Of a DNA stretch of 62,257 bases, positions 1 to 62,257 are shown piece after piece. This DNA comes from a virus (taxonomy: Duplodnaviria; Caudoviricetes): IMG/VR virus record IMGVR_UViG_3300020156_000030, positions 1 to 62,257 of that record; one strand, 5' to 3'. Under the pieces are notes generated by a model. That model saw only the letters and a program-made list of their open reading frames with translations, ran no database searches and was not told where the DNA came from. The translations under genes and the position numbers were made by a program. How positions within the stretch are numbered: position 1 is the stretch's first letter; the number at the start of each line of letters is the position of its first letter.

Positions 1-1091
1 CCCGGACCGACCAGCATCAGGCCGTTGGGGGAGGCGAAATACACCCCTTCAGGTGCGGACATGATCGAGCCCCGCGAGGTGCACGGCTCGAAGGCATTGA
101 TCTTGGACGTGGTGATAGCGGTAGGCGTAGAGCCAGAAGCCGTCACCGGGGTTCCCAGTGTAGGCACCACGAGCGTCTGGTTCGTCACCCCGAGCCCGAC
201 GACAGGATACTCCACCGTCTGCACGTAGCTGACCGGCCACGCATGGGGGCGGTAAGGCTCCGAGAACCACAGCTCGTTGTCACGCCATGCAGCGAGGATG
301 CCGTTCGGCATGAGAACCCACCCCTGCAAGTCCTCAGGGGGAGGGGTCCACTCGAAAGTCGATAGCTGCTCGTTGCCCGTTACGACCGCATCATCGGCGC
401 TGTCGTTGTAGACAAGAGTGGCGAGGTCGATCTCAGCCACGAAGAAGTAAGTCGCCACACCGGCCGTGGACGTAACCGTGCGGTAGATGCGCGTCTTGGT
501 GATGTTACGTCCCGAGGTAACCCCGGGTGCAGGGGCAGGGATGGTGAGCGCCCACACATCATCCTGCTTCCCCTCCTCCAAGGCCGGAGGGCTGGGGGCG
601 CTCTCCTCTCCATACTCGGTGACCCACGTATAGACGTAGGCACGTGAGACGGTGATGGACGAGGCACCCCCGGACGGGACAACAGCGGGGGGATCAGGCG
701 GGCTGGGAACCCCAAGGAGCAAGGGCGGGTCGCCGTTCTCAATCCGCGCCCGCGTGTTGTAGCGGGGGGAGAGGGCGCTCGACACCCAGTAATAGCGATC
801 GTGCGTATCCCCGAACACCGGGGCTCGAACCACGTCGGTGTAGGGATCGAGAAACTCCAGCCACAGCGAGTCGAAGAGGTAGCCGGCGTTGGAGTATTGG
901 TTGGGGATGCGGAACACGCGACCAACGCCGGGAACGGTGTTGTCGCGAACCTTCTTGGGCTGAGGAAGCCCAATTACCTTGCCGGAGTAAAGCCAGCAAT
1001 TTTGGGCGACGGACGCGGCGGTGTCCGGCAGTAGAGTTTCGTCCACTGCCGGGATCATCCCCCCGAAGGTGGTGATCTTCGCCGCGACCAT
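1..1091 (-). CDS. Tail tubular/stabilisation (nozzle-like) protein, N-terminal part; runs off the left edge
   Basis: Not in the ORF track because it has no stop in the window. ATG at 1091 gives MVAAKITTFGGMIPAVDETLLPDTAASVAQNCWLYSG and ends SAPEGVYFASPNGLMLVGP at the edge. It resembles podovirus tail stabilisation proteins. The C-terminal part appears at 61659-62257. Confidence 0.7.
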   Translation of the reverse strand, partial: MVAAKITTFGGMIPAVDETLLPDTAASVAQNCWLYSGKVIGLPQPKKVRDNTVPGVGRVFRIPNQYSNAGYLFDSLWLEFLDPYTDVVRAPVFGDTHDRYYWVSSALSPRYNTRARIENGDPPLLLGVPSPPDPPAVVPSGGASSITVSRAYVYTWVTEYGEESAPSPPALEEGKQDDVWALTIPAPAPGVTSGRNITKTRIYRTVTSTAGVATYFFVAEIDLATLVYNDSADDAVVTGNEQLSTFEWTPPPEDLQGWVLMPNGILAAWRDNELWFSEPYRPHAWPVSYVQTVEYPVVGLGVTNQTLVVPTLGTPVTASGSTPTAITTSKINAFEPCTSRGSIMSAPEGVYFASPNGLMLVGP

Positions 1092-1094
1092 CTA

Positions 1095-1553
1095 TTACTC
1101 GCCGGCCTTGGTGGCCCGGCGGCGCTTGGTCGTGTCGGATGCAGGAGCGTATCGCCCGGCGAGCTCACGGCCGCGATCCATCTCGGCACGAGTCCGAGGA
1201 GAAATGCGATCGTCCTCAACCGCCTGCCGGCGAGTGCGGGTGTTGGCCGCATCACGACGTGCAGTGCGAACCGCAGAGTTCGGCGGGTTTTCGAGATTGC
1301 GCTCGATCTCCTCGTCCGGGTTCAGCGGGTTGTCCTGATAGGCGACCTGAACGCCTTCCATCTGGTCGTGACGGATGCCATCCGTCCGACCGTCGGTGCG
1401 CTCTTCGACCGGGAGGTCCTGCTCGCCGACGCGGGGGTTCTCCTTCGGGTCGAGGCTCTCGCCCGGCTCGACGCCCGGCGGTAGCTCGGTGCGGAGGACC
1501 ACATCCGGCTTCTCGGCTTCGTTCACAGTCTCAGTCTCGCTCTTTCGGGGCAT
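1095..1553 (-). CDS. Hypothetical charged protein (152 aa)
   Basis: ORF with a GGAG RBS, packed into the late operon. Confidence 0.7.
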   Translation of the reverse strand: MPRKSETETVNEAEKPDVVLRTELPPGVEPGESLDPKENPRVGEQDLPVEERTDGRTDGIRHDQMEGVQVAYQDNPLNPDEEIERNLENPPNSAVRTARRDAANTRTRRQAVEDDRISPRTRAEMDRGRELAGRYAPASDTTKRRRATKAGE

Positions 1554-1567
1554 AGTAGCTCTCCATG

Positions 1568-1954
1568 TCAGCGGGTTTGCATCAGGCGTCGAAACTCGTC
1601 GTTCTCTCTCCGCAACTTATCCATTTCTTCTTTTTGGCGCATTTCGTCAAGGCGCTCTTGCCGCTCAGCGTTCTCCACCATGGTGTCGCTGATCGTTTTC
1701 ATATGGGCACAGCCCTTCACCGAAGCCTCTGCTATGACCTTCACGTAAGACGTTAGCTCGGTCATAACATCCGAGTCGATGATGGCTGCGCCCCGTATCT
1801 TGACATGCTCCTCTACCGAATGGGTCCGTGCGGTCGCCACTGGAGCGTCCGAAGTAGGGGCCTTCCTCAGCCAGCCCAACACGGCGATGACGGACCCGGC
1901 CAAGATGGTAATGGCGGTCTGAACCCACGGGGGGAGCTGTTCAAATCCCGGCAT
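1568..1954 (-). CDS. Membrane-anchored coiled-coil protein of the lysis cassette (holin or spanin-like candidate)
   Basis: N-terminal hydrophobic helix (WVQTAITILAGSVIAVLGWL) and a C-terminal charged coiled coil. Start reassigned to ATG 1954 after a GAGAGG RBS. Confidence 0.55.
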   Translation of the reverse strand: MPGFEQLPPWVQTAITILAGSVIAVLGWLRKAPTSDAPVATARTHSVEEHVKIRGAAIIDSDVMTELTSYVKVIAEASVKGCAHMKTISDTMVENAERQERLDEMRQKEEMDKLRRENDEFRRLMQTR

Positions 1955-2444
1955 CCCTCTCCACCTTCCTCGCCGCAACCACGTCATCTTCACGACGGGC
2001 TGCGCCGGCTGCTCGCCACACATTGCTGATCTCGGTCAGAGCCGCAAGCGGAATGAAGGCGAACAGGAGCGTCGGGAACCCGGCCTCAAAATAGGCCATG
2101 CCGAACTGCACCCACACCGCGCCGCACAAGATGGACAGGATAGCCCGCATATGCGGGCTGCCCCGAGGAAGAGAGCCGTTGATGCCGAGCACCAGAAGCC
2201 GGATAAGGCCCAGCCACAGGCATATGGCTGCCCACGTATCCTCAGGTGCGATCTCCCGCAGACGGGCATACGGAGCAAGCTCGAAGGTCGCCACAGGGTG
2301 AGCCAGCACCAGACCCGCCATGACCATAGCCACCGCCAGCCACCATTCGAGCTGGCGGGAAGGCAAGTGCTTCTTGAAGATGCGAAGCCTGTCATAGACA
2401 AGCGTTCGCACGGGCGAGGTCACCGAAGGAGACCCGTTATCCAT
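1941..2444 (-). CDS. Multi-pass membrane protein (holin candidate)
   Basis: About four hydrophobic segments, directly downstream of the endolysin. Start at ATG 2444 after GGAG. Confidence 0.55.
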   Translation of the reverse strand: MDNGSPSVTSPVRTLVYDRLRIFKKHLPSRQLEWWLAVAMVMAGLVLAHPVATFELAPYARLREIAPEDTWAAICLWLGLIRLLVLGINGSLPRGSPHMRAILSILCGAVWVQFGMAYFEAGFPTLLFAFIPLAALTEISNVWRAAGAARREDDVVAARKVERDAGI

Positions 2445-2457
2445 GTGGTATCTCCAC

Positions 2458-3579
2458 TCAGGTGGTAACTCGGGTCCGTGCACGGATGCGCCCCACGAGT
2501 CCGACGATTGCAAAGATGGAAGCCACAGCTTGGGCGACAAGAGAGTAGCCCTCCTGCAGGTCGGCTTCGGTGAGGGAAACCCCCAGCATGTTCCCTCCGA
2601 GCACGACGACAGCGCCTGCCGCGCCAAGCACTCCGGCGGACTTCCACCACGGCTTGGCCGCCGGAATGGAGTTCACAGCTTCCGTCGTATCGCTCGCACG
2701 CTTGGCGATTTCAGGGTCCGTAAGCGCCTCGGAAATGGCGCGGCCCACGATGTCAGGCACCGACACCCCGTTACCCCGCGAGGTAATGGCAGCGGCGGTA
2801 GCTTTGGTGGCCACTCGAACGATGAGGTTGAAGACGCCCGGCTCCACGCTGACGATCGGTTTGGCAGAAGGCTGCGCGATCGGAGGAGTGGGGGCGATGA
2901 TCTCCTTGATGGACTCCGGCATCTCCGGTGGCTCGACCCCCACGGTGGACACAGGGATGGTCCCGGGAGTGTAGGGCGTGTCCTTGATCTTCGCCCATTT
3001 GGCGTAAGCCAACGCCATCCTGCCGTGATAGTTGTGCTTGGCGTATCCCGGTCCGTTATAGACACGGGCCACAACCTCCCACCGATGGGCTTTCAAATCG
3101 TCGTCGATGCCCGTGGAGATGAGGTATTCAACGATGGCTTCGAGGTGCTTCTCCTCGTCGTCCATGAACGCAAGCACCATGCCCTGCACGGTGTCGTAGC
3201 CGACCAGCTTGTGGTTCTCGCCGAGTATCTGCCCCAGCCCCCATGACGCCGACTTGAGTGCCGCCGTCTCATCGAGCTCCATCGCCTTCTGCAGGGTGGG
3301 GTAGCTGTCCTTGGGGTAGGGGCGGGTGCCCCATTTCTTGTAGGCGAGCCCCACCTGCATGGCCTGCTGGCGCTTATCGGCGGATAGGTTGCGGTAGAAC
3401 ACATGCGGCTCGAAGAGCATCTTCGGGCGACCTTGCCGGTCGAACCCACTGCCAGCAGCCTCCACGTCCATGAAGGCATGAAGTTCGTCCTCGCCCACGC
3501 CGATGCGCTGGCCGATGCGGGGGATGTCGAGGTCCTCTATCCGCTTTGCTGCGCCCTTGAAGCCATTCCAGTTGGTCAT
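2458..3579 (-). CDS. Endolysin, N-acetylmuramidase (DUF3380-type) with a C-terminal two-TM domain
   Basis: Motifs VEAAGSGF..PKMLFEPHVF, SASWGLGQILGENH and ARVYNGPGY. Pro-rich linker and hydrophobic C-terminus. Confidence 0.85.
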   Translation of the reverse strand: MTNWNGFKGAAKRIEDLDIPRIGQRIGVGEDELHAFMDVEAAGSGFDRQGRPKMLFEPHVFYRNLSADKRQQAMQVGLAYKKWGTRPYPKDSYPTLQKAMELDETAALKSASWGLGQILGENHKLVGYDTVQGMVLAFMDDEEKHLEAIVEYLISTGIDDDLKAHRWEVVARVYNGPGYAKHNYHGRMALAYAKWAKIKDTPYTPGTIPVSTVGVEPPEMPESIKEIIAPTPPIAQPSAKPIVSVEPGVFNLIVRVATKATAAAITSRGNGVSVPDIVGRAISEALTDPEIAKRASDTTEAVNSIPAAKPWWKSAGVLGAAGAVVVLGGNMLGVSLTEADLQEGYSLVAQAVASIFAIVGLVGRIRARTRVTT

Positions 3580-3581
3580 GG

Positions 3582-4253
3582 TCATCTCCAGAAGGCGGTG
3601 GCACGGGACATAACGCTGTCCTCCTTTACCACACCGCCGGTCGTTCGCCACTGCCCATATACCGGAAGGGCGGGGATGTTGTTGATGAACGCCACCGTGG
3701 CGTAGCGGGACCCGGTTATCTGAGGCGTTCCAGCGGGCCTCTCCCAGTAGTCTCCGTAAACGTAGACGCCCGACTCAGCAATGTGCCCGATGGTCACGCA
3801 GCACTGCCCGGGGACCACCCCCGTGGTGACTGGCCCGATGTCGTTGTCCTCGCCGGTCAGGGTCCGGGTAGGGGTTATAGACCGAATACCCGACAAATGG
3901 AACACGAAAGCGGCCAGCCCGTCGGCATCGCTCGACAGGGCAACGTTACACACCCCGGTTCCGCCCTGCGTCCTAACCGTGGAAATCTGACACACCGGAG
4001 AGTTCGACGAGAAGGGGTCGTGAAACACAGACGTGCTCATCGTATCCCCGAGGAACGTGAATGGCACCGGGGAGGCAGAGTCGGCGGACGTGTAGCCCGT
4101 AACTGCCACCACAGCGTAGCCCGCCGGGAAGTCCGTGATAGGGATGTCGAAGCCGGTAGACCAGTCCACGCCTCCCCCCGAGCTCACCTCCTGTATGAAG
4201 GTCAGCCGAGGAAGGAGGGGAGCAGCAGCGAAGCCGTAGCCCGGAAGGATCAT
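3582..4253 (-). CDS. Hypothetical virion/tail-associated protein
   Basis: Beta-rich Gly/Thr/Ser ORF, coupled to the upstream tail gene by an overlap. Confidence 0.55.
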   Translation of the reverse strand: MILPGYGFAAAPLLPRLTFIQEVSSGGGVDWSTGFDIPITDFPAGYAVVAVTGYTSADSASPVPFTFLGDTMSTSVFHDPFSSNSPVCQISTVRTQGGTGVCNVALSSDADGLAAFVFHLSGIRSITPTRTLTGEDNDIGPVTTGVVPGQCCVTIGHIAESGVYVYGDYWERPAGTPQITGSRYATVAFINNIPALPVYGQWRTTGGVVKEDSVMSRATAFWR

Positions 4254-4981
4254 GTCCGTAGGTCCGGGATATGCGTGACGACAATGAGGTTCGTCGTCAC
4301 GCAGAACAGCTGCAGGATGTCATGTGCGCCGGCGGCGGTCGCCAGAGAAGGCTTCACCCCGTAGGGGTGTTGGAACCGCGTCCCCCACGAGGAGATGAGC
4401 TTGTTGCCACCCGTCCCTTGGATAACCCGAAGGATGCGCCACGTTCCCGGCTGAGCGTTGGTCGGGTTGGCCAGCGTCCGGTTACCCGCCAAGGTAACCT
4501 GAAAATTGACACCTGCATCCCAATCGAGGGTGATCGTGGCTGCATCGGTCACCACGACAAAACCACCAGCGCTCTCCAGAAGGTCGGTGGTGATGACTTT
4601 ATCAGCGGCCGCAGACCAAACTTCAGCGTTTGTCGCCTTGGCATAGGTGGCGACGGCGGTGAGGCCCAGTGCGGTTCGGGCGAGTGGAGCAGTAATGGCC
4701 CCGGTGCCCCCCTTAGTAATGGGGACAACGCCGGTCATCGCATCAGCGGTGATCTGAAGGGTGCACCTCAAAGCCCCCGCATTCCACCCAAGGCCGTCCC
4801 CCAGAGGGATTTCCTGCATCTCGCCGGAGTTGTTGGCAGAACGGCCGAGGAGGCGCTCGGCCCCAACCGTGATGGTGGCAGCGTGCTCCTCATTCCAGTT
4901 GGACGGCTGGATAAGCGTGGCGTCCGGGCCATCCGCCTTCTCCGAAACAAACGGATGTGTGATGGAGATGTCGATCGCCAT
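4250..4981 (-). CDS. Minor tail/fibre-like protein
   Basis: PSNWNEEH N-terminus, a VPITKGGTGA fibre repeat and an LAGNRTLANPTN..QGTGG C-terminal domain. Confidence 0.6.
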   Translation of the reverse strand: MAIDISITHPFVSEKADGPDATLIQPSNWNEEHAATITVGAERLLGRSANNSGEMQEIPLGDGLGWNAGALRCTLQITADAMTGVVPITKGGTGAITAPLARTALGLTAVATYAKATNAEVWSAAADKVITTDLLESAGGFVVVTDAATITLDWDAGVNFQVTLAGNRTLANPTNAQPGTWRILRVIQGTGGNKLISSWGTRFQHPYGVKPSLATAAGAHDILQLFCVTTNLIVVTHIPDLRT

Positions 4982-5016
4982 ACCCTCGTCCTCTGGTTGT
5001 TACCCGGTGGGGTAAC

Positions 5017-5421
5017 CTATTTTCCTCGGGGGGTTCCGATCCCGAAGATAGCCCCAATCCGAACACCCGTATAGAGCAGCCCCCGCATAGGCACCGAAAT
5101 GCCGGACGCCTGATTGGCGATGCTGAACTCTCTATCGGCATCCTTCCTCGTCTTGAAGAGCCGGTGGGGTGTGCCCTTCCTGATAAGCTCGCACAGGAAG
5201 TCATGGAGGCACGCGGCCCGCCGGTAGCGACCCCAGCGGTGCATCACGATGTTGATCGGCCACGGGATGCTGGCCCCGTCCGAGATGAAGCCGGTGGGCA
5301 CTACAACGAACTGCCCGGAGCCCTCTTCTCCGACTTCCCATACAAGGTCTTCGAGGAGCTCCCACGTGTCGCTGTCCACGTTGAACTCCCGGATCGCCAG
5401 TGGGCCAGTAAACCGGCTCAT
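5017..5421 (-). CDS. DUF1353-family protein
   Basis: Signature VPTGFISDGASIP...AACLHDFLC...RKDADREF. Confidence 0.8.
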   Translation of the reverse strand: MSRFTGPLAIREFNVDSDTWELLEDLVWEVGEEGSGQFVVVPTGFISDGASIPWPINIVMHRWGRYRRAACLHDFLCELIRKGTPHRLFKTRKDADREFSIANQASGISVPMRGLLYTGVRIGAIFGIGTPRGK

Positions 5422-5657
5422 TCGGTGGTCCCCACGGTGGGAGTTCGGATGATGACCCCATGCTCGTCGATGGTCTCGGCGGGGGACAGCTTGTATTTGT
5501 CGCGGCAGAAATCCATCCAGCTCGAAGAGGTGGCCTGCGACTGGAACACCTTCTGCTCCAGCATGGCGATCTGGCGCTGAGCGAGTTGCGCCTCCTGCAT
5601 CTGCCGGACGACGAACTGGTGGAACGGAAGGTCAGAGTCGTTCAGCTTTTCGTTCAC
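5418..5657 (-). CDS. Small coiled-coil protein (possible tail fibre chaperone)
   Basis: 79-aa ORF coupled to the end of the tail fibre gene. Confidence 0.55.
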   Translation of the reverse strand: MNEKLNDSDLPFHQFVVRQMQEAQLAQRQIAMLEQKVFQSQATSSSWMDFCRDKYKLSPAETIDEHGVIIRTPTVGTTE

Positions 5658-7573
5658 GTGATCAACCCCAGAGATACGAGAGCGGCATGAATGCCGGCGG
5701 CGCTGACAGCTACCCCCGATGGACGAGCGACAGGGGCCTTACCATAGAAGCCGAGCTTCTGGGTAGCCGCCGTCGCGATGGTCAGTCCGCCCGCCGTGTC
5801 CGTGCCGATCTTCTGGCTGTCTAGCTGCAGGGCGGCCCCCGTAAAGGTGTTGGCAGCGCGGATGTGGATGCCGTGCAGGCCCGTCACGTTGGTGATGTCA
5901 AAGACCTTCCACACGTCCTCGAAGCCGACGTGGATAGCGGTGCCGTCGCTACGCACACCGCCGCCGCCCCAGATGAGGCCATACTTGTATTTGGCGTCAC
6001 CGTAGGACTGGAACTGGATCGCTCGCCCGTTGGCGTTACCCTTCTTGTCGGTGCCGCCGCTGCCCGACCCAGTGATGAGGATACCGATGTTCATGTTGTC
6101 GGGGCCGTTGGCCTCGATCTGGCGCGACCCGGTTTCAGTCGCGTTGGCGCTCATCGTGATGATGTCGGGGAAACCGAAGCCGGCCACCAAGAAGGTCATG
6201 TCGAAGGTGGCACCCGTGCCCGTGCCGCCAGTCACAGGGACTGGGCCAGTCGGAAGGGTGGTATAGTTGCCGGGCTCGACGATGCCAGCAGTGGTGACGC
6301 CGCCGGAACCGTTGACAGACAGCACCTCGATCTGAGCCGGGACAGTATAGGCCCCGCCCGATGCAACGGTGAGGATGTCCCCCTTAACGTAGCCGGAGCC
6401 AGCCACCGCCGTGTCGGCCGACTGGGCGTGGCGGTCCGTATATACCTTACCGTTTTTCGTCAGGGAGATGATGGTCGCCCCTACCGGGATGCCATTGCCC
6501 TCAATCGTATCCCCGATACAGAACCGGGAGCCGGCCATGTTGATGCCGGTCACCGTGATGTTGGGGGTGCCGGCAGTAAGCGTGCCTTGGCACTGAGCAG
6601 CGAACTGGCCGGACAGAATTTCCAGCGCGTGCCCATCGCCACCGTTTCCGCACTGGCGCGCGTTCGCACCCATCGCCCTCACACGGAAGCCCTGAGCCAC
6701 TGCGTCGATATTCGTCAACGGGGCCGTGTTCGGGTTGGTGAACCACGTGGAGATACCCCAGTCATAATGCCGGGAAGGTGCGCCCCACTTGTCGAGGTGT
6801 TCACCGATCGCCAGACGGGCGGTCTTCGGAGTAGAACGGCCATAGATAGGCCGCTCTTCCGGGTTCCACCCCGTCTCACTGATCCACACCTTCTGGGTGT
6901 TGACAGGCTCAGTAGCCGCCGCCGTCCGCACCACGTTCTCGACCTGCACGGAGGCCATGCGGGTGTTGACGAAAGCGGTGGTCGCCAGCTTGGTGCTGTT
7001 GTCAGCATCCGCCGGCGTGGGGGCCGTAGGCGTGCCGGTGAAGGCAGGGCTGTCCAGCTTGGCCAGCTCAGCCCACGTGGACCAGTTACCTCCGAAGTAA
7101 TTCCTGATCCAAGCGCGCGGATTGGCGGTGGTGGTGTTCAGGAAGAACTGGGCACGAGCGGCACCCGCCGAACGGGTGCTCTGGAAACCCGCGCCATACC
7201 CGAAATTGGGAGTGTTGGTCCACGGGGTGTTCGCTTTGAAGAACTGCGCGGTGTCCCCCGGCACCGAGTTCATATCGGTGTATACCGCGCCACTCGTCTC
7301 GGCAGACGTTCCCAGTCCATAAGTGCCCGTTCCCGACGCCCCGGCCGGCCCGGTCAAGGCGTCAAGCATATCGGCATAGGTAGCCCCGGCGTTACCAGAG
7401 GCGGAACGGTAGGCATCGAGCAAGCCCGAAGCCATATGCGCGGCCCCGCCGAACGGGGGTTCCAGTCGGTAGGTATCCGTATCCGACAGGACGAGCGCGA
7501 TGGCGTCAGCTGCGGGCAGCGTCTGGCTGGAGCCGCTGACAATCTCTACAACCGTGAGGTTCTGAAGTGCCAT
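5654..7573 (-). CDS. Tail fibre protein
   Basis: Fibre repeat SPAFTGTPTAPT..DNSTKLATTAFV, a WSTWAEL pyocin-knob-like motif and a QKLGFYG..LVSLGLI C-terminus. Confidence 0.75.
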   Translation of the reverse strand: MALQNLTVVEIVSGSSQTLPAADAIALVLSDTDTYRLEPPFGGAAHMASGLLDAYRSASGNAGATYADMLDALTGPAGASGTGTYGLGTSAETSGAVYTDMNSVPGDTAQFFKANTPWTNTPNFGYGAGFQSTRSAGAARAQFFLNTTTANPRAWIRNYFGGNWSTWAELAKLDSPAFTGTPTAPTPADADNSTKLATTAFVNTRMASVQVENVVRTAAATEPVNTQKVWISETGWNPEERPIYGRSTPKTARLAIGEHLDKWGAPSRHYDWGISTWFTNPNTAPLTNIDAVAQGFRVRAMGANARQCGNGGDGHALEILSGQFAAQCQGTLTAGTPNITVTGINMAGSRFCIGDTIEGNGIPVGATIISLTKNGKVYTDRHAQSADTAVAGSGYVKGDILTVASGGAYTVPAQIEVLSVNGSGGVTTAGIVEPGNYTTLPTGPVPVTGGTGTGATFDMTFLVAGFGFPDIITMSANATETGSRQIEANGPDNMNIGILITGSGSGGTDKKGNANGRAIQFQSYGDAKYKYGLIWGGGGVRSDGTAIHVGFEDVWKVFDITNVTGLHGIHIRAANTFTGAALQLDSQKIGTDTAGGLTIATAATQKLGFYGKAPVARPSGVAVSAAGIHAALVSLGLIT

Positions 7574-7576
7574 CGG

Positions 7577-10500
7577 TTACATCCGATACGGGTTCATGAT
7601 CTGGACGTTGAAGGTTGCCCCGCCAGTCGGCGCAGCGGTGTTGACACCGATGCGGACCTGAGTGGAGCTGACCGTATCCACATAGACACCAAGCCCAGCG
7701 GAAGCGGAGTTTGCCGGAAGGGGGATGATGTCCTTTGCGCCCAGAGGAGCGTCCACCCCATGGTTCGTGAGGGCCGAAAGGGTCTGGCCGGCGGCGATGG
7801 TGACCGTGATAGTGGCGGCCGTCCGGTAGCCGACGTTGCCCTCACAGGCGAAATCGACCGAGACGTTACCGAACTGCGGCTTCTCCGTCCACTCGTTAGC
7901 CGCGACCGCCCGGTCCAGCGTGATCGGGTTGTCCTTCCACGTGGAGCGCCGGCTATCGGCATAGTAGTAGCTCTTCGCCTTGACACCGGAGACGAGGCGC
8001 ATCCGGTTATCCTTGGTGAAGTGCTCAATGCCGTAGGCCCCACCAGTGTCGAGGACGTTGATGAGGGGGGTCGGCAGAACGAGGTCGCCGGTCGGGTAAT
8101 CGGGATCGAGGGCAAGAACCGAAGCACCGTCTATGCGGGCGTGATTGCCGACGATCTCCAGACCGTTCACCAGCCCGGCACCCGCAGGGATGTGCAGGAT
8201 AAGGCCCTTGGTCAGGTCCAACAGGTTGCGGTTCGGGTCGTTTGCGTCCCCGCTCTGCTTCGCTTCCTGCAGGATGTGCAGCTTGTTGAACAGCAGGCTG
8301 ATGTCGGCCATCTGGCCGTTGTTCGTCTTCTCGACAAACGGCCCCCAGTTGATGAGCGCCCGGTTGAGGGCGATCATCGTCTGAGGCTGAGCAGCCGAGT
8401 TGGTGGCGTCGAGCTGGATAGCTGCCGCCTGATGCCCGCCGAAGAAGTAGTTGGCGAGGATCAGGTTCTTGCGCTGGCGCAGGCGGACGAGCGTGCTGTT
8501 CGGCAGGCCGGCCGGGAAGTCGCCCTTGCCCGGTCCGCGAAGTAGCGAGCCGATGAGCATGTTCTCCGCACCGAGCTCCAGCGCTTCCAGCTGGTTCTGC
8601 CACAGGGTGAGCTGGGACAGCACGCTGCGCTGGATGCCGCCGTCGTTCTCGCCAGCGCGCGGGTGCCAAGCGGGGAACGTGCCAGTGAGCGCCTGCCGGC
8701 CGAGCGAGAAGCGGCACTGGGTGACCGCGCCGTCGATCATGATACGCGGCAGCCACGCGATGTCGTTGTAGCGGAAATCGTTGTTTAGAACGTTGGGGTG
8801 CTGCAGATCGGTGTAGAGGCCGATCATGTTGTTGTGGACGAAATTGTCCGCGATCGTCACCGCATACAGGTTCTTGTAGAGCTCGATGCCGATGAGGCAC
8901 TGGCTGATGCGGCACTCCAGAATGAGGAACTGATAGAGCCGGTAAGCGAGGTTCACCGGGTCCTTTTCGAGCTGCTGAGAGCCTAGCCCGATGATGTAAT
9001 TGTGCGGGGTCGAGCCGCTGCCATTACCCGGCGTGGTCTCGACGCCGGTTCCCGGCCCTTGGATGTAAAGGCCACGGATACCGCCGCCTCGAAACTCACT
9101 CTCCCCGTTGTCGTGCAGGTTGAGGATCGCCTTGCCGACCGTCCACGCATTATCATACGTGCCCGGCACCGACAGGACGCAAGCCCCCGGTCCAGCAGTC
9201 TGGTGGTAGATGCGCGGGTAGGTGTTGACCCCCTGCATCCTGAACTTGTCGCCCGGGGCTCCCTTGGAGCTGGCAGGCCATATGATAAGCCCCTGCCCCT
9301 TCACGTCACGCACGTAGTCGATAGCCGCTTGGACAGCGGCGGTATCGTTCGACGTTCCGATCTCACCGAAGGCTTGGACTGGGACGCCGATCTCGTGCTT
9401 GGTCTGGCGTTCCCAGATGTCCCCGCCCTTCTCGAAGTAGCGGGAATGGCCCGGAACAGCGCCCACCTTGGCGAACAGGTGCTCCACGCCGTTAGCCGTG
9501 TCCCAGCCCCTCGTGCTGATATACTTGACGAAGGCGGGAAGCGCCGGAGCAGCCAGAATGTCAGGTATGCTGGCATAGCTTATCGCGCTCGCTTCAGCGC
9601 CCGCGCCAACGGATAGGGCAGCGGCTTCAGCCGCATCCTTGTGCCCCTCTGCTTCAGCAGCGTGGAGCTGTGCGGCGTCTCTTGCAGCGGCAGCGGCATC
9701 CCTCGCCGACATCGAGGTGCTGGCGTAGGTCGAAGCCATGGCCTCGTGGCCAGCGGCGGCCGCCTGAGCGGATACGGCCTGAGCCGCCATCTCTAGGGCG
9801 ACCTGAGCCGACACCTCGGCGTTCTGGAAGTTACCTTGCAGGGTAACGACCTTCTCCTGCACGAAGGCGGTGGTCGCCAGCCGGTCGCTATCATCGTCCG
9901 GGGCAGGAGTAGGGGCGGTGGGAGCCCCCGTCATCGCCGGGCTGGCAGCCTTGAGGACCGGCACGCCATTGATCAGGAGGCTGTAATCGCCCGCGTTCGT
10001 GCCGTCATTCTGACGGACGAAGGTGCGCAGCGCCTTGGCGTTACCGTCCCAGAAGGCGCGGAACCACGTGCCGCCGTCGCCCCAGCCGCCGTTGAACGCC
10101 TTGAGGGTGAAGTAGCCACCCTCGATAGTCGGGCCGGAATTGTCGAGCTTGTTGCCCAGTGCCGTGGCCACAGCCGTGGAAATCGGCTTGTTGGCGTCGG
10201 ACGTGTTGTCCACGTTCGACAGGCCCACCATGGCCTTGGTAGGCGTCTCCCATGCAGATGCGCCGCCGGCGGTCCGGCGGATGACCTGCCCTTCCGTTCC
10301 GCCTGTCGGAACACCCTCGCCCTTGTTACCTGCCGGGGTAAACCCGATCAGGACCGACTCCCCGTTGGAGAAGGGGCTCGTGGCGCTCGACCCACGGTGA
10401 GCGATGCTGACGTTGTAGTAGCCGGTCTCGGCGGACGAAGCCGTCACGTCGAACGACAGATACTTGGTTCGATCAGCAACAGAGACTATCCGCAGGCGGC

Positions 10501-11311
10501 CCTTGACCGGGTTGTCCACAGAGTTGAACGCGGCAACAAGAGCCCCGATAGCAGCGCCGCTGGCGTCGGTGGACGACATCTGCAGGTTGGTAGACGTGTT
10601 CTGCTGAGTGGCGGACACGCGCGCCCGACCCGCAAGGGGGGTCCCCGTCAGGTTCGTGGACCACGTATAGGGGAAGTCCTGAACACTCGGGGGACCGGCG
10701 ATGCCCTGAATGCCCTGAATGCCCTGAACACCCTGAATGCCTTGGTCGCCCTTGTCGCCCTTGTCGCCCTTCAGAGAGCCGACGTTGAGCCACTCCTCGG
10801 TATCCGGCTGCCAGACGTAGAGGTTCTTGGCGGTGCCCACGAAATAGGCTTCGCCGCCAGCCCCTTCAGCAGGGAGCTGCGCAGAGCTGGTGACCGAGCC
10901 GACGATGACAAGAGGATCACCCTTCGGCCCGCGTAGGGCCATGGCGTTGTCGCTGGTCGCCTCAAGCCCGCTCGCCGTGATGTATCCGACCTCGGACGGC
11001 TCATCGCCAAAGCCACCGCTCCAGCCGGTAACCCGCATGACGACATCGGTGCCACGGGTTTCGAGGGCGAAGTCAGGGGTCCACCCCCGGTAGCCAAGGA
11101 TCGTAGCCCGAGCTTCGGCGGCATCGGCGGCGGCTTGGGAAGCGGCCTCCGCGTCGGTGTCAACTTGTGCGGCGGTGTTGAGGACAGACTGGAGTGACGC
11201 TGCGGCCGAAGCGGCGGCGTTCACCGCAGCGGCGATGTCGCTCAGGGCCTGAGCTTCAGCGAAGACCTCGAAGTCCTCGTTCTCCGGGACGTTGATCTGA
11301 AGGTCATCCAT
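7577..11311 (-). CDS. Tail spike / depolymerase with a collagen-like segment and right-handed beta-helix
   Basis: GDKGDKGDQGIQGVQGIQG collagen repeat, VGLSNVDNTSD and SPAMTGAPTAPT fibre motifs, and FG...NDTAAVQAAID as a pectate-lyase-3-like start followed by Asn-rich repeats. Confidence 0.8.
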   Translation of the reverse strand: MDDLQINVPENEDFEVFAEAQALSDIAAAVNAAASAAASLQSVLNTAAQVDTDAEAASQAAADAAEARATILGYRGWTPDFALETRGTDVVMRVTGWSGGFGDEPSEVGYITASGLEATSDNAMALRGPKGDPLVIVGSVTSSAQLPAEGAGGEAYFVGTAKNLYVWQPDTEEWLNVGSLKGDKGDKGDQGIQGVQGIQGIQGIAGPPSVQDFPYTWSTNLTGTPLAGRARVSATQQNTSTNLQMSSTDASGAAIGALVAAFNSVDNPVKGRLRIVSVADRTKYLSFDVTASSAETGYYNVSIAHRGSSATSPFSNGESVLIGFTPAGNKGEGVPTGGTEGQVIRRTAGGASAWETPTKAMVGLSNVDNTSDANKPISTAVATALGNKLDNSGPTIEGGYFTLKAFNGGWGDGGTWFRAFWDGNAKALRTFVRQNDGTNAGDYSLLINGVPVLKAASPAMTGAPTAPTPAPDDDSDRLATTAFVQEKVVTLQGNFQNAEVSAQVALEMAAQAVSAQAAAAGHEAMASTYASTSMSARDAAAAARDAAQLHAAEAEGHKDAAEAAALSVGAGAEASAISYASIPDILAAPALPAFVKYISTRGWDTANGVEHLFAKVGAVPGHSRYFEKGGDIWERQTKHEIGVPVQAFGEIGTSNDTAAVQAAIDYVRDVKGQGLIIWPASSKGAPGDKFRMQGVNTYPRIYHQTAGPGACVLSVPGTYDNAWTVGKAILNLHDNGESEFRGGGIRGLYIQGPGTGVETTPGNGSGSTPHNYIIGLGSQQLEKDPVNLAYRLYQFLILECRISQCLIGIELYKNLYAVTIADNFVHNNMIGLYTDLQHPNVLNNDFRYNDIAWLPRIMIDGAVTQCRFSLGRQALTGTFPAWHPRAGENDGGIQRSVLSQLTLWQNQLEALELGAENMLIGSLLRGPGKGDFPAGLPNSTLVRLRQRKNLILANYFFGGHQAAAIQLDATNSAAQPQTMIALNRALINWGPFVEKTNNGQMADISLLFNKLHILQEAKQSGDANDPNRNLLDLTKGLILHIPAGAGLVNGLEIVGNHARIDGASVLALDPDYPTGDLVLPTPLINVLDTGGAYGIEHFTKDNRMRLVSGVKAKSYYYADSRRSTWKDNPITLDRAVAANEWTEKPQFGNVSVDFACEGNVGYRTAATITVTIAAGQTLSALTNHGVDAPLGAKDIIPLPANSASAGLGVYVDTVSSTQVRIGVNTAAPTGGATFNVQIMNPYRM
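10702..10771 (-). repeat. 9-bp tandem repeats encoding the collagen-like G-X-Y stretch
   Basis: (tgccctgaa)n and (gtcgccctt)n are visible on the plus strand. Confidence 0.8.
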
Positions 11312-11645
11312 CGCGCGTCACCGGGTTACGGACACGGAACTTACCCTCGAAGAGCATCTTCGGAGGGTTCGGGACGTTTGTGACTAGCACGTCGAAGCTG
11401 AGGGTGCCCAAGGGCAGCTCCATCGTTTGCTCCGGCGTAATGCTCATCTGCAGCCTCCCCGGGGAGTCTGGGATGGGGATAAACCCTCCGTTAGCCGTGT
11501 TCAACTCCAATAGGAGCTCGGGGTCGTTCCGGCTGTCACGAAGGTGGCAGCGAAGCTCCCAAGTGGACACGTCGATGGGCTCCCCGCTCTCCTTGTTGCG
11601 GAGGGTGAACCCTTGGATGAAGTGTGTTCCACGGTAACAGGGCAT
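11304..11645 (-). CDS. Tail-associated adaptor-like protein (BppU N-terminal-like)
   Basis: The PIDVSTWELRCHLR...LQMSITPEQT..L pattern is typical of proteins preceding tail spikes. Confidence 0.5.
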   Translation of the reverse strand: MPCYRGTHFIQGFTLRNKESGEPIDVSTWELRCHLRDSRNDPELLLELNTANGGFIPIPDSPGRLQMSITPEQTMELPLGTLSFDVLVTNVPNPPKMLFEGKFRVRNPVTRDG

Positions 11646-11648
11646 CCG

Positions 11649-12251
11649 TTACCTCGGACCAGTTGGGAAGGTGCGCGGGAACATCCAGCTCTGCCCACCA
11701 TAAAGGTGGTGCCGGGACGCGCTAACCCTCGCTGCGGATATGGCGGACCTGAAGCGCCGACCGTGGTGCAGCGCCATGGTGGTGTTGGAGTAGGGCTTCG
11801 CCGGCTGGGACATCATGTGCGCCAGCAGCCCGTCCAGCATCGCATTGTAACTGTGCGTGAACAGCCAGTCCGGGTAGTCGGGAAGCCCGGTCTCCTCCCT
11901 CACCGGATCGGTTACCGTGAGCGCCATGGTGGCGAAATACTGGCCATCCGTGTTCGGCATGGTGGCAAACCGAAGGAGCCCGGGAGTAGGCATGGATGCC
12001 CGCACCGGACGGTCATTATGGGTCACCCCAAGGAGCCGGACGATCTCGCCCGTCGCATCCTCCGTCTCGACCTCATACTCGTTCACGTTCGCCCTGACGA
12101 ACACAGGAACCCGCTCCTGCCATGCGTTGGTGTCGCGCAGGAACTGGTCCATGACCGTGAAGAGCTCGTAGACCATGCTGTCGTCAAGGACGCCGGGCAG
12201 GCGGGTCCTCGCCGTGTTGATGAGCCGCTGGACAGGGCGGGGAAGGGTCAC
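11649..12251 (-). CDS. Head-tail adaptor / tail tubular protein A-like
   Basis: Position after the capsid gene and an LAHMMSQPAKPYSN motif. Confidence 0.6.
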   Translation of the reverse strand: MTLPRPVQRLINTARTRLPGVLDDSMVYELFTVMDQFLRDTNAWQERVPVFVRANVNEYEVETEDATGEIVRLLGVTHNDRPVRASMPTPGLLRFATMPNTDGQYFATMALTVTDPVREETGLPDYPDWLFTHSYNAMLDGLLAHMMSQPAKPYSNTTMALHHGRRFRSAISAARVSASRHHLYGGQSWMFPRTFPTGPR

Positions 12252-12595
12252 GACCGCACCTCCAGCATCTGGGTTACGAACTTGTTGAGGAAGGCGCTAG
12301 ACCGGGCGTCCTGCGTGTTCTCTTCATCTCGGAGCTGGGCGTGCCCGACGATGTAGTAGATCAGCGACATCCGGTATTGCTGGTCGATGGCCACATCGGT
12401 GCTGTTGACCGCGCTGTAGCTCGGCACCGCGTTGGCGGTGTTGATGAACATGTCAGGACGGAGCCGGCGGGCCTCAAGGAGGGCAGCGTTGAGCCCGACC
12501 AGAAGGCTATCGTCGTCGTAGCGATACGGCTCGATGGTGTCCTGCAGGAGCACCCGGGCCGTGCCGATGATCTCAGCAACGGTCTGTAGTGCCAC
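12248..12595 (-). CDS. Head-tail adaptor-like protein
   Basis: ARVLLQD....RY.D..L...LN......RLRPD signature, immediately after the MCP gene. Confidence 0.6.
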   Translation of the reverse strand: MALQTVAEIIGTARVLLQDTIEPYRYDDDSLLVGLNAALLEARRLRPDMFINTANAVPSYSAVNSTDVAIDQQYRMSLIYYIVGHAQLRDEENTQDARSSAFLNKFVTQMLEVRS

Positions 12596-12630
12596 GGCTC
12601 CCTCCAGTCCTTGTCACCTTGGGTCGAGAA

Positions 12631-12665
12631 GGTCCAGCCGTTACCCCGTGAGGTAAGGCTGGACC
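12631..12665 (-). terminator. Hairpin after the major capsid gene
   Basis: GGTCCAGCC-G-TTACC ccgtga GGTAA-GGCTGGACC, followed on the minus strand by a short TTCT. Contains a TTAC-N8-GTAA copy. Confidence 0.5.
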
Positions 12666-12673
12666 GTATCTCG

Positions 12674-13660
12674 TTACGCCTTGGTGACGATGGCCTGAGC
12701 GAGGGCCGTGCCGTCGATCACCTTGTAGCCGTAGACCTGCAGGCCGCGCAGGACCGTGCCGAAGGTCATCTCCGAGCGGAGAGTCTCGAACTTGGAAACC
12801 TGCGAGGCGAAGGTCAGGCCGTGGGCGTGGCCGGCGTAGATGACGTATTCACCCGCCGCGAGGCCCGCATCGACACCGCCCGGGAGCAGGTTCGACACGT
12901 AGAGGGTGAAGCGGTCAACCATGCCGATGCGGCCGTTGCGCAGCATAGAGGTGCCGTCGCCGGACAGGTAAGCCTGCCGCAGCTCGGACATCTTGATCAT
13001 GCTCGAAGCCCAGCTCGGCAGGATCACCCAGCGGCCTTCCTCGGGTATGTTCTGTTCGTCCAGCGTGGAGCCGAGACGGAGCAGCACGTCGAGGATTTCG
13101 ACCTCGCCGGCACCGGGGTCGCGGGCCGTGACAGCCAGCGGCGTGGTGGTTGCGCCGAGGTTGATGTCGCCGCTGATCTTGCCGGCGGTGACGCCACGGT
13201 TGGCAGCGTTCGGCGAGTTCAGCAGGCCGATGAGCACATCGGTATCAATCTGGATTTTCATCTGTTGGGCGGCGTCGTCGCCCCACATGTTGAGGTTGTC
13301 CAGATCGGACTGGATCGCCATCACGTCGTCAAGGATCGTATTGAAATACTTGCCCTTGTCGATGTCGAGGTCGATCACGTTGCCCGACGGGCGCTCCAGC
13401 TCAAGAATACCGTCGGCGCGGTAGTTCTTGATCGTGATGGTCGGGCGGGTCCTGATCTTGACCTTATCACCCATCTGGGAGATCGCGCCCTCATAGTCCG
13501 TGTTGCTGATAGCAGCAAGGACAGTCGAGGCGTAGAACTTCTCGACGAGCTTACCAGACCAGATTTCCGGGATGAACCCGGTGGCCTTAAGGTCGTTCGG
13601 CGTGCCGCCGGTCGGGTAGATCGGGGGGGTCGTTCCAGACCCTGCAAGGGGGAAAGGCAT
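12674..13660 (-). CDS. Major capsid protein
   Basis: FIPEIWSGKL..F, NTDYEGAISQMGDKVKI, LDEQNIPEEGRW and RGLQVYGYKV motifs; strong codon bias. Confidence 0.9.
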   Translation of the reverse strand: MPFPLAGSGTTPPIYPTGGTPNDLKATGFIPEIWSGKLVEKFYASTVLAAISNTDYEGAISQMGDKVKIRTRPTITIKNYRADGILELERPSGNVIDLDIDKGKYFNTILDDVMAIQSDLDNLNMWGDDAAQQMKIQIDTDVLIGLLNSPNAANRGVTAGKISGDINLGATTTPLAVTARDPGAGEVEILDVLLRLGSTLDEQNIPEEGRWVILPSWASSMIKMSELRQAYLSGDGTSMLRNGRIGMVDRFTLYVSNLLPGGVDAGLAAGEYVIYAGHAHGLTFASQVSKFETLRSEMTFGTVLRGLQVYGYKVIDGTALAQAIVTKA

Positions 13661-13686
13661 CTTGTGGCCTCAATGATGAAGAGGGT

Positions 13687-14736
13687 TCACCGGATGCGCC
13701 CATCACGCTGAGCCTCGAAGATCATCTTCTCGGCCTGTTGAGCTTCTGCCTCCCTGCCCCGGTATCTGCCGGCGGACTTATCGGTGTAGAAGCTCGCGAT
13801 TTGAGCGCGTGTGATGATGGGCTTCTCAGCGGGGACCGAACTCGCCGCCGACTTGGCTCTGCCGGGCGCTGCGAACTGTTCCAGCGGAACCTTCTTCTGG
13901 GAGGCAGGCGGGGCCTGCTCCTGTCCCTTCGGGTTCGGCTGACCCTTCGCAGGGTCCACGGCAGCCTCTTCAGCGAGGAAGCCTTTGAAGAAAGCCACGA
14001 CCCGAGGGGCGTCGTTCCGCTCGAACGCGGCTTTCAGCAATTCATGTCGTATAGTGCCTGAATACGTGTCTGGCAAGCGCAGCCACGCAAGAAAATCAGG
14101 ATCGGCGTTCATGGCCTCCCAGTTGGGGACCTGATCCGCCAGAGTGCGAAGGAGCTCGTCACGCTTGCTGCTGACGACGGTGCCCTGAACCTGCCCCAGT
14201 CGGGCTTCGAGCTGGCTGATCCTCTGCTGGAACGCGGCCTCGCGCGCAGCGATGATCTCTTCAGCCTTCTTGCCCACGACGCCGAGGAACTCCGAGCCGT
14301 AGCTCTCCTCCTCTTCCGGTGTGATGAGGCGCTTGGGCTGTAGCTCCGGGGGTGTCTGCTCCTTGGGCGGTGCAGACATGGTGGCGAGCATGGACTCCAG
14401 CTGGGTCACCCGCGAAGAGAGCTGTCGGTTGTGCTCCTCGACGCGATCGTAGCGACCCTTCATGGAACGGTATCGGTGCTCCCAGTTCTCCTCCTCGCCG
14501 GGGGAACCTTGTCCGTTGGAAGGAGTCTCAGCCGGGGACGGTGCATCCTTCGAGGTCGTCTGGGGGGCTTCGGGGGTCTTCTCCGGCGTTCCCTCGCCAT
14601 TGTCCTCCTCACCGCCGGCGTCGTCCGGCTGGATGTTGTTGGCCAGACGGAAAGCTTCCGCCGACCGAGCCGCAACAGCGGCCACGGCCGGGGGGAGCTT
14701 CATGTTCGGGTCATCTACAAAAGTGTTGGGCTTCAT
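13687..14736 (-). CDS. Scaffolding protein
   Basis: Acidic/coiled-coil protein directly upstream of the MCP gene, with WEHRYRSMKGRY and an AQRDGRI C-terminus. Confidence 0.7.
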   Translation of the reverse strand: MKPNTFVDDPNMKLPPAVAAVAARSAEAFRLANNIQPDDAGGEEDNGEGTPEKTPEAPQTTSKDAPSPAETPSNGQGSPGEEENWEHRYRSMKGRYDRVEEHNRQLSSRVTQLESMLATMSAPPKEQTPPELQPKRLITPEEEESYGSEFLGVVGKKAEEIIAAREAAFQQRISQLEARLGQVQGTVVSSKRDELLRTLADQVPNWEAMNADPDFLAWLRLPDTYSGTIRHELLKAAFERNDAPRVVAFFKGFLAEEAAVDPAKGQPNPKGQEQAPPASQKKVPLEQFAAPGRAKSAASSVPAEKPIITRAQIASFYTDKSAGRYRGREAEAQQAEKMIFEAQRDGRIR

Positions 14737-14984
14737 TTCTTAGCGTCCTCCAAACGGACGACGGTGCCCTTGGCGTTCTGCAGGAGGCGCAGGATGTCCC
14801 GGGCTTCCTGAGCCCGGCCCTGAGCCGTCTGGAGATTGGGAAGGGGAGCGCCGACCAATTCATCCTTGCGCTGGTCCACGTGCGCTTCAAGAGCCGACAT
14901 CAGCTTCCGCCATCCTGTGGGAGAAGACTGCTGGAGCTCATTAGCGGCGCGGACGAGCGCTTCGTTGCCCTTGGAGACGGCCAT
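14733..14984 (-). CDS. Hypothetical protein
   Basis: 83-aa helical ORF with a QGRAQ motif, between portal and scaffold. Confidence 0.7.
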   Translation of the reverse strand: MAVSKGNEALVRAANELQQSSPTGWRKLMSALEAHVDQRKDELVGAPLPNLQTAQGRAQEARDILRLLQNAKGTVVRLEDAKK

Positions 14985-14996
14985 GTGGGTGGTATC

Positions 14997-15200
14997 TCAG
15001 ACCGGCTTGGCAGCCTTGACGGACTGCTGGCCGAACATGCGGGTGGAACCGCCCGACACCTTGATCGAGCTGTTACCCGCGCCGCGCGTATTGGCGGTGA
15101 CGCCCGGCTTCTGGGCGACGACGCCCGACTTGCCGAACATCGAATTGCTACCACCCTTGGCGAACTCGGCGTTCCGGGTGGAAATCTGCTTGTCCTTCAT
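14997..15200 (-). CDS. Small basic Gly-rich hypothetical protein
   Basis: GGAGG RBS; repeated GGS..MFG motif. Confidence 0.6.
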   Translation of the reverse strand: MKDKQISTRNAEFAKGGSNSMFGKSGVVAQKPGVTANTRGAGNSSIKVSGGSTRMFGQQSVKAAKPV

Positions 15201-15223
15201 CCTTACCTCCAAGGTAACCGGGG

Positions 15224-17272
15224 TTAATGGACCCCGCCAGCGACCTGCACGCGCGGCCCCATGTCGTTCGTGGACGTGGGACCGGGCTGTGCTCCCTGCG
15301 CCTGAGCTCCGGCCTCAGCCTGCTGCTGAGCCTGCATGGCGGCCTGTATCTGGGCCTGCTGATCCGGGTCGGGGACAATCTCCTCGCCGGGCAGTCCGAT
15401 CGTGTTGGCGACCGAACGTAGCACAGCCGTGCGGCCTTTGACACCGATGATCTGCGCGTCCACGGGGTTGGCCGTGATCGACAGGAACTCAAGCTGGCGG
15501 GCACGCTGCGTCTCGCGCTGGACAGCTACGTTGACGCCCATGACGCGGATCGCTTCGTCACCCCTGAGTATACCCGTCGTGTCGGTCAGCATCAGCATGT
15601 CGAACAGCGACGACAGGAGAGGGTCCATCACGTCGCGGTCGATGTTGGCGGCGACCGTCTGAAGGATTTTCGAGGCGTTACCCATCAGCATGGCCAGACC
15701 GGCGGCCGTCCGCCCGGCACCGCCGGTCGCCCCGGAACCCGTCTGGTATTTCGGGATCGCGGAGAGGTCATCGGCGATGTTGTTGAACTCGCGATAGACG
15801 GCGAGGAGCTCGCCGGCGTTGGAGCCGGGCTGGAAGAAGCTGATGGGCGGCTGGGTGTTGTTGCCCATGTCGTCGGAGGTCGTTAGCCAGCGCTTCCACG
15901 GATACATCTCCTCCGGGTCCTCGCCAGCGGCCAGACGATCGGCGTTGATGACCACCTGCGGGCCGGAAGAGATCGAGAGGTTGTTGACCAGCGCCCGGAG
16001 GGTGGCGTTGCACACCTCCTGAATGTCCGAGAGGATGTCCGGCAGGCCGTTGCCCACCGGCGTTCCCGGCACCTTCTCGAAGCTCGTCACGAAATAGGGG
16101 TGGCGCTTGCGCGGGGAGGGCGAGCGCTGGACCTTGATGACATGGCGGCCGATGAGCCAGACCTGAACCATGTAGTCACGCAGCGGGTCCTCGACGGCGA
16201 ACCCATACTCCTCCAGCATCCGCCCCTGCACGTTGCCGTGGTATTCGAGGCAGGTGATCAGCCCGGAGGTGTTGAAGACAGGGTTTTCCCGGTTCTCGTA
16301 TTGGGCTCGTTCACTGTCCGTGGTGTCGTAATTGTCGTTGAGCCCCCCGCGCCCATGTTCATCGAGCACGGCCCGGATGGCGTCATGGTCATATCCGGGG
16401 AGGTCCAGAAGATCGTTGAGGTCAGCGCGGGTCAGCCGGGTGCGCTCTATGACGGCGGCATCCTCGATGTCGGCGACCCCGGGGGTCCAGTAGAGGTCGA
16501 ACGGGGAAATACGGTTCCAGCACAGCCGGGGCTTCTCCACCGTCGCCGGCTGCCCGCTCGACCAGTCCACGCTCGGCACCATGCGGACGACAGGCCCCTT
16601 GATGCAGGCGAACGGGAATAGGGGCAGATCAACCAGAAACTCGGCGAGCGCCTTGTAGAAGCCGCCCTCCTCAAGCATCTCGTCGATGCGGTCCTGAGCG
16701 ATCTGGGCGCGCTTGGCGGCCTGTTTCTTCTCCGCTTGACGCGCAGCGTCTATGAGCTGGGCCACGCGGTCACGGATGGCCCCGGGATCGGGCTGCGGCC
16801 CGCCCAGAGCGGCGAGCTCCTGAAGCTCCGACATGACGAGCTGCTGGATAACCCCGGTCACGTCAGGCGGAACATCAGGGTCAGCGGGCGGGTGAATGCC
16901 CCACGAGCGGTCAGGAGCCAGATACACGTCGCGCAGGAGCGAGCTGGCTCCTCGGCACTTCATGGCGATGATGCGAGCGTATACCTCGCTGCCGCCGAAC
17001 TTCTTGATCGCGGCCAGCGTTTCCGCATCATACTCGCCGGCAAAGGCGCGCATGGCGGCCAAAAGCCGGTTCGACCAACCAGCCTTGGCGTCGTTCCTAT
17101 GTCTCTGGAAGTGCTCGTATTCTCTGCGGATGAACCCGGCAAGCTGGGTCGTGTCCACCTCGGGCTCGCGGAGAGCGAGCGCACGACTCTCATCGCGTGC
17201 CTTGATCTGCTCCTCCAGACGAGCTGGAGGAATGACGTTGAGCACACCCATTCCGGCGTGGGTATCGACCAT
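15224..17272 (-). CDS. Portal protein
   Basis: 682 aa with ISPFDLYWTP and GNGLPDILSDIQ..NA.LR...NN...S.GPQ motifs and a Gln-rich tail; first gene of the head operon. Confidence 0.85.
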   Translation of the reverse strand: MVDTHAGMGVLNVIPPARLEEQIKARDESRALALREPEVDTTQLAGFIRREYEHFQRHRNDAKAGWSNRLLAAMRAFAGEYDAETLAAIKKFGGSEVYARIIAMKCRGASSLLRDVYLAPDRSWGIHPPADPDVPPDVTGVIQQLVMSELQELAALGGPQPDPGAIRDRVAQLIDAARQAEKKQAAKRAQIAQDRIDEMLEEGGFYKALAEFLVDLPLFPFACIKGPVVRMVPSVDWSSGQPATVEKPRLCWNRISPFDLYWTPGVADIEDAAVIERTRLTRADLNDLLDLPGYDHDAIRAVLDEHGRGGLNDNYDTTDSERAQYENRENPVFNTSGLITCLEYHGNVQGRMLEEYGFAVEDPLRDYMVQVWLIGRHVIKVQRSPSPRKRHPYFVTSFEKVPGTPVGNGLPDILSDIQEVCNATLRALVNNLSISSGPQVVINADRLAAGEDPEEMYPWKRWLTTSDDMGNNTQPPISFFQPGSNAGELLAVYREFNNIADDLSAIPKYQTGSGATGGAGRTAAGLAMLMGNASKILQTVAANIDRDVMDPLLSSLFDMLMLTDTTGILRGDEAIRVMGVNVAVQRETQRARQLEFLSITANPVDAQIIGVKGRTAVLRSVANTIGLPGEEIVPDPDQQAQIQAAMQAQQQAEAGAQAQGAQPGPTSTNDMGPRVQVAGGVH

Positions 17273-17334
17273 GAGCCGTAACTAGACTACAACGAAGAGA
17301 AGAACAAGCCCACCCGTTATGATGTGAAGGCGAC

Positions 17335-17817
17335 ATGGACAAAGCCAACGTAGCCCTCCTGCCACGGACTGACGCTCTATACGTGAAGCTGGCCCGCGAG
17401 ATCGCGATCGACCACCACGAGCTCGGGGACATCCTGACACGCTATGGTGTGACGGAGCTGGAATGGGAGCGGATCAGGACGGACCCCCGGTTCCAGTCCC
17501 TCCTGAAGACCGAGATCGAGGCGTGGCAGAGCGCGGTCAACACGCATGAGCGCACCAAGCTCAAGGCCGCAGCCATGATCGAGGAGTGGATGCCCGAGGC
17601 GATGGGGCGGCTGCACGACAAGGGCGAGAACCTCTCCGCCAAGGTCGAGCTCGGCAAGCTCATCGCCCGCATCGCGGGCATGGGGCTGAACAACGCCGAG
17701 ATAAACGGCGGCGTTGGCGAGAAATTCTCGGTGACCATCAACCTCGGCTCCGACAACCAGCTCAAGTTCGAGAAGGAAGTTACCCCGAAGGTAATCGAGG
17801 CCACCCCGAATGACTGA
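17335..17817 (+). CDS. Terminase small subunit (putative)
   Basis: Helical 160-aa ORF ending FSVTINLG, upstream of TerL. Confidence 0.65.
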   Translation: MDKANVALLPRTDALYVKLAREIAIDHHELGDILTRYGVTELEWERIRTDPRFQSLLKTEIEAWQSAVNTHERTKLKAAAMIEEWMPEAMGRLHDKGENLSAKVELGKLIARIAGMGLNNAEINGGVGEKFSVTINLGSDNQLKFEKEVTPKVIEATPND

Positions 17818-18058
17818 GACCCCGACGCCCCCGGACGCCGAGAAGACCCAGCCGAGCTGGTATGTTCACAGCTACGATCTGGAGAACCACCTCGTCCGCA
17901 TGATGGACGGGCATATCGCCACCATCGACTCCATGCTCGACATAGACGGCGACGAGACGGATGACCCCGAGTTCGCCATTGTCGCCGTCGCTCACCACCC
18001 CGTCGGGTTCTGGTTCACCCTCGATCTGCAGAACACGATCAACTTCCCGGTGCATTGA
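17810..18058 (+). CDS. Acidic hypothetical protein
   Basis: Overlaps both the terS and terL ends (coupled); FTLDL and DIDGDETDD motifs. Confidence 0.65.
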   Translation: MTETPTPPDAEKTQPSWYVHSYDLENHLVRMMDGHIATIDSMLDIDGDETDDPEFAIVAVAHHPVGFWFTLDLQNTINFPVH

Positions 18059-19524
18059 TGACCACGATCAACTACGCCGCACCCCCGACGTGCGCGCGTT
18101 TCATGAAGAGCACGTCCTTCGGCAGGCTGATCGCCGGGCCGGTCGGATCGGGCAAGACGACGGCGTGCCTCTTCGAGCTCTTCAGGCGGGCGTGTGAACA
18201 GCAGGCGGCTCCCGACGGCATCCGCTACACCCGTTTCGCCATCGTCCGCCAGACGCTGAAGCAGATCAAGGACACCGTGCTGAAGGACATCCTCGCATGG
18301 CTTCCGGGCGTCGCCGAGTTCAAGGTCTCCGACCACACGATCTACATCTCGATCGGAGATGTTCGCTCGGAATGGCTCCTCATCCCCCTCGACAACCCGG
18401 ATGACCAAGCGCGCCTGCTGTCCATGCAGCTTACCGGCGCATGGCTCTCCGAGGCGATCGAGATGGATGTCGGCGTCATATCTCCGCTCGCCGGACGTGT
18501 CGGCCGTTTCCCCTCCGCAGCTCAGGGCGGTGCGTCGTGGTTCGGCATCATCGCCGACACCAACATGCCCCCCGAGGGCTCCGACTGGCACAAGTTCATG
18601 GAGCTGGAGACCCCGCCCGACTGGTCGATCTTCATCCAGCCCGGCGGCATGAGCCCGGACGCCGAGAACCTCGAATGGCTCACCCAGACCCCGGAGACGC
18701 TGCGCTACCCGCCCGATCATCCGGTCCGGCTGGCGCAAGGGCGCACCTATTACGAGCGCTTCATCCGATCGAACACGGCCGAGTGGTGCAAGCGCTACGT
18801 CCACGCCCAGTATGGCGATGACCCCTCGGGCACGGCGGTGTTCCGCGACAGCTTCCGCTTCAGGGGCGACGACGGACGCCCTTTCCACGTCGCCGACACT
18901 CTGGAGCCGGTCTACGGCCACCCCCTCATCGTCGGACAGGATTTCGGCCGCGACCCGTGGAGCATCATCTGCCAGCTCGACCACAATGGCAGGCTGCTCG
19001 TTCTCGAAGAGGTCGAGGCGGAGGACATCGGGCTGGAGCTGCATTTGGAGCGCTCGCTACGCCCCCGGCTGATGAACCAGCGCTATTTCGGCCGCCCGGT
19101 CGCGCTGATCGGCGATCCGGCGGGCAAGGCCAAGGACAGCATCTACGAGGAGACCAGTTTCGACGCCATCAAGCGCATGGGCTTCATGACTTTCCCCGCC
19201 CCCACCAACGATCTGGACCCGCGCATACGGGCCGTGGAGGCGTTTCTCATGGGGCAGCGTAACGGTGGACCGGCTATCGTCTTCGACCGGCAGAGGTGCC
19301 CCACGCTCGTCAGGGCTATGTCAGGCGGCTACCGCTACGCCAAGACCCGCAGCGGGCAGCGCAAGCCCACGCCCGAGAAGAACAAGTTTTCCCACCCCGT
19401 GGACGCGCTGCAATACGCGGCGCTGGCGGCTCATGGTGGTATGGTCACCACGCTCCTCGCCCGCAAGCTCCAGAGCAAGCCGAGAGTGGTGCGGGAGCGT
19501 ATGCCCTCCCGCGCTTGGACCTGA
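18055..19524 (+). CDS. terL: Terminase large subunit
   Basis: Walker A GPVGSGKT, Walker B-like AWLSEA, coupling motif DTN, nuclease motifs GQDFG, IGDPAG and SHPVDALQY. Confidence 0.92.
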   Translation: MMTTINYAAPPTCARFMKSTSFGRLIAGPVGSGKTTACLFELFRRACEQQAAPDGIRYTRFAIVRQTLKQIKDTVLKDILAWLPGVAEFKVSDHTIYISIGDVRSEWLLIPLDNPDDQARLLSMQLTGAWLSEAIEMDVGVISPLAGRVGRFPSAAQGGASWFGIIADTNMPPEGSDWHKFMELETPPDWSIFIQPGGMSPDAENLEWLTQTPETLRYPPDHPVRLAQGRTYYERFIRSNTAEWCKRYVHAQYGDDPSGTAVFRDSFRFRGDDGRPFHVADTLEPVYGHPLIVGQDFGRDPWSIICQLDHNGRLLVLEEVEAEDIGLELHLERSLRPRLMNQRYFGRPVALIGDPAGKAKDSIYEETSFDAIKRMGFMTFPAPTNDLDPRIRAVEAFLMGQRNGGPAIVFDRQRCPTLVRAMSGGYRYAKTRSGQRKPTPEKNKFSHPVDALQYAALAAHGGMVTTLLARKLQSKPRVVRERMPSRAWT

Positions 19525-19526
19525 GC

Positions 19527-19763
19527 TCAGCCGACATACTCTCCCGACAGGAGCTTGTGCTTGAACAGTTCGCACAGATAGACGGCGAACTGCATGTCTC
19601 CCGTGGAGCAGGCCGCATAGGACTTCCCGTTGGCGTCCACGCCCAGCACAAGGACCTCTCTGAGGCCCTTGGCACCATCGAGAACCTTGTCCACGGGAAC
19701 AGGGCCATCGGTCATGTTCTCAGCCGTCCTCTCAACCATCTTCGCACCCGTCATTTTCGGCAT
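19527..19763 (-). CDS. Hypothetical protein
   Basis: GAGGAGG RBS; VLVLGVDANGKSYAACS pattern. Confidence 0.65.
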   Translation of the reverse strand: MPKMTGAKMVERTAENMTDGPVPVDKVLDGAKGLREVLVLGVDANGKSYAACSTGDMQFAVYLCELFKHKLLSGEYVG

Positions 19764-19765
19764 CG

Positions 19766-20047
19766 TCAGTCCTCCTCGTCGAGTTCGCGCATCAGGTGGG
19801 CCTGTCCACACGCGGCCGCACCCAGAAGCGCGTAGGTAATCACGCCGGCGGTGCCCACTCTGGCCGACCCGTTGGGAAAGCTCGTGGCGAGAACGAGGCC
19901 ATCGAGGTCCCCCGCCTTCGCACGGGCAAGCGCTTCCTCCAGCAGCTCCACGATAAACGGATCGGGGTGACCGGGAGAGGCGAGCTTGTGCCCGGCCAGA
20001 TCGAACACCTCGGCGGGGGTAACGGGCCTGTTAGGCTTCATCGTCAT
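19766..20047 (-). CDS. Hypothetical protein
   Basis: LEEALARAKAGDLDGL motif; start uncertain. Confidence 0.6.
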   Translation of the reverse strand: MTMKPNRPVTPAEVFDLAGHKLASPGHPDPFIVELLEEALARAKAGDLDGLVLATSFPNGSARVGTAGVITYALLGAAACGQAHLMRELDEED

Positions 20048-20345
20048 ACTCCAGCATTGGTGCGATGGCAGCAATTTCGGGGTGGCGCTTCATGATGAGG
20101 AACACGGGAGCGGGTATGCTGCCGCGCTCCGAGTTGCACTTCACGCAGGAGGCAACGACGTTCAGCAGTGTGTATAGGCCCCCTTGGCACCCCGGTATCA
20201 GCCTGTCGAGGGTCAGCGCATGGGGCGGGGGAGGAACACCGCGTTTTCGCCCTGCCCAGTCCGGGTGAAGCACTCGGTCGCACCAGAAACACCTCCGGCC
20301 CGACCTGATGAGCGCATCGTAGCGCAGCGCACTTCGGGACCCCAT
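20031..20345 (-). CDS. HNH-like zinc-finger endonuclease (possibly degenerate)
   Basis: CFWC...TLDRLIP..QGG...NVVASCVKCN. The usual DH is DR here. Confidence 0.65.
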   Translation of the reverse strand: MGSRSALRYDALIRSGRRCFWCDRVLHPDWAGRKRGVPPPPHALTLDRLIPGCQGGLYTLLNVVASCVKCNSERGSIPAPVFLIMKRHPEIAAIAPMLEYDDEA

Positions 20346-20593
20346 CAGCTCTTCCCGGCAGTCTTCCGCTTGGTTCTGGCAGGCTTGGTTCTGGCGGGGG
20401 GAGGTTCAGCGGGCTTGGGGCTCGGCTGCAGGACGAAGTTGTATACCCCCTCGTCGTCGATGAAGTCCTTGACCCCGCAACCATATTCCTTCTGCAGCTC
20501 GGCGATGCGCTGCTGGGCATCCTCCATCCGCTCGTAATCGCGGATTTCCATCTGCTGCTCGACGCCACGATCGAGAATGACACGGTGGATCAT
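20345..20593 (-). CDS. Hypothetical protein
   Basis: AGGAGG RBS; coupled to both neighbours. Confidence 0.6.
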   Translation of the reverse strand: MIHRVILDRGVEQQMEIRDYERMEDAQQRIAELQKEYGCGVKDFIDDEGVYNFVLQPSPKPAEPPPARTKPARTKRKTAGKS

Positions 20594-20766
20594 CAACCCC
20601 TCCTTAGGGCGGCATACACGACCAGCCCGAGAAACAGCATCAGCCAGCACACAGCGAAGAAGAAGGTCATGACGCCGGCACGGAAGCGGTAGGCGCTCGT
20701 CCACGCCCACAGGGCCAGCGGCAGAGTGGAAACGAGGATCAGCCATAGAACCACTTGGGGGTTCAT
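20593..20766 (-). CDS. Small two-TM membrane protein
   Basis: MNPQVVLWLILV...FFFAVCWLMLFLGLVVY. Confidence 0.55.
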   Translation of the reverse strand: MNPQVVLWLILVSTLPLALWAWTSAYRFRAGVMTFFFAVCWLMLFLGLVVYAALRRG

Positions 20767-20879
20767 TTCCGGCCTTTCGAGGATGTGCCCTTCACGAATT
20801 TCAACCTCAGGGCGATGATGATGAGCGTGACGACGATGGCGGTGAGGGTGACCCATCCGGCAAGTGTCAGCTCCTCCAT
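20763..20879 (-). CDS. Small single-TM protein (38 aa)
   Basis: MEELTLAGWVTLTAIVVTLIIIALRLK with an AAGGA RBS. Confidence 0.5.
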   Translation of the reverse strand: MEELTLAGWVTLTAIVVTLIIIALRLKFVKGTSSKGRK

Positions 20880-20899
20880 CTGGCGGGTCCTTCGTAGGA

Positions 20900-20935
20900 T
20901 GGGCACGATGGCAGAGAGGAGGGGGTGTGTCAAGT
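20900..20935 (-). promoter_or_regulatory. Possible sigma70-type promoter for the short leftward operon
   Basis: TTGACA on the minus strand at about 20928-20933; the -10 element is weak. Confidence 0.3.
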
Positions 20936-21079
20936 TACAATGGTGTAATTCTGGAGTAACAAAGTGGTTTGGTGGTCTAGGTATTCTCAGGGTCCCTGAG
21001 AAGGCGGGGGCGGCCCCCCCTCCCCCCTGTCCAGTTACCCCCGGGGGTAACCCCCTCCCCATTGCTAGGTCAGAGGATG

Positions 21080-21526
21080 GCGAGCGCAATACGGCGCAAG
21101 CGGCTCAAACCCCGATACTCGGGTTGGCAGCATGGGGCTGCCGGTTCTTTGCACCATGAATAGCTGGCCCTGCGTGACGGGCGCGCCCTCCAGCCGGGCG
21201 GACTTATGAAAAAGGCTGGGGTTAGGGGACCCCCACGGGTGCGATACGTGGGAACCGGGGCCTAATCGCTAAGGTGAAGTCACTGTGACGGGTGACGCTG
21301 CCTAGCGAGCTGCGCGAGCAGTGTGAAGCCGAAACCCTAATCGCGACCCGCCTCATGCGGGAAAGGCTAGGCCCTTCGACAAGTCATCGTTGGTATCATC
21401 AAACCACTGAACCATTACACGGTGCGATTGTGTGATGGTTCTGACGAATTGCGCCCTCGACTGGGGAAACCCGGCCGGGGGCGCGTCCTTTGCATGGTTA
21501 CTCTTCGGAGTAACTTTCCAAAGGAC
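21080..21526 (+). ncRNA. Large structured RNA candidate (unassigned family)
   Basis: About ten consecutive hairpins with GCAA, GCGA, GAAA and UUCG tetraloops, G-U pairs and a predicted pseudoknot, in a region with no credible ORF. Confidence 0.6.
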
Positions 21527-21540
21527 GGTGGAGAGCTATC

Positions 21541-21831
21541 ATGGCACAAAATCCGGTTCGCGCCAAACTGGCGCTATCGCAAATCCGCGAAGCCGGCCGG
21601 CTGGAATATACCAAGTCGGCTTATCTCGCCAAGCCCGACTTGGCCGCCATGCGTGATGCGGTCAACGCCTATCAGGGCAAGGTGACCAAGCTTCCGCCCC
21701 AGCCGACCGGGCCGAAGCCCCGCTATTGCAAGGCCGGCTATCGCCCGATGCAAGGCGCACTGGCAAAGCAGGAAGCCGACTGGCGGGCCAATGGTTGCAG
21801 GCTAGGGCAAGTCGTGGTTGTGGGCCGATGA
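21541..21831 (+). CDS. Basic hypothetical early protein
   Basis: GGAGAG RBS; QGKVTKLPP motif. Confidence 0.65.
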   Translation: MAQNPVRAKLALSQIREAGRLEYTKSAYLAKPDLAAMRDAVNAYQGKVTKLPPQPTGPKPRYCKAGYRPMQGALAKQEADWRANGCRLGQVVVVGR

Positions 21832-22059
21832 CCATCAGGCGAACGGCGGCGCGGCGGCGCTTCCTATTCCGCAGCACAAGGTATGGCGGCGAGCTCCGGC
21901 TTGGCCATTGGACCATCAGTTGGAGGAGTTACCCGGCTAGGTAACGCAATGGTTCGCTGGTAGGGTCGGACCCTACCAGCGGCTTTACAAATGTCGATGG
22001 TATTATCTATCATCGGTATCTGTAAGGCCATGGGTAGGCAGGGCTGGAAACGGCAGTCG

Positions 22060-22245
22060 TGGGTAGGCTATCTATATCTATAATTCATAATGTTCTATTA
22101 ATCATTTAGATAAGCCCCCCCATAATCTACCCAAAATCTATAAACCTATTATCTACCCTTCATTTCTGTAAAAGTGGATGGTAGATTTAGGTGGGGTGTA
22201 TCAAATTGGTAGGGATAATAGGATAATAGGCATGGTAGATGGGCC
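22060..22245. other. AT-rich region with inverted iteron-like repeats (origin or packaging-site candidate)
   Basis: Appears to be the most AT-rich stretch of the window. ATCTA(C) repeats on the left face GTAGAT/GGATAATAGG repeats on the right. Confidence 0.5.
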
Positions 22246-22292
22246 TAACCCATTGAACCATAACGACATTCCAGAAAAAACCCCCTACCATC

Positions 22293-22325
22293 TTGACAGC
22301 ACATTGCCCGGTCATTTACATATAC
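22293..22325 (+). promoter_or_regulatory. Putative sigma70 promoter
   Basis: TTGACA-17 nt-TTACAT, upstream of ATG 22355. Confidence 0.4.
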
Positions 22326-22354
22326 GGTGGATAGTAGGACATGGGTTTGTAAAA

Positions 22355-22771
22355 ATGGCCTTCAAATGCCCTTCATGCGGCGGCAAGACTGCCGTTCGTA
22401 GCACGCAAGAGACAACGAGCCCGCAAGGGCGTTACATGGTCAAGCGTTACAGAACATGCCTCTCGTGCGATGGTAGGCTAGATACAGCCGAGATCGTGAT
22501 AGGTGCAATCCGCCACGGGCAACGCTCAAAAATCGCCCCTTCCGTTGATAGTTACAAATCCGGGGGGCTATCAATACCGCCAGTGCCGGGCGTGGTTCAT
22601 TGCCCTGCCTGCACAAACGCCCATAACCACGTCACCTCGACAGAACGTAGGCCCGACGCCTACGAACGCCGGCACAAGTGCCGTGTGTGCTCGACCGGGT
22701 TCTACAGTTACACCAGTTACACCGGCGATGGCGTTCAGGTCCAGAGACGCAAGCGCCCGCGCCCCACATAA
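22355..22771 (+). CDS. Tandem zinc-ribbon protein (NrdR-N/Ogr-like), putative regulator
   Basis: Two CPxC...R.R.CxxC..F/L.T/S modules. Confidence 0.6.
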   Translation: MAFKCPSCGGKTAVRSTQETTSPQGRYMVKRYRTCLSCDGRLDTAEIVIGAIRHGQRSKIAPSVDSYKSGGLSIPPVPGVVHCPACTNAHNHVTSTERRPDAYERRHKCRVCSTGFYSYTSYTGDGVQVQRRKRPRPT

Positions 22772-22846
22772 TAAGCCGGCGAAACAACGCTGCGCACTCA
22801 TCGCCCCGTTACTTCAGGGGTAACACCAGCCGTAGGAGAATGTGAC

Positions 22847-23593
22847 ATGAACCAGATCAGCGCCAATGCCGGCTCCAACATCAAGTCGGCTCTCGACGAG
22901 CTCATGAAGGACGTGCGGCAGTTCGGCCGTGAGCAGGCCCTCGGCGAGGACGCCAAGGCTAAGTTCGCCCTGCGGGTTACCCGCGCCTCTGCCGACGGCA
23001 TCATCGACTTGGAGAAGAAGCACGGCAAGGACCCGAAGACCGCCAAGGATGACATCGACGTTCTCTACAAGGAGTATGTCGATCAGTATTCGTCCAAGTC
23101 GCTCCACGAGCACAAGGGCATCGTGCAGAAGACCTCGGAGATGCGGGTCTTCGTCAAGTTCGGCGCGATGACGACGTGCGATCCGGTCACCGTGCTCAAC
23201 CGTGCGGTCATCCTGCGCAACGAGCTCGCCAAGGGTGACACCAAGGTGAAGTCGGCGTTCCCGTCCTACCTCAACGTCGCCCGTGCACAGTTGGACAGCG
23301 ACCAGCCGCTGACCGATGACCAGATCAGGGAGTGCGTCGTGCCCGGCGAGCCGGCTGAGAAGACGCTGGAGAAGGAGCTCGGGCGCATCGCCAAGGCGCT
23401 GGAGGCCATCATCACCGGTGAGAACAAGGCCGGGCTGAAGTGCCAGAGCGAGAACGTGATCGCCGCGCACGACGCCATCACCCGCGAGATCGCCACGATG
23501 GTCAAGCAGCGCGAGCTCATGGACCTCCTGCAGAAGGCCGCTGACCTCGGGCTCAACGTCTCCTCCAACGTGCCGGAGCAGATCGCCGCCTGA
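22847..23593 (+). CDS. Abundant early hypothetical protein (248 aa)
   Basis: AGGAG RBS, strong codon bias, followed by a long hairpin. Confidence 0.8.
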   Translation: MNQISANAGSNIKSALDELMKDVRQFGREQALGEDAKAKFALRVTRASADGIIDLEKKHGKDPKTAKDDIDVLYKEYVDQYSSKSLHEHKGIVQKTSEMRVFVKFGAMTTCDPVTVLNRAVILRNELAKGDTKVKSAFPSYLNVARAQLDSDQPLTDDQIRECVVPGEPAEKTLEKELGRIAKALEAIITGENKAGLKCQSENVIAAHDAITREIATMVKQRELMDLLQKAADLGLNVSSNVPEQIAA

Positions 23594-23606
23594 GACTGCA
23601 CGGCCG

Positions 23607-23650
23607 AAGGGGAGGGGGCTTACCTCAAGCGGTAACCCTCTCCCTTTCCA
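23607..23650 (+). terminator. Long hairpin (terminator or processing site)
   Basis: GAAGGGGAGGGG-GCTTACC tcaagc GGTAA-CCCTCTCCCCTTTC. Confidence 0.5.
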
Positions 23651-23681
23651 CCACCCAACCACCGCACCACCGGAGGACAAC

Positions 23682-23876
23682 ATGAGCAGCCACCATCGCT
23701 ACCATCTCCCCTGCCCCTGCGGGTCCGGGAAGCTGTCGTGGTGGGAGAACGATGCCCGTGGCATCCCGCTCTTCCGCGCCTGTGACGATTGCGTGGGCGA
23801 GAAACTGTTGCGCTACCGCCCCGATGTCCTGTCCGATCCGAACTACTGGTCGGACGAGCCGATCAACCCCGAGTAA
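23682..23876 (+). CDS. Small Cys-rich (Zn-binding) protein
   Basis: CPCGSG...DARGI...CDDC with a GGAGG RBS. Confidence 0.7.
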   Translation: MSSHHRYHLPCPCGSGKLSWWENDARGIPLFRACDDCVGEKLLRYRPDVLSDPNYWSDEPINPE

Positions 23877-23948
23877 CAGGGAGGGTCTTTCAGCGGATGC
23901 GCACTCATCATGTGCATCTCCTCGACGACCTTACCACTGGAGGTAACG

Positions 23949-24245
23949 ATGGACGAGCACAAGGTCTGGGTGGAGGAGAATGTGTCCGCCCTTGATTTCC
24001 TCGCATGGCTGGAGATGCAGCCCGGCGGCAAGGAATATAGCTACACCGCAACCCAGTCCTGTGCCTTCGCCCTCTACCTGAAGAGCAAGGGGCTCGATCG
24101 CGTCTTCGTCGGCAGCGCGCTGTGGTCCATGTTCGGGGTCGATACGGACTTTCAGATACCGCCCCACGTGAACGACGCTGTGTGGAGGCACCCCCGCACT
24201 TTCGCCGCCGCAGCTCGCCGGCTGCGTTCTTACCTCGGAGAGTAA
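23949..24245 (+). CDS. Hypothetical protein
   Basis: GGAGG RBS; FLAWLE.QP...Y......CA.A.YL pattern. Confidence 0.65.
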   Translation: MDEHKVWVEENVSALDFLAWLEMQPGGKEYSYTATQSCAFALYLKSKGLDRVFVGSALWSMFGVDTDFQIPPHVNDAVWRHPRTFAAAARRLRSYLGE

Positions 24246-24248
24246 CTC

Positions 24249-24635
24249 ATGAACGAGCAGCAGATTTTCGATACCGTCGCCGCTCATCTCTTCAGGCAGG
24301 GGCGGCGGGCCATGGACGGAAGCGGCTGCCGCTACCGCAGCGGCGACGGGCTCAAGTGCGCCGTCGGCTGCTTCATCCCGGATGAAGCCTATGACCCCGA
24401 CATCGAGGGTGTCTCGTGCTATGACCTCAGGGTCAGAAGCCTTCTCCCCTTCAAGCCCGATGACTATACGCTCGCGCTCCTGCACATGCTTCAGGGCACC
24501 CATGATAACAGGGAGAACTGGGTGGACACGCAGGCGATGCGGGAAGCGCTGGCCCGTGTGGCTGAGCGCTTCAAACTGAGCTTCGTCCCCGAGAACTACC
24601 AGTTCAGCGACCGGCGCTGGCCTCTGTGCCGCTGA
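24249..24635 (+). CDS. Hypothetical protein, paralog A1
   Basis: QIFDTVAAHLF.QG..CRYR..DGLKCAVGC..LQ..HD. Confidence 0.8.
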   Translation: MNEQQIFDTVAAHLFRQGRRAMDGSGCRYRSGDGLKCAVGCFIPDEAYDPDIEGVSCYDLRVRSLLPFKPDDYTLALLHMLQGTHDNRENWVDTQAMREALARVAERFKLSFVPENYQFSDRRWPLCR

Positions 24636-24662
24636 GGGTCGCTTACCCCGAGGAGTAACCGA

Positions 24663-25067
24663 ATGTCACCACAGGAGATTTTCGATACCGTTGCTGCGCA
24701 CCTGTTCACGCAGGGGCGGCAGGCCGTCAGCAGGGACGGCACCTGCCAATACCGCACCGAGGACGGTCTCAAGTGCGCCGTCGGCTGCCTCATCCGGGAT
24801 GAGGATTACAATCCTGAGATCGAGGACCTCCCGGCCTTCAATACCCGCGTCCTCGACCGGCTCCCCTTCAAGGTGGACGTGGAGGTGGAGGTGGAGGTGG
24901 ACGGCCCCGAGTTTTCAGTGTGCAGCCTGCTGCAATCGCTTCAGCGCGTGCATGATCACGAGCCGGATTGGGCGAGCACGCACGCGATGCGGACAGCGCT
25001 GGCCTATGTGGCTGAGCGCTATCACCTCAAGTTTATCCCCGAGAACTACCAGTTCAGCGACCGCTGA
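24663..25067 (+). CDS. Hypothetical protein, paralog A2
   Basis: Tandem paralog of 24249-24635. Confidence 0.8.
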   Translation: MSPQEIFDTVAAHLFTQGRQAVSRDGTCQYRTEDGLKCAVGCLIRDEDYNPEIEDLPAFNTRVLDRLPFKVDVEVEVEVDGPEFSVCSLLQSLQRVHDHEPDWASTHAMRTALAYVAERYHLKFIPENYQFSDR

Positions 25068-25122
25068 GGGTCGCTTACTTCGGGGGTAACACCACCCAAC
25101 CACCTCACCATAAGGAGAGAGC

Positions 25123-25401
25123 ATGAGCGCAGAGGGTAAGAAGAAGCGCGGCGAGAGCGGCAAGAAGAACGCCGAGAGCTCGCCGTTCCGCATGAACGGT
25201 CGCCCCGCCGATTGGGAGGCTCGCAGCCGTGGCTGCTTCCAGACGCGCGGCGCTGCCTCGTCGGGTAGCGTCACGATGCGCGGCCTGCTCGGTGGCATGA
25301 TCGCCGAGCGCATGGGCTACGCCATGCCGGGTATGCCCGGCATCGAGTATACGTTGGAGCACGCTGCGTCCCGGGTGACGCACCCCGCCCTGACGTTCTG
25401 A
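25123..25401 (+). CDS. Basic hypothetical protein
   Basis: TAAGGAG RBS; strong codon bias. Confidence 0.7.
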   Translation: MSAEGKKKRGESGKKNAESSPFRMNGRPADWEARSRGCFQTRGAASSGSVTMRGLLGGMIAERMGYAMPGMPGIEYTLEHAASRVTHPALTF

Positions 25402-25489
25402 GCCACAAGACGTGAGGGGGACCTGAGTATGTCCTTAAACTGCTCGCCTTACCCTGAGGGTAAGCGCGCACTCATTTCGGAGCGGTCTC

Positions 25490-25750
25490 GTGGATGATGG
25501 TGTAGACTGGCACACGGTGCTGTCGATCGCACGCTGGCGGCTGGCTTGGTGCGAGCAGGCTCGGAGAGAGCTGCTTGCTAAAGTTCATAGCAGCGATGAG
25601 GTCCCGAAGTTGCACCTGAGGTATGCCAAGCTGACAAATAGCATAAACACGCTGGAATATGCAATCTGGCTGGCAGAGCACAGGTTATACGAAGCAATGT
25701 CGCATCTTACTGTTGGCAAACGCTTGCTGGGGCCGCTGGATTGGATGTGA
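25490..25750 (+). CDS. Hypothetical protein, paralog B1
   Basis: IARWRLAWCEQA...PLDWM. Confidence 0.6.
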   Translation: MDDGVDWHTVLSIARWRLAWCEQARRELLAKVHSSDEVPKLHLRYAKLTNSINTLEYAIWLAEHRLYEAMSHLTVGKRLLGPLDWM

Positions 25751-25780
25751 TTACCTCGGGGGTAATACAGGAGAGGTCTC

Positions 25781-26053
25781 GTGCGTGGGGTTTACAACTG
25801 GCGCGTGATAGCGGAAATCGCACGATGGCAGCTGGCTTGGTGCGAGCAGGCGCATGAGGCGCTACTCGCCGTCGGATACCACAGCAATTACCACCACATC
25901 AGGCTGAGCAGGCTTGCCGATGATATACGGGCTTACCGCTTCATAATATCCATGGCGGACCGTAATATCACTGATAGGAAAAGCAGACTCAAGGGGATAG
26001 GCATTATCCCTATTCATCATTTGACGATGAAGAGTCCGCTGGAGTGGATGTGA
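25781..26053 (+). CDS. Hypothetical protein, paralog B2
   Basis: IARWQLAWCEQA...PLEWM with an AGGAG RBS. Confidence 0.6.
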   Translation: MRGVYNWRVIAEIARWQLAWCEQAHEALLAVGYHSNYHHIRLSRLADDIRAYRFIISMADRNITDRKSRLKGIGIIPIHHLTMKSPLEWM

Positions 26054-26080
26054 TTACCTTGGGGGTAACTGGAGGAGAAA

Positions 26081-26527
26081 ATGGCTAAGATGAACGTCGC
26101 CGGCCTCGAATACGTGGCCACCTGCATCGAAACCGCAGCTCTCGCGCACAAAGACATCGGTTTCAATATGGGCTATGTCATTACGACGGCTGGCGGCTTC
26201 GCCGATGACAAGTCCGGCCATGGGTGTGGCACCGTCGCCTGTATCGCTGGGTGGACACTCGCCCTGCTGGACGAGAAGGGTAAACCACGGAAAAAGCCGC
26301 TCAGCCCGAGTAGCTTGTATAGATTGTTCGAGGGGGCATACGACCCTGTGAGGGATGCTAGGATGCGCCTTGGGTTGACGATCGACCAAGCGGATCAGTT
26401 GATGACCCCCGCCCCATTTGGTCAGCCGATCTGTAATACACGCTGGATGCGCGGCATCCCGCTGCTGGAAGCGGTCGAGGCCATCCGTGGGCTGATCGAC
26501 ACCGGCGAAGTCAAGTGGAAGGAGTGA
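26081..26527 (+). CDS. Hypothetical protein with a CGTVACIAGW motif
   Basis: GGAGGAG RBS; the motif is common in small phage proteins. Confidence 0.75.
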   Translation: MAKMNVAGLEYVATCIETAALAHKDIGFNMGYVITTAGGFADDKSGHGCGTVACIAGWTLALLDEKGKPRKKPLSPSSLYRLFEGAYDPVRDARMRLGLTIDQADQLMTPAPFGQPICNTRWMRGIPLLEAVEAIRGLIDTGEVKWKE

Positions 26528-26532
26528 ACGAT

Positions 26533-26709
26533 ATGGACATGCAAGTGTGGGGCTGGCCCCAATGGACGATGGTAGCGCTCCTTTTTCTGGGCGCGTTCGT
26601 TTCAATAGCACTGCATGGGGAGCAGAGAAAACCCCATGACGCCCCGACAGCCCTGTTGTCGATCCTGATACACGCCATCCTCCTCTACGCCGGGGGGTTC
26701 TTCGGTTAA
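26533..26709 (+). CDS. Small two-TM membrane protein
   Basis: WGWPQW...HG..R...LLYAGGFF. Confidence 0.7.
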   Translation: MDMQVWGWPQWTMVALLFLGAFVSIALHGEQRKPHDAPTALLSILIHAILLYAGGFFG

Positions 26710-26725
26710 CTCCACGAGGTAACCC

Positions 26726-26971
26726 ATGTCGCTTCTCAGAGGGCAGGAGTGTATCAAGGGTTTGGTCAAAACCCCCTTCGGAATATATTGCTGGTATGTT
26801 GGCATCGCCCCTACACTAAGACTCCTAACAGAAGAAGAACAGGTGTCTTTGGTTAGGTGGAAGGTCAGTATGCTGAGCGCTATTCTGGAGGACACTGACA
26901 GTCCTCATATAAAAAACAGGCTGGAGGAATGGGAGATGTGGCTGGAGCGGCTTACGAAAAGGCCCTACTAA
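26726..26971 (+). CDS. Hypothetical protein
   Basis: GAGG RBS within a palindrome variant; lower GC. Confidence 0.5.
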   Translation: MSLLRGQECIKGLVKTPFGIYCWYVGIAPTLRLLTEEEQVSLVRWKVSMLSAILEDTDSPHIKNRLEEWEMWLERLTKRPY

Positions 26972-26987
26972 CCCCACGAGGTAACCC

Positions 26988-27317
26988 ATGGCGATTGGTA
27001 AGGCACGCCGGCTGTTTAGATGGCATCTGAACAAGACGCGCGGTGGGGTTATGGGTCCCATGCCCATCGACGATCTAGAACGTGCCACCATGTTCGGCAT
27101 CAGTCTGCTGAAGTGGATAAAGGACGAGGCCACGGACCCTGTGGATATTCTTTGGGTCCATCACGCTACTTCTGCGTGGACGAATTACCTTAAGGGGGTA
27201 AGGGAGAAACAACATGAACGAGCTCGTGCTTTGGAGCACCGTGCTGGTGGTGGTGCTGTTCGCCGTGCTGATCGCGCAGAGCGTTCTCCTCTGCACGAGG
27301 AAACATCTGAGGCGTAA
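26988..27317 (+). CDS. Hypothetical protein
   Basis: GAGG RBS; its 3' part overlaps the next small ORF. Confidence 0.45.
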   Translation: MAIGKARRLFRWHLNKTRGGVMGPMPIDDLERATMFGISLLKWIKDEATDPVDILWVHHATSAWTNYLKGVREKQHERARALEHRAGGGAVRRADRAERSPLHEETSEA

Positions 27318-27342
27318 GCCTTGGGTTTACCCGAGGAAGTAA
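27214..27342 (+). CDS. Small single-TM protein (42 aa)
   Basis: GGGAG RBS; MNELVLWSTVLVVVLFAVLIAQSVLL. Below the ORF-track cutoff. Confidence 0.5.
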   Translation: MNELVLWSTVLVVVLFAVLIAQSVLLCTRKHLRRKPWVYPRK

Positions 27343-27343
27343 C

Positions 27344-27637
27344 ATGGTCACCCCGACGATGACGTTCCTCGGTGAGGCTATGGACAGAGATTGCCTCATC
27401 GAGGAACGCAAGAGGCGGCTATTGAATGTCCTGCGGATAATAGAGTGGCGCATCGAATGGCAGCTTGCGGGGCGAAGTGAGATGCAGAGAGCACTACAAA
27501 ATGAGGCCAAGAACTCTACTGAACTTCGCATTAGATGTTTGCGGGTTATACACCGCATCGATGTAGAAATCGCTCGACTTGAGGCTTCCAAACGCGCCAC
27601 CCTCAAGGTTATAGAGTCCAACGTGAGGCACTGGTAA
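27344..27637 (+). CDS. Hypothetical protein (distant paralog B-like)
   Basis: IIEWRIEWQ helical motif. Confidence 0.5.
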   Translation: MVTPTMTFLGEAMDRDCLIEERKRRLLNVLRIIEWRIEWQLAGRSEMQRALQNEAKNSTELRIRCLRVIHRIDVEIARLEASKRATLKVIESNVRHW

Positions 27638-27651
27638 GGAAGGGGGCAAAC

Positions 27652-27816
27652 ATGTTCTGGCTCATCATCGTTCTCATCGTCATCGCCGCCCTCCTGCATT
27701 TCATCTGGGTGGCGCTGGAGAAAATCGCCATCGAGCTCATGCGGATCAACGGACAGATAGAGGCGCGCACTCATGCCACACCCGAAACCAGCTACCCCCG
27801 TTACTCCAGAAGGTAA
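27652..27816 (+). CDS. Small single-TM protein (54 aa)
   Basis: MFWLIIVLIVIAALLHFIWVAL with an AAGGGGG RBS. Confidence 0.55.
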   Translation: MFWLIIVLIVIAALLHFIWVALEKIAIELMRINGQIEARTHATPETSYPRYSRR

Positions 27817-27820
27817 CGGC

Positions 27821-29504
27821 ATCCGCGAGCTCATCTGGGGCGTGCCGGGTGATGTTACCCTGCACGGGGACCGTGGGGACGTAGCTGGGGTAAACTACGG
27901 GGTTCACGTAGTGGATATGGGGCCATTAGACCTCACTGGGATGGGGTGGGGCCATGGGGACGGATATGGTCACCACCGTAGAAGCGGAGCAGGGCATGGG
28001 CGAGACATCGGCCGGGGGGATGATGGGTTCGGATCAGAGCAAAAAAGCATACGCGAGCTCATCTGGGGCGTGCCCGGGTGATGTCATCCGCGAGCTCATC
28101 TGGAGCGCGCTTGGTGATGTATCCATCTCCAAGGGCGAAGTGTCCGAGAGCTACGGCATCCACAGCATCCTCGGAATTAATTCTATCTCACTCGGGGGTT
28201 GGGGCGACGGCACGGGGGGATATGGTGAGCCACGTGGTAAGGGGGCTGGAAACGGGAAAGAGAGGCGGTAGCATCCGCGAGCTCATCTGGTTCGTCATCG
28301 GGCACCATGCAGGAGAGAAAGAGGACGAAAAAGTTCGTCCATCCGATTATGGCATGGAGTTCTGGAACAGAGGATACGGCGACGGAACTTATGGCCATAC
28401 CCATGCAGACGGAGGGGGTAACGGAGTAGAGTGGAAACCCTTAACCTCAGGAGGTAAGTGAACAAATGAGCAGCATGTTCGGAAAGCCGGTCCTCGTGAC
28501 CACCGCACACAAGGGTGTGTTCTTCGGCTACTTCTCAAAGCGGGAAGGCACCACGGTGCATCTGACCCGATCGCGCAACTGCATCTACTGGCCCGCCGAG
28601 AACCGTGGTTTCCTCGGGCTGGCGAAGTGGGGTCCGCTGGAGGGGGCACGCATCGGCCCGGAGGCTGACATAGAGCTACTCGACGTGACCTCCATCGCAC
28701 AGTGCACGGACGAAGCTGTGCAGCGGTGGGAAGCTGCGCCTTGGAGCGAGTGATTACCCCGGGGGTAACACTCCGGGAGCTCATCTGGGGCGTGCCCGGC
28801 GATGTGAATTACTTCGACCTGACTGTCGGTGAGTATGGCACCTCCTATTTTTCAGGTGACGGTGATGGAAGCCCACACCTCCGTGATGGCACCTTCTACG
28901 ACCCACCATGGGGGGAAGGGCTTATAGTGGGGCATGGGGATGGGGCAGGAGGAGATGAAGACGGAACAATGGGATACTGGGGGTTTGATGACGGGTCGGG
29001 AGGGACTCTGGGGAATTTCTGAGCTCCTCTGGGGCATGCCCGGCGAGGTCGATAGCGGCCCCAACCACGCACCCATTGAACTGGTTTACAACCGTCCGTT
29101 CTCCTATGGACACGGGGCGCACAGCGGTAGGGGATGGGGTGGGGAGAAATATGGAAAGGGTTACTCCCACGGAACCGGCGAAGGGCGCATAGTGGGTAAC
29201 GACGATGGGTCATATGGAAATCCGTGAGTTGATCTGGGGGATACCCAGCGAATGCACCCCCGCAGATCGAGCTCCTATCCTGAAGAGTTACCTTCGGGGT
29301 TACTGCTCATTCTCTACTTATGGGCATGGGTGGGGGGCATATCCGGCCACCACCGGATCAGGAAGTGGGCGATGCAACCAAACAGATATATCCGGGAGTC
29401 ATAGTGGGGCGGGATTGGGGTGCCCCTCGGGGTATCAGTCAGGAGGGGGAGAGGGCATTGGGGCCAGCGACACGGAGCATAGTGATGGCTCCGGCTTAAT
29501 GTAA
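27821..29504 (+). repeat. Array of seven ~36-nt repeats (IRELIWGVPGDV) with variable Gly-rich coding spacers
   Basis: Repeat starts at 27821, 28049, 28086, 28273, 28771, 29015 and 29220. Confidence 0.9.
28466..28753 (+). CDS. DUF6948-like small beta protein embedded in the array
   Basis: VLVTTAHKGVFFG...V.L...R....W......LA..GP...I.L.DV..I..CT.EA pattern; AGGAGG RBS. Family recalled, not searched. Confidence 0.7.
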   Translation: MSSMFGKPVLVTTAHKGVFFGYFSKREGTTVHLTRSRNCIYWPAENRGFLGLAKWGPLEGARIGPEADIELLDVTSIAQCTDEAVQRWEAAPWSE

Positions 29505-29561
29505 CGCTTGTGTAACGTTACCATATGTGTTACCACGTCTTGATTACCAGACGAGGTAACC

Positions 29562-29876
29562 ATGCTCCCAGAGCCACCCACCGGAATTAAGCACGACGAA
29601 GGCAAGCTCCCCCTGCACCTGCTGCCCTTCGATGCGCTGGAGTGCATCGCCGAAATCCTCGACTTCGGCATGAAGAAATACGCCCCCCGTAATTGGGAGA
29701 AGGGCATGGACTGGTCGCGGGTCTATCGTGCCACCCTGAGCCACATGTTCAAGTGGTGGATGCGAGCCGGACCGGACGAGGAGACGGGGAAATCGCACCT
29801 ATGGCACGCTGGCTGCTGCATCCTCTTCCTCATCACCTACGAATACAGGGGCATCGGACGCGACGATCGCCCCTGA
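29562..29876 (+). CDS. dATP/dGTP diphosphohydrolase domain protein (DUF5664-type)
   Basis: GIKHDEGK..L.LLP...FG.KKY..RNWEKG...D.ETG.SHL.HA.C...FL. Confidence 0.85.
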   Translation: MLPEPPTGIKHDEGKLPLHLLPFDALECIAEILDFGMKKYAPRNWEKGMDWSRVYRATLSHMFKWWMRAGPDEETGKSHLWHAGCCILFLITYEYRGIGRDDRP

Positions 29877-29906
29877 GCTTACCCCAACAAGTAACAGGAG
29901 CGAAGC

Positions 29907-30119
29907 ATGGCGTTCAATCTGTGCCCGGACACCGGGCCACCGAGGCTGATCCGTTTCACCAGCCTGCCGGGCACAACGATCTCCACCCTCGACAAGGAGA
30001 ACAACCTCCTGCGGGTGGACCGTGAGAAGTTCGATCAACTCAGCAAGGAGGACAGGGAGACCATCATCCGAACGGATGCGGCCGAGATCACTCTGGAGAG
30101 CCGGCTGCCGGCGTGGTGA
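29907..30119 (+). CDS. Hypothetical protein
   Basis: AGGAG RBS; good codon bias. Confidence 0.65.
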   Translation: MAFNLCPDTGPPRLIRFTSLPGTTISTLDKENNLLRVDREKFDQLSKEDRETIIRTDAAEITLESRLPAW

Positions 30120-30163
30120 GTAACCCGCCGAAGTAACCACCCACCCAACAGGAGAAAGACACT

Positions 30164-31255
30164 ATGAAGCTCACCGACATCAAGAAGCGCATCCCCCTGT
30201 GGTATCAGGCCGCCATGTCCGACCGTCCCGACCGGCTGCGCTGCATCTATCTCACCTCCGCACCGGGGCGTGGCAAGACCACCGTTCTGGTGGAGGCCGT
30301 GCAGGACCTGAGCAAGGCGACGGGTCGCAACCTCGGGCTGGTCGTTCTGTCCGGTCCGCTGCTCAACCCGGCGGACAGCATCGGGTATCTGGTGCCGAAG
30401 CACGAGGGCGGGCGGGCCGAGAGCGTCTACACCGACCCCTTCTGGTTCCGCACCAACGTCGGCCGCAGGCTCGACGAGTATGAAGGTGGCATCATCGTCG
30501 TGGACGAGGCCGACAAGATGGACCCCGACGTGAAGAAGGCGATCGGCGAGGCGGCTCTGTCTGGTCGGCTCGGCCCGCATACCCTGCCGGAGGGCTGGGT
30601 CGTGTGGATGGCGGGTAACCGTGCATCGGATCGGTCGGGCTCGACCAAGGAGCTGGACCATCTGATCAACAGGCGGATGCAGATCGAGGTCTGGGACGAC
30701 ATTCGGAGCTGGGTGGATTGGGCGGTTACCCACGGGGTAATGCCGGTCACCGTTGCCTTCGCCGAGCAGAACCCGGGCATCGTATTCACCGAGAAGGCAC
30801 CGGAGAAGCAGGGTCCGTGGTGCACGCCGAGGTCGCTGGTCATGGCCGATGGCTACCTTCAGACGCTGGGCGGCGAGGGGCGAAACATACCGAGTGATGC
30901 GCTCACCATGGAGGAGGTGGCAGGTATCATCGGCGGAGCGGCGACGGCACAGCTCTTCACCTTCGTGAAGCTCGAACAGGAGATGCCGAAGTTCGAGAAG
31001 ATCGTCGCCGATCCGAAGGGGGTGAAGGTGCCGGAGAAGCCGGATGCGCAGATGCTCATCTGCTACAATCTGGCCCATAGGGTGGATGACAAGACCGCCG
31101 ATCCGGTCATCACCTACATCCAGCGGATGCCCAAGGAGTTCGCGGTGACCTTCGCCAAGGCAGCGTGCAACCGGAATTACCGGCTGCTCATGTCGCCGGC
31201 GTTCGCCAAGTGGACCAAGGAGAACGCATCGCTCATGGCGATGCTGAACGGGTAA
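30164..31255 (+). CDS. MoxR-like AAA+ ATPase
   Basis: Walker A APGRGKT, Walker B IIVVDE, AGNR sensor, LINR arginine finger and TPRS sensor II. Confidence 0.88.
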   Translation: MKLTDIKKRIPLWYQAAMSDRPDRLRCIYLTSAPGRGKTTVLVEAVQDLSKATGRNLGLVVLSGPLLNPADSIGYLVPKHEGGRAESVYTDPFWFRTNVGRRLDEYEGGIIVVDEADKMDPDVKKAIGEAALSGRLGPHTLPEGWVVWMAGNRASDRSGSTKELDHLINRRMQIEVWDDIRSWVDWAVTHGVMPVTVAFAEQNPGIVFTEKAPEKQGPWCTPRSLVMADGYLQTLGGEGRNIPSDALTMEEVAGIIGGAATAQLFTFVKLEQEMPKFEKIVADPKGVKVPEKPDAQMLICYNLAHRVDDKTADPVITYIQRMPKEFAVTFAKAACNRNYRLLMSPAFAKWTKENASLMAMLNG

Positions 31256-31343
31256 CCCCGCGAAGTAACCCCACCCCCTCGTATGACGGGGTGGGTCCTG
31301 CTTAGAAAAGCGCTGAAACTTCCATAATACCCATGAGGTAACC

Positions 31344-31544
31344 ATGACACCGATTAAGGCCACTACCGTCAGTGATCTGTTGGCTTCGGCAAGGCGTGAC
31401 AAGGAAATCTACGACGCTCTGTCTGAGGAAGAGCGCGCCGAGGTCGATGCCTTCAACGCAGCGATCCGTGGCAAGAACATCAAAGAGATCATTGCGATGG
31501 GCGACCATCCGATGAAGCGGTTCCGAGCGCGTTATACGAAGTAA
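31344..31544 (+). CDS. Hypothetical protein
   Basis: GAGG RBS; 66 aa. Confidence 0.55.
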   Translation: MTPIKATTVSDLLASARRDKEIYDALSEEERAEVDAFNAAIRGKNIKEIIAMGDHPMKRFRARYTK

Positions 31545-31564
31545 CCCACCCACGGAGAACACCC

Positions 31565-32053
31565 ATGCTGAAAGCCGAGAGCTCCAAGCTCTTCGTGGAT
31601 GACATGCTCGCCATCAGGGGTGCGGTCGAGCATTTCCTCAACACCGGCATCTGCTGGATCGAAGCGGGATATGTTGACAGAAAACCCCGTTCGATAAGCG
31701 AGCTGGCCAACGCTGGCTCCCTTCGCAAGTTCATCAGGATGATAGCCAAGGAGAAGGGCCGCCCGTTCATCTTCGTGGAGAACAGGGTTTGCCACCCCAC
31801 CACCCCGTTAACTCTGACGGTGCCCAAGAGGCAGAACTTAAAGGCTGTAGTCTCCGGGCTGCTGTTGGGCGCGCACCGCGTGCCGTATGTCAACAGAAGA
31901 ACCCCGGATGTGCCACTCCTGCTCGTAGAGCAGAGGACCAACTGGGTCTTCATGTTCAAGGGCGATGAGGGGCAGGAACTACTCCAGCACTGGATGAGGA
32001 ATGTGCAGGAGGACCCCGTTATGCGGATCGCCCTCAAGTTACCCCCACGGTAA
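31565..32053 (+). CDS. Hypothetical protein
   Basis: GGAG RBS; 162 aa. Confidence 0.6.
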   Translation: MLKAESSKLFVDDMLAIRGAVEHFLNTGICWIEAGYVDRKPRSISELANAGSLRKFIRMIAKEKGRPFIFVENRVCHPTTPLTLTVPKRQNLKAVVSGLLLGAHRVPYVNRRTPDVPLLLVEQRTNWVFMFKGDEGQELLQHWMRNVQEDPVMRIALKLPPR

Positions 32054-32190
32054 TGCGCCCACAGGGGGTTACCCCTGTAGGGGCAACGTATGAAGAATGG
32101 GCGGACTGGGTTGATTGGGTCTATTCCGAACCACCATGGCCCACCCCATACTTCCGCAACGTAATATCAGACCGAGAAAGGAAAAAGCTC

Positions 32191-32418
32191 ATGTCTCTTC
32201 GCACTTTCAACATCGAACTCCGCTTCGACATGGATGACCCCGAGAAGGAGGCCATCCTCCGCGAGCTCGCCCGGCAGGCGGCACAGCAGCTCTATGCCAA
32301 CGCTCAGCTCATCTCCGGCCAGCGTGCCCCGGAGATCGCGCTCTACTCCTCCGACTTCTTCGACGGGCCGAAGCAGCTCGGCCTGATCGACGGGGAGCCG
32401 GTTACCTCGGAGGAGTAA
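32191..32418 (+). CDS. Hypothetical protein (in-frame extension to 32053 possible)
   Basis: Codon bias rises sharply from ATG 32191, which follows an AAGGA RBS. Confidence 0.6.
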   Translation: MSLRTFNIELRFDMDDPEKEAILRELARQAAQQLYANAQLISGQRAPEIALYSSDFFDGPKQLGLIDGEPVTSEE

Positions 32419-32423
32419 CCTCC

Positions 32424-32693
32424 ATGACGAAAGAGGAAGCCCTCCAACTCATTGAGGACGCCCCTGATCTGGGGCTTCCCAATGGGGCGTGGAGAGCGGG
32501 GAGCTACTGGTGTGGGGAGCACTACAAACTGCGGTGCTTCTATGACCCCATCAGAGGGGTTGTTTACGCCAGCACACACCCAATAGACAGGGTGCTCAGC
32601 GTAAAGGTTGACAACCTGCTCGTAGCTGTAGCAGTATTGATCGACCTGTTTGACAAACATCAGGAGGGCTGGCGTGACAAAGGAGGAAGTTGA
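32424..32693 (+). CDS. Hypothetical protein, paralog C1
   Basis: TKEE..QL..D.P..GLP...W...L.AVAV..DL.DKHQ. Confidence 0.6.
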   Translation: MTKEEALQLIEDAPDLGLPNGAWRAGSYWCGEHYKLRCFYDPIRGVVYASTHPIDRVLSVKVDNLLVAVAVLIDLFDKHQEGWRDKGGS

Positions 32694-32931
32694 TCAGCTG
32701 TTGAATGACCAGCCCCTCTTCGGACTACCGGGTGAGCACTGGTATGGGAATTATTACTTCTGCGGGGTAACAGGGTTCACCGTCCTATTCAACCCTTCGC
32801 AGGCAAGGATACATTATGCGGCTGATGTGCATAGGAGCACGGTGCATGCAACCCATGTCCCCGACATCCTCACCGCCGTCGCTGTCATGACGGACCTCAT
32901 CGACAAGCACCAAGGAAAGGAACCAGCATGA
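32674..32931 (+). CDS. Hypothetical protein, paralog C2
   Basis: GTG start after AGGAGG; same motifs as C1. Confidence 0.6.
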   Translation: MTKEEVDQLLNDQPLFGLPGEHWYGNYYFCGVTGFTVLFNPSQARIHYAADVHRSTVHATHVPDILTAVAVMTDLIDKHQGKEPA

Positions 32932-34232
32932 ACAAGCCCACCCCGGTCGAGATGACCCCCCAGCAGCAGAAGGCATGGGACGAGACGCGCACAGCCCTGA
33001 TCTGGCACTGCCCGGCGTTCACCCATATCCTCTACTCCATGATGGACACGGTGAACCAGAAGACCGTCGCCCTGTTCACGAAAGATATTCCGGTCGCCGC
33101 CACGGACGGCAGCGCACTCATGCTGAACCCGGACACGTTCTTCAAGTATGACCTCGGCGAGCGAGTGTTCATCGTCGCGCACGAGATCATGCACTGCATC
33201 CTCAACCACATGGGGATCATGCAGCGGGCGCGGCAGACGGGTAAGGTGAGTTACCCCGATGGTAAGTCGCTGCCCTACGAGCACATGTTGATGAACGTCG
33301 CCATGGACCTCGTGATCAACGACCTCCTGATCGAGTGCCGGACCGATAGCGGGCAGCCGATATTCAAGTTCAACAAGGAGTGGCTGCACGACAAGAACAT
33401 CGCCACAAAGGACGACAGCGTGCTCGACGCCTACCGCAAAATCTACAAGAAGGCGGAGAAGAACGGAAAGGGCAAGGGCGGCGCGCAGGACAGCGGTGTC
33501 AGCGGGCAGGGCTTCGATGAGCACTTGGCACCGGGCACGTCTCAGGGCACGGACCCGTCTCAGGCCATGCAGGATCGGAACGAGGTGGCGTGGGGAACCG
33601 CAGTTGCGGCCGCAGCAAACGCTGCCCGGGTGCAGGGCAAGCTGCCGTCGGCTCTGGACCGTATGTTGTCCGAGGTGCTCGACCCGAAGGTGGACTGGAG
33701 GGAGAAGATCGAGGCGCTGTTCGCCCGCAAGATCGGAACCGGCACCTATAACTGGAAGTCGCCGGACCGCAGGCTCATCGTGCGGGACATCGTTGCCCCG
33801 GGGCGTTCCGGCTTTGGCGCGGATACCATCGTGGTGGCGATCGACACGTCCGGTTCGATCGGAAACGATGAACTGAAGATGTTCTTCGGCGAGATGGCCG
33901 GCATCCTCGAAGACTTGCGGCCGCGCCGACTGCTCGTGGTCTGGTGCGACGCCAAGGTGCACCGTGTGGACGAGATCGACGAGCCGAGCGACCTTTACGG
34001 CCTTCGGAAGAAGGGAGCGCCCGGTGGCGGCGGGACGAGCTTCATTCCGGTGTTCGACTGGATGGCCGGGGAGGAAATCCAGCCGGAAGCTCTGGTGTAT
34101 CTCACCGATGGGTATGGTAGCTTCCCGGCTGGTCAGCCGAGCTACCCGGTGATATGGGGCAACATCTCCAAGCCGGGTTCGGTCAACTATCCGTTCGGGG
34201 ATGTGGTGGACATCCCCGCATCAACCGCCTGA
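32928..34232 (+). CDS. Metallopeptidase-like + vWA domain protein (DUF2201-type), MoxR partner
   Basis: AATDG, HEIMH, NVAMDLVIN, MIDAS DTSGS, GGGGTSF and YLTDGYG motifs. Confidence 0.88.
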   Translation: MNKPTPVEMTPQQQKAWDETRTALIWHCPAFTHILYSMMDTVNQKTVALFTKDIPVAATDGSALMLNPDTFFKYDLGERVFIVAHEIMHCILNHMGIMQRARQTGKVSYPDGKSLPYEHMLMNVAMDLVINDLLIECRTDSGQPIFKFNKEWLHDKNIATKDDSVLDAYRKIYKKAEKNGKGKGGAQDSGVSGQGFDEHLAPGTSQGTDPSQAMQDRNEVAWGTAVAAAANAARVQGKLPSALDRMLSEVLDPKVDWREKIEALFARKIGTGTYNWKSPDRRLIVRDIVAPGRSGFGADTIVVAIDTSGSIGNDELKMFFGEMAGILEDLRPRRLLVVWCDAKVHRVDEIDEPSDLYGLRKKGAPGGGGTSFIPVFDWMAGEEIQPEALVYLTDGYGSFPAGQPSYPVIWGNISKPGSVNYPFGDVVDIPASTA

Positions 34233-34420
34233 GAGAGGGGATATTCCCCCGCAACCGCGACGGCAACGGGCGAGCGTGAGGAATGGGGAGCCAGCCATAG
34301 CTGGCGCTAACACCCACCAAGGCGCGACAAGGGCAGGTTCCGGGCCTCTCTCATGGCGAGGCGGCTTAGCTACCCGGTGAAACCTGCCAAGCCGTCCCCT
34401 TACCCACAGGAGTAACCTCA

Positions 34421-34756
34421 ATGTTCAAGACGGATGTGGGCCTGTTGGGGGTATTGGAGCCAGATGATGTAGAGGCCGATTTCTGGCTTCAGTTTAGTGG
34501 CTTCCTCGCGTTCAATTTCCCCGAGGACATGGCCGCGTGCAACGCCTTCCTCAAACGCGCCGAATGGAGGCTACCGTGGCTCATAAAGGCACGCAGGGCC
34601 TGCTTGATCCGCCTCCCCATAAAACCCCGCCTGCTGTTCCGGGCCATCAACCTGCACGCCGAGATCAGGCTACTCAAGTGCCGGTCACGAGCCGTGCAGC
34701 GATACATCGGCTACCTCCACATGAGCTTAGGAGAAGACAATGGCAGCCTTCAGTGA
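34421..34756 (+). CDS. Hypothetical protein (distant paralog B-like)
   Basis: AGGAG RBS; RAEWRLPWL motif. Confidence 0.5.
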   Translation: MFKTDVGLLGVLEPDDVEADFWLQFSGFLAFNFPEDMAACNAFLKRAEWRLPWLIKARRACLIRLPIKPRLLFRAINLHAEIRLLKCRSRAVQRYIGYLHMSLGEDNGSLQ

Positions 34757-35468
34757 CAGGACCTTCAGCGCCTTGCTATCCAAGACCCGCCTCATCTTCG
34801 AGAAACTCTCTGCCCTCAACACCATCGAACTATCACATGCCGACGTGATCAACACGCTGGCACCGCCTGAGAGCAGGAGGATTTTGCTGGAAGCGTGGAA
34901 GCACACTTCGGACCGCCTTGGAAATCAGGCGTTTTCTGTAAGCTGGCACAACGTCTACAAGGACGACGTTCTCTCTGCGGACGAACACGTCCCGCTCCAC
35001 TTCTTCATGGTCAGTGCAGGCAGGCAGGCCGCGCTGGCTCCGCTGGCCCCTGTCGTTCAGCCTGACGCCGACCCTGCGATCGTGGACAAAATTACCTCAT
35101 GGGTAACCTACGAGGTCCGTGCCATGTTCGACGCCACCGTCGTGAACGAGATGATCTGCCTTCTCAACAGGAAGTGCAGCTCGCCGCAGCAGGTGAGGTT
35201 CTTCTTCCCCTCCGTCCTAACCCTCCTGAGGATGGCGGATGAGACCAAGCTGGTGGAGAAACTCACAAAGGTGCGCGCACCGAAGGAGCTGCCGTCGTTT
35301 CTCCCGTCGGAGAGGGACATGATGCGTTACGCATCGGGGGTGATGGCATCTTACGAGCTGCTCGACAAACCCAAGGCGTCCGCTTCCCAGACGGTCAGTC
35401 TGGGGTTGCCGAACGGGTCGGTCAGTGTGACCGCCTTTGGGCGGACCCTGACTCTCAGAACAACGTAG
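34740..35468 (+). CDS. Hypothetical protein (242 aa)
   Basis: AGGAG RBS; long ORF in the operon. Confidence 0.7.
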   Translation: MAAFSDRTFSALLSKTRLIFEKLSALNTIELSHADVINTLAPPESRRILLEAWKHTSDRLGNQAFSVSWHNVYKDDVLSADEHVPLHFFMVSAGRQAALAPLAPVVQPDADPAIVDKITSWVTYEVRAMFDATVVNEMICLLNRKCSSPQQVRFFFPSVLTLLRMADETKLVEKLTKVRAPKELPSFLPSERDMMRYASGVMASYELLDKPKASASQTVSLGLPNGSVSVTAFGRTLTLRTT

Positions 35469-35481
35469 GCCAAACGATAAA

Positions 35482-35509
35482 CGGCCGGTGGGGTCAAACC
35501 CACCGGCCG
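35482..35509 (+). terminator. GC-rich hairpin
   Basis: CGGCCGGTGGG gtcaaa CCCACCGGCCG, with no clear U-tract. Confidence 0.4.
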
Positions 35510-35600
35510 CCTGAAACTCCCACCCACAGGAGCCGCCCCTAAGAGCGCCCCCTACATATGGCACCTCGACGGGGTAGTCAACACAATAAGACGGCGAACG

Positions 35601-37490
35601 ATGAAAACCCTGATCCTCGACTATGAGACATATTACGACGACGAATACTCCCTGCGGAAAATGACGCCGGTGGAGTATATCCTCGACCCTCGTTTCGAGG
35701 TCACGGGCTGCGCCTTCAAGGAAGGGGTGACTGGGGAACCGTATTGGGTAGACGGGCCGGACCTCCCTGCCTTCTTCAGGGAGCAGGACCCCGATGTTAC
35801 CTTGGCGGTAAGTCACAACGCTCTCTTCGATGCGTGCATATCCGCATGGCGTTATGGCTTCGTGCCCCGCCTCACCACCTGCACACTGTCCGTCTCGCGT
35901 GCTGTCCTCGGGCACAAGCTGAAGGCCCTGTCGCTCAACTCCGTGGCGATGCACCTCGGGCTCGGAGCCAAGACCGATGCGCTGATTAAAGCGAAGGGGA
36001 TGCGGCTCGCCGACATCAAGGCATCCGGGCTCTACGATCGCTACGTTGAATACGCCAAGATCGACGCCGACCTCTGCGCCGGCATCTTTGACCGGCTGGT
36101 CAAGCAGGGGGGCTTTCCGGTCTCCGAGCTGGTCATCATGAACAGCGTGATCCGCTGTGCCACCAAGCCCCGTTTCCTCCTCGACAGTAACGTCCTCGCA
36201 CAGCACGCCTTCAGGGTAGCGCAGGAGAAGGAGCAGTTGCTGGCGCGCATCGGAGTGGACAAGAAAGACCTGATGTCCAACGACAAGTTCGCCGGCCTGC
36301 TGCGGGCGATGGGCGTCGAACCCCCGATGAAGACCTCGCCGGTGACAGGAAAACAGTCCTATGCCTTCGCCAAGACGGACACCGCGTTCCTCGATCTGCA
36401 GGAGCACCCCAACCCGCAGGTGCAAGCTCTCGTCGCCGCTCGCTTCGGGCACAAGAGCACATTGGAGGAAACGCGCACCGCGCGGCTGATCAACATCGCC
36501 AACCTGCAATGGCCTGCCGAAGCGCCGTTACCCACTGAGGTAAGGCAGGGATGGATGCCGATCCCGCTGAAATACTCCGGCGCTCATACGCACCGCCTGT
36601 CGGGGGATTGGGACCTCAATGCCCAGAACTGGCCGAGAGGAGGCGAGCTGAGGCGCGCACTCATAGCACCACCGGGCTACAAGGTCGTGAGCGGGGACAA
36701 GTCGCAGGTGGAAGCGAGGCTCGTCGCCGTGCAGGCCAACGAGGAGCAGCTGGTTCGCCAGTTTGCCGATGGGGAGGATGTCTACTCATCCTTCGCCACC
36801 ACCGTGTTCGGTTACCCCGTCAACAAGAGCCTGACCAAGGAGCGCTTCGTTGGAAAGCAGGCCATCCTTGGGCTGGGCTACGGGCTGGGGTGGATGAAGT
36901 TCATGGACCGGCTTGCCACCGACTCCGAGAACCAGCTTGGTTTCCGCATCAGCCTTGAGCCGAGCGAGAGCCAACGCATCGTCAACACCTATCGCAACCG
37001 CTACACCATGATACCACGCACATGGCGGATGCTGAACGACATGGGCATCCCGGCGCTCGCCAGCGGGGCGGACTTCACCTTTGGCGCGTGCCGCTTCGAG
37101 CTGGAGGCGATCGTCCTGCCGAACGGCATGAGGCTGTTCTACCACGAGCTGCGCCAGCAGCCGGGCGACAAGGGCCTCGAATGGGTGTTTACCTACGGAG
37201 GTAAGCTCAAGCGCCTCTACGGCGGCAAGCTGCTGGAGAACATCACGCAGGCCATTGCTCGCATCGACACGATGGAGGCGGCCATGCGCATCGAGAAGCG
37301 TCTGGACCGGGCTGGCATCGAGCTCGCCCATCAGGTCCATGACGAGTTGATCTTCGTCGTGCCAGACCGCTTCGCCGAAGTCGTGCAGGGCATCGTGCTG
37401 GAAGAAATGCGCAAGGCACCGGCTTGGCTGCCGCAAGCCCCCCTAGCCGCAGAGGTCGGAATGGGCCTCAGCTACGGAGAGGCGAAGTAA
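35601..37490 (+). CDS. polA: DNA polymerase family A with a 3'-5' exonuclease domain
   Basis: Exo DYET and SHNALFD; motif A DKSQVEAR, motif B RFVGKQAILGLGYG, motif C QVHDE. Confidence 0.93.
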   Translation: MKTLILDYETYYDDEYSLRKMTPVEYILDPRFEVTGCAFKEGVTGEPYWVDGPDLPAFFREQDPDVTLAVSHNALFDACISAWRYGFVPRLTTCTLSVSRAVLGHKLKALSLNSVAMHLGLGAKTDALIKAKGMRLADIKASGLYDRYVEYAKIDADLCAGIFDRLVKQGGFPVSELVIMNSVIRCATKPRFLLDSNVLAQHAFRVAQEKEQLLARIGVDKKDLMSNDKFAGLLRAMGVEPPMKTSPVTGKQSYAFAKTDTAFLDLQEHPNPQVQALVAARFGHKSTLEETRTARLINIANLQWPAEAPLPTEVRQGWMPIPLKYSGAHTHRLSGDWDLNAQNWPRGGELRRALIAPPGYKVVSGDKSQVEARLVAVQANEEQLVRQFADGEDVYSSFATTVFGYPVNKSLTKERFVGKQAILGLGYGLGWMKFMDRLATDSENQLGFRISLEPSESQRIVNTYRNRYTMIPRTWRMLNDMGIPALASGADFTFGACRFELEAIVLPNGMRLFYHELRQQPGDKGLEWVFTYGGKLKRLYGGKLLENITQAIARIDTMEAAMRIEKRLDRAGIELAHQVHDELIFVVPDRFAEVVQGIVLEEMRKAPAWLPQAPLAAEVGMGLSYGEAK

Positions 37491-37497
37491 CGTTCGC

Positions 37498-37526
37498 TTG
37501 ACATTGGTGTAGCAATGTGGTAACTG
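37498..37526 (+). promoter_or_regulatory. Putative sigma70 promoter
   Basis: TTGACA-17 nt-TAACTG with an extended TG. Confidence 0.45.
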
Positions 37527-37534
37527 GGTTTGTC

Positions 37535-37846
37535 ATGGCAGCACCAGAAACAACCCCCATGAACACCGATGCGAGCATGGAGCTCAAGGCGGCGTTCCAC
37601 CTCCCACCGGCCCTCAACAGCGTCCTCACGCTCCTGATGGCTGTGCCCATCCTCACGCCTGAGCTTATCGAGGAGCATGTCGAACTCAACTACAACTACC
37701 GGGTCGCCATGCACCGGCTACGCGCTGCCCTCGCTCCCTATGGCATCGAGATCAGGTCCCGCCGGATGACGGGATACTGGTTGGAGGAAGAGGACAGGGA
37801 GAAGATCAAGCAGCGCGTGCGCGCCGCCCTGCGGGCTGTAGCCTGA
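37535..37846 (+). CDS. Stand-alone OmpR/PhoB-type winged-helix DNA-binding protein (putative)
   Basis: RVAMHRLRAAL..GIEIRSRRMTGYWL resembles the recognition helix and wing of trans_reg_C domains; start uncertain. Confidence 0.55.
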   Translation: MAAPETTPMNTDASMELKAAFHLPPALNSVLTLLMAVPILTPELIEEHVELNYNYRVAMHRLRAALAPYGIEIRSRRMTGYWLEEEDREKIKQRVRAALRAVA

Positions 37847-37883
37847 CGCCTTACCCACGGAAGTAACCAGAGGAGCCTACCCC

Positions 37884-38132
37884 ATGAACAGATACGTTGT
37901 CGTGATCCAGCAGGCTGGCAAGAACGAGAAAGCCTTCATCGCGCAGCAGGGCATCTGCGGTGAAATCTACATCCGTGCCCAATGCGGCACGCGCAGCGGA
38001 GCCCAGCAGATGGTTGACATCCTCAACCAGAACGGCCCGACGATCGACAAGCGGCTCAAGGATGAAGCCAAGTCGCTAGTCTCCGCCGAGAAGGAGGAGA
38101 AGCTGGCGAAGTTCAGGAGGGTCACACGATGA
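37884..38132 (+). CDS. Hypothetical protein
   Basis: GAGGAG RBS. Confidence 0.65.
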   Translation: MNRYVVVIQQAGKNEKAFIAQQGICGEIYIRAQCGTRSGAQQMVDILNQNGPTIDKRLKDEAKSLVSAEKEEKLAKFRRVTR

Positions 38133-38290
38133 CGCTCGGGTTCTGGATGGCGGTGTTTATCTGCACAATGCAGGCACTTCAGCTGGCGCTCGCGGTATAC
38201 GTCTCTGACTGGAGCCATGCGGCGTCCGCTCTGGTCGCCTGCATGGGGTGGGCAGCGGTCGCCCTGCATCAAAAGGACATCTTCAGGTAA
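38129..38290 (+). CDS. Small membrane protein (53 aa)
   Basis: ATGA overlap, AGGAGG RBS, MTLGFWMAVFIC hydrophobic start. Confidence 0.5.
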   Translation: MTLGFWMAVFICTMQALQLALAVYVSDWSHAASALVACMGWAAVALHQKDIFR

Positions 38291-38982
38291 TGGCACCAAC
38301 TACGATCCGTCACAGCCCCGCCCAGCCGAAGCCCTTCGCTTGGAGTTACTCCAAGCTGAAGAACTACGAGTCATGCCCGAAACGCCACTGGCACATCGAC
38401 GTGGCCAAGGACGTGAAAGAGGAAGAGGGCGAGGCCCTGACATGGGGCAACGCTGTCCACAAGGCTCTGGCGGATCGTATCGCTAGGGGGGCCGCACTGC
38501 CGCGCGGCATGGAGGACTATGAGCACTGGTGTGAAAAGGTGCTTACCTCCCCGGGTAACATCTTGGTCGAGCAGAAGCTGGCCATCACCAAGGACTTCGC
38601 CCCCTGTGAGTTCTTCGCCAAGGATGCGTGGTTCCGGGGCGTCGGCGACGTGATCAAGCTGCATGGGCCGGTGGCCCTCATCGTGGACTGGAAGACGGGT
38701 AAAATCCTCGAAGACAGCGTGCAGCTCGCCCTGTCGGCCGCGTGCGTGTTTGCACACTACCCAAAGGTCCAGCGTGTCCGGTCCGAGTTCATTTGGCTGA
38801 AGGAAGACGCCACGACCCGGGAAGATTTCCGTCGGGAGGATATGGTCAACCTGTGGCGGATTTTGTGGCCGAGGATCGAGTCACTGAGGCAAGCGCATGA
38901 GCAGATCAACTATCCACCCAAGCCCGGACCCCTCTGCAGAAGGTGGTGCCCCGTCAAGCAGTGCCCCCATAACGGAGGGTAA
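38290..38982 (+). CDS. PD-(D/E)XK Cas4-like exonuclease
   Basis: WSYSKL..YESCP, GNAVH, EQKL, D...VDWKTGK, QL and C-terminal C..WCP..C. Confidence 0.85.
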   Translation: MAPTTIRHSPAQPKPFAWSYSKLKNYESCPKRHWHIDVAKDVKEEEGEALTWGNAVHKALADRIARGAALPRGMEDYEHWCEKVLTSPGNILVEQKLAITKDFAPCEFFAKDAWFRGVGDVIKLHGPVALIVDWKTGKILEDSVQLALSAACVFAHYPKVQRVRSEFIWLKEDATTREDFRREDMVNLWRILWPRIESLRQAHEQINYPPKPGPLCRRWCPVKQCPHNGG

Positions 38983-39310
38983 GCAGCTCTCACTCAAGAC
39001 CTTGGCCGAAATGGCGGCGGGGAGACGATCGGTGGAGGAGGCTATCATCTATAAGCGGCTGAGTGTTGTTCAGGACGAGTTTATGTTCAAATTCCCTTCC
39101 CTGCGGGTCACACTTCATCTGGCGAGGGACTCTGAGAACAATTTGAACGTGGTCCGGGCGGCAATTTGCAAGAAGAAGTGGAAACGCTTCGGGCCAGCGG
39201 AGACTAAACTACTCGTTGCAGACAGCCACCCCACACTGGTGCATAGTGAAAGCATAGAGGTGTTTCCTTCGGACGAACTCGTCGCCAAGCTGATGTTACT
39301 CGGAGGGTAA
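38897..39310 (+). CDS. Hypothetical protein, FPSDEL family D1 (start uncertain, possibly 39011)
   Basis: C-terminus ESIEVFPSDELVAKLMLLGG. Confidence 0.55.
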   Translation: MSRSTIHPSPDPSAEGGAPSSSAPITEGKQLSLKTLAEMAAGRRSVEEAIIYKRLSVVQDEFMFKFPSLRVTLHLARDSENNLNVVRAAICKKKWKRFGPAETKLLVADSHPTLVHSESIEVFPSDELVAKLMLLGG

Positions 39311-39313
39311 GCC

Positions 39314-39631
39314 ATGCTAGGAATGCCCGCACCGAGAACACCGAGGTTCATCATGCCGCTACCCAGCGGAGACAGAGTGGAGATAGGGTCCCCAGCGGCA
39401 ACTTATTACATAGCGATACGAAAACTATGCCGATACGACATACGAGTTATGGCTGTGTCGGAAAAACGCAAGGTTCATTACAAGCTGTTTTGGGGGATAA
39501 ACTTTTGGGTTAAACGAAGCCATGTCGTTGTGACTCTGGTATTTTCTACGGGAGATAAACTTGAGCTCGTAGAGGTGGAGAGGGACTCTCCCTCCGATGA
39601 GTTACTCGCCCAAGTAATGCTGGTTGGATGA
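39314..39631 (+). CDS. Hypothetical protein, FPSDEL family D2
   Basis: C-terminus ERDSPSDELLAQVMLVG. Confidence 0.55.
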   Translation: MLGMPAPRTPRFIMPLPSGDRVEIGSPAATYYIAIRKLCRYDIRVMAVSEKRKVHYKLFWGINFWVKRSHVVVTLVFSTGDKLELVEVERDSPSDELLAQVMLVG

Positions 39632-39643
39632 AGGAGGACCACT

Positions 39644-40096
39644 ATGGGCATATTCAACTGGAAGATCAACAAGACTGTGGTTCCCGCCAATACCACCGAC
39701 CAGTCTGATCCCATACAGGATGAGCTTGAATGGGCTGCAAGGGGATTGGAAAGGGCAAAGAACCACACTGGTTACTATGACCATAACGTGGCTCCTGTGT
39801 GGAACTCGCGCACCATGATGCAGTTTCCGGCGTCACAAATCCAGCACATGAAAGAGGAACTTCACCGCTTAAAATACGGTGCACTGCCGGCCAAGTTTCA
39901 CCAAGCCTTCGATAAACTCGAAGATGCTGTGTCATCAGGCACCCATATCAGGATCGAGGAAATCATCCTCGTCACCGAGAAGCGTGAATGCGTTGCCGTG
40001 ACACTTACCCGGGAGGGTAAGCGCTTCCAGTTCTACGAGGACCCGGAAGTGTTCCCCTCCGAGGAGCTCATCGCGCAATCCATGCTGGTGGGCTAA
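39644..40096 (+). CDS. Hypothetical protein, FPSDEL family D3
   Basis: C-terminus EDPEVFPSEELIAQSMLVG; AGGAGG RBS. Confidence 0.65.
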   Translation: MGIFNWKINKTVVPANTTDQSDPIQDELEWAARGLERAKNHTGYYDHNVAPVWNSRTMMQFPASQIQHMKEELHRLKYGALPAKFHQAFDKLEDAVSSGTHIRIEEIILVTEKRECVAVTLTREGKRFQFYEDPEVFPSEELIAQSMLVG

Positions 40097-40341
40097 TGGC
40101 AGCCGCGTGCAGAGTATGCGGAAAGGGCAGCACGATCGTCACCGATAGCCGGCAGGTGCAGCACAACGGAAAGCCGGCGATATGGCGTCGCCGGGAGTGC
40201 CTGCAGTGCAAGCGCCGCTACAGCACCTACGAAGTGCTGGATAACGAAGTCGCCAAGGCACTACCTCCGAAGATGGATCGTGTTCTCTGGCTCCTGAAGG
40301 AGCTGAGCAAGGAATTGGAGAAGTTCCATGGATCAGACTAA
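40096..40341 (+). CDS. NrdR N-terminal-like zinc-ribbon protein
   Basis: CRVCG...VTDSR.....WRRRECLQCKRRYSTYE; no ATP-cone. Confidence 0.7.
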   Translation: MAAACRVCGKGSTIVTDSRQVQHNGKPAIWRRRECLQCKRRYSTYEVLDNEVAKALPPKMDRVLWLLKELSKELEKFHGSD

Positions 40342-40714
40342 GGGAGGGTTCTCGGCTGTAGCCGATCAACTGCTGGCTTCAGCACAGGAGACGTGGCTAC
40401 ATGTCAACGTTGCTAATACGATCCCCGGTGCCAACCTCACCGTCGCACCGTCCCATCCGACAGACCGTTTCAAGAAGCGCAAGGCAGACCGTGCAACCAT
40501 ACGCGCCGTCGCTGAAAGCCTTCTCATGGCACGGACGAAATTACCCTACGGGGTAATGTTCGATGCTTGGGTGAAGTTCAACCGTGCCGGCAGGGCGACC
40601 GCCATCCGCACCCGGATATTCAGGACGGATGGAGAGGTCATCACGTTCGAGGAACCGATCGAGGCGTTCCCTTCGGATGAGCTGATCGCCCGCATCATGC
40701 TGGTGGCGAAATGA
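40328..40714 (+). CDS. Hypothetical protein, FPSDEL family D4
   Basis: C-terminus EEPIEAFPSDELIARIMLVAK. Confidence 0.65.
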   Translation: MDQTKGGFSAVADQLLASAQETWLHVNVANTIPGANLTVAPSHPTDRFKKRKADRATIRAVAESLLMARTKLPYGVMFDAWVKFNRAGRATAIRTRIFRTDGEVITFEEPIEAFPSDELIARIMLVAK

Positions 40715-41001
40715 CCCCCGAGGGAAAGATCAAGCGCGCGGTGAGCCGCGCCATCGCCAAGTTCCCCAACGTCTACAAGTTCATGCCGGTCCCGGCCGGA
40801 TTTGGACCATCGAGCCTCGACTACCTCCTCTGTGTCAACGGGCACTTCCTCGCCATCGAAACCAAGGCACCCGGCAAGAAGCTGACCCCACGCCAGCAGC
40901 TCTGTGCCAAGCAGATCACCGATGCAGGCGGCTTGGTGCTGGTCATTGACAGCGAGGACATGAGCGAGCTGCTGCTGATTTTGGACAGGCTGACATCATG
41001 A
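40711..41001 (+). CDS. VRR-NUC domain nuclease
   Basis: TPEGKIK...D.L.C.NG.FLAIETKAPGKK.TPRQ. Confidence 0.85.
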   Translation: MTPEGKIKRAVSRAIAKFPNVYKFMPVPAGFGPSSLDYLLCVNGHFLAIETKAPGKKLTPRQQLCAKQITDAGGLVLVIDSEDMSELLLILDRLTS

Positions 41002-42587
41002 CATTACCCGTTCAGGTAAGCCCGAAACACAAGGTGGTAGGCGTCCCCGACGCCCCGGCGCTGCGCAACCTCTTCCCCACCGCTCCGCAGATCGTATCCG
41101 GGGGCAGGCCGCATCTGGTCATCCCGCACCGGCCTGTCGAGACCTTCATGCTGAGGAAGCTGGGGTATGACGTTCCCGCCCCCATCCTCACGCAATACGA
41201 CTGGCCGCATCCTGCGGGCGAGCCGCCTTTCGACGCCCAGAAGCGCACAGCGGCGCTGCTGACCATGAACGACCGCGCCTATGTTCTCTCGGGCATGGGC
41301 ACCGGCAAGACGCGCTCGGCGCTGTGGAGCTGGGATTACCTCAACAAGGCAGGGCTGGCGGGTAAGCTGCTCGTGTTCGCCCCGCTGTCCACTCTGACCT
41401 TCACGTGGCAGCGTGAGGTGTTCAACCTCCTGCCTCACCGGAAATCCGTGGTCCTTCATGGCACCAAGAAGAAGAGGCTGGAGCGCCTCGCCGAAGATGT
41501 GGACATCTACATCATCAACCACGACGGGCTCGGGGTGTTACTCCCCGAGGTAATGGCCCGCACCGACATCACGGCGCTGGTCATCGACGAGCTCGCTGTC
41601 TATCGCAACGGCACCGCCGAGCGGACCAAGAAGCTGCGGAAGCTCACTGCCGCCCCCCATGTCAAATGGGTATGGGGCATGACCGGCTCACCGATGCCGA
41701 ACGCTCCTACTGACGTATGGGCACAGGCCGCGATCGTCACGCCTTCTCGGGTGCCGAAGTATTTCACCGCGTTCCGCAACGAGCTCATGCTCAAGGTGAG
41801 CCAGTTCAAATACGTCCCCCGCAGTGACGCGGTGGAGCGTGCGTTCGAGGCGCTGCAGCCCTCTGTGCGGTTCACGCTCGACGACGTGTATGAGCTGCCG
41901 GAGACCATCTACCGATCGCTCGACGTAGAGCTGGGGAAGCAGCAGGCCAAGGTCTACAAGGACATGGCCGACAAGTGCTTCGCCGCCGTGCAGAACCACC
42001 AGATCACGGCAGCCAACGCCGGGGCCGTGATGAGCAAGCTGCTTCAGGTGTCCACGGGGTGGGTCTATACAGCAGACCACCGCACCGTTCCGCTGGATAA
42101 CCAGAAACGGGTGGAGGCGCTGATGGACGCCATCAACTCCACGGACCGCAAGGTCATCGTGTTCGTGCCCTACAAGCACGCTCTGGCGGGTATCTCCGAA
42201 GCACTTACCTCGGAAGGTTACGAACATGCGGCGGTGTCCGGCGACACCCCTGCGGGGGAGCGCTCGCAGATTTTCAACGCCTTCCAGAACACCAGCAAAT
42301 ACAAGGTGCTCGCGGCCCACCCGCAGTGTCTGGCCCATGGGATCACCCTGACAGCGGCGGACACGATCATATGGTTCGCCCCTATCACGTCGCTTGAGAC
42401 GTATGAGCAGGCCAACGCACGCATCTCGCGCGTAGGCCAGAAGCACAAGCAGCTCGTGCTGCATCTGCAGAGCACGCCCGTGGAGGCTCGGATATACTCC
42501 ATGCTCAAGGGCAAGCAGCGGGTGCAGGACAAGCTCCTCGACCTGTTCGCAACAGCAACCTCGGAAGGTAACCATGAAAACTCATAA
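40998..42587 (+). CDS. SNF2-family helicase
   Basis: MGTGKT, VIDE, MTGSP, KLLQ, AHGITLT and QANARISRVGQ motifs. Confidence 0.9.
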   Translation: MTLPVQVSPKHKVVGVPDAPALRNLFPTAPQIVSGGRPHLVIPHRPVETFMLRKLGYDVPAPILTQYDWPHPAGEPPFDAQKRTAALLTMNDRAYVLSGMGTGKTRSALWSWDYLNKAGLAGKLLVFAPLSTLTFTWQREVFNLLPHRKSVVLHGTKKKRLERLAEDVDIYIINHDGLGVLLPEVMARTDITALVIDELAVYRNGTAERTKKLRKLTAAPHVKWVWGMTGSPMPNAPTDVWAQAAIVTPSRVPKYFTAFRNELMLKVSQFKYVPRSDAVERAFEALQPSVRFTLDDVYELPETIYRSLDVELGKQQAKVYKDMADKCFAAVQNHQITAANAGAVMSKLLQVSTGWVYTADHRTVPLDNQKRVEALMDAINSTDRKVIVFVPYKHALAGISEALTSEGYEHAAVSGDTPAGERSQIFNAFQNTSKYKVLAAHPQCLAHGITLTAADTIIWFAPITSLETYEQANARISRVGQKHKQLVLHLQSTPVEARIYSMLKGKQRVQDKLLDLFATATSEGNHENS

Positions 42588-43529
42588 CACCCTGCAGCCG
42601 ATGCCCACCTCCACTGAGATCGCGAAGGTGCTGAAGCCGTTTGCGAAGGCGGCAAGTGAAGCCGACCGATGGGGAGTTCGGAACGAAATCTCGGTTCACG
42701 ATCGGGCGTGGTCTGAGCCGCCTTTGGTCGCTGACCTCCGCGCTGCCCGCGACCTCCTCTCCCGCCTCTCCGCCGGGAGGAGCCGACCGAGGAGATGCTG
42801 TCCCGTGCCGCCAAAGCAGATCACAATAAGCTCCTCGCTCTGGCGATCTACAACGCCATGCTCTCCGCCGCCCCGCAGCCTGACGCCATCGAGGTGGAGC
42901 CGCTTTACGCCGCTCCGCCCGCCCCATCCGCCGAAGCAGAGAGCAAGATGCTGGAGGCGCTGAAGGCAGTGCGCGATTGGGACGCGCCCCGCGACATCCT
43001 TCCGCATGGCGTGGCGCAGAAAATCGTCGCCGCCCTCGCCGAAGCGTCTCTCGCCCCCGCTCCCGCCGAAGCAGCGAGCAAGATGCTGGAGGCGCTGCGG
43101 AAGATCGAGCTAGCATCCCGCGCGGCGGATGCGGACGACCCACTCACCTACGTCAACCGCAAAGCAGCGAAAGCCATCGCCCTCGCCGAAGCGTCTCTTG
43201 GCCCCACCCCGAGCGGCTACGACCCGGCGACGGTGGAGGAGATCGAGAGGCTCAGGCGAGGCAACGAGCGCGAGCGCACCGCCGTCGCCGATGCGATCGG
43301 CAAGATCAGGAGCGCGATCGGCGCCCGAGCATGGCTGAGGGAAAGCCGAGGTTCCTACGCTTGGGACGACGCACGCTATCAGGCCGAGTTTGGTGCCGCA
43401 CTGGACGAGATCGACGCGGCGCTCGATCCGCTGCGGAAGATCGCGGCCGACTGGTCCGACTGCCCGACCGACCCGCTGGAGATCGCCGCCATCCGCGCCC
43501 TCTCCAAGACCGATGGAGGGCAGGGATGA
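42574..43529 (+). CDS. Mosaic hypothetical gene, apparently split by a frameshift near 42778
   Basis: Frame 1 (42574) reads protein-like to LSAG. Frame 2 carries EPTEEM...AIYNAMLSAAP and continues to 43529. Confidence 0.45.
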
Positions 43530-43648
43530 AGCGCGCACCCTTTCGACTACGGTGGTTTTGCTACTGGCTCTTCACCGGGACGCCTCATCCAGAGAACGTC
43601 CAATTTTACAAGGACCTGTGGAACAAAGAGCGGAGACCCCTCCCATGA
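43526..43648 (+). CDS. Small hypothetical protein (40 aa)
   Basis: ATGA overlaps on both sides; MKRAPFRLRWFCYWLF. Confidence 0.45.
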   Translation: MKRAPFRLRWFCYWLFTGTPHPENVQFYKDLWNKERRPLP

Positions 43649-43911
43649 CCAAGCCCCCGAACGAGGCGGAGATCGCGGAGCTGGAAGCAGAGCTTCGGAA
43701 CGAGGACCGCTACGAGCTTTGGGGTAACTCAACAGTCGAGGCTCTCCTTGCCACCATCCGCGCGCAGCAGGAGCGGAACAAGGCGCTGGAGGGGTTCGTG
43801 GCGCTCTTCCGGTGCATCGACTTCGAGCGGTTCACCAAGCACGACAAACTGCTGCTAGGTGAACTCCACGCGCGCGCCGCCCTCTACAAGACCGATGGAG
43901 AGCAGGAGTGA
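43645..43911 (+). CDS. Hypothetical protein
   Basis: GGAG RBS; MTKPPNEAEIAELEAEL. Confidence 0.55.
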   Translation: MTKPPNEAEIAELEAELRNEDRYELWGNSTVEALLATIRAQQERNKALEGFVALFRCIDFERFTKHDKLLLGELHARAALYKTDGEQE

Positions 43912-44138
43912 GTCGCTTTCAAGACTTCACCATACCACCCTCGCTGCACCCACTGGTGCGGCGAATTTTCGAGGAGATGAAAACACAGGAGATCAGCAAA
44001 AGCGAAATGGCCCGCAGGATCGGTATCCGGCGCGAGTCGATATGGTTGTGGGAGCGTCATAACCCGCAGCTCCTGAACCTCGAAGCCGCCGGCACGGTCC
44101 TTGGACTGAAACTCAAATGGGTAAGGGACACACGATGA
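43908..44138 (+). CDS. XRE-type helix-turn-helix protein
   Basis: ISKSEMARRIGIRRESIWLWE...P.L.NLEA...LGL. Confidence 0.75.
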   Translation: MSRFQDFTIPPSLHPLVRRIFEEMKTQEISKSEMARRIGIRRESIWLWERHNPQLLNLEAAGTVLGLKLKWVRDTR

Positions 44139-44476
44139 AGAAAATCACCGCCATATTTGCCGATGACGCGCCCGTGGACATCGGCGCTCTGGCCCTCAAC
44201 TCCGTGGAGTTCATACTGGAGACACTCCCCAACGAGCCGGAACTGCCAAAGCGATCCTACAAGCGGGACGCCGAGAGACCTCGCCCCGTGGTCATTATGG
44301 AGCACTTCTCGCCTGAAGCCACGTTCACCCAGACGCAGGCGGCAAACTGGCTGCAGGCGGCGGGATATGCACAGCAGGGAGTGAGCTCTGCCCTTCAGCA
44401 GTTGAAGGTGTCTGGGAACGTCCGGTCGCTGGGCGCTGCCCGGTGGCAGTTCGTCAAGCCGTTACCCACGAGGTAA
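44135..44476 (+). CDS. Hypothetical protein (possible C-terminal winged helix)
   Basis: ATGA overlap; VSSALQQLKVSGNV..LG..RW. Confidence 0.55.
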   Translation: MKKITAIFADDAPVDIGALALNSVEFILETLPNEPELPKRSYKRDAERPRPVVIMEHFSPEATFTQTQAANWLQAAGYAQQGVSSALQQLKVSGNVRSLGAARWQFVKPLPTR

Positions 44477-44510
44477 CCTGAACCACCTTCTAAACACAGG
44501 AGAGAACATT

Positions 44511-44900
44511 ATGGCTGGCCCGAATTTCGAGACCCGAGTTGCCCAATATGTGCAGCTACGGGACAAGATAGCCGACATCGAGAAGCGGCATAAGGAGGAG
44601 CTACGACCCTTCAAGGAGATGCAGGAGCTGCTGAACGCGGCACTCCTGCAGCACATGGTCTCCAGCAAGGCCGAGTCGGTCAGGACCTCCGCAGGAACGG
44701 TCTATCGTTCCTCCAAAGGGTCTGCTAGTATCGCCGACCACAAAGCCTTCTGGGCCTTCGTGGAGAACAACGGGGCTTGGGACCTTCTCGACAAGAAGGC
44801 GAACGTCACGGCGGTTCGGGACTACATCGAGGAGAACAAGAACCCCCCGCCGGGCATCACCTACACCGAGCGCCAGACCGTTGGTGTCCGGCGAAGCTGA
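44511..44900 (+). CDS. Conserved phage replication-module protein
   Basis: Y..LRD coiled coil, SVRT.AGTVY, WDLL and PPG motifs; typically precedes an SSB-like gene. Confidence 0.7.
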   Translation: MAGPNFETRVAQYVQLRDKIADIEKRHKEELRPFKEMQELLNAALLQHMVSSKAESVRTSAGTVYRSSKGSASIADHKAFWAFVENNGAWDLLDKKANVTAVRDYIEENKNPPPGITYTERQTVGVRRS

Positions 44901-44939
44901 CCCACCCACCCCACTATAAGCCGTAACCGGAGAAGAGCA

Positions 44940-46124
44940 GTGAACGCATTGATCCCTCAGAATTTTGGCCCTGTGGCCTCGGTTTTCCAATCCCAGCCCA
45001 TACAGGACGACCTGTCGGCGGGCATCGCCACGTCCTTCGGCATCGTCGGGTATCGTGGCAAGGTGTGGAACATCCGCCATCGGGGTATCGAAACCCCTCT
45101 CATGCGCGAGGATGGCGACGGGCCGCGTGGCTCGATCGAGGTGGTGATCATCAAGGCACCCCCCGTGGTGTCGAAGATTTTCTACGCATCTGGATGGGTC
45201 GAGGGCAGCTCCGCCCCTCCCGACTGCTACTCGCTGAACGGCATCCGCCCGGAGCCGAACTCGAAGGCGCTCCAGTCGCCGGCGTGCGGCACCTGCCAGC
45301 ACAATCAGTGGGGCTCGCGCATTACCCCGGCGGGTAAGGCCGGCAAAGCTTGCGCGGACTCCAAGCGCTTGGCTGTCGTGCCTCTGCAGGACATCGCCAA
45401 CGAGGTGCTCGGTGGGCCGATGCTCCTCCGTGTTCCGGCGGCATCGCTGCAGGACCTCGCCGTATATGGTCAGAAGATGATGGCCATGGGGTTCCCCTAC
45501 TACGCGATCGGCACGCGCATTTCCTTCGACCCTGCGGAGAGCTATCCGAAGTTCATCTTCAACGCGATCCGCCCCCTCTCGGAGGAGGAAGCACGCGCAG
45601 TGGTGGCCCACCAGCAGGGGCATCAGGTGGACCGCATCCTCGGGCAGGCGGTCGAATACGCGGATGAAGTGGCTCAGCCGCAGGCCGCACAGCAGGTGTT
45701 CGAGCAGCCGGTGCAGGCGACCCAGATGGCGTCGGCGTTCCGGCAGCCCGAGCAGGTGGCACCCCAGCAGGCGGCAGCCCAGCAGGCAGCTCCGGTCCAG
45801 CAGGCAGCTCCGATCCAGCAGGCAGCTCCGGTCCAGCGGACCGGCTTTGGCACCCCGGCTCCGGCCAAGCAGGAGCCCGCCCAGCCCCAACAGCAGGCGG
45901 CACCCCAGCAGGCGGCACCCCAGACCCGCAACATCGGTGAGGTCACGAAGGCGGACGTGCCTGCGTTCATGGGTGGCACGAGCGGTCAGGTCATCGACCA
46001 TGACCCGGTTACCGGCGAGGTAACCGACACCGTGCAGGCTCAGGACGGCGGCGAGGAGCAGCAGCCTCAAGGCGACTTCGAGGCTGATCTGGACGCGCAG
46101 CTCAGCGCGCTCCTCGGCAGCTAA
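44940..46124 (+). CDS. Putative ssDNA-binding/annealing protein
   Basis: PDCYS..G, C..C..NQWGS, GKAC...RLAV and LRVPAASL motifs; Gln/Ala-rich linker and acidic tail. Confidence 0.6.
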   Translation: MNALIPQNFGPVASVFQSQPIQDDLSAGIATSFGIVGYRGKVWNIRHRGIETPLMREDGDGPRGSIEVVIIKAPPVVSKIFYASGWVEGSSAPPDCYSLNGIRPEPNSKALQSPACGTCQHNQWGSRITPAGKAGKACADSKRLAVVPLQDIANEVLGGPMLLRVPAASLQDLAVYGQKMMAMGFPYYAIGTRISFDPAESYPKFIFNAIRPLSEEEARAVVAHQQGHQVDRILGQAVEYADEVAQPQAAQQVFEQPVQATQMASAFRQPEQVAPQQAAAQQAAPVQQAAPIQQAAPVQRTGFGTPAPAKQEPAQPQQQAAPQQAAPQTRNIGEVTKADVPAFMGGTSGQVIDHDPVTGEVTDTVQAQDGGEEQQPQGDFEADLDAQLSALLGS

Positions 46125-46130
46125 GACCAC

Positions 46131-46158
46131 CGGGCCGGGTAACCCCCGGCCCGTATTC
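46131..46158 (+). terminator. Hairpin after the SSB-like gene
   Basis: CGGGCCGGG taacc CCCGGCCCG TATT. Confidence 0.45.
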
Positions 46159-46183
46159 CCCCCACACGGTCAAGCGGCTGATC

Positions 46184-49102
46184 ATGATAGACATGCACGA
46201 ACAGGTGCAGAAGTATCTGTCCCGGGTTCTCCCCGAGGTGGGAGAGGACAGCTACATCAACGTGCACTGGAGCTTCAAAGGGCGCGAAGACAAGAAGTTC
46301 TGGACCGGCCGGGCAACCAAGTCGATCCCTGACGCTATCAGCGCCGTAGCCTTCGCCCTCAAGGGAGCGGACACGCTAGACATCTACGCCTGCATGAGTT
46401 TGCAGAGGGAGGCCGAGAAGGTGCAGTCCGCTCGCGGCTTCCCCTACCTGAAGGCGGTCCGCAACCAGAACAACGTCGTATCTCTGAAGAGCCTCTTCCT
46501 CGACATCGACTACTTCAAGGGGGGCATGGCGGGATACGAGAGCCCGGCTGAAGCGACCAAGGCGCTCGCCGAGTTCCTCCAGCACACCTCCATGCCGAAG
46601 CCCAGCCTGATGGTTCAATCCGGCGGCGGGCTGCACGTCTACTGGACGCTCGACCGCGCACTCAGCAGGGACGAATGGGAACCGCTGGCGTTCGCGTTGG
46701 CTGAGGCAACCAAGAAGCACGGGCTCAAGTGCGACACCCAGTGCACGATCGACAGCGCCCGCATCCTGCGCATCCCCGGCACCTTCAACCGCAAGCAGAA
46801 GCCGGGCCGCCCGGTCAAACTTGTCGCCCCGGAGGCCCGCGTCGAATACAAGGTGGAGGAGCTCGACGCGCTCCTTGCGCCCTACAAGACCATCGTGCCC
46901 CGGCGCAACGAGAACGGCTCCATGCCGATCTCCGACCTTGCGGCGGGCATCATCAACGAGCACCCGCCCATCGACGCCAAGGGCGTGATACCGGAGTGTG
47001 GTTTCATCGCTACGGCGGTTACCACCGGAGGTAAGGACTACACCAACCCGCTGTGGAACCTGACGACGCTCGCAGCGACGTTCATGCAGAACAGCCGCCT
47101 CATGGCGCACCTGATGGCCCGCAAGCACCCGGGATACACCCGGGAGAGCACGGACGAGCTGTTCGACCGCAAGGAACGGGAGAAGTCAGAGAAAGGGCTA
47201 GGCTGGCCGTCCTGCGCCACGATCAGCGCCTCGGGCTGCACGGCTTGCCAGACATGCCCGCACCTGTCCAAGGGCAAGTCCCCGTTCCACCATAGCCGTG
47301 CGGTCCCCCCGAAGGCTCAGGCGCAACAGCTGGCTCTTCTCCCGGCCCAGCCGGGCATCACCAACAACAGCGACCTCCCTAAGGGCTATACCCGCACGCC
47401 GAACGGCATAGTGTGCAAGCGGGTGACCTTGGAAGACGGGACCTCATCCGATGTCCCGATCTCGGCGTTTCCAATGACGAGGCCGTGGCTCCAGAGGGAC
47501 CCGTGGGCGCTCAGCTGGATGACGGTGACTGATCGCCCTCAGGTCATCACGATCCCCACGGAGTGCATCGGCACCAACGAAATGCGCAAGAAGCTGCAAG
47601 AGCAGGGCTTCATGCTGCATGACACCGAGGGTAAGGGAATAGGAGATTTTCTGGTGAGTTGGGTTAAGCAGCTGCGGGAGACCAAGGACGCCGTTGTGTC
47701 CACCGAGCCGTTCGGCTGGCAGGTGGAACGGGGCAAGTTGCAGGGGTTCGTGTTCGGAGGATCGCTATGGACGCCCAACGGCACGCGCATAGCACCTTCG
47801 CCGGACCCCGTAACGGCGAACCAGTATACCCCGCAAGGTAACATCTCCCCATGGTGGGACGCGGCGCACCTGATCACCAATCAGAAGCGCCCGGCCCTAG
47901 ACGCTATCCTCGCTTCCGCGTTCGCGGCACCGCTGGTGCGGTTCACCGGCGAGAGCGGCCTGCTGATGAGCACCTATTCCAAGGAGAGCGGCATCGGCAA
48001 GAGCACGGCGACCAAGGTGGCGCAGGCGGTGTGGGGCGACCCGATCCGTGGCCGGCAGTCGCTCACCGATACGTCCAACTCCGTCATCAACAAGATCGGA
48101 GAGATGCGAAGCCTGCCCCTCTACTGGGACGAGCTCAAGACGGAAGAGGACACCCGGCGCTTCGTCACCATGGTGTTCCAGCTGTCGCAGGGTAAGGAAA
48201 AATCCCGCCTGCAGGCCAACGCGAAGCAGCGGCAGACAGGCACGTGGCAGACCCTCATGGTCAGCGCGTCGAACGAGAGCCTGCTCGACTACGTGACCCA
48301 GCGGACCCGTATGACCACCGCCGGCCTCATGCGCGTCTTCGAGTTCACGATCGAGCCGGGGACGCAGGGGCAGCTGTCCGTGTCGGACGCCAACCGGGTT
48401 ATCTCCCGGCTCAACGACAACTACGGGCACGCTGGACTGGCCTACGCCACCTTCCTCGGAAACGAGTTCGCCCGCATCGACAAGGAGGTGGGGGCCTTCT
48501 TCAAGGAGCTCGAAGTCGAGGTGCAGGCCAAGGTCGAAGAGCGGTTCTGGATTTCGCTCATCACCGTCATCTGCATGGGGGCGCGATACGCCAACGAGCT
48601 GAAGATGACCCAGATCGACGAGGCGGCGCTCAAGGCGTTCATGATTACCTCACTGGGTAAGATGCGTGCCGAGCGCAACGACCAGCCGGTGGACATGGCG
48701 GACCAGTTCAACGTGGCCAACATCCTCTCCCAGTTCCTCAACTCGTCGCGGGCGAGGCACACGCTGGTCACCAACCGCATCATCATCGGACCGGGAAAAC
48801 CCCAGCCGGGTGCCATCAAGATGCTCAACGACACCACCAAGATCGACGGGCTCTATGTTCATATCGGCCGCGACGACAAGCTGCTACGGGTGAGCTCCAC
48901 CTACCTCAGCGAGTGGCTGCAGGAGAAGGGTCTGTCCCGCCACATGTTCATGGAGGCGCTGAAGGATAAGTTCGCCATGAAGCAGCTGCGTGGCCGTCTG
49001 GGCGGCGGTACGCCGCTGTCCAACATGACGGAATACCTGCTGGAGATCGACCTAGCCGGCAGCCCTCACAACTTCCTCGATGACCTTGGAGGCACACCAT
49101 GA
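46184..49102 (+). CDS. Primase-helicase (RepB-like primase, Zn motif, DUF927-type helicase)
   Basis: FLDID, SGGGLHVYW, D.ARILRIPGT.N, C...C..CPH, Walker A SGIGKST and Walker B LYWDE. Confidence 0.85.
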   Translation: MIDMHEQVQKYLSRVLPEVGEDSYINVHWSFKGREDKKFWTGRATKSIPDAISAVAFALKGADTLDIYACMSLQREAEKVQSARGFPYLKAVRNQNNVVSLKSLFLDIDYFKGGMAGYESPAEATKALAEFLQHTSMPKPSLMVQSGGGLHVYWTLDRALSRDEWEPLAFALAEATKKHGLKCDTQCTIDSARILRIPGTFNRKQKPGRPVKLVAPEARVEYKVEELDALLAPYKTIVPRRNENGSMPISDLAAGIINEHPPIDAKGVIPECGFIATAVTTGGKDYTNPLWNLTTLAATFMQNSRLMAHLMARKHPGYTRESTDELFDRKEREKSEKGLGWPSCATISASGCTACQTCPHLSKGKSPFHHSRAVPPKAQAQQLALLPAQPGITNNSDLPKGYTRTPNGIVCKRVTLEDGTSSDVPISAFPMTRPWLQRDPWALSWMTVTDRPQVITIPTECIGTNEMRKKLQEQGFMLHDTEGKGIGDFLVSWVKQLRETKDAVVSTEPFGWQVERGKLQGFVFGGSLWTPNGTRIAPSPDPVTANQYTPQGNISPWWDAAHLITNQKRPALDAILASAFAAPLVRFTGESGLLMSTYSKESGIGKSTATKVAQAVWGDPIRGRQSLTDTSNSVINKIGEMRSLPLYWDELKTEEDTRRFVTMVFQLSQGKEKSRLQANAKQRQTGTWQTLMVSASNESLLDYVTQRTRMTTAGLMRVFEFTIEPGTQGQLSVSDANRVISRLNDNYGHAGLAYATFLGNEFARIDKEVGAFFKELEVEVQAKVEERFWISLITVICMGARYANELKMTQIDEAALKAFMITSLGKMRAERNDQPVDMADQFNVANILSQFLNSSRARHTLVTNRIIIGPGKPQPGAIKMLNDTTKIDGLYVHIGRDDKLLRVSSTYLSEWLQEKGLSRHMFMEALKDKFAMKQLRGRLGGGTPLSNMTEYLLEIDLAGSPHNFLDDLGGTP

Positions 49103-49449
49103 ACGACACCGCCCGGGAGGTGCTCTACAATGAGCTCCGCAGGCGACGAGAGGAGCTGCACAAGGAAGAGCAGCGAGTGAGGGATGCCAAGGCGCATCTG
49201 GAGGAGGCGGAGAACACCCATCTCCACATCAAGAACATCACCTTGGACCTCCTAGCCGCCATTGGCGAGAAGTGGGTCGCCGATCGGGACAAGGAGGTGC
49301 CACCTCCGGGTAATCCCTTCGTGGGCGGGGTTATTACACGACAGCCCAACTACATGCCGGAGGATCAGCTCAAGGACATGGTGCAGTGGAAGGAACGAGG
49401 CGTCAATCTGTCGGGGCTTCTACAGGAGCTTAATCGGGGAGCTGGATGA
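49099..49449 (+). CDS. Hypothetical coiled-coil protein
   Basis: ATGA overlap and GGAGG RBS; last plus-strand gene. Confidence 0.65.
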   Translation: MNDTAREVLYNELRRRREELHKEEQRVRDAKAHLEEAENTHLHIKNITLDLLAAIGEKWVADRDKEVPPPGNPFVGGVITRQPNYMPEDQLKDMVQWKERGVNLSGLLQELNRGAG

Positions 49450-49603
49450 GGGTTACCTTCAGGGGTAAGGGTCGGGGGTGTCTTCCATTGCAGGAGGCAC
49501 CCGGTCCTCATGCAGGCTAGGGCTGTCCCACCAGATCATGGCGTAGACCATCAGAGGGGCGCTAATCAGAAGCGCCCCCGCCAGCCACCACGCCCACCAC
49601 GGG

Positions 49604-49882
49604 TCATACTTCGGACCGCCACGCACGGTTCTTGCTCGCGTCCCTGACACGCAGGTTCTTGCGGGAGTTGCCGCCGCCATGGCGCAGCGGCTTGATGTGG
49701 TCCACGTCCTTGCCGTCGCCCTTCTTGACCCTGCCCTCCTCCATCATCTCACGACGGGCAGCGTTGTTCTTCACGCGCTTGGCGACGTTCTCGGGCCGCG
49801 CGTTGTAACCCTTCACCTGCCGACGGATTTGCGTCGGCGTTCGATGAGACTTGGGGTCCCTCTTCTCCCCGCCCTCGGCCAT
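49604..49882 (-). CDS. HNH endonuclease
   Basis: KGDGKDVDHIKPLRHGGGNSRKNLRV....NR; GGAGG RBS before ATG 49882. Confidence 0.8.
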   Translation of the reverse strand: MAEGGEKRDPKSHRTPTQIRRQVKGYNARPENVAKRVKNNAARREMMEEGRVKKGDGKDVDHIKPLRHGGGNSRKNLRVRDASKNRAWRSEV

Positions 49883-49950
49883 TACAGCCTCCCGACGAGG
49901 ACGAAGATCAGGATGATGATCAGGATAACCCAGAGGAAATGGTAAGGCAT
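49882..49950 (-). CDS. 22-aa hydrophobic peptide
   Basis: MPYHFLWVILIIILIFVLVGRL; GAGGTG RBS; stop overlaps the HNH start. Confidence 0.5.
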   Translation of the reverse strand: MPYHFLWVILIIILIFVLVGRL

Positions 49951-49955
49951 TTTGG

Positions 49956-52900
49956 TCACCTCGTGTTGTAGACGCCTTCGGTGCTCTCATATAGAGCCCG
50001 ATCCCGGCGAGTGACGCGGAAGCCGTCCTTGACCACCCCGCCCTTCTCCTCACTCTGACGGCGACGGATGTAACGGTCAAGCTCCGAGCGGGTGAGCCGC
50101 TCATCCGGCTTACGCCCCCGGTTCCACTTCTCGATCTGCCCCCACAGTTTGGTGCGCTCGTTCGGTGCAGCGCCAGCCCACAGGTGCAGATAGTCGTTGC
50201 GCTGGGAAGCCTCCCGCTTCTGCGCGCCGTAGAAATAGGAGCGGCGCTCGTTGCTCTCGGCCTCCCGCCCCGGCGTGAAGCCGAACGACCGGATCAGGGC
50301 CTCCTGCAGGGTGTAGGGGTCCATGGTCTGGTAGCCAGCAGCCGACTTCCTGCCCTCCGTCATGCGGCGGTAGGCGGCGATGCTGTTGGACGCGAACTTC
50401 AGCGGCGACAGCTTCTCCACGCCTTGAGCGATGTTGCCCGCCCACAGGTCATTGGTGCCCGACACCCAGTCCATCATCATGGAGGTGGGGGCACCGCCGA
50501 CCAGCTCTCCGAAGTAGGCCATGATGTCGTGCGAGTCGTTGGAACGCGGCTCGCCGAACGTCAGCACGTCGGCAAGACCGACGCGGCTGGACAGGTCAAA
50601 GGCCATGCCGCCCGGAAGCAGCCGGGTTACCCCACGGGTAAGCGCTTCGCCGGCAGTAGGGCCGATCAGCTCGGAAGCGATCTGGCGCTGCCAGTGCTCG
50701 ACATCAGACCACGTGAGCTCGGTTACGCCAACCGCGTTCATCCCCATCACGAGGAACTTGAATGGTTCAGTGGGTAGGCCAAGGGTGCCTGCAACGGTGA
50801 CGTGCATAGCCGTCATGAAGCCCAGCGTCTTCAGCGCCTCGGCACGGTCGCCCGGATTGGCGTTGCGTATCGCCCGCCCGATCTGGTGCCCCATGAAGCC
50901 ATAGACGAGCTGGCCATACTTCTTGAACTGCAGCGTGAGCCGGCCAAGCGGATGGTTGAAAATCGGCGGCGCATCGGTGTGGGAGTATAGCCCCTGCGTG
51001 AGGTTGGTAGCCTCCTGCGCGAAGATGGCGGCCGCCTCCCTGTCACCCCCGTTGCGCGCCATTTCCAGCCGGAACGCGGTAAGCGCCGACACGGTGCGAT
51101 TGATGGCCTCAACGGCACGCGGCATTTGCCGGCCGATACCCTGAAGGTAATTGATGCCTCGGTCGAGGCCCCCAACGACACCGCCCCGCATCTCTATGAG
51201 GCGGCCGATCTCAAGCCCGGCGTCGATACCCAGCGACCCGCGATCGTGGAGGTAGTCTAGCATCCACCGCTCGTCCGCGTTCTTTACGCGATCCCTGATC
51301 TCCTCGAAGAACGTGCCACCCTCTTCGGACGGGCGGCGAACCTTGTTCACCGTCGCACGCAGGCCAGAGCCGGCCGTCGCAAGGCCCCCGATGTCGTCGT
51401 AGACCTTGAACATCATGGAAGCAGCGCGCCCCGCACCGAAGCGAGCGGCGAGCCCCGGATAGGTCAGCATCGCCGGCTGCAGCGCGTTGACCACCGAATA
51501 GGCGGGCGAGAAGAGGAAGTCGAGGAAGGCAAGGGAGGTTACCCGGTGGGTAACTTCGCCCACCATGCCAAGGTCCTCGATCGCCGCCGTCTGGTAGGTC
51601 CGCGACTCCACCTCGTTGGCGATGGCGCTGCGCCCCATGGAGTTGCGCTTGCCGAAGTCGCCGTCCGCCGGATGGTCGGCCGCCTCGCGCATCTGCTTCA
51701 GCGCTTCGTCGAGCTCCGGCTGCGTCTCCAGCTTGGCAAGATAGCCAGCGGTGCTCTTGGCATACTCGTCCATGTTCCGCGTCAGGTCGCGGCTGGCACC
51801 TTCGACGTAGTTGCGCGGCAGGCGCTTGCTCTGGATACGGGTCGCCCCCATGAGGCGGATGCTCGTCTCCCGAAGAGCCTGCACCAGCTCATTCTTCTGT
51901 CCGGCGGTCAGGTCCTTGTAGCCGGAACGGCGCTCAAGCCCCTGCTGCAGTCGCAGCATCTGGCGAGACACCATGTCGGCCTGACGATCGCCCGGATCAT
52001 ACCGACGCTCGGCCGCTCCCATGACCTCGGAGAACACGGTCCCGACTTGGCGCTCCAGCTCCCGCGCGGCCGCAAGTGCCTCGCGTGCGGAGTCGAAGAA
52101 CTCCACGTGGCGATCCTGCACGGTCACACGGAAACGCTGTTCGGCGTCCATGTCCTGCTTGCTGATGCGGATCGTGTTGCCCTTCTCGTCGATGACCCAC
52201 GGCTCGCCCGTGGTCTTGTCCACCCACCGGCTGCGGATAGCCGGGCGGGTCTCCTGCTGACGAGCGAAATCGAGCGCGGCCTTGCGGTCATCGAACTCGA
52301 ACACGTTGTCCTCGATCTGGCGCAGGAAGCCCTTGGTGCCGGCGGCCGGGGGTCGGATGATGTAGCGGGCGCGCACGACATGGCTGCCCCGACGCATCAG
52401 GGGCACATAAGGCCCCTTGATCTTGGCCAGCTCCCCGGCTTCCTCGATCAGGTCGTATACTTCCCCCAGAAGCTCCTTGTCCGCATCCGTCGCCGTCCCT
52501 TCGTGCAGGCGCACAGCCAGAGGATCGGCCACGGCCGGGTCAGTGATACCAGCCGCCTTCAGGATGCGGTTACGGATCAGCCCCAGAGACATCTGGTTTT
52601 GCTGCTGGGTGAAGAAGTCGATGCTCTCCCTCCGAAGGTCCTTCAGGTCCTGCGGGAGGGCCGCCCACCGGCGGGCGAGGTCGGCGTGCTGTGCCTTCGG
52701 CCACGCCCCATGCAGCGTGTCCTTACCCAGATGGGTGTTCTGGTCGAGCGGGCGGTCAGCGAAAACGCCTGCCATGGTTTCGTCGTGCAGGAGGGAGGCG
52801 AACTCCTGCCACTGCGTGACCGGCCTGCCCTGAGCATCGTTACGGACCACCGTGTTGCGATACTGACGCTCGGCCAGATATAGCCTGTGGATGACCGGCT

Positions 52901-55900
52901 CGGATTGGCGCAGGAGCACCTCAGCGCGCTGCCGCGTCATCTCGATCAGGTCAGCCACCCGGCGCACCGGATTGTTACCCCCGAAGTAATCCTTCGCCAG
53001 CTGGGCGATCTGGTCCAGCGTGCGCAGGCGGAGGAGCCTCGGCGCTGCGGCCTGCTCCTGCATGTCAGGCTGCTGGAGAACACCCGGCAGGCGGCGGTTC
53101 AGCGTCTCGGGGATGAACGGGAGCACATCGGCACCGGGCGCTGCGGAGGTCTTGATGTATCCCTCACGCTGGCGGCGGATGGCTTCCACCAGACGGTTGC
53201 GCCGCTGGTCCGCCAGCATACGGTCCATATAGGTGGACTCGTCAGCCGGCAGCTTGTCGAGCATGGCGCGCTCGGTGAGCGAAATGGCCGCTTCGAGGGC
53301 GGTCGCACCCTTGGGCGGTAGGCCGAAGGCGCGGCGCAGGACATCCACGAAGGCGTCCCAAGTCGTGTATTTCCGCCACTCGCGAATGCCGAGCTGGCGA
53401 GCGAGCGTATCGGAAATCTGCACGTCCTTGAGGAAATTCTGGAAGGCCGCATTGGACATGGCCTCCGCGACGAGCTCATGCTCGTTCCTCAGCCCATACC
53501 ACTGGTTACCCGTGAGGTCGTTAATCCCTCCCGTATAGGACACGACATACTCACGCAGCGCCTCGATAGACGCGCTAAGCGCCGGGGTGTTGTTGATCAT
53601 CCGCGCGGTAGCTGCGTGGATTACCTCGTGGGTAAGCACGTGCATGGCACGGGCTTTCTTCTGGAACACCTCACCCGCAACAAAGATTGCATCCATCTTG
53701 GGGTGGTAAGCACCATCGGCCCGCGTATTGGCGATCCTCTCCATATCTGCGTAGGTTACAACGTAGACAGGAACATCGGGGACTGCGGCCATGAGCTTAG
53801 ACCGCAGAAGAGAAAAGAACGGATTATTGTAAACACCCTCGGCTGCTTCAAGAGTAGCGAACCTCTCAAAGGACTCCCGAGTGGTAAACTTTTCATAATA
53901 CCACAGGGGGTAGCCGTCTTCCAGTCTTATACTACCGGCGGGGTCCATGGCCATCCAGAAAGGAGCACCACGGGTAACCGCTTCTACAGGGTCCCACACC
54001 TCGGCCGGCAGAACCTCGTCGCTGGGAGCATCCGACTTGATGTCCTCCACAACCGCCTGATCGGTGTCTGCCCCTGCCTCCTTCTTCGTCGCCCCACGCT
54101 TGGCCAGCCAATCCTTGAGCTCCGGCAGGGTGACAACCCTGATGTCCTGCACGCGCTCGGCTGCACGCCCATCGCTGAACGCCCCCTCGTAGGCGTCCAT
54201 CACCTGCAGCATGTTCTTGAAGCCGACGAACACCTTGTGCTCATCGAACGCCTGCGTCTCTAGGCTGCGCTGATCCAGAATGACGGCGAAATCGCTCGTC
54301 AGGTCCCCGCCGATAAACACGTCAACCGGGTCGCCATCGACGCCTTCGGTGCCGAGAATGTGCCCGTAATGGGCGGGCATCCGAACTGCCCACTCGCTCC
54401 CATCGGGGGCACGCCCACTGCGCATTCCGCCTTTCGGCGTCTCAATGGCCATGCGGAGGCCAAGGGCATTCACGTGCCCTTTCTTGTAGTTGCCGGCGGC
54501 CTTCTGAGCCTCGGTCGGCTTGCGGTCCGTCTCCTTCGCCGCTGCCTTGACCTTCTGGTCAGGGGTTTTCTGGGCAGTGGGGTCACTGACCTTGGTAAAC
54601 ACCACGCCGCGCCGCGCCGCGCCCAGCAGCTGAGCATACGACCAAGTGGTCTCGGAACCGCCCGCGTCCCTGATGTGAACGTCGGAACTGGTTATGGAGC
54701 TGATCTTGTAGGGCTCACCGGCCTTGGAATAGCTGATGTCCCCGGAAGAGGTTACCCAATCCCCGGCCTTGGCACCCACGATTTTCTGAAGGCGCTCTAC
54801 ACGAGCATCCTTGGCAGCTTTTGCTTTGCTGACCCGTGCCTTAACCTCCTGCACCTTGGGGGTGACCTTAGGGGCAGGCTTACTTTCAGGGGTAACCGGC
54901 GTCTGGGGCGCAGGTTGGGGCGCAGGCTTAGGAGCGGGTTTGGCCCCCGCCACCTGAAGACCCATGGACGCAGCGATGCGGGCCTTCTCTTCATCAGAGA
55001 GAACCTTCACATCGGATGCCTTCTTGGCACGCACGACGCCATCGACAGTCTCGGTGCCATCATCAATGGTAACGCCTCGACGCCGACCAGACACCCGCGT
55101 CTCCACGTCTTCCTTGCCCACGATAGTGGGGTCCGGTCGCACAGTGGTTTCGTCTTCCAGCTTAGCCAGTGAACGGGTTCGCTGGCGATCTGCTTCGCCC
55201 TCAGGGTCTTCTACAGAAAGCTCTTCAGCCCTAGCCTCGTTACGGGCAGCTTCTTCTTCCGTCGCCGCGCCCATACCGGGGGCAGCCATTGTCTCGACAT
55301 CACCCTTGTAGCTGGACTTAACGGACGCGCCTTCAGCCCTACGCTCCGCGCGAGCGTCCTCCTCCCCGCCAGTGCGGATGTCCCACTCGCGCTTGACGAA
55401 GCGATCGAACGCTTCCTTGCCGGGCTTTTTCTTCTTGAGGAGATCGCGCGCCTCAACAAGGAGCTGCACCGCCCCGTTGTAATTCATCTCGGCATCAGTG
55501 TTCTCCTGAAGCCGGCCGGGGATAGTGATCCCCTGCTCCTTTGCGGCATCCACCAGACGGCGAGCACGCTGAAGGATATTGCCACGGGCAGCCTGAGCCT
55601 CGCCGCCGCGCGCAGCATAGTTCTGTTCCGACGGATCGGGCAGATGCAGCTCGATGACAGAAGCCGCCACCTCGTTGGTGCGCTTGCGCTCCTCCCGCTG
55701 CTTCTCACTACGGTTCTTGCCTTGGCGTTCAGGCTCGATGTTCTCCCGAAGAGCGACGTTGCCCTCCTCGTCCGTGGTGAGCATACCACGAGCACGACGG
55801 CGAGCCTCGGCGGTGGCTTCCGCCTGAAGCCGGCGGGCCTCCACGTCCTCGGGGCGCATACTCTCCAAGATGCGCCGGCCTTGCGGCCCAACGCGCGGAG

Positions 55901-57365
55901 GAGGGGCGGCAGGGATCGGCCCAAGCCCAGTCTGCACCATCCCGTCCGGCCGGATGTTCCCCATAGGAGTGGGTGTCGGCTGGGCCGCCGGCTGGGGGGT
56001 AGGAGCGGGCGTTACCTGCTGGGTAACCGGCTGGGTAACCGGCTGGGTAACCGGCTGGGGTGCCACGGCCGCCGGAGTGGGAGCGGGAGCCGGAGCCGGA
56101 GTAGGGGCAGCAGGCGGCGGCTCTGCAGCGGAGGCCGTTGCCACGGGCACGGGGGCAGGTGCCGGGGGCTGGGTAACAGCCGGAGCTTCGGTGGTTGCGG
56201 GGGCTCCAACATGCTCCGGCTGCGTCGCGCTGATCGCCGCCTGCTGTTCAGGGGAAACGCCAGTGCCAACGGTCGGTGGTGCGACCGCGCGGCGGCGCTT
56301 CGAGTAGACCTTGGGGGACCCCACAGGAGCGTTCTGCGGGTTACCCACGACGACATTGGTAGTCGGCGGGGGAGGCGGGGCAGCGGCCGTGAGCCCGCCC
56401 GGCGTAGCCGCCTGAGGAGAGGGTTGGGTCGTAGCCGGGGCATTCTGCACCGGCATGGACGGGGTGCGCGGCTTGCGCCCACCAATAGCGTCGGCAGCGC
56501 CACCGAGGGCCGCGCCGATAGCGGCACCTTCGAGACCACCGGCGACCACGCGGCCCCAGTCAACCTCGGGCTGGAAGCCACCAGAAACAGCACCAGCCTC
56601 GCCGGCATAGGTCTCTGCGCCAGACTGGATACCCTCCGTCGCGCCACCGAGAGCCGCCCCCTTGGCGGATCGGGCCATCAGCCCGCCCGTCATGGACTGG
56701 CCTACACCCTTCACGCCGACGGCGCGGGCAACCTGACCCGGCACACCGAACACAGAAGTGGCAGCGCCAAGGGCAAACAGGACGAGCGGCATGGAGCCGG
56801 TAAGAGCACCGTTGAGCTGCTCTCGGGCCTGACTCTCATCCATGCCGGAGGCACGCAGCCCGTTGTAATAGGTGCTCTCTTCGCGGAGCTGGGCGTCGGT
56901 CTTCTCGCTCACGACGCGGAAGGCGTTATCGGCGACACCGCCGGCGCTGAGCACACCGCCCGTGGCACCCATAGCCATGAGGCTGGCGAGGCCGCCACCG
57001 CTGAACACGGCGGGCACAACAGCCGCAGCGATGCTGGGAAGGGTAGCTGCCGTCTTCAGACCAATCGAGCTGAACGGCGCGGACCAGAACTCCGGCGAGC
57101 CGAACTCTGCGTTCAGCCGCTCCTGAGCAACGGGGCTGAGCTCCGAAATCTCTTCCTCGGTCCAGTCGCCCAACTTGTTGCGGAGATACTCGGCTGCGCC
57201 GCCGATCGCACTCGTAATGGGGCTATCGACCTGATCTGCTGCCCACTCGACACCACCAAGCGCGGCGGTGCCCACCCCGAGCGAGCCGACCTGTAGCGCG
57301 GTAGAAGCGTAATCCCCGAAAGTGGGAGAAGCAGGCCCTCGCCTCCGCAGCCACGGGTCCGGCAT
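49956..57365 (-). CDS. Giant internal virion/ejection polyvalent protein (InPase-like and zincin domains)
   Basis: 2469 aa. Gly/Ala hydrophobic N-terminus, Pro-rich linker, GNYKKGH...HYGHILGTEGVDGDPVDVF...FDEHKVFVGF, THEVIH...ELVAE and a helical C-terminus. Confidence 0.8.
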   Translation of the reverse strand: MPDPWLRRRGPASPTFGDYASTALQVGSLGVGTAALGGVEWAADQVDSPITSAIGGAAEYLRNKLGDWTEEEISELSPVAQERLNAEFGSPEFWSAPFSSIGLKTAATLPSIAAAVVPAVFSGGGLASLMAMGATGGVLSAGGVADNAFRVVSEKTDAQLREESTYYNGLRASGMDESQAREQLNGALTGSMPLVLFALGAATSVFGVPGQVARAVGVKGVGQSMTGGLMARSAKGAALGGATEGIQSGAETYAGEAGAVSGGFQPEVDWGRVVAGGLEGAAIGAALGGAADAIGGRKPRTPSMPVQNAPATTQPSPQAATPGGLTAAAPPPPPTTNVVVGNPQNAPVGSPKVYSKRRRAVAPPTVGTGVSPEQQAAISATQPEHVGAPATTEAPAVTQPPAPAPVPVATASAAEPPPAAPTPAPAPAPTPAAVAPQPVTQPVTQPVTQQVTPAPTPQPAAQPTPTPMGNIRPDGMVQTGLGPIPAAPPPRVGPQGRRILESMRPEDVEARRLQAEATAEARRRARGMLTTDEEGNVALRENIEPERQGKNRSEKQREERKRTNEVAASVIELHLPDPSEQNYAARGGEAQAARGNILQRARRLVDAAKEQGITIPGRLQENTDAEMNYNGAVQLLVEARDLLKKKKPGKEAFDRFVKREWDIRTGGEEDARAERRAEGASVKSSYKGDVETMAAPGMGAATEEEAARNEARAEELSVEDPEGEADRQRTRSLAKLEDETTVRPDPTIVGKEDVETRVSGRRRGVTIDDGTETVDGVVRAKKASDVKVLSDEEKARIAASMGLQVAGAKPAPKPAPQPAPQTPVTPESKPAPKVTPKVQEVKARVSKAKAAKDARVERLQKIVGAKAGDWVTSSGDISYSKAGEPYKISSITSSDVHIRDAGGSETTWSYAQLLGAARRGVVFTKVSDPTAQKTPDQKVKAAAKETDRKPTEAQKAAGNYKKGHVNALGLRMAIETPKGGMRSGRAPDGSEWAVRMPAHYGHILGTEGVDGDPVDVFIGGDLTSDFAVILDQRSLETQAFDEHKVFVGFKNMLQVMDAYEGAFSDGRAAERVQDIRVVTLPELKDWLAKRGATKKEAGADTDQAVVEDIKSDAPSDEVLPAEVWDPVEAVTRGAPFWMAMDPAGSIRLEDGYPLWYYEKFTTRESFERFATLEAAEGVYNNPFFSLLRSKLMAAVPDVPVYVVTYADMERIANTRADGAYHPKMDAIFVAGEVFQKKARAMHVLTHEVIHAATARMINNTPALSASIEALREYVVSYTGGINDLTGNQWYGLRNEHELVAEAMSNAAFQNFLKDVQISDTLARQLGIREWRKYTTWDAFVDVLRRAFGLPPKGATALEAAISLTERAMLDKLPADESTYMDRMLADQRRNRLVEAIRRQREGYIKTSAAPGADVLPFIPETLNRRLPGVLQQPDMQEQAAAPRLLRLRTLDQIAQLAKDYFGGNNPVRRVADLIEMTRQRAEVLLRQSEPVIHRLYLAERQYRNTVVRNDAQGRPVTQWQEFASLLHDETMAGVFADRPLDQNTHLGKDTLHGAWPKAQHADLARRWAALPQDLKDLRRESIDFFTQQQNQMSLGLIRNRILKAAGITDPAVADPLAVRLHEGTATDADKELLGEVYDLIEEAGELAKIKGPYVPLMRRGSHVVRARYIIRPPAAGTKGFLRQIEDNVFEFDDRKAALDFARQQETRPAIRSRWVDKTTGEPWVIDEKGNTIRISKQDMDAEQRFRVTVQDRHVEFFDSAREALAAARELERQVGTVFSEVMGAAERRYDPGDRQADMVSRQMLRLQQGLERRSGYKDLTAGQKNELVQALRETSIRLMGATRIQSKRLPRNYVEGASRDLTRNMDEYAKSTAGYLAKLETQPELDEALKQMREAADHPADGDFGKRNSMGRSAIANEVESRTYQTAAIEDLGMVGEVTHRVTSLAFLDFLFSPAYSVVNALQPAMLTYPGLAARFGAGRAASMMFKVYDDIGGLATAGSGLRATVNKVRRPSEEGGTFFEEIRDRVKNADERWMLDYLHDRGSLGIDAGLEIGRLIEMRGGVVGGLDRGINYLQGIGRQMPRAVEAINRTVSALTAFRLEMARNGGDREAAAIFAQEATNLTQGLYSHTDAPPIFNHPLGRLTLQFKKYGQLVYGFMGHQIGRAIRNANPGDRAEALKTLGFMTAMHVTVAGTLGLPTEPFKFLVMGMNAVGVTELTWSDVEHWQRQIASELIGPTAGEALTRGVTRLLPGGMAFDLSSRVGLADVLTFGEPRSNDSHDIMAYFGELVGGAPTSMMMDWVSGTNDLWAGNIAQGVEKLSPLKFASNSIAAYRRMTEGRKSAAGYQTMDPYTLQEALIRSFGFTPGREAESNERRSYFYGAQKREASQRNDYLHLWAGAAPNERTKLWGQIEKWNRGRKPDERLTRSELDRYIRRRQSEEKGGVVKDGFRVTRRDRALYESTEGVYNTR

Positions 57366-57408
57366 ATCAAAACCTCATCGAGCCGTGCATTACCTCATAT
57401 GGTAACGG

Positions 57409-59910
57409 TCACGGTATGTCCAGAGCGCGCTGCCTGCGCCGCATCATCTCTTCCAGCCCCTGATCTCGCTGGCGCATCATGCCACCGATCTCGTTCTGGC
57501 GCTGAACCGGATCAACCGTGGGCAGGGCTCGACCGATAGCCCCGACCCCCCTTCCGATGGCGTCCAGTATGGGGGTTTCCTGACGGCCCAGATTGCGGGC
57601 CATGTTGTCGCCCACCGTCTGAGGGATGGCGGTAATAGCAGCGCCCAGCCGGTTGAGGGTGTCGGTGTCCCTAGCGCCACGCTGTTCCTGCTTCGCCGCC
57701 TCACCCTTCAGGATGGTGATGAGGGCACCGCGCTGGTTCATGATGGTCTGGAACACGTCGGCCGGTATGTTGAGCGGCGGCATGGTGTCGAACTCAACAG
57801 TGACCATCTTGCCGTCCTCGGACCGCGTAGCCTTCGCGCCGCCCGGCAGAACCTTGGGGTCCATCTCCTCCGGGCTGGCATGGAGGAGCTGCGCCACGCC
57901 GCGCACGGCGTAGGCGGGCTGTGCCCGCACTTCGGGGTGGCGGACCAACTCGTTGGCCAGCAGCCTGATGTCGGGAGCCAGCCTCTGGACAGCAGCAGCG
58001 CCCTCCTCGCTACCCATCTCAGGGTCAGATAGCTCGGAGATATACTCATCAATCTCCGTCCGCACGGCGAGGTTGATGGTGTCGTCCTCGGTCGGGCTGG
58101 CGAAATCCGAACCACCTCCACCCCCGCCGGAGCTGCCCCCAGCACGATTGAGGCGCACAGCGTTGGCCTCTTCAACAGTCATCTGGGAGTAGTCGGGCGT
58201 GACACTCGGATCGGCCAGAGCCGCAGCGGCGGCGGCCGACATGGCGTTGGCCTTCTCCGCTTTCTGACCAGCAGCGGCCATGATCGCATTGTCGAAGTCC
58301 GCCGGCCCGAAGCCCATGATCATGGCATAGAGCTCATTCGGCGGCACAAGCTGCTTGGTCGTGGTCTCACCCGTCTCGATGTTCTTCACCACGAGCTCGA
58401 AGTCGTCGCCCTTCTTGTTGACATCGACCTCGTTGCCGTCCGGCACGAAGGCGTATGCTTTCACCGCAGCCTCGACCGCGCCGTCCATGTTGCCATCTTC
58501 GGCAGCAGCCTGTGCAACGGCGGTCCACCGCGAGAAGGACTGGCGGTAAGACATGAGAATGTCAGCGGCGACTTTCTTAGCCTCCTCCGACCCCGGCCCG
58601 TAGATGTCGCTGTAAACGTCGTAGGTTGCCCCCAGCGTGAGCAGGTTCACCGCCGCAGGGGACAGGTTCTCCTTGCCGCCCATGGCGTCGAGAACGATGT
58701 CCTGCGCCGACTTCACAAGTTTGGGGTCGGGGGCGTTGTTACCCGTGAGGTAATCGCGGGTGGCCGCCTCCTGATTGGGGTCAGGGACAGCGGTATCCTG
58801 CGTCAGCCCCATGGTGTTGGCCGCAAACGTAAGGCCATCCCGGGTAGCATCGTAAGCCATTGCGGCCGCACGTGCGATCTTGGCAGACTTGCCCGTCTTG
58901 GGTTCAGTGGAGGGGCCAGTTCCGCTCGCCATGATGTCGATCGCCTGCTGGCCGGCACTGCCCCGGGAGCCTTCGCTTCCTGCTTCTCCCCCATATCCCA
59001 GCAGCTGCTGAGCACGAGGCAGGTGCTCCTGCTCGATCCGGGCCACATGGCTGCGGATGTCACCGTTGCCGTCCGAGGCGTTCCAGCGCGGCTGCCCGTT
59101 CTTCAGAGAGCCGGCGTTCACGATGCTGTAGAGCTCGGCGAGGCCATGCCCGGGGCGCACGCCACGGTCCAGAAGGTAAGCCTTGACCGGACCACGCACC
59201 TGCTCGGCGAGCGTCATGCCATCCCTATACCCATAGGTGGCGCGCTCGTTGGGTCCGAACTGGATAGCCCCCTTGTGCTGGTTGTTCTTGCCGCCTTGGA
59301 TGTTGGGGTTGGAAAGACCGCCGGTCTCGTAGGACATGAGCGCGGTCAGATGCAGCGGGCTGACACCCAGCTCCAAAGAGGTATCGAGAATGGCCGACAC
59401 CGCCTCCTGATCGAGCTGTGGTGCACTGGTCTGCTGGCCGCCGGTCGGTAGGGCGGACTGCGGAGACGCATCGGGGGCGTCGGGAGCGTCGATGCCATAC
59501 TTCCGGCGAAGCGTCTCTTGGATTGCTCCCTTGATCCCCCGGACCTTCTCGTTCTCCATCTCCTGCGCTTCAGCCTGAGCCCCGGTGTAACGGGTCTGGG
59601 CACCCTGCAGAGCCGAGCCAGCGCGGGTCCCCTCGATCTCGGCGCGCTGACGCTCGGGGTTACCCATCCAGTCGGCCTGCACGCCGGTGTAATCGGCATA
59701 CGCCTCCTTGGACCGGATTTCGGCCTCCGTGCCGCGACGGCGAAGAGCCCGCATCTCCGGGTCCTTGTATTCCTCCAGCTCCAGCTCAGCGGCTTCGGTC
59801 TGGACCGCCTTCAGCCGACGGTCGGCACGGCGGTCCTTTACCCCCTCGAACAGGTCCACGCCCGAGGAGAAGGCCGACACGAAGTCCTTGAGTTCATTGC
59901 CGAAGGGCAT
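57409..59910 (-). CDS. Internal virion protein with a lysozyme-like domain
   Basis: LGVSP..L...MSYETGG...GAIQFG within an 833-aa helical protein. Confidence 0.65.
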   Translation of the reverse strand: MPFGNELKDFVSAFSSGVDLFEGVKDRRADRRLKAVQTEAAELELEEYKDPEMRALRRRGTEAEIRSKEAYADYTGVQADWMGNPERQRAEIEGTRAGSALQGAQTRYTGAQAEAQEMENEKVRGIKGAIQETLRRKYGIDAPDAPDASPQSALPTGGQQTSAPQLDQEAVSAILDTSLELGVSPLHLTALMSYETGGLSNPNIQGGKNNQHKGAIQFGPNERATYGYRDGMTLAEQVRGPVKAYLLDRGVRPGHGLAELYSIVNAGSLKNGQPRWNASDGNGDIRSHVARIEQEHLPRAQQLLGYGGEAGSEGSRGSAGQQAIDIMASGTGPSTEPKTGKSAKIARAAAMAYDATRDGLTFAANTMGLTQDTAVPDPNQEAATRDYLTGNNAPDPKLVKSAQDIVLDAMGGKENLSPAAVNLLTLGATYDVYSDIYGPGSEEAKKVAADILMSYRQSFSRWTAVAQAAAEDGNMDGAVEAAVKAYAFVPDGNEVDVNKKGDDFELVVKNIETGETTTKQLVPPNELYAMIMGFGPADFDNAIMAAAGQKAEKANAMSAAAAAALADPSVTPDYSQMTVEEANAVRLNRAGGSSGGGGGGSDFASPTEDDTINLAVRTEIDEYISELSDPEMGSEEGAAAVQRLAPDIRLLANELVRHPEVRAQPAYAVRGVAQLLHASPEEMDPKVLPGGAKATRSEDGKMVTVEFDTMPPLNIPADVFQTIMNQRGALITILKGEAAKQEQRGARDTDTLNRLGAAITAIPQTVGDNMARNLGRQETPILDAIGRGVGAIGRALPTVDPVQRQNEIGGMMRQRDQGLEEMMRRRQRALDIP

Positions 59911-59912
59911 GG

Positions 59913-60953
59913 TTACCTCACGGGTAAGGCTGGAGCGGCGGGGCGAGCGGGAACTGGTAAGGCAGTCGCCTCCTGTCGCTCCTTCTCAGCCTTCTCGATC
60001 AGATGGTGGAAGTGCTTCTCCCCATACCACTTCACGGCATCGGGCGGAATGACGAACTCGCCGGCGGTGAGCCGCGCACTCACATCATCCGGCTTCACAC
60101 CGCCCGAAGGAGACGCACCCTCCGGCACCGGACCACCATCCTCGAACGCCAGCGTGGCCATGCTCCCAAGGAAGCCGAGCGCCGTGCCCCAACCGGACGA
60201 CTGGGACTGGTTTGCCTGCCATGCCTGAAGCTGGTTCTGATAGCCCTGATTGAGGATATTGCCCCACTGGCCCACGGCTTGGTTACCCAGCCCTTGCCAC
60301 TGGGGCGCGGTGCCCATCAGGTTACCACCCATGCCAGCGGTGGCATTCGCGTTTCCGATGGCCGAATTACCCGCGCCAACGCTACCGGCATACGACCCGG
60401 CGATCTGCCCCGGGTAGCCACGGCCAACGTTGATCGCTTCGGACCTTAGCGCACGAGCGGTAGCATCCACATTCTCGGACGCTTGGTTGCCGGCAGCTGC
60501 AGCCGCCGCCGCCTGACTGGCCCGCATACCCACATCGAGTGCTGCGAAGCGAGTAGCAGAAGGGTTGACACCGTAACTCTCAAGCTGCCGCTGAGCGGCC
60601 TGCCGTGCCCCCTCGAAGTTCTGGGCGACCGTAGCCTGAGCCCGGCCGATCTCCTTGTCCTTCCGCTCCTGCGTGGAGTAGTCGGCGGCCTCGGCGGCGA
60701 GCTGGTCTTCGAGTGGCTGGTAAATCTCCTCGTATCGAGCCCGGTCCTTCATCGCTGCGGCGTGCTGGTCCTGCATCGCCTTCAGCGTGAACTCGGAGGT
60801 CTCCTTCAGGACATCCTTGTTCTCGGCATAGACCGACTTCGCCCAGTCGAGCTGCTCGCGGGCGATCTTGTAGGACATCTCGGCGGACTTCTCGCTGACG
60901 CGAGCAAGCTCACTGTAGTCCGGCGGCTTAGGAGCCTTGCTTTTACCACCCAT
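59913..60953 (-). CDS. DNA ejection/pilot protein
   Basis: MGGKSKAPKPPDY N-terminus, Gln/Ala/Gly-rich body and a DDVSARLTAGEFVIP C-terminal motif. Confidence 0.7.
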   Translation of the reverse strand: MGGKSKAPKPPDYSELARVSEKSAEMSYKIAREQLDWAKSVYAENKDVLKETSEFTLKAMQDQHAAAMKDRARYEEIYQPLEDQLAAEAADYSTQERKDKEIGRAQATVAQNFEGARQAAQRQLESYGVNPSATRFAALDVGMRASQAAAAAAAGNQASENVDATARALRSEAINVGRGYPGQIAGSYAGSVGAGNSAIGNANATAGMGGNLMGTAPQWQGLGNQAVGQWGNILNQGYQNQLQAWQANQSQSSGWGTALGFLGSMATLAFEDGGPVPEGASPSGGVKPDDVSARLTAGEFVIPPDAVKWYGEKHFHHLIEKAEKERQEATALPVPARPAAPALPVR

Positions 60954-60962
60954 ACCGGCCTC

Positions 60963-61427
60963 TCAGTGCTGCGTGAAGATTTCCTTGTCGTGGCTTATGA
61001 GTGTTCTGAAAGATGGAGAGGGCTGCAGCTTTATCCAGCGGCAGTCCTCACGGTGCATCTTCAGGACAACCAAGTCCCCGTCAGGAAACACATCGGCGAT
61101 CCGAGCCACTTCCTTAAACCCCAGTTTACGATCGAACTCAAGAGCGCGCCTGTTGGTGGACGGCACGGGGCCGAACACAACCTCGCAATCGAGCTGGACA
61201 AGGGGGTAGTGGAAGCACACCCAGAGAAGGTCCTTGTTGATCCAGTTGGGCATGAAACTCGCCACGTGCATGGCGATGCTCTTGCCCGTGTAGTCCTTGT
61301 AGACGACACCCCCCGCCAGCTGCCCGCGCACGGAACGGCTGATAACCGTGTCCACCTCGGCATTGAAGCTGGTGCCCGAGGTTTCGGCGATCTTGCGGCC
61401 GTGGATGAGGTTGTCGAAATGTATCAC
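60963..61427 (-). CDS. GNAT-family acetyltransferase-like protein
   Basis: FHYPL.QL.C......N.RAL.F..KLGF.E; typical position before the ejection genes. Confidence 0.75.
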   Translation of the reverse strand: MIHFDNLIHGRKIAETSGTSFNAEVDTVISRSVRGQLAGGVVYKDYTGKSIAMHVASFMPNWINKDLLWVCFHYPLVQLDCEVVFGPVPSTNRRALEFDRKLGFKEVARIADVFPDGDLVVLKMHREDCRWIKLQPSPSFRTLISHDKEIFTQH

Positions 61428-61672
61428 CGTCGGTCCGACCCCCTGTTAGGCACGTCGTTGGGCTCGATGAGCCCTTTCTCCACGAGGTCCCCCCAAGTTA
61501 CCATGGAGGTAACCGGATCAGCGCCGCCGCGCTGCCGGGTCATGATCTCCACCGCCTCCTTCAGAGCCATTACCGTGTCGTGCATGGACTCGACGGTAGG
61601 GCGGGGCTCCGGGATGGCGGGGAACTTGCGGGCATTGCGGAAGCGGAGGCGTCGGACGTTAAGCACTGGCAA
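61424..61672 (-). CDS. Hypothetical tail-region protein
   Basis: ALKEAVEIMT.QRG...VTWGDL...GLI; start uncertain. Confidence 0.6.
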   Translation of the reverse strand: MPVLNVRRLRFRNARKFPAIPEPRPTVESMHDTVMALKEAVEIMTRQRGGADPVTSMVTWGDLVEKGLIEPNDVPNRGSDRR

Positions 61673-62257
61673 GCTCCTTCGAGGTAGTGGCGAAGTGCAC
61701 GGAGGTGATCTTCACTCGCGCCTCAATCTCAAACTGCCAGTATTCCGCCTTGAAGCCCGAGGGGCCTCTGAACAGCTCACCGGAACGCCGAAGCTCTCGC
61801 GTCATGACCAGACGATCATCGGCATAGAACCGGATGACTCCATACTGGTCCTCAGCAAGGGTTTGATCTTCAGCCACGTTTCGGACGGGGTTCTGGGCCG
61901 GGGTGGCTGGCGGAACGGTGAAGTCAACCTTGATCGCCCCGAAGTTCTTACCCATCGGGGTATTGAACGACTTGGACCGCCAGAGCGCCACCTCTACGGG
62001 GCTCTCGTCGTCTCGCTGGTCGATCCACTGAACCTCGTCGTTTCGCAGTAGGAACACCTCGCCCGACCACGCATCATTCTGGATGCCGAACATCGGGTCC
62101 TCGCTATGGAGGAGCGTGAAGGCGACGGTCTGGTTCATCGGGTCGATGAGCACGCCGTTATGCGCGCCGGTGTAATCCTCATTGGCAAAGGCGCTGGGCT
62201 CAAAGGTCCCTTCTTGGAACACACCCGGCACGACGCTGCCGAAGCCGTAGTAGGCGG
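61659..62257 (-). CDS. Tail tubular/stabilisation protein, C-terminal part; enters from the right edge
   Basis: Frame is open from the edge (AYYGFGSVVPG...); WRSK.F and FR.PSGFK...WQFEIE motifs. Confidence 0.7.
   Translation of the reverse strand, partial: AYYGFGSVVPGVFQEGTFEPSAFANEDYTGAHNGVLIDPMNQTVAFTLLHSEDPMFGIQNDAWSGEVFLLRNDEVQWIDQRDDESPVEVALWRSKSFNTPMGKNFGAIKVDFTVPPATPAQNPVRNVAEDQTLAEDQYGVIRFYADDRLVMTRELRRSGELFRGPSGFKAEYWQFEIEARVKITSVHFATTSKELASA

Follow-up and report, generated by a model that had tools for sequence, protein, structure and literature searches.

Leader RNAs that control the host RNA polymerase are textbook elements of lambdoid phages and T7; outside the phages of enterobacteria, to our knowledge, hardly any are known. 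The boxB hairpin of lambda, 15 nt in length, binds N and has a GNRA-like loop of 5 nt, while the T7 leader is noted for an RNase III site and not for a pseudoknot. HK022 put, which consists of two simple stem-loops, and Bacillus EAR are RNAs that confer processive antitermination independently of proteins. H-type pseudoknots serve as aptamers or operators in the preQ1 and SAM-II riboswitches and in the T4 gene 32 leader, and GOLLD, ROOL and phi29 pRNA are large phage-associated noncoding RNAs contained in Rfam. In the literature, which was available in part, no comparable structured early-leader element of a phage was found, and no paper was found under the phage names RHph_TM27A, RHph_TM29 and RHph_TM3_14A.

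The DNA analysed here (the window, 62,257 nucleotides) comes from a 62 kb soil phage which infects alphaproteobacteria. Its divergent gene arms are separated by a 660-nt gap without a conserved ORF, a layout of gap and arms matched in the Rhizobium phage RHph_TM27A, and the terminase genes precede the leader region. As judged from the sequence, an untranslated 5' leader of about 550 nt (roughly 20990-21540, plus strand) probably heads the first rightward early transcription unit. Sequence conservation extends upstream to about 20935, beyond the 447-nt candidate RNA at 21080-21526 from which the study started. With nhmmer, Block A (Table 1) was matched in 20 of the 79 relatives, always in one orientation, and the 20 sequences were aligned. 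Since the consensus scan reported no sigma-70 match at Block A, its promoter role is only inferred. At the position of the Block B palindrome, other relatives carry a G-rich sequence complementary to the C tract, and a strand test of the Block B hairpin gave a mixed result for plus versus minus. The CTGTCCA block lies 243 to 581 nt ahead of the first ORF (17 sequences). The small ORFs at 21062-21163, 21292-21435 and 21422-21685 had no relatives in 79 loci, and short ORFs ending at TGAATAG or starting at the ATG of the linker were not conserved when inspected by eye.

Table 1. Features of the leader region and its surroundings (window coordinates).
Feature	Position	Strand	Remarks
Leftward -35-like TTGACA	20936-20931	-	in Block A
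Block A, AT-rich, promoter-like, conserved	20935-21010	+	ends in palindrome TCTCAGGG-T-CCCTGAGA
Block B	21010-21075	+	C-rich tract, invariant CTGTCCA, palindrome TTACCCCCGGGGGTAA, then CCCCATTGCTAGG
GAGC/GCTC hairpin	21082 / 21103	+	GCGCAAGC at 21094 (GCAA loop); present, in MFE fold
CCCGA/TCGGG hairpin	21111 / 21119	+	present, in MFE fold
GGCAGC/GCTGCC hairpin	21126 / 21137 (to 21142)	+	present, in MFE fold
boxA-like element	21144-21154	+	GTTCTTTGCAC; 12 nt upstream of module
Conserved RNA module (model R1)	21156-21238	+	R1 score 80.8 bits
TGAATAG	21157-21163	+	conserved; part of module
P1 (GCCC/GGGC)	21167-21170 / 21179-21182	+	present; part of R1
P2, 5 bp (CGCCC/GGGCG)	21184-21188 / 21196-21200	+	present; part of R1; loop TCCAGCC at 21189, GGCTGGG at 21214
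H-type pseudoknot	21184-21219	+	P2 loop CCAGCC (21190-21195) pairs with GGCTGG (21214-21219)
Linker, A-rich, 13 nt, conserved	21201-21213	+	GACTTATGAAAAA; between P2 and pseudoknot strand
Lineage-specific centre	about 21222-21345	+	thermodynamic support only
TTAGG/CCTAA	21222 / 21261 and 21336	+	present
CCCACG/CGTGGG	21232 / 21247	+	present; inside TTAGG/CCTAA
TCGCTA/TAGCGA	21266 / 21303	+	present; encloses GTCAC/GTGAC
GTCAC/GTGAC	21279 / 21285	+	present
CTGC-GCGA-GCAG	21310	+	CTGCGCGAGCAG; present
AGCC/GGCT	21327 / 21365	+	present
CCCGC/GCGGG	21347 / 21357	+	present
CCCGC/GCGGG hairpin, then conserved AAAGGCTAGGCCC	21347-21374	+	from alignments; position of relatives' P7
Hairpin, 12-15 bp	21409-21441	+	present, in MFE fold; without comparative support
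G+C-rich hairpin, GAAA loop, then TCCTTTG	21451-21484	+	terminator-like, weak U tract
Gene-start hairpin copy, TTCG loop	21485-21526	+	around TTACTCTTCGGAGTAA; generic to genome
ORF1, first early ORF, 96 aa	21541-21831	+	17 K+R versus 6 D+E
Perfect inverted repeat, 13 bp	21955-21981	+	after ORF1
Promoter-like site	21984-22013	+	consensus scan

All helix arms of the original prediction were recovered at the positions given in Table 1. The minimum free energy (MFE) of the candidate on the plus strand was -203.9 kcal/mol, with z-scores of -4.68 for the plus and -4.56 for the minus strand (100 dinucleotide shuffles, plus strand). The candidate is thus strongly folded with respect to shuffled sequence, but it is unremarkable within this genome: 24 control segments of 447 nt across the genome had a mean z of -1.23 (sd 1.66), and four of them (21800, 27000, 29600 and 32200) reached values from -3.45 to -5.03, while the candidate, scored alongside them, had -4.31. 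With 4 of 24 controls at -3.45 or below and the two strands equal, the folding z-score was dropped as evidence. Folding energy is neither distinctive here nor able to tell the strands apart; support above chance comes from the relatives, in which P1, P2 and the pseudoknot covary, and that for the remaining helices of the window is thermodynamic only. The idea of one RNA unit of about 450 nt had to be abandoned, as the 447 nt are not conserved as a single RNA and the centre (about 21239-21345) varies by lineage. What the relatives have in common with the candidate is limited to about 21144-21238 and 21345-21375. Across lineages, only about 110 of the 447 nt are conserved; at the position of 21082-21142, relatives carry hairpins of other sequence, as seen by eye.

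The pseudoknot consists of a 5-bp stem, a first loop of 1 nt, a second stem of 6 bp and the 13-nt linker. It is preceded by P1, whose stem has 4-5 bp and whose loop has 8-10 nt in the carriers (8 nt in the window). In eight of nine sequences all six pairs of the pseudoknot are Watson-Crick, formed by eight different strands, with changes on both sides at four of the six pairs; the pairing is therefore kept by compensatory changes, and the H-type pseudoknot predicted at 21184-21219 is borne out by covariation. When the helices of the module were compared with 500 shuffles (8 sequences), 93.2% of the cells were paired versus 73.0 +/- 2.7 in shuffles, and double-change cells numbered 25 versus 8.3 +/- 2.2, neither value being reached by any shuffle; slid controls were 32-54% paired. 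Covariation among homologs, which the original prediction had called for, thus exceeds every shuffle for the module helices. In seven of nine sequences P2 is closed by a G.U pair, which would be A.C on the minus strand, and an overall tally of the helices gave nine G.U pairs on the plus strand versus two positions pairing only on the minus strand, in favour of the proposed plus-strand RNA. These results indicate that the module is very probably a real, conserved structured RNA of the plus strand. The many conserved single-stranded motifs include the linker GACTTATNAAAAA, TGAATAG and AAGGGCTAGG; a search by eye for conserved alternative pairings that involve the 3' hairpin was negative. The 5-bp stem, 1-nt loop and 6-bp stem resemble those of the preQ1 and SAM-II riboswitches and the T4 gene 32 leader, and the A-rich third loop could likewise sit in the groove of stem 1, but here the leader is about 500 nt long and the pseudoknot lies far from the ribosome site.

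The covariance model R1, built from six seed sequences, found three further sequences (E values of 1e-15, 2e-11 and 6e-18), giving nine in all. Two of them lie in phage genomes (G001 and G002) without a relative of the TerL of this phage, and the third on an alphaproteobacterial MAG contig; a single copy per genome was found in each of the three genomes searched. A location near the genome end was considered and dropped, as the module occupies 12311-12391 in G001 (60,152 nt) and 34868-34948 in G002 (47,489 nt). Over 83 sources (806,052 bases), R1 found nothing beyond the six seeds at E < 0.2, and it misses variants seen by eye in RHph_TM27A (L161) and in L024. The variant of RHph_TM27A has a pseudoknot with a loop of 8 nt and a linker of 8 nt, while in L024 the pseudoknot-like pairing was seen by eye only and a constrained canonical search returned none. 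A divergent version of the module appears to occur in cultured Rhizobium phages. The module itself stands at the head of the early operon in one alphaproteobacterial genome as well as in three or more phage lineages with distinct terminases.

Other searches recovered little. With 20880-22300 as query, blastn returned no match from the phage collection, a single-sequence nhmmer search with 21080-21540 found two loci only, and a six-sequence profile recovered just those sequences and their duplicates. No ORF1 relative was found in viral contigs, ORF1 of L024 as query matched only itself, and a metagenome scan with TerL returned closest relatives at about 79%, none nearer. Two DNA patterns yielded one and zero new loci, respectively, and a further pattern yielded 11, three of which (L169-L171) are chance matches. 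Over the whole window, Rfam 15 gave no match at the gathering score, including GOLLD, ROOL, HEARO and pRNA; within 20850-22300 the best row scored 19.8 bits versus a gathering score of 47 (E 8.7), and the leaders of nine relatives gave nothing. No ribozyme family was matched in the window, riboswitch models gave no match and ARAGORN found no genes, in agreement with the earlier statement that hallmarks of tRNA, tmRNA, RNase P and introns are absent. The module shares with GOLLD, ROOL and phi29 pRNA its occurrence in phages, several helices and a pseudoknot-type pairing, but differs in having no Rfam match and in the small conserved share of the 447 nt. Like put and EAR, it is a structured RNA, probably just past a promoter, that possibly acts in cis on its polymerase; 20850-22300 gives only chance-level Rfam rows at E <= 10.

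PMC13753749 and PMC5725501 give the boxA consensus as UGCUCUUUAACA in E. coli, AUGAUCUUUGAAA in B. subtilis and GYTCTTTAANA, and state that boxA loads NusB:S10 and that Nus factors block Rho-dependent termination. The boxA-like element of the window strays from this consensus after the G (GCAC), although the consensus may not be that of the host. Of 10 leaders, 7 carry the motif G[CT]TCTTT in the 130 nt that precede the module, versus 0.14 expected, a count that does not represent seven independent events as the ten leaders are related. It stands at -12 or -13 in four of the seven and is absent from the other three leaders (L049, L041 and L024); the forms found in relatives include GCTCTTTGACA and GTTCTTTGACAA.

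The arrangement resembles that of the lambda nut site and the rrn leader: a small G+C hairpin (P1) begins no more than about 15 nt after the boxA-like element, both stand at the start of an early operon, and many relatives have a small basic ORF next. Unlike in these systems, the loop of P1 has 8 nt, a pseudoknot follows and there is one copy per genome, and P1, with its stem of 4-5 bp and loop of 8-10 nt, does not have the form of the boxB of a lambda-type nut site. A boxA match, GCTCTTTAA, also occurs in T7 at 813-821, between the host promoter A3 (750) and gene 0.3 (925). The early leader of T7 is a long untranslated stretch that the host polymerase makes before it reaches the first early gene, and this leader would be of the same kind, but the blastn search found no homology of sequence or structure between them. 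T7 later employs its own RNA polymerase, while none was found among the scanned proteins of this phage. The only candidate, a 2469-aa protein with a weak match (E 8.7e-7) to a virion RNA polymerase PHROG and to no PDB polymerase, was rejected.

A 151-nt contig from a soil RNA library covers 21100-21250 at an identity of at least 99%, where carry-over of DNA is possible. Three other contigs lie on structural and ATPase genes; a lack of contigs from RNA library X3 over ORF1 or at other sites has no evidential value. Canonical intrinsic terminators were not enriched in 20800-36000 (15 versus 10.3 +/- 3.3 in shuffles), nor were sigma-70 promoters in the early region, where promoter-like sites were no commoner than in shuffles.

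In the centre of the leader, TTAGG/CCTAA around CCCACG/CGTGGG occupies the position of P4 of the relatives, whose centre is made of other helices (P4 and P5) that covary among themselves. P7 was paired in 38 of 42 cells in six relatives. The hairpin at 21451-21484 belongs to a fold of -30.8 kcal/mol and is followed by the tail TCCTTTGCA; it falls short of an intrinsic terminator (at least 5 T in 8), and no plus-strand site was called there. In all 19 leaders, however, a hairpin of -15 to -34 kcal/mol lies at most 140 nt from the first ATG, often with a T-rich tail. Another hairpin before the terminal one, with the loop CAANGCCNA, is conserved in five relatives but was set aside as it is unclear in the window. 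The UUCG-capped stem at 21485-21526, which encloses the ribosome site of ORF1, is present as predicted, but it is not specific to the RNA: it is one of 64 gene-start copies matching TTACN{5,12}GTAA in the window, versus 0.61 expected.

ORF1 matched no Pfam or PHROG family. It shares an N-terminal motif with the corresponding small, basic ORF in 10 of 19 relatives, and its fold is unreadable because the confidence of the Atlas model is low (mean pLDDT 0.41). Since the ORF that follows the leader in L167 and L168 is different and not of the ORF1 family, a dedicated N-like partner is not general. Downstream of ORF1 comes an AT-rich repeat region.

Of the readings originally proposed, the one that agrees best with the anatomy is a complex leader at the start of the first early transcript. 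We favour, at a probability of about 0.4, a leader that is an elongation-control element of the antitermination type acting on the host RNA polymerase. The host polymerase would transcribe the leader, the boxA-like element would load NusB-NusE (S10), and P1 with the pseudoknot would form a platform that keeps the elongation complex termination-resistant, aided by host Nus factors and, perhaps, a factor of the phage. Neither Rho-dependent nor intrinsic termination would then stop the polymerase on its way through about 500 nt of untranslated RNA, the terminator-like hairpin of the leader and the hairpin downstream of ORF1. A need for antitermination does not follow from the terminator scan, in which intrinsic terminators were not enriched and the hairpins at 21451-21484 and 21955-21981 were not called.

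The strong hairpin before the ORF1 ribosome site in all 19 leaders would also suit the end of a stable noncoding RNA that is made early and acts in trans as a discrete species of about 450-550 nt, reaching from the early promoter to 21451-21484 and serving as a sponge, decoy or scaffold for a host or defence factor, with ORF1 expressed by read-through. The frequent T-rich tails, the persistence of the module across lineages with differing downstream ORFs, its numerous conserved single-stranded motifs and, weakly, the RNA-library contig speak for such an RNA. We nevertheless consider it rather unlikely, as the U tract in the window is weak, the scan calls no terminator, and the module is invariably upstream of an ORF in a shared orientation. 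Unlikelier is a pseudoknot that controls the translation or stability of ORF1 as an operator or aptamer for a protein or small ligand. Its classical H-type geometry, the conserved A-rich linker, the enclosure of the ribosome site in a hairpin and the small, basic product are in keeping with this, but about 320 nt separate the pseudoknot from the ribosome site, the downstream ORF belongs to another family in L167 and L168, riboswitch families gave no match, and the ribosome-site hairpin is generic to the genome.

Inverted repeats of a DNA element, such as a packaging site or terminal repeat, an origin or operator arrays, could mimic RNA helices, and the position after the terminase genes, the palindromes of Blocks A and B, the equally good folding of the minus strand and the AT-rich repeats after ORF1 are compatible with one. 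A covarying pseudoknot (8 sequences) with an arm nested in another loop is not expected of protein-binding palindromes, the P2 closing pair would be lost on the other strand, and G001 and G002 carry the module though no relative of TerL was found in them, so that we judge a DNA element very improbable. The consensus scan also called a promoter-like site at 21632-21605 and a terminator-like site at 21233-21218 which might delimit an antisense RNA, whose strand has the z-score of -4.56. As such promoter-like sites are as frequent in shuffles, the called terminator stem has five pairs only and the G.U pairs favour the plus strand, the probability of an antisense RNA appears slight.

With the elongation-control leader as the preferred reading, a further and more tentative proposal is that the boxA-like element, P1 and the pseudoknot make up a new RNA structural class common to several otherwise unrelated lineages of alphaproteobacterial phages, either an RNA that reprograms the host RNA polymerase by itself, as put and EAR do in processive antitermination without proteins, or a stable early noncoding RNA acting on a host or defence factor. 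The module is supported by covariation, pseudoknotted and outside every Rfam family, and cultured Rhizobium phages with a probable divergent version make its function directly testable by infection. Should it work as a device for antitermination or against Rho, it would reveal how alphaproteobacterial phages secure early transcription without a polymerase of their own; if it acts in trans, it would be a new early RNA for host takeover.

The virus record of 62,257 bp is complete, and the candidate RNA lies in a 660-nt gap (20881-21540) flanked by leftward ORFs and by the first rightward ORF of the early region (ORF1). Between the terminase gene and 20880, the few ORFs are on the - strand and non-conserved. 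The closest isolates are the Rhizobium phages RHph_TM27A, TM27B, TM29 and TM3_14A (57.8% identity in the large terminase, TerL), and TM27A has an identical layout with a gap of 680 nt. No phage RNA polymerase was found among the proteins scanned, the sole related match being a weak one of the 2469-aa virion protein to a virion RNA polymerase PHROG (E 8.7e-7). This protein also contains an InPase domain (PF18823, residues 952-1087, E 1.2e-39), matches phrog_37402 and a DarB-like antirestriction PHROG with its C-terminal half, and resembles the C-terminus of the solved portal chain 9b41_L over residues 965-1096. At two sites, 22797-22825 and 27770-27791, the contigs of the phage are interrupted in both DNA runs, which suggests repeats or strain variation there.

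Features of the window that bear on the candidate RNA and its setting
Feature	Position	Strand	Remark
Portal gene	15224-17272	-	structural
Tail protein genes		-	structural
Small ORF	from 17335	+	start of rightward genes
Large terminase gene	18055-19524	+
Block A	20935-21010		AT-rich, promoter-like
Block B	21010-21075		C-rich tract, invariant CTGTCCA, palindrome
Candidate RNA	21080-21526	+	447 nt
boxA-like element	21144-21154		GTTCTTTGCAC, 12 nt 5' of module
Conserved module	21156-21238	+
Terminal strong hairpin of leader	21451-21484
TTACN{5,12}GTAA copies (examples)	21498-21513, 24230-24245, 27327-27342, 39296-39310
ORF1	21541-21831	+	first early ORF
Replication genes	past candidate, up to 49449	+
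2469-aa virion protein gene	49956-57365	-	structural

Every arm of the helices named in the original prediction, which described a densely structured RNA of ~450 nt, was found where it had been placed. The minimum free energy of the + strand was -203.9 kcal/mol (z -4.68), and the - strand gave z -4.56. In a control, 24 genome-wide windows of equal length (447 nt) averaged z -1.23 (sd 1.66), with the candidate at -4.31 in the same run. Four of these windows, all in the early region (21800-22246, 27000-27446, 29600-30046 and 32200-32646), reached z -3.45 to -5.03, and none of the four had an Rfam match. The strong fold is therefore real, but in view of these controls and of the similar values for both strands it is neither distinctive in this genome nor strand-specific. 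A hairpin that recurs throughout the genome, TTACN{5,12}GTAA, contributes a share of the energy; it is present in 64 copies in the whole window (0.61 expected), about one per kb. The majority precede a start codon by 2-30 nt, their 3' arm (GGAGGTAA or GGGGTAA) containing the Shine-Dalgarno sequence, and the element, also carried by relatives, looks like a hairpin enclosing the Shine-Dalgarno sequence of most genes. Among its copies are the last predicted helix (21485-21526) and a palindrome at 21035-21050.

A TerL search gathered 79 viral and 80 metagenome loci, none closer than ~79-81% over partial matches. With 20880-21560 as nhmmer query, 20 of the 79 viral loci matched, all downstream of TerL in the same orientation, and conservation was highest upstream of the candidate, in Blocks A and B. 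The distance from CTGTCCA to the first ORF was 243-581 nt in 17 sequences, mostly ~480-550 nt. No relatives were found for the small ORFs inside the region. ORF1 encodes a small basic protein with an N-terminal motif common to 10 of 19 relatives, and matched no family in Pfam or PHROG. A palindrome in Block A (20975-21000) varies on both arms among relatives (TCTCAGGG/CCCTGAGA in the window, TTTTTAAGG/CCTAAAAAA or TTTTTGG/CCAAAAA in others), and could either serve as an operator that evolves together with its protein or form a hairpin at the 5' end of an RNA. After ORF1, an AT-rich stretch (21985-22300; GC 0.53 in 22001-23000) with direct and inverted repeats (D1, D11, I2, I8, I22) and a promoter-like site (21984-22013, 10/12 matches) may be an origin or regulatory region; the relative loci L057 and L008 have similar AT-rich repeat regions after their first ORF.

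The part of the candidate that aligns with five relatives is the module at 21156-21238, consisting of TGAATAG, hairpins P1 and P2, an A-rich linker and a strand pairing with the P2 loop. Covariation was assessed on a model-based alignment of eight sequences against 500 shuffles. Standard pairs occupied 93.2% of cells (shuffles 73.0 +/- 2.7%), 25 cells were changed on both sides (8.3 +/- 2.2) and the covariation score was 0.631 (0.221), each value being reached by 0/500 shuffles. When partners were slid by 1-3 columns, 32-54% were paired. The alignment leans towards P1 and P2, to which it was fitted. The pseudoknot columns lie outside the model, and the count there is lowered by two rows that are one column off register. 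With all rows in register, the pseudoknot had 6/6 Watson-Crick pairs in 8/9 sequences, with eight different strands, and 4/6 in a copy from a metagenome-assembled genome (MAG). It has the layout of a classical H-type knot (5-bp stem, 1-nt first loop, 6-bp second stem, no second loop) with a conserved linker of 12-13 nt, GACTTATNAAAAA. Since some knot of this type arose in 22-54 of 300 trials with shuffled 130-nt segments, its weight comes from the fixed register and the compensatory changes. This covariation among homologs bears out the predicted pseudoknot.

When related loci totalling 806 kb were searched with a covariance model from the six sequences (R1), only its seeds matched. Two new viral contigs came from an IUPAC pattern based on the module; R1, not having seen them, gave one 56.7 bits (E 1e-15) and the other 43 bits (E 2e-11). 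These genomes, 99% and 98% complete, contain no relative of the window phage's TerL; one of them has two genes in common with the early region of the window, phrog_1297 (the ATPase) and phrog_1314. Scanning one genome per prokaryote species gave a single further copy (59.5 bits, E 6e-18), on a contig of 1.27 Mb from the MAG of an uncultured alphaproteobacterium, with Blocks A and B upstream, as judged by reading, and a relative of ORF1 downstream. Each genome searched has one copy. On the MAG contig, a tRNA gene (L173 2364-2437, 69.8 bits) lies ~3.1 kb from the module, which would fit an integrated prophage.

Outside the module, further helices covary among the relatives without the window (P4 paired in 33/35 cells, P5 in 20/20, P7 in 38/42; cross-sequence controls 0.40-0.48). 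The window differs from them in its centre (21222-21345), where CCCACG/CGTGGG (P4) and CCCGC/GCGGG (P7) are positional counterparts only, and support for the window-specific helices is thermodynamic only. In the window, CCCGC/GCGGG is followed by AAAGGCTAGGCCC, a sequence shared with the relatives. Each of the 19 leaders finishes, at most 140 nt from the ATG, with a strong hairpin of -15 to -34 kcal/mol that in many cases has a T-rich tail. A conserved unit exists within the predicted RNA, but it is smaller, with ~95 nt and a further ~30 nt towards the 3' end.

Rfam 15 gave no match at gathering scores in the whole window, only chance-level rows within 20850-22300 (E 2.3-8.7), nothing relevant within 20000-50000 and no match in the leaders of nine relatives; ARAGORN found no tRNA or tmRNA, in agreement with the predicted lack of known hallmarks. 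Type II hammerhead ribozymes had no match in the window. L167, the locus of another phage carrying the module, has three such matches at intervals of ~650 nt on the - strand (9666-9727, 10280-10341 and 10939-10999), located downstream of its module within the early region, at 33.6, 26.4 and 24.8 bits, all below the gathering score of 37 (E 0.003-0.6).

Upstream of the module, G[CT]TCTTT occurs within 130 nt in 7/10 leaders (0.14 expected), at -12 or -13 in four, and relatives read GCTCTTTGACA or GTTCTTTGACAA. The excerpted text of PMC13753749 gives the boxA consensus as UGCUCUUUAACA in E. coli and AUGAUCUUUGAAA in B. subtilis, and describes boxA as loading NusB:S10 and as sufficient alone for antitermination complex formation; that of PMC5725501 gives GYTCTTTAANA, with Nus factors preventing Rho-dependent termination. 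T7 carries GCTCTTTAA downstream of host promoter A3 and upstream of gene 0.3 (813-821). We infer an antitermination or anti-Rho leader: module and boxA-like element would act on the host elongation complex, and polymerase would thereby get through the hairpins of this long untranslated leader to its end. Against antitermination count the absence of the motif from 3/10 leaders and the lack of enrichment of canonical terminators downstream.

The rival readings differ in what the element would be. It might act as DNA, or as an antisense RNA; the P2 closing pair is G.U in 7/9 sequences, and over P1, P2, P4 and P5 nine G.U pairs on the + strand stand against two positions pairing only on the -, which indicates a + strand RNA, as predicted from G-U pairs. 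It might be a discrete early RNA that acts in trans and has its end at the 3' hairpin, although a consensus terminator scan did not call the hairpin at 21451-21484; or it might be an operator for translation or stability of the first gene. Transcription probably begins upstream of position 21080. In a soil RNA-library run, four contigs matched 12001-32000 at an identity of at least 99%, one of them at 21100-21250 and the remainder within a structural gene and within the ATPase gene, which shows presence in an RNA library and does not imply transcription, strand or ends.

These results show a conserved, + strand, pseudoknotted RNA module that is not in Rfam and that occurs, in several phage lineages of alphaproteobacteria, within the long leader heading the first early unit. 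We regard it as a new form of a kind already known, the phage early-leader control RNA, and it is testable in a cultured Rhizobium phage.
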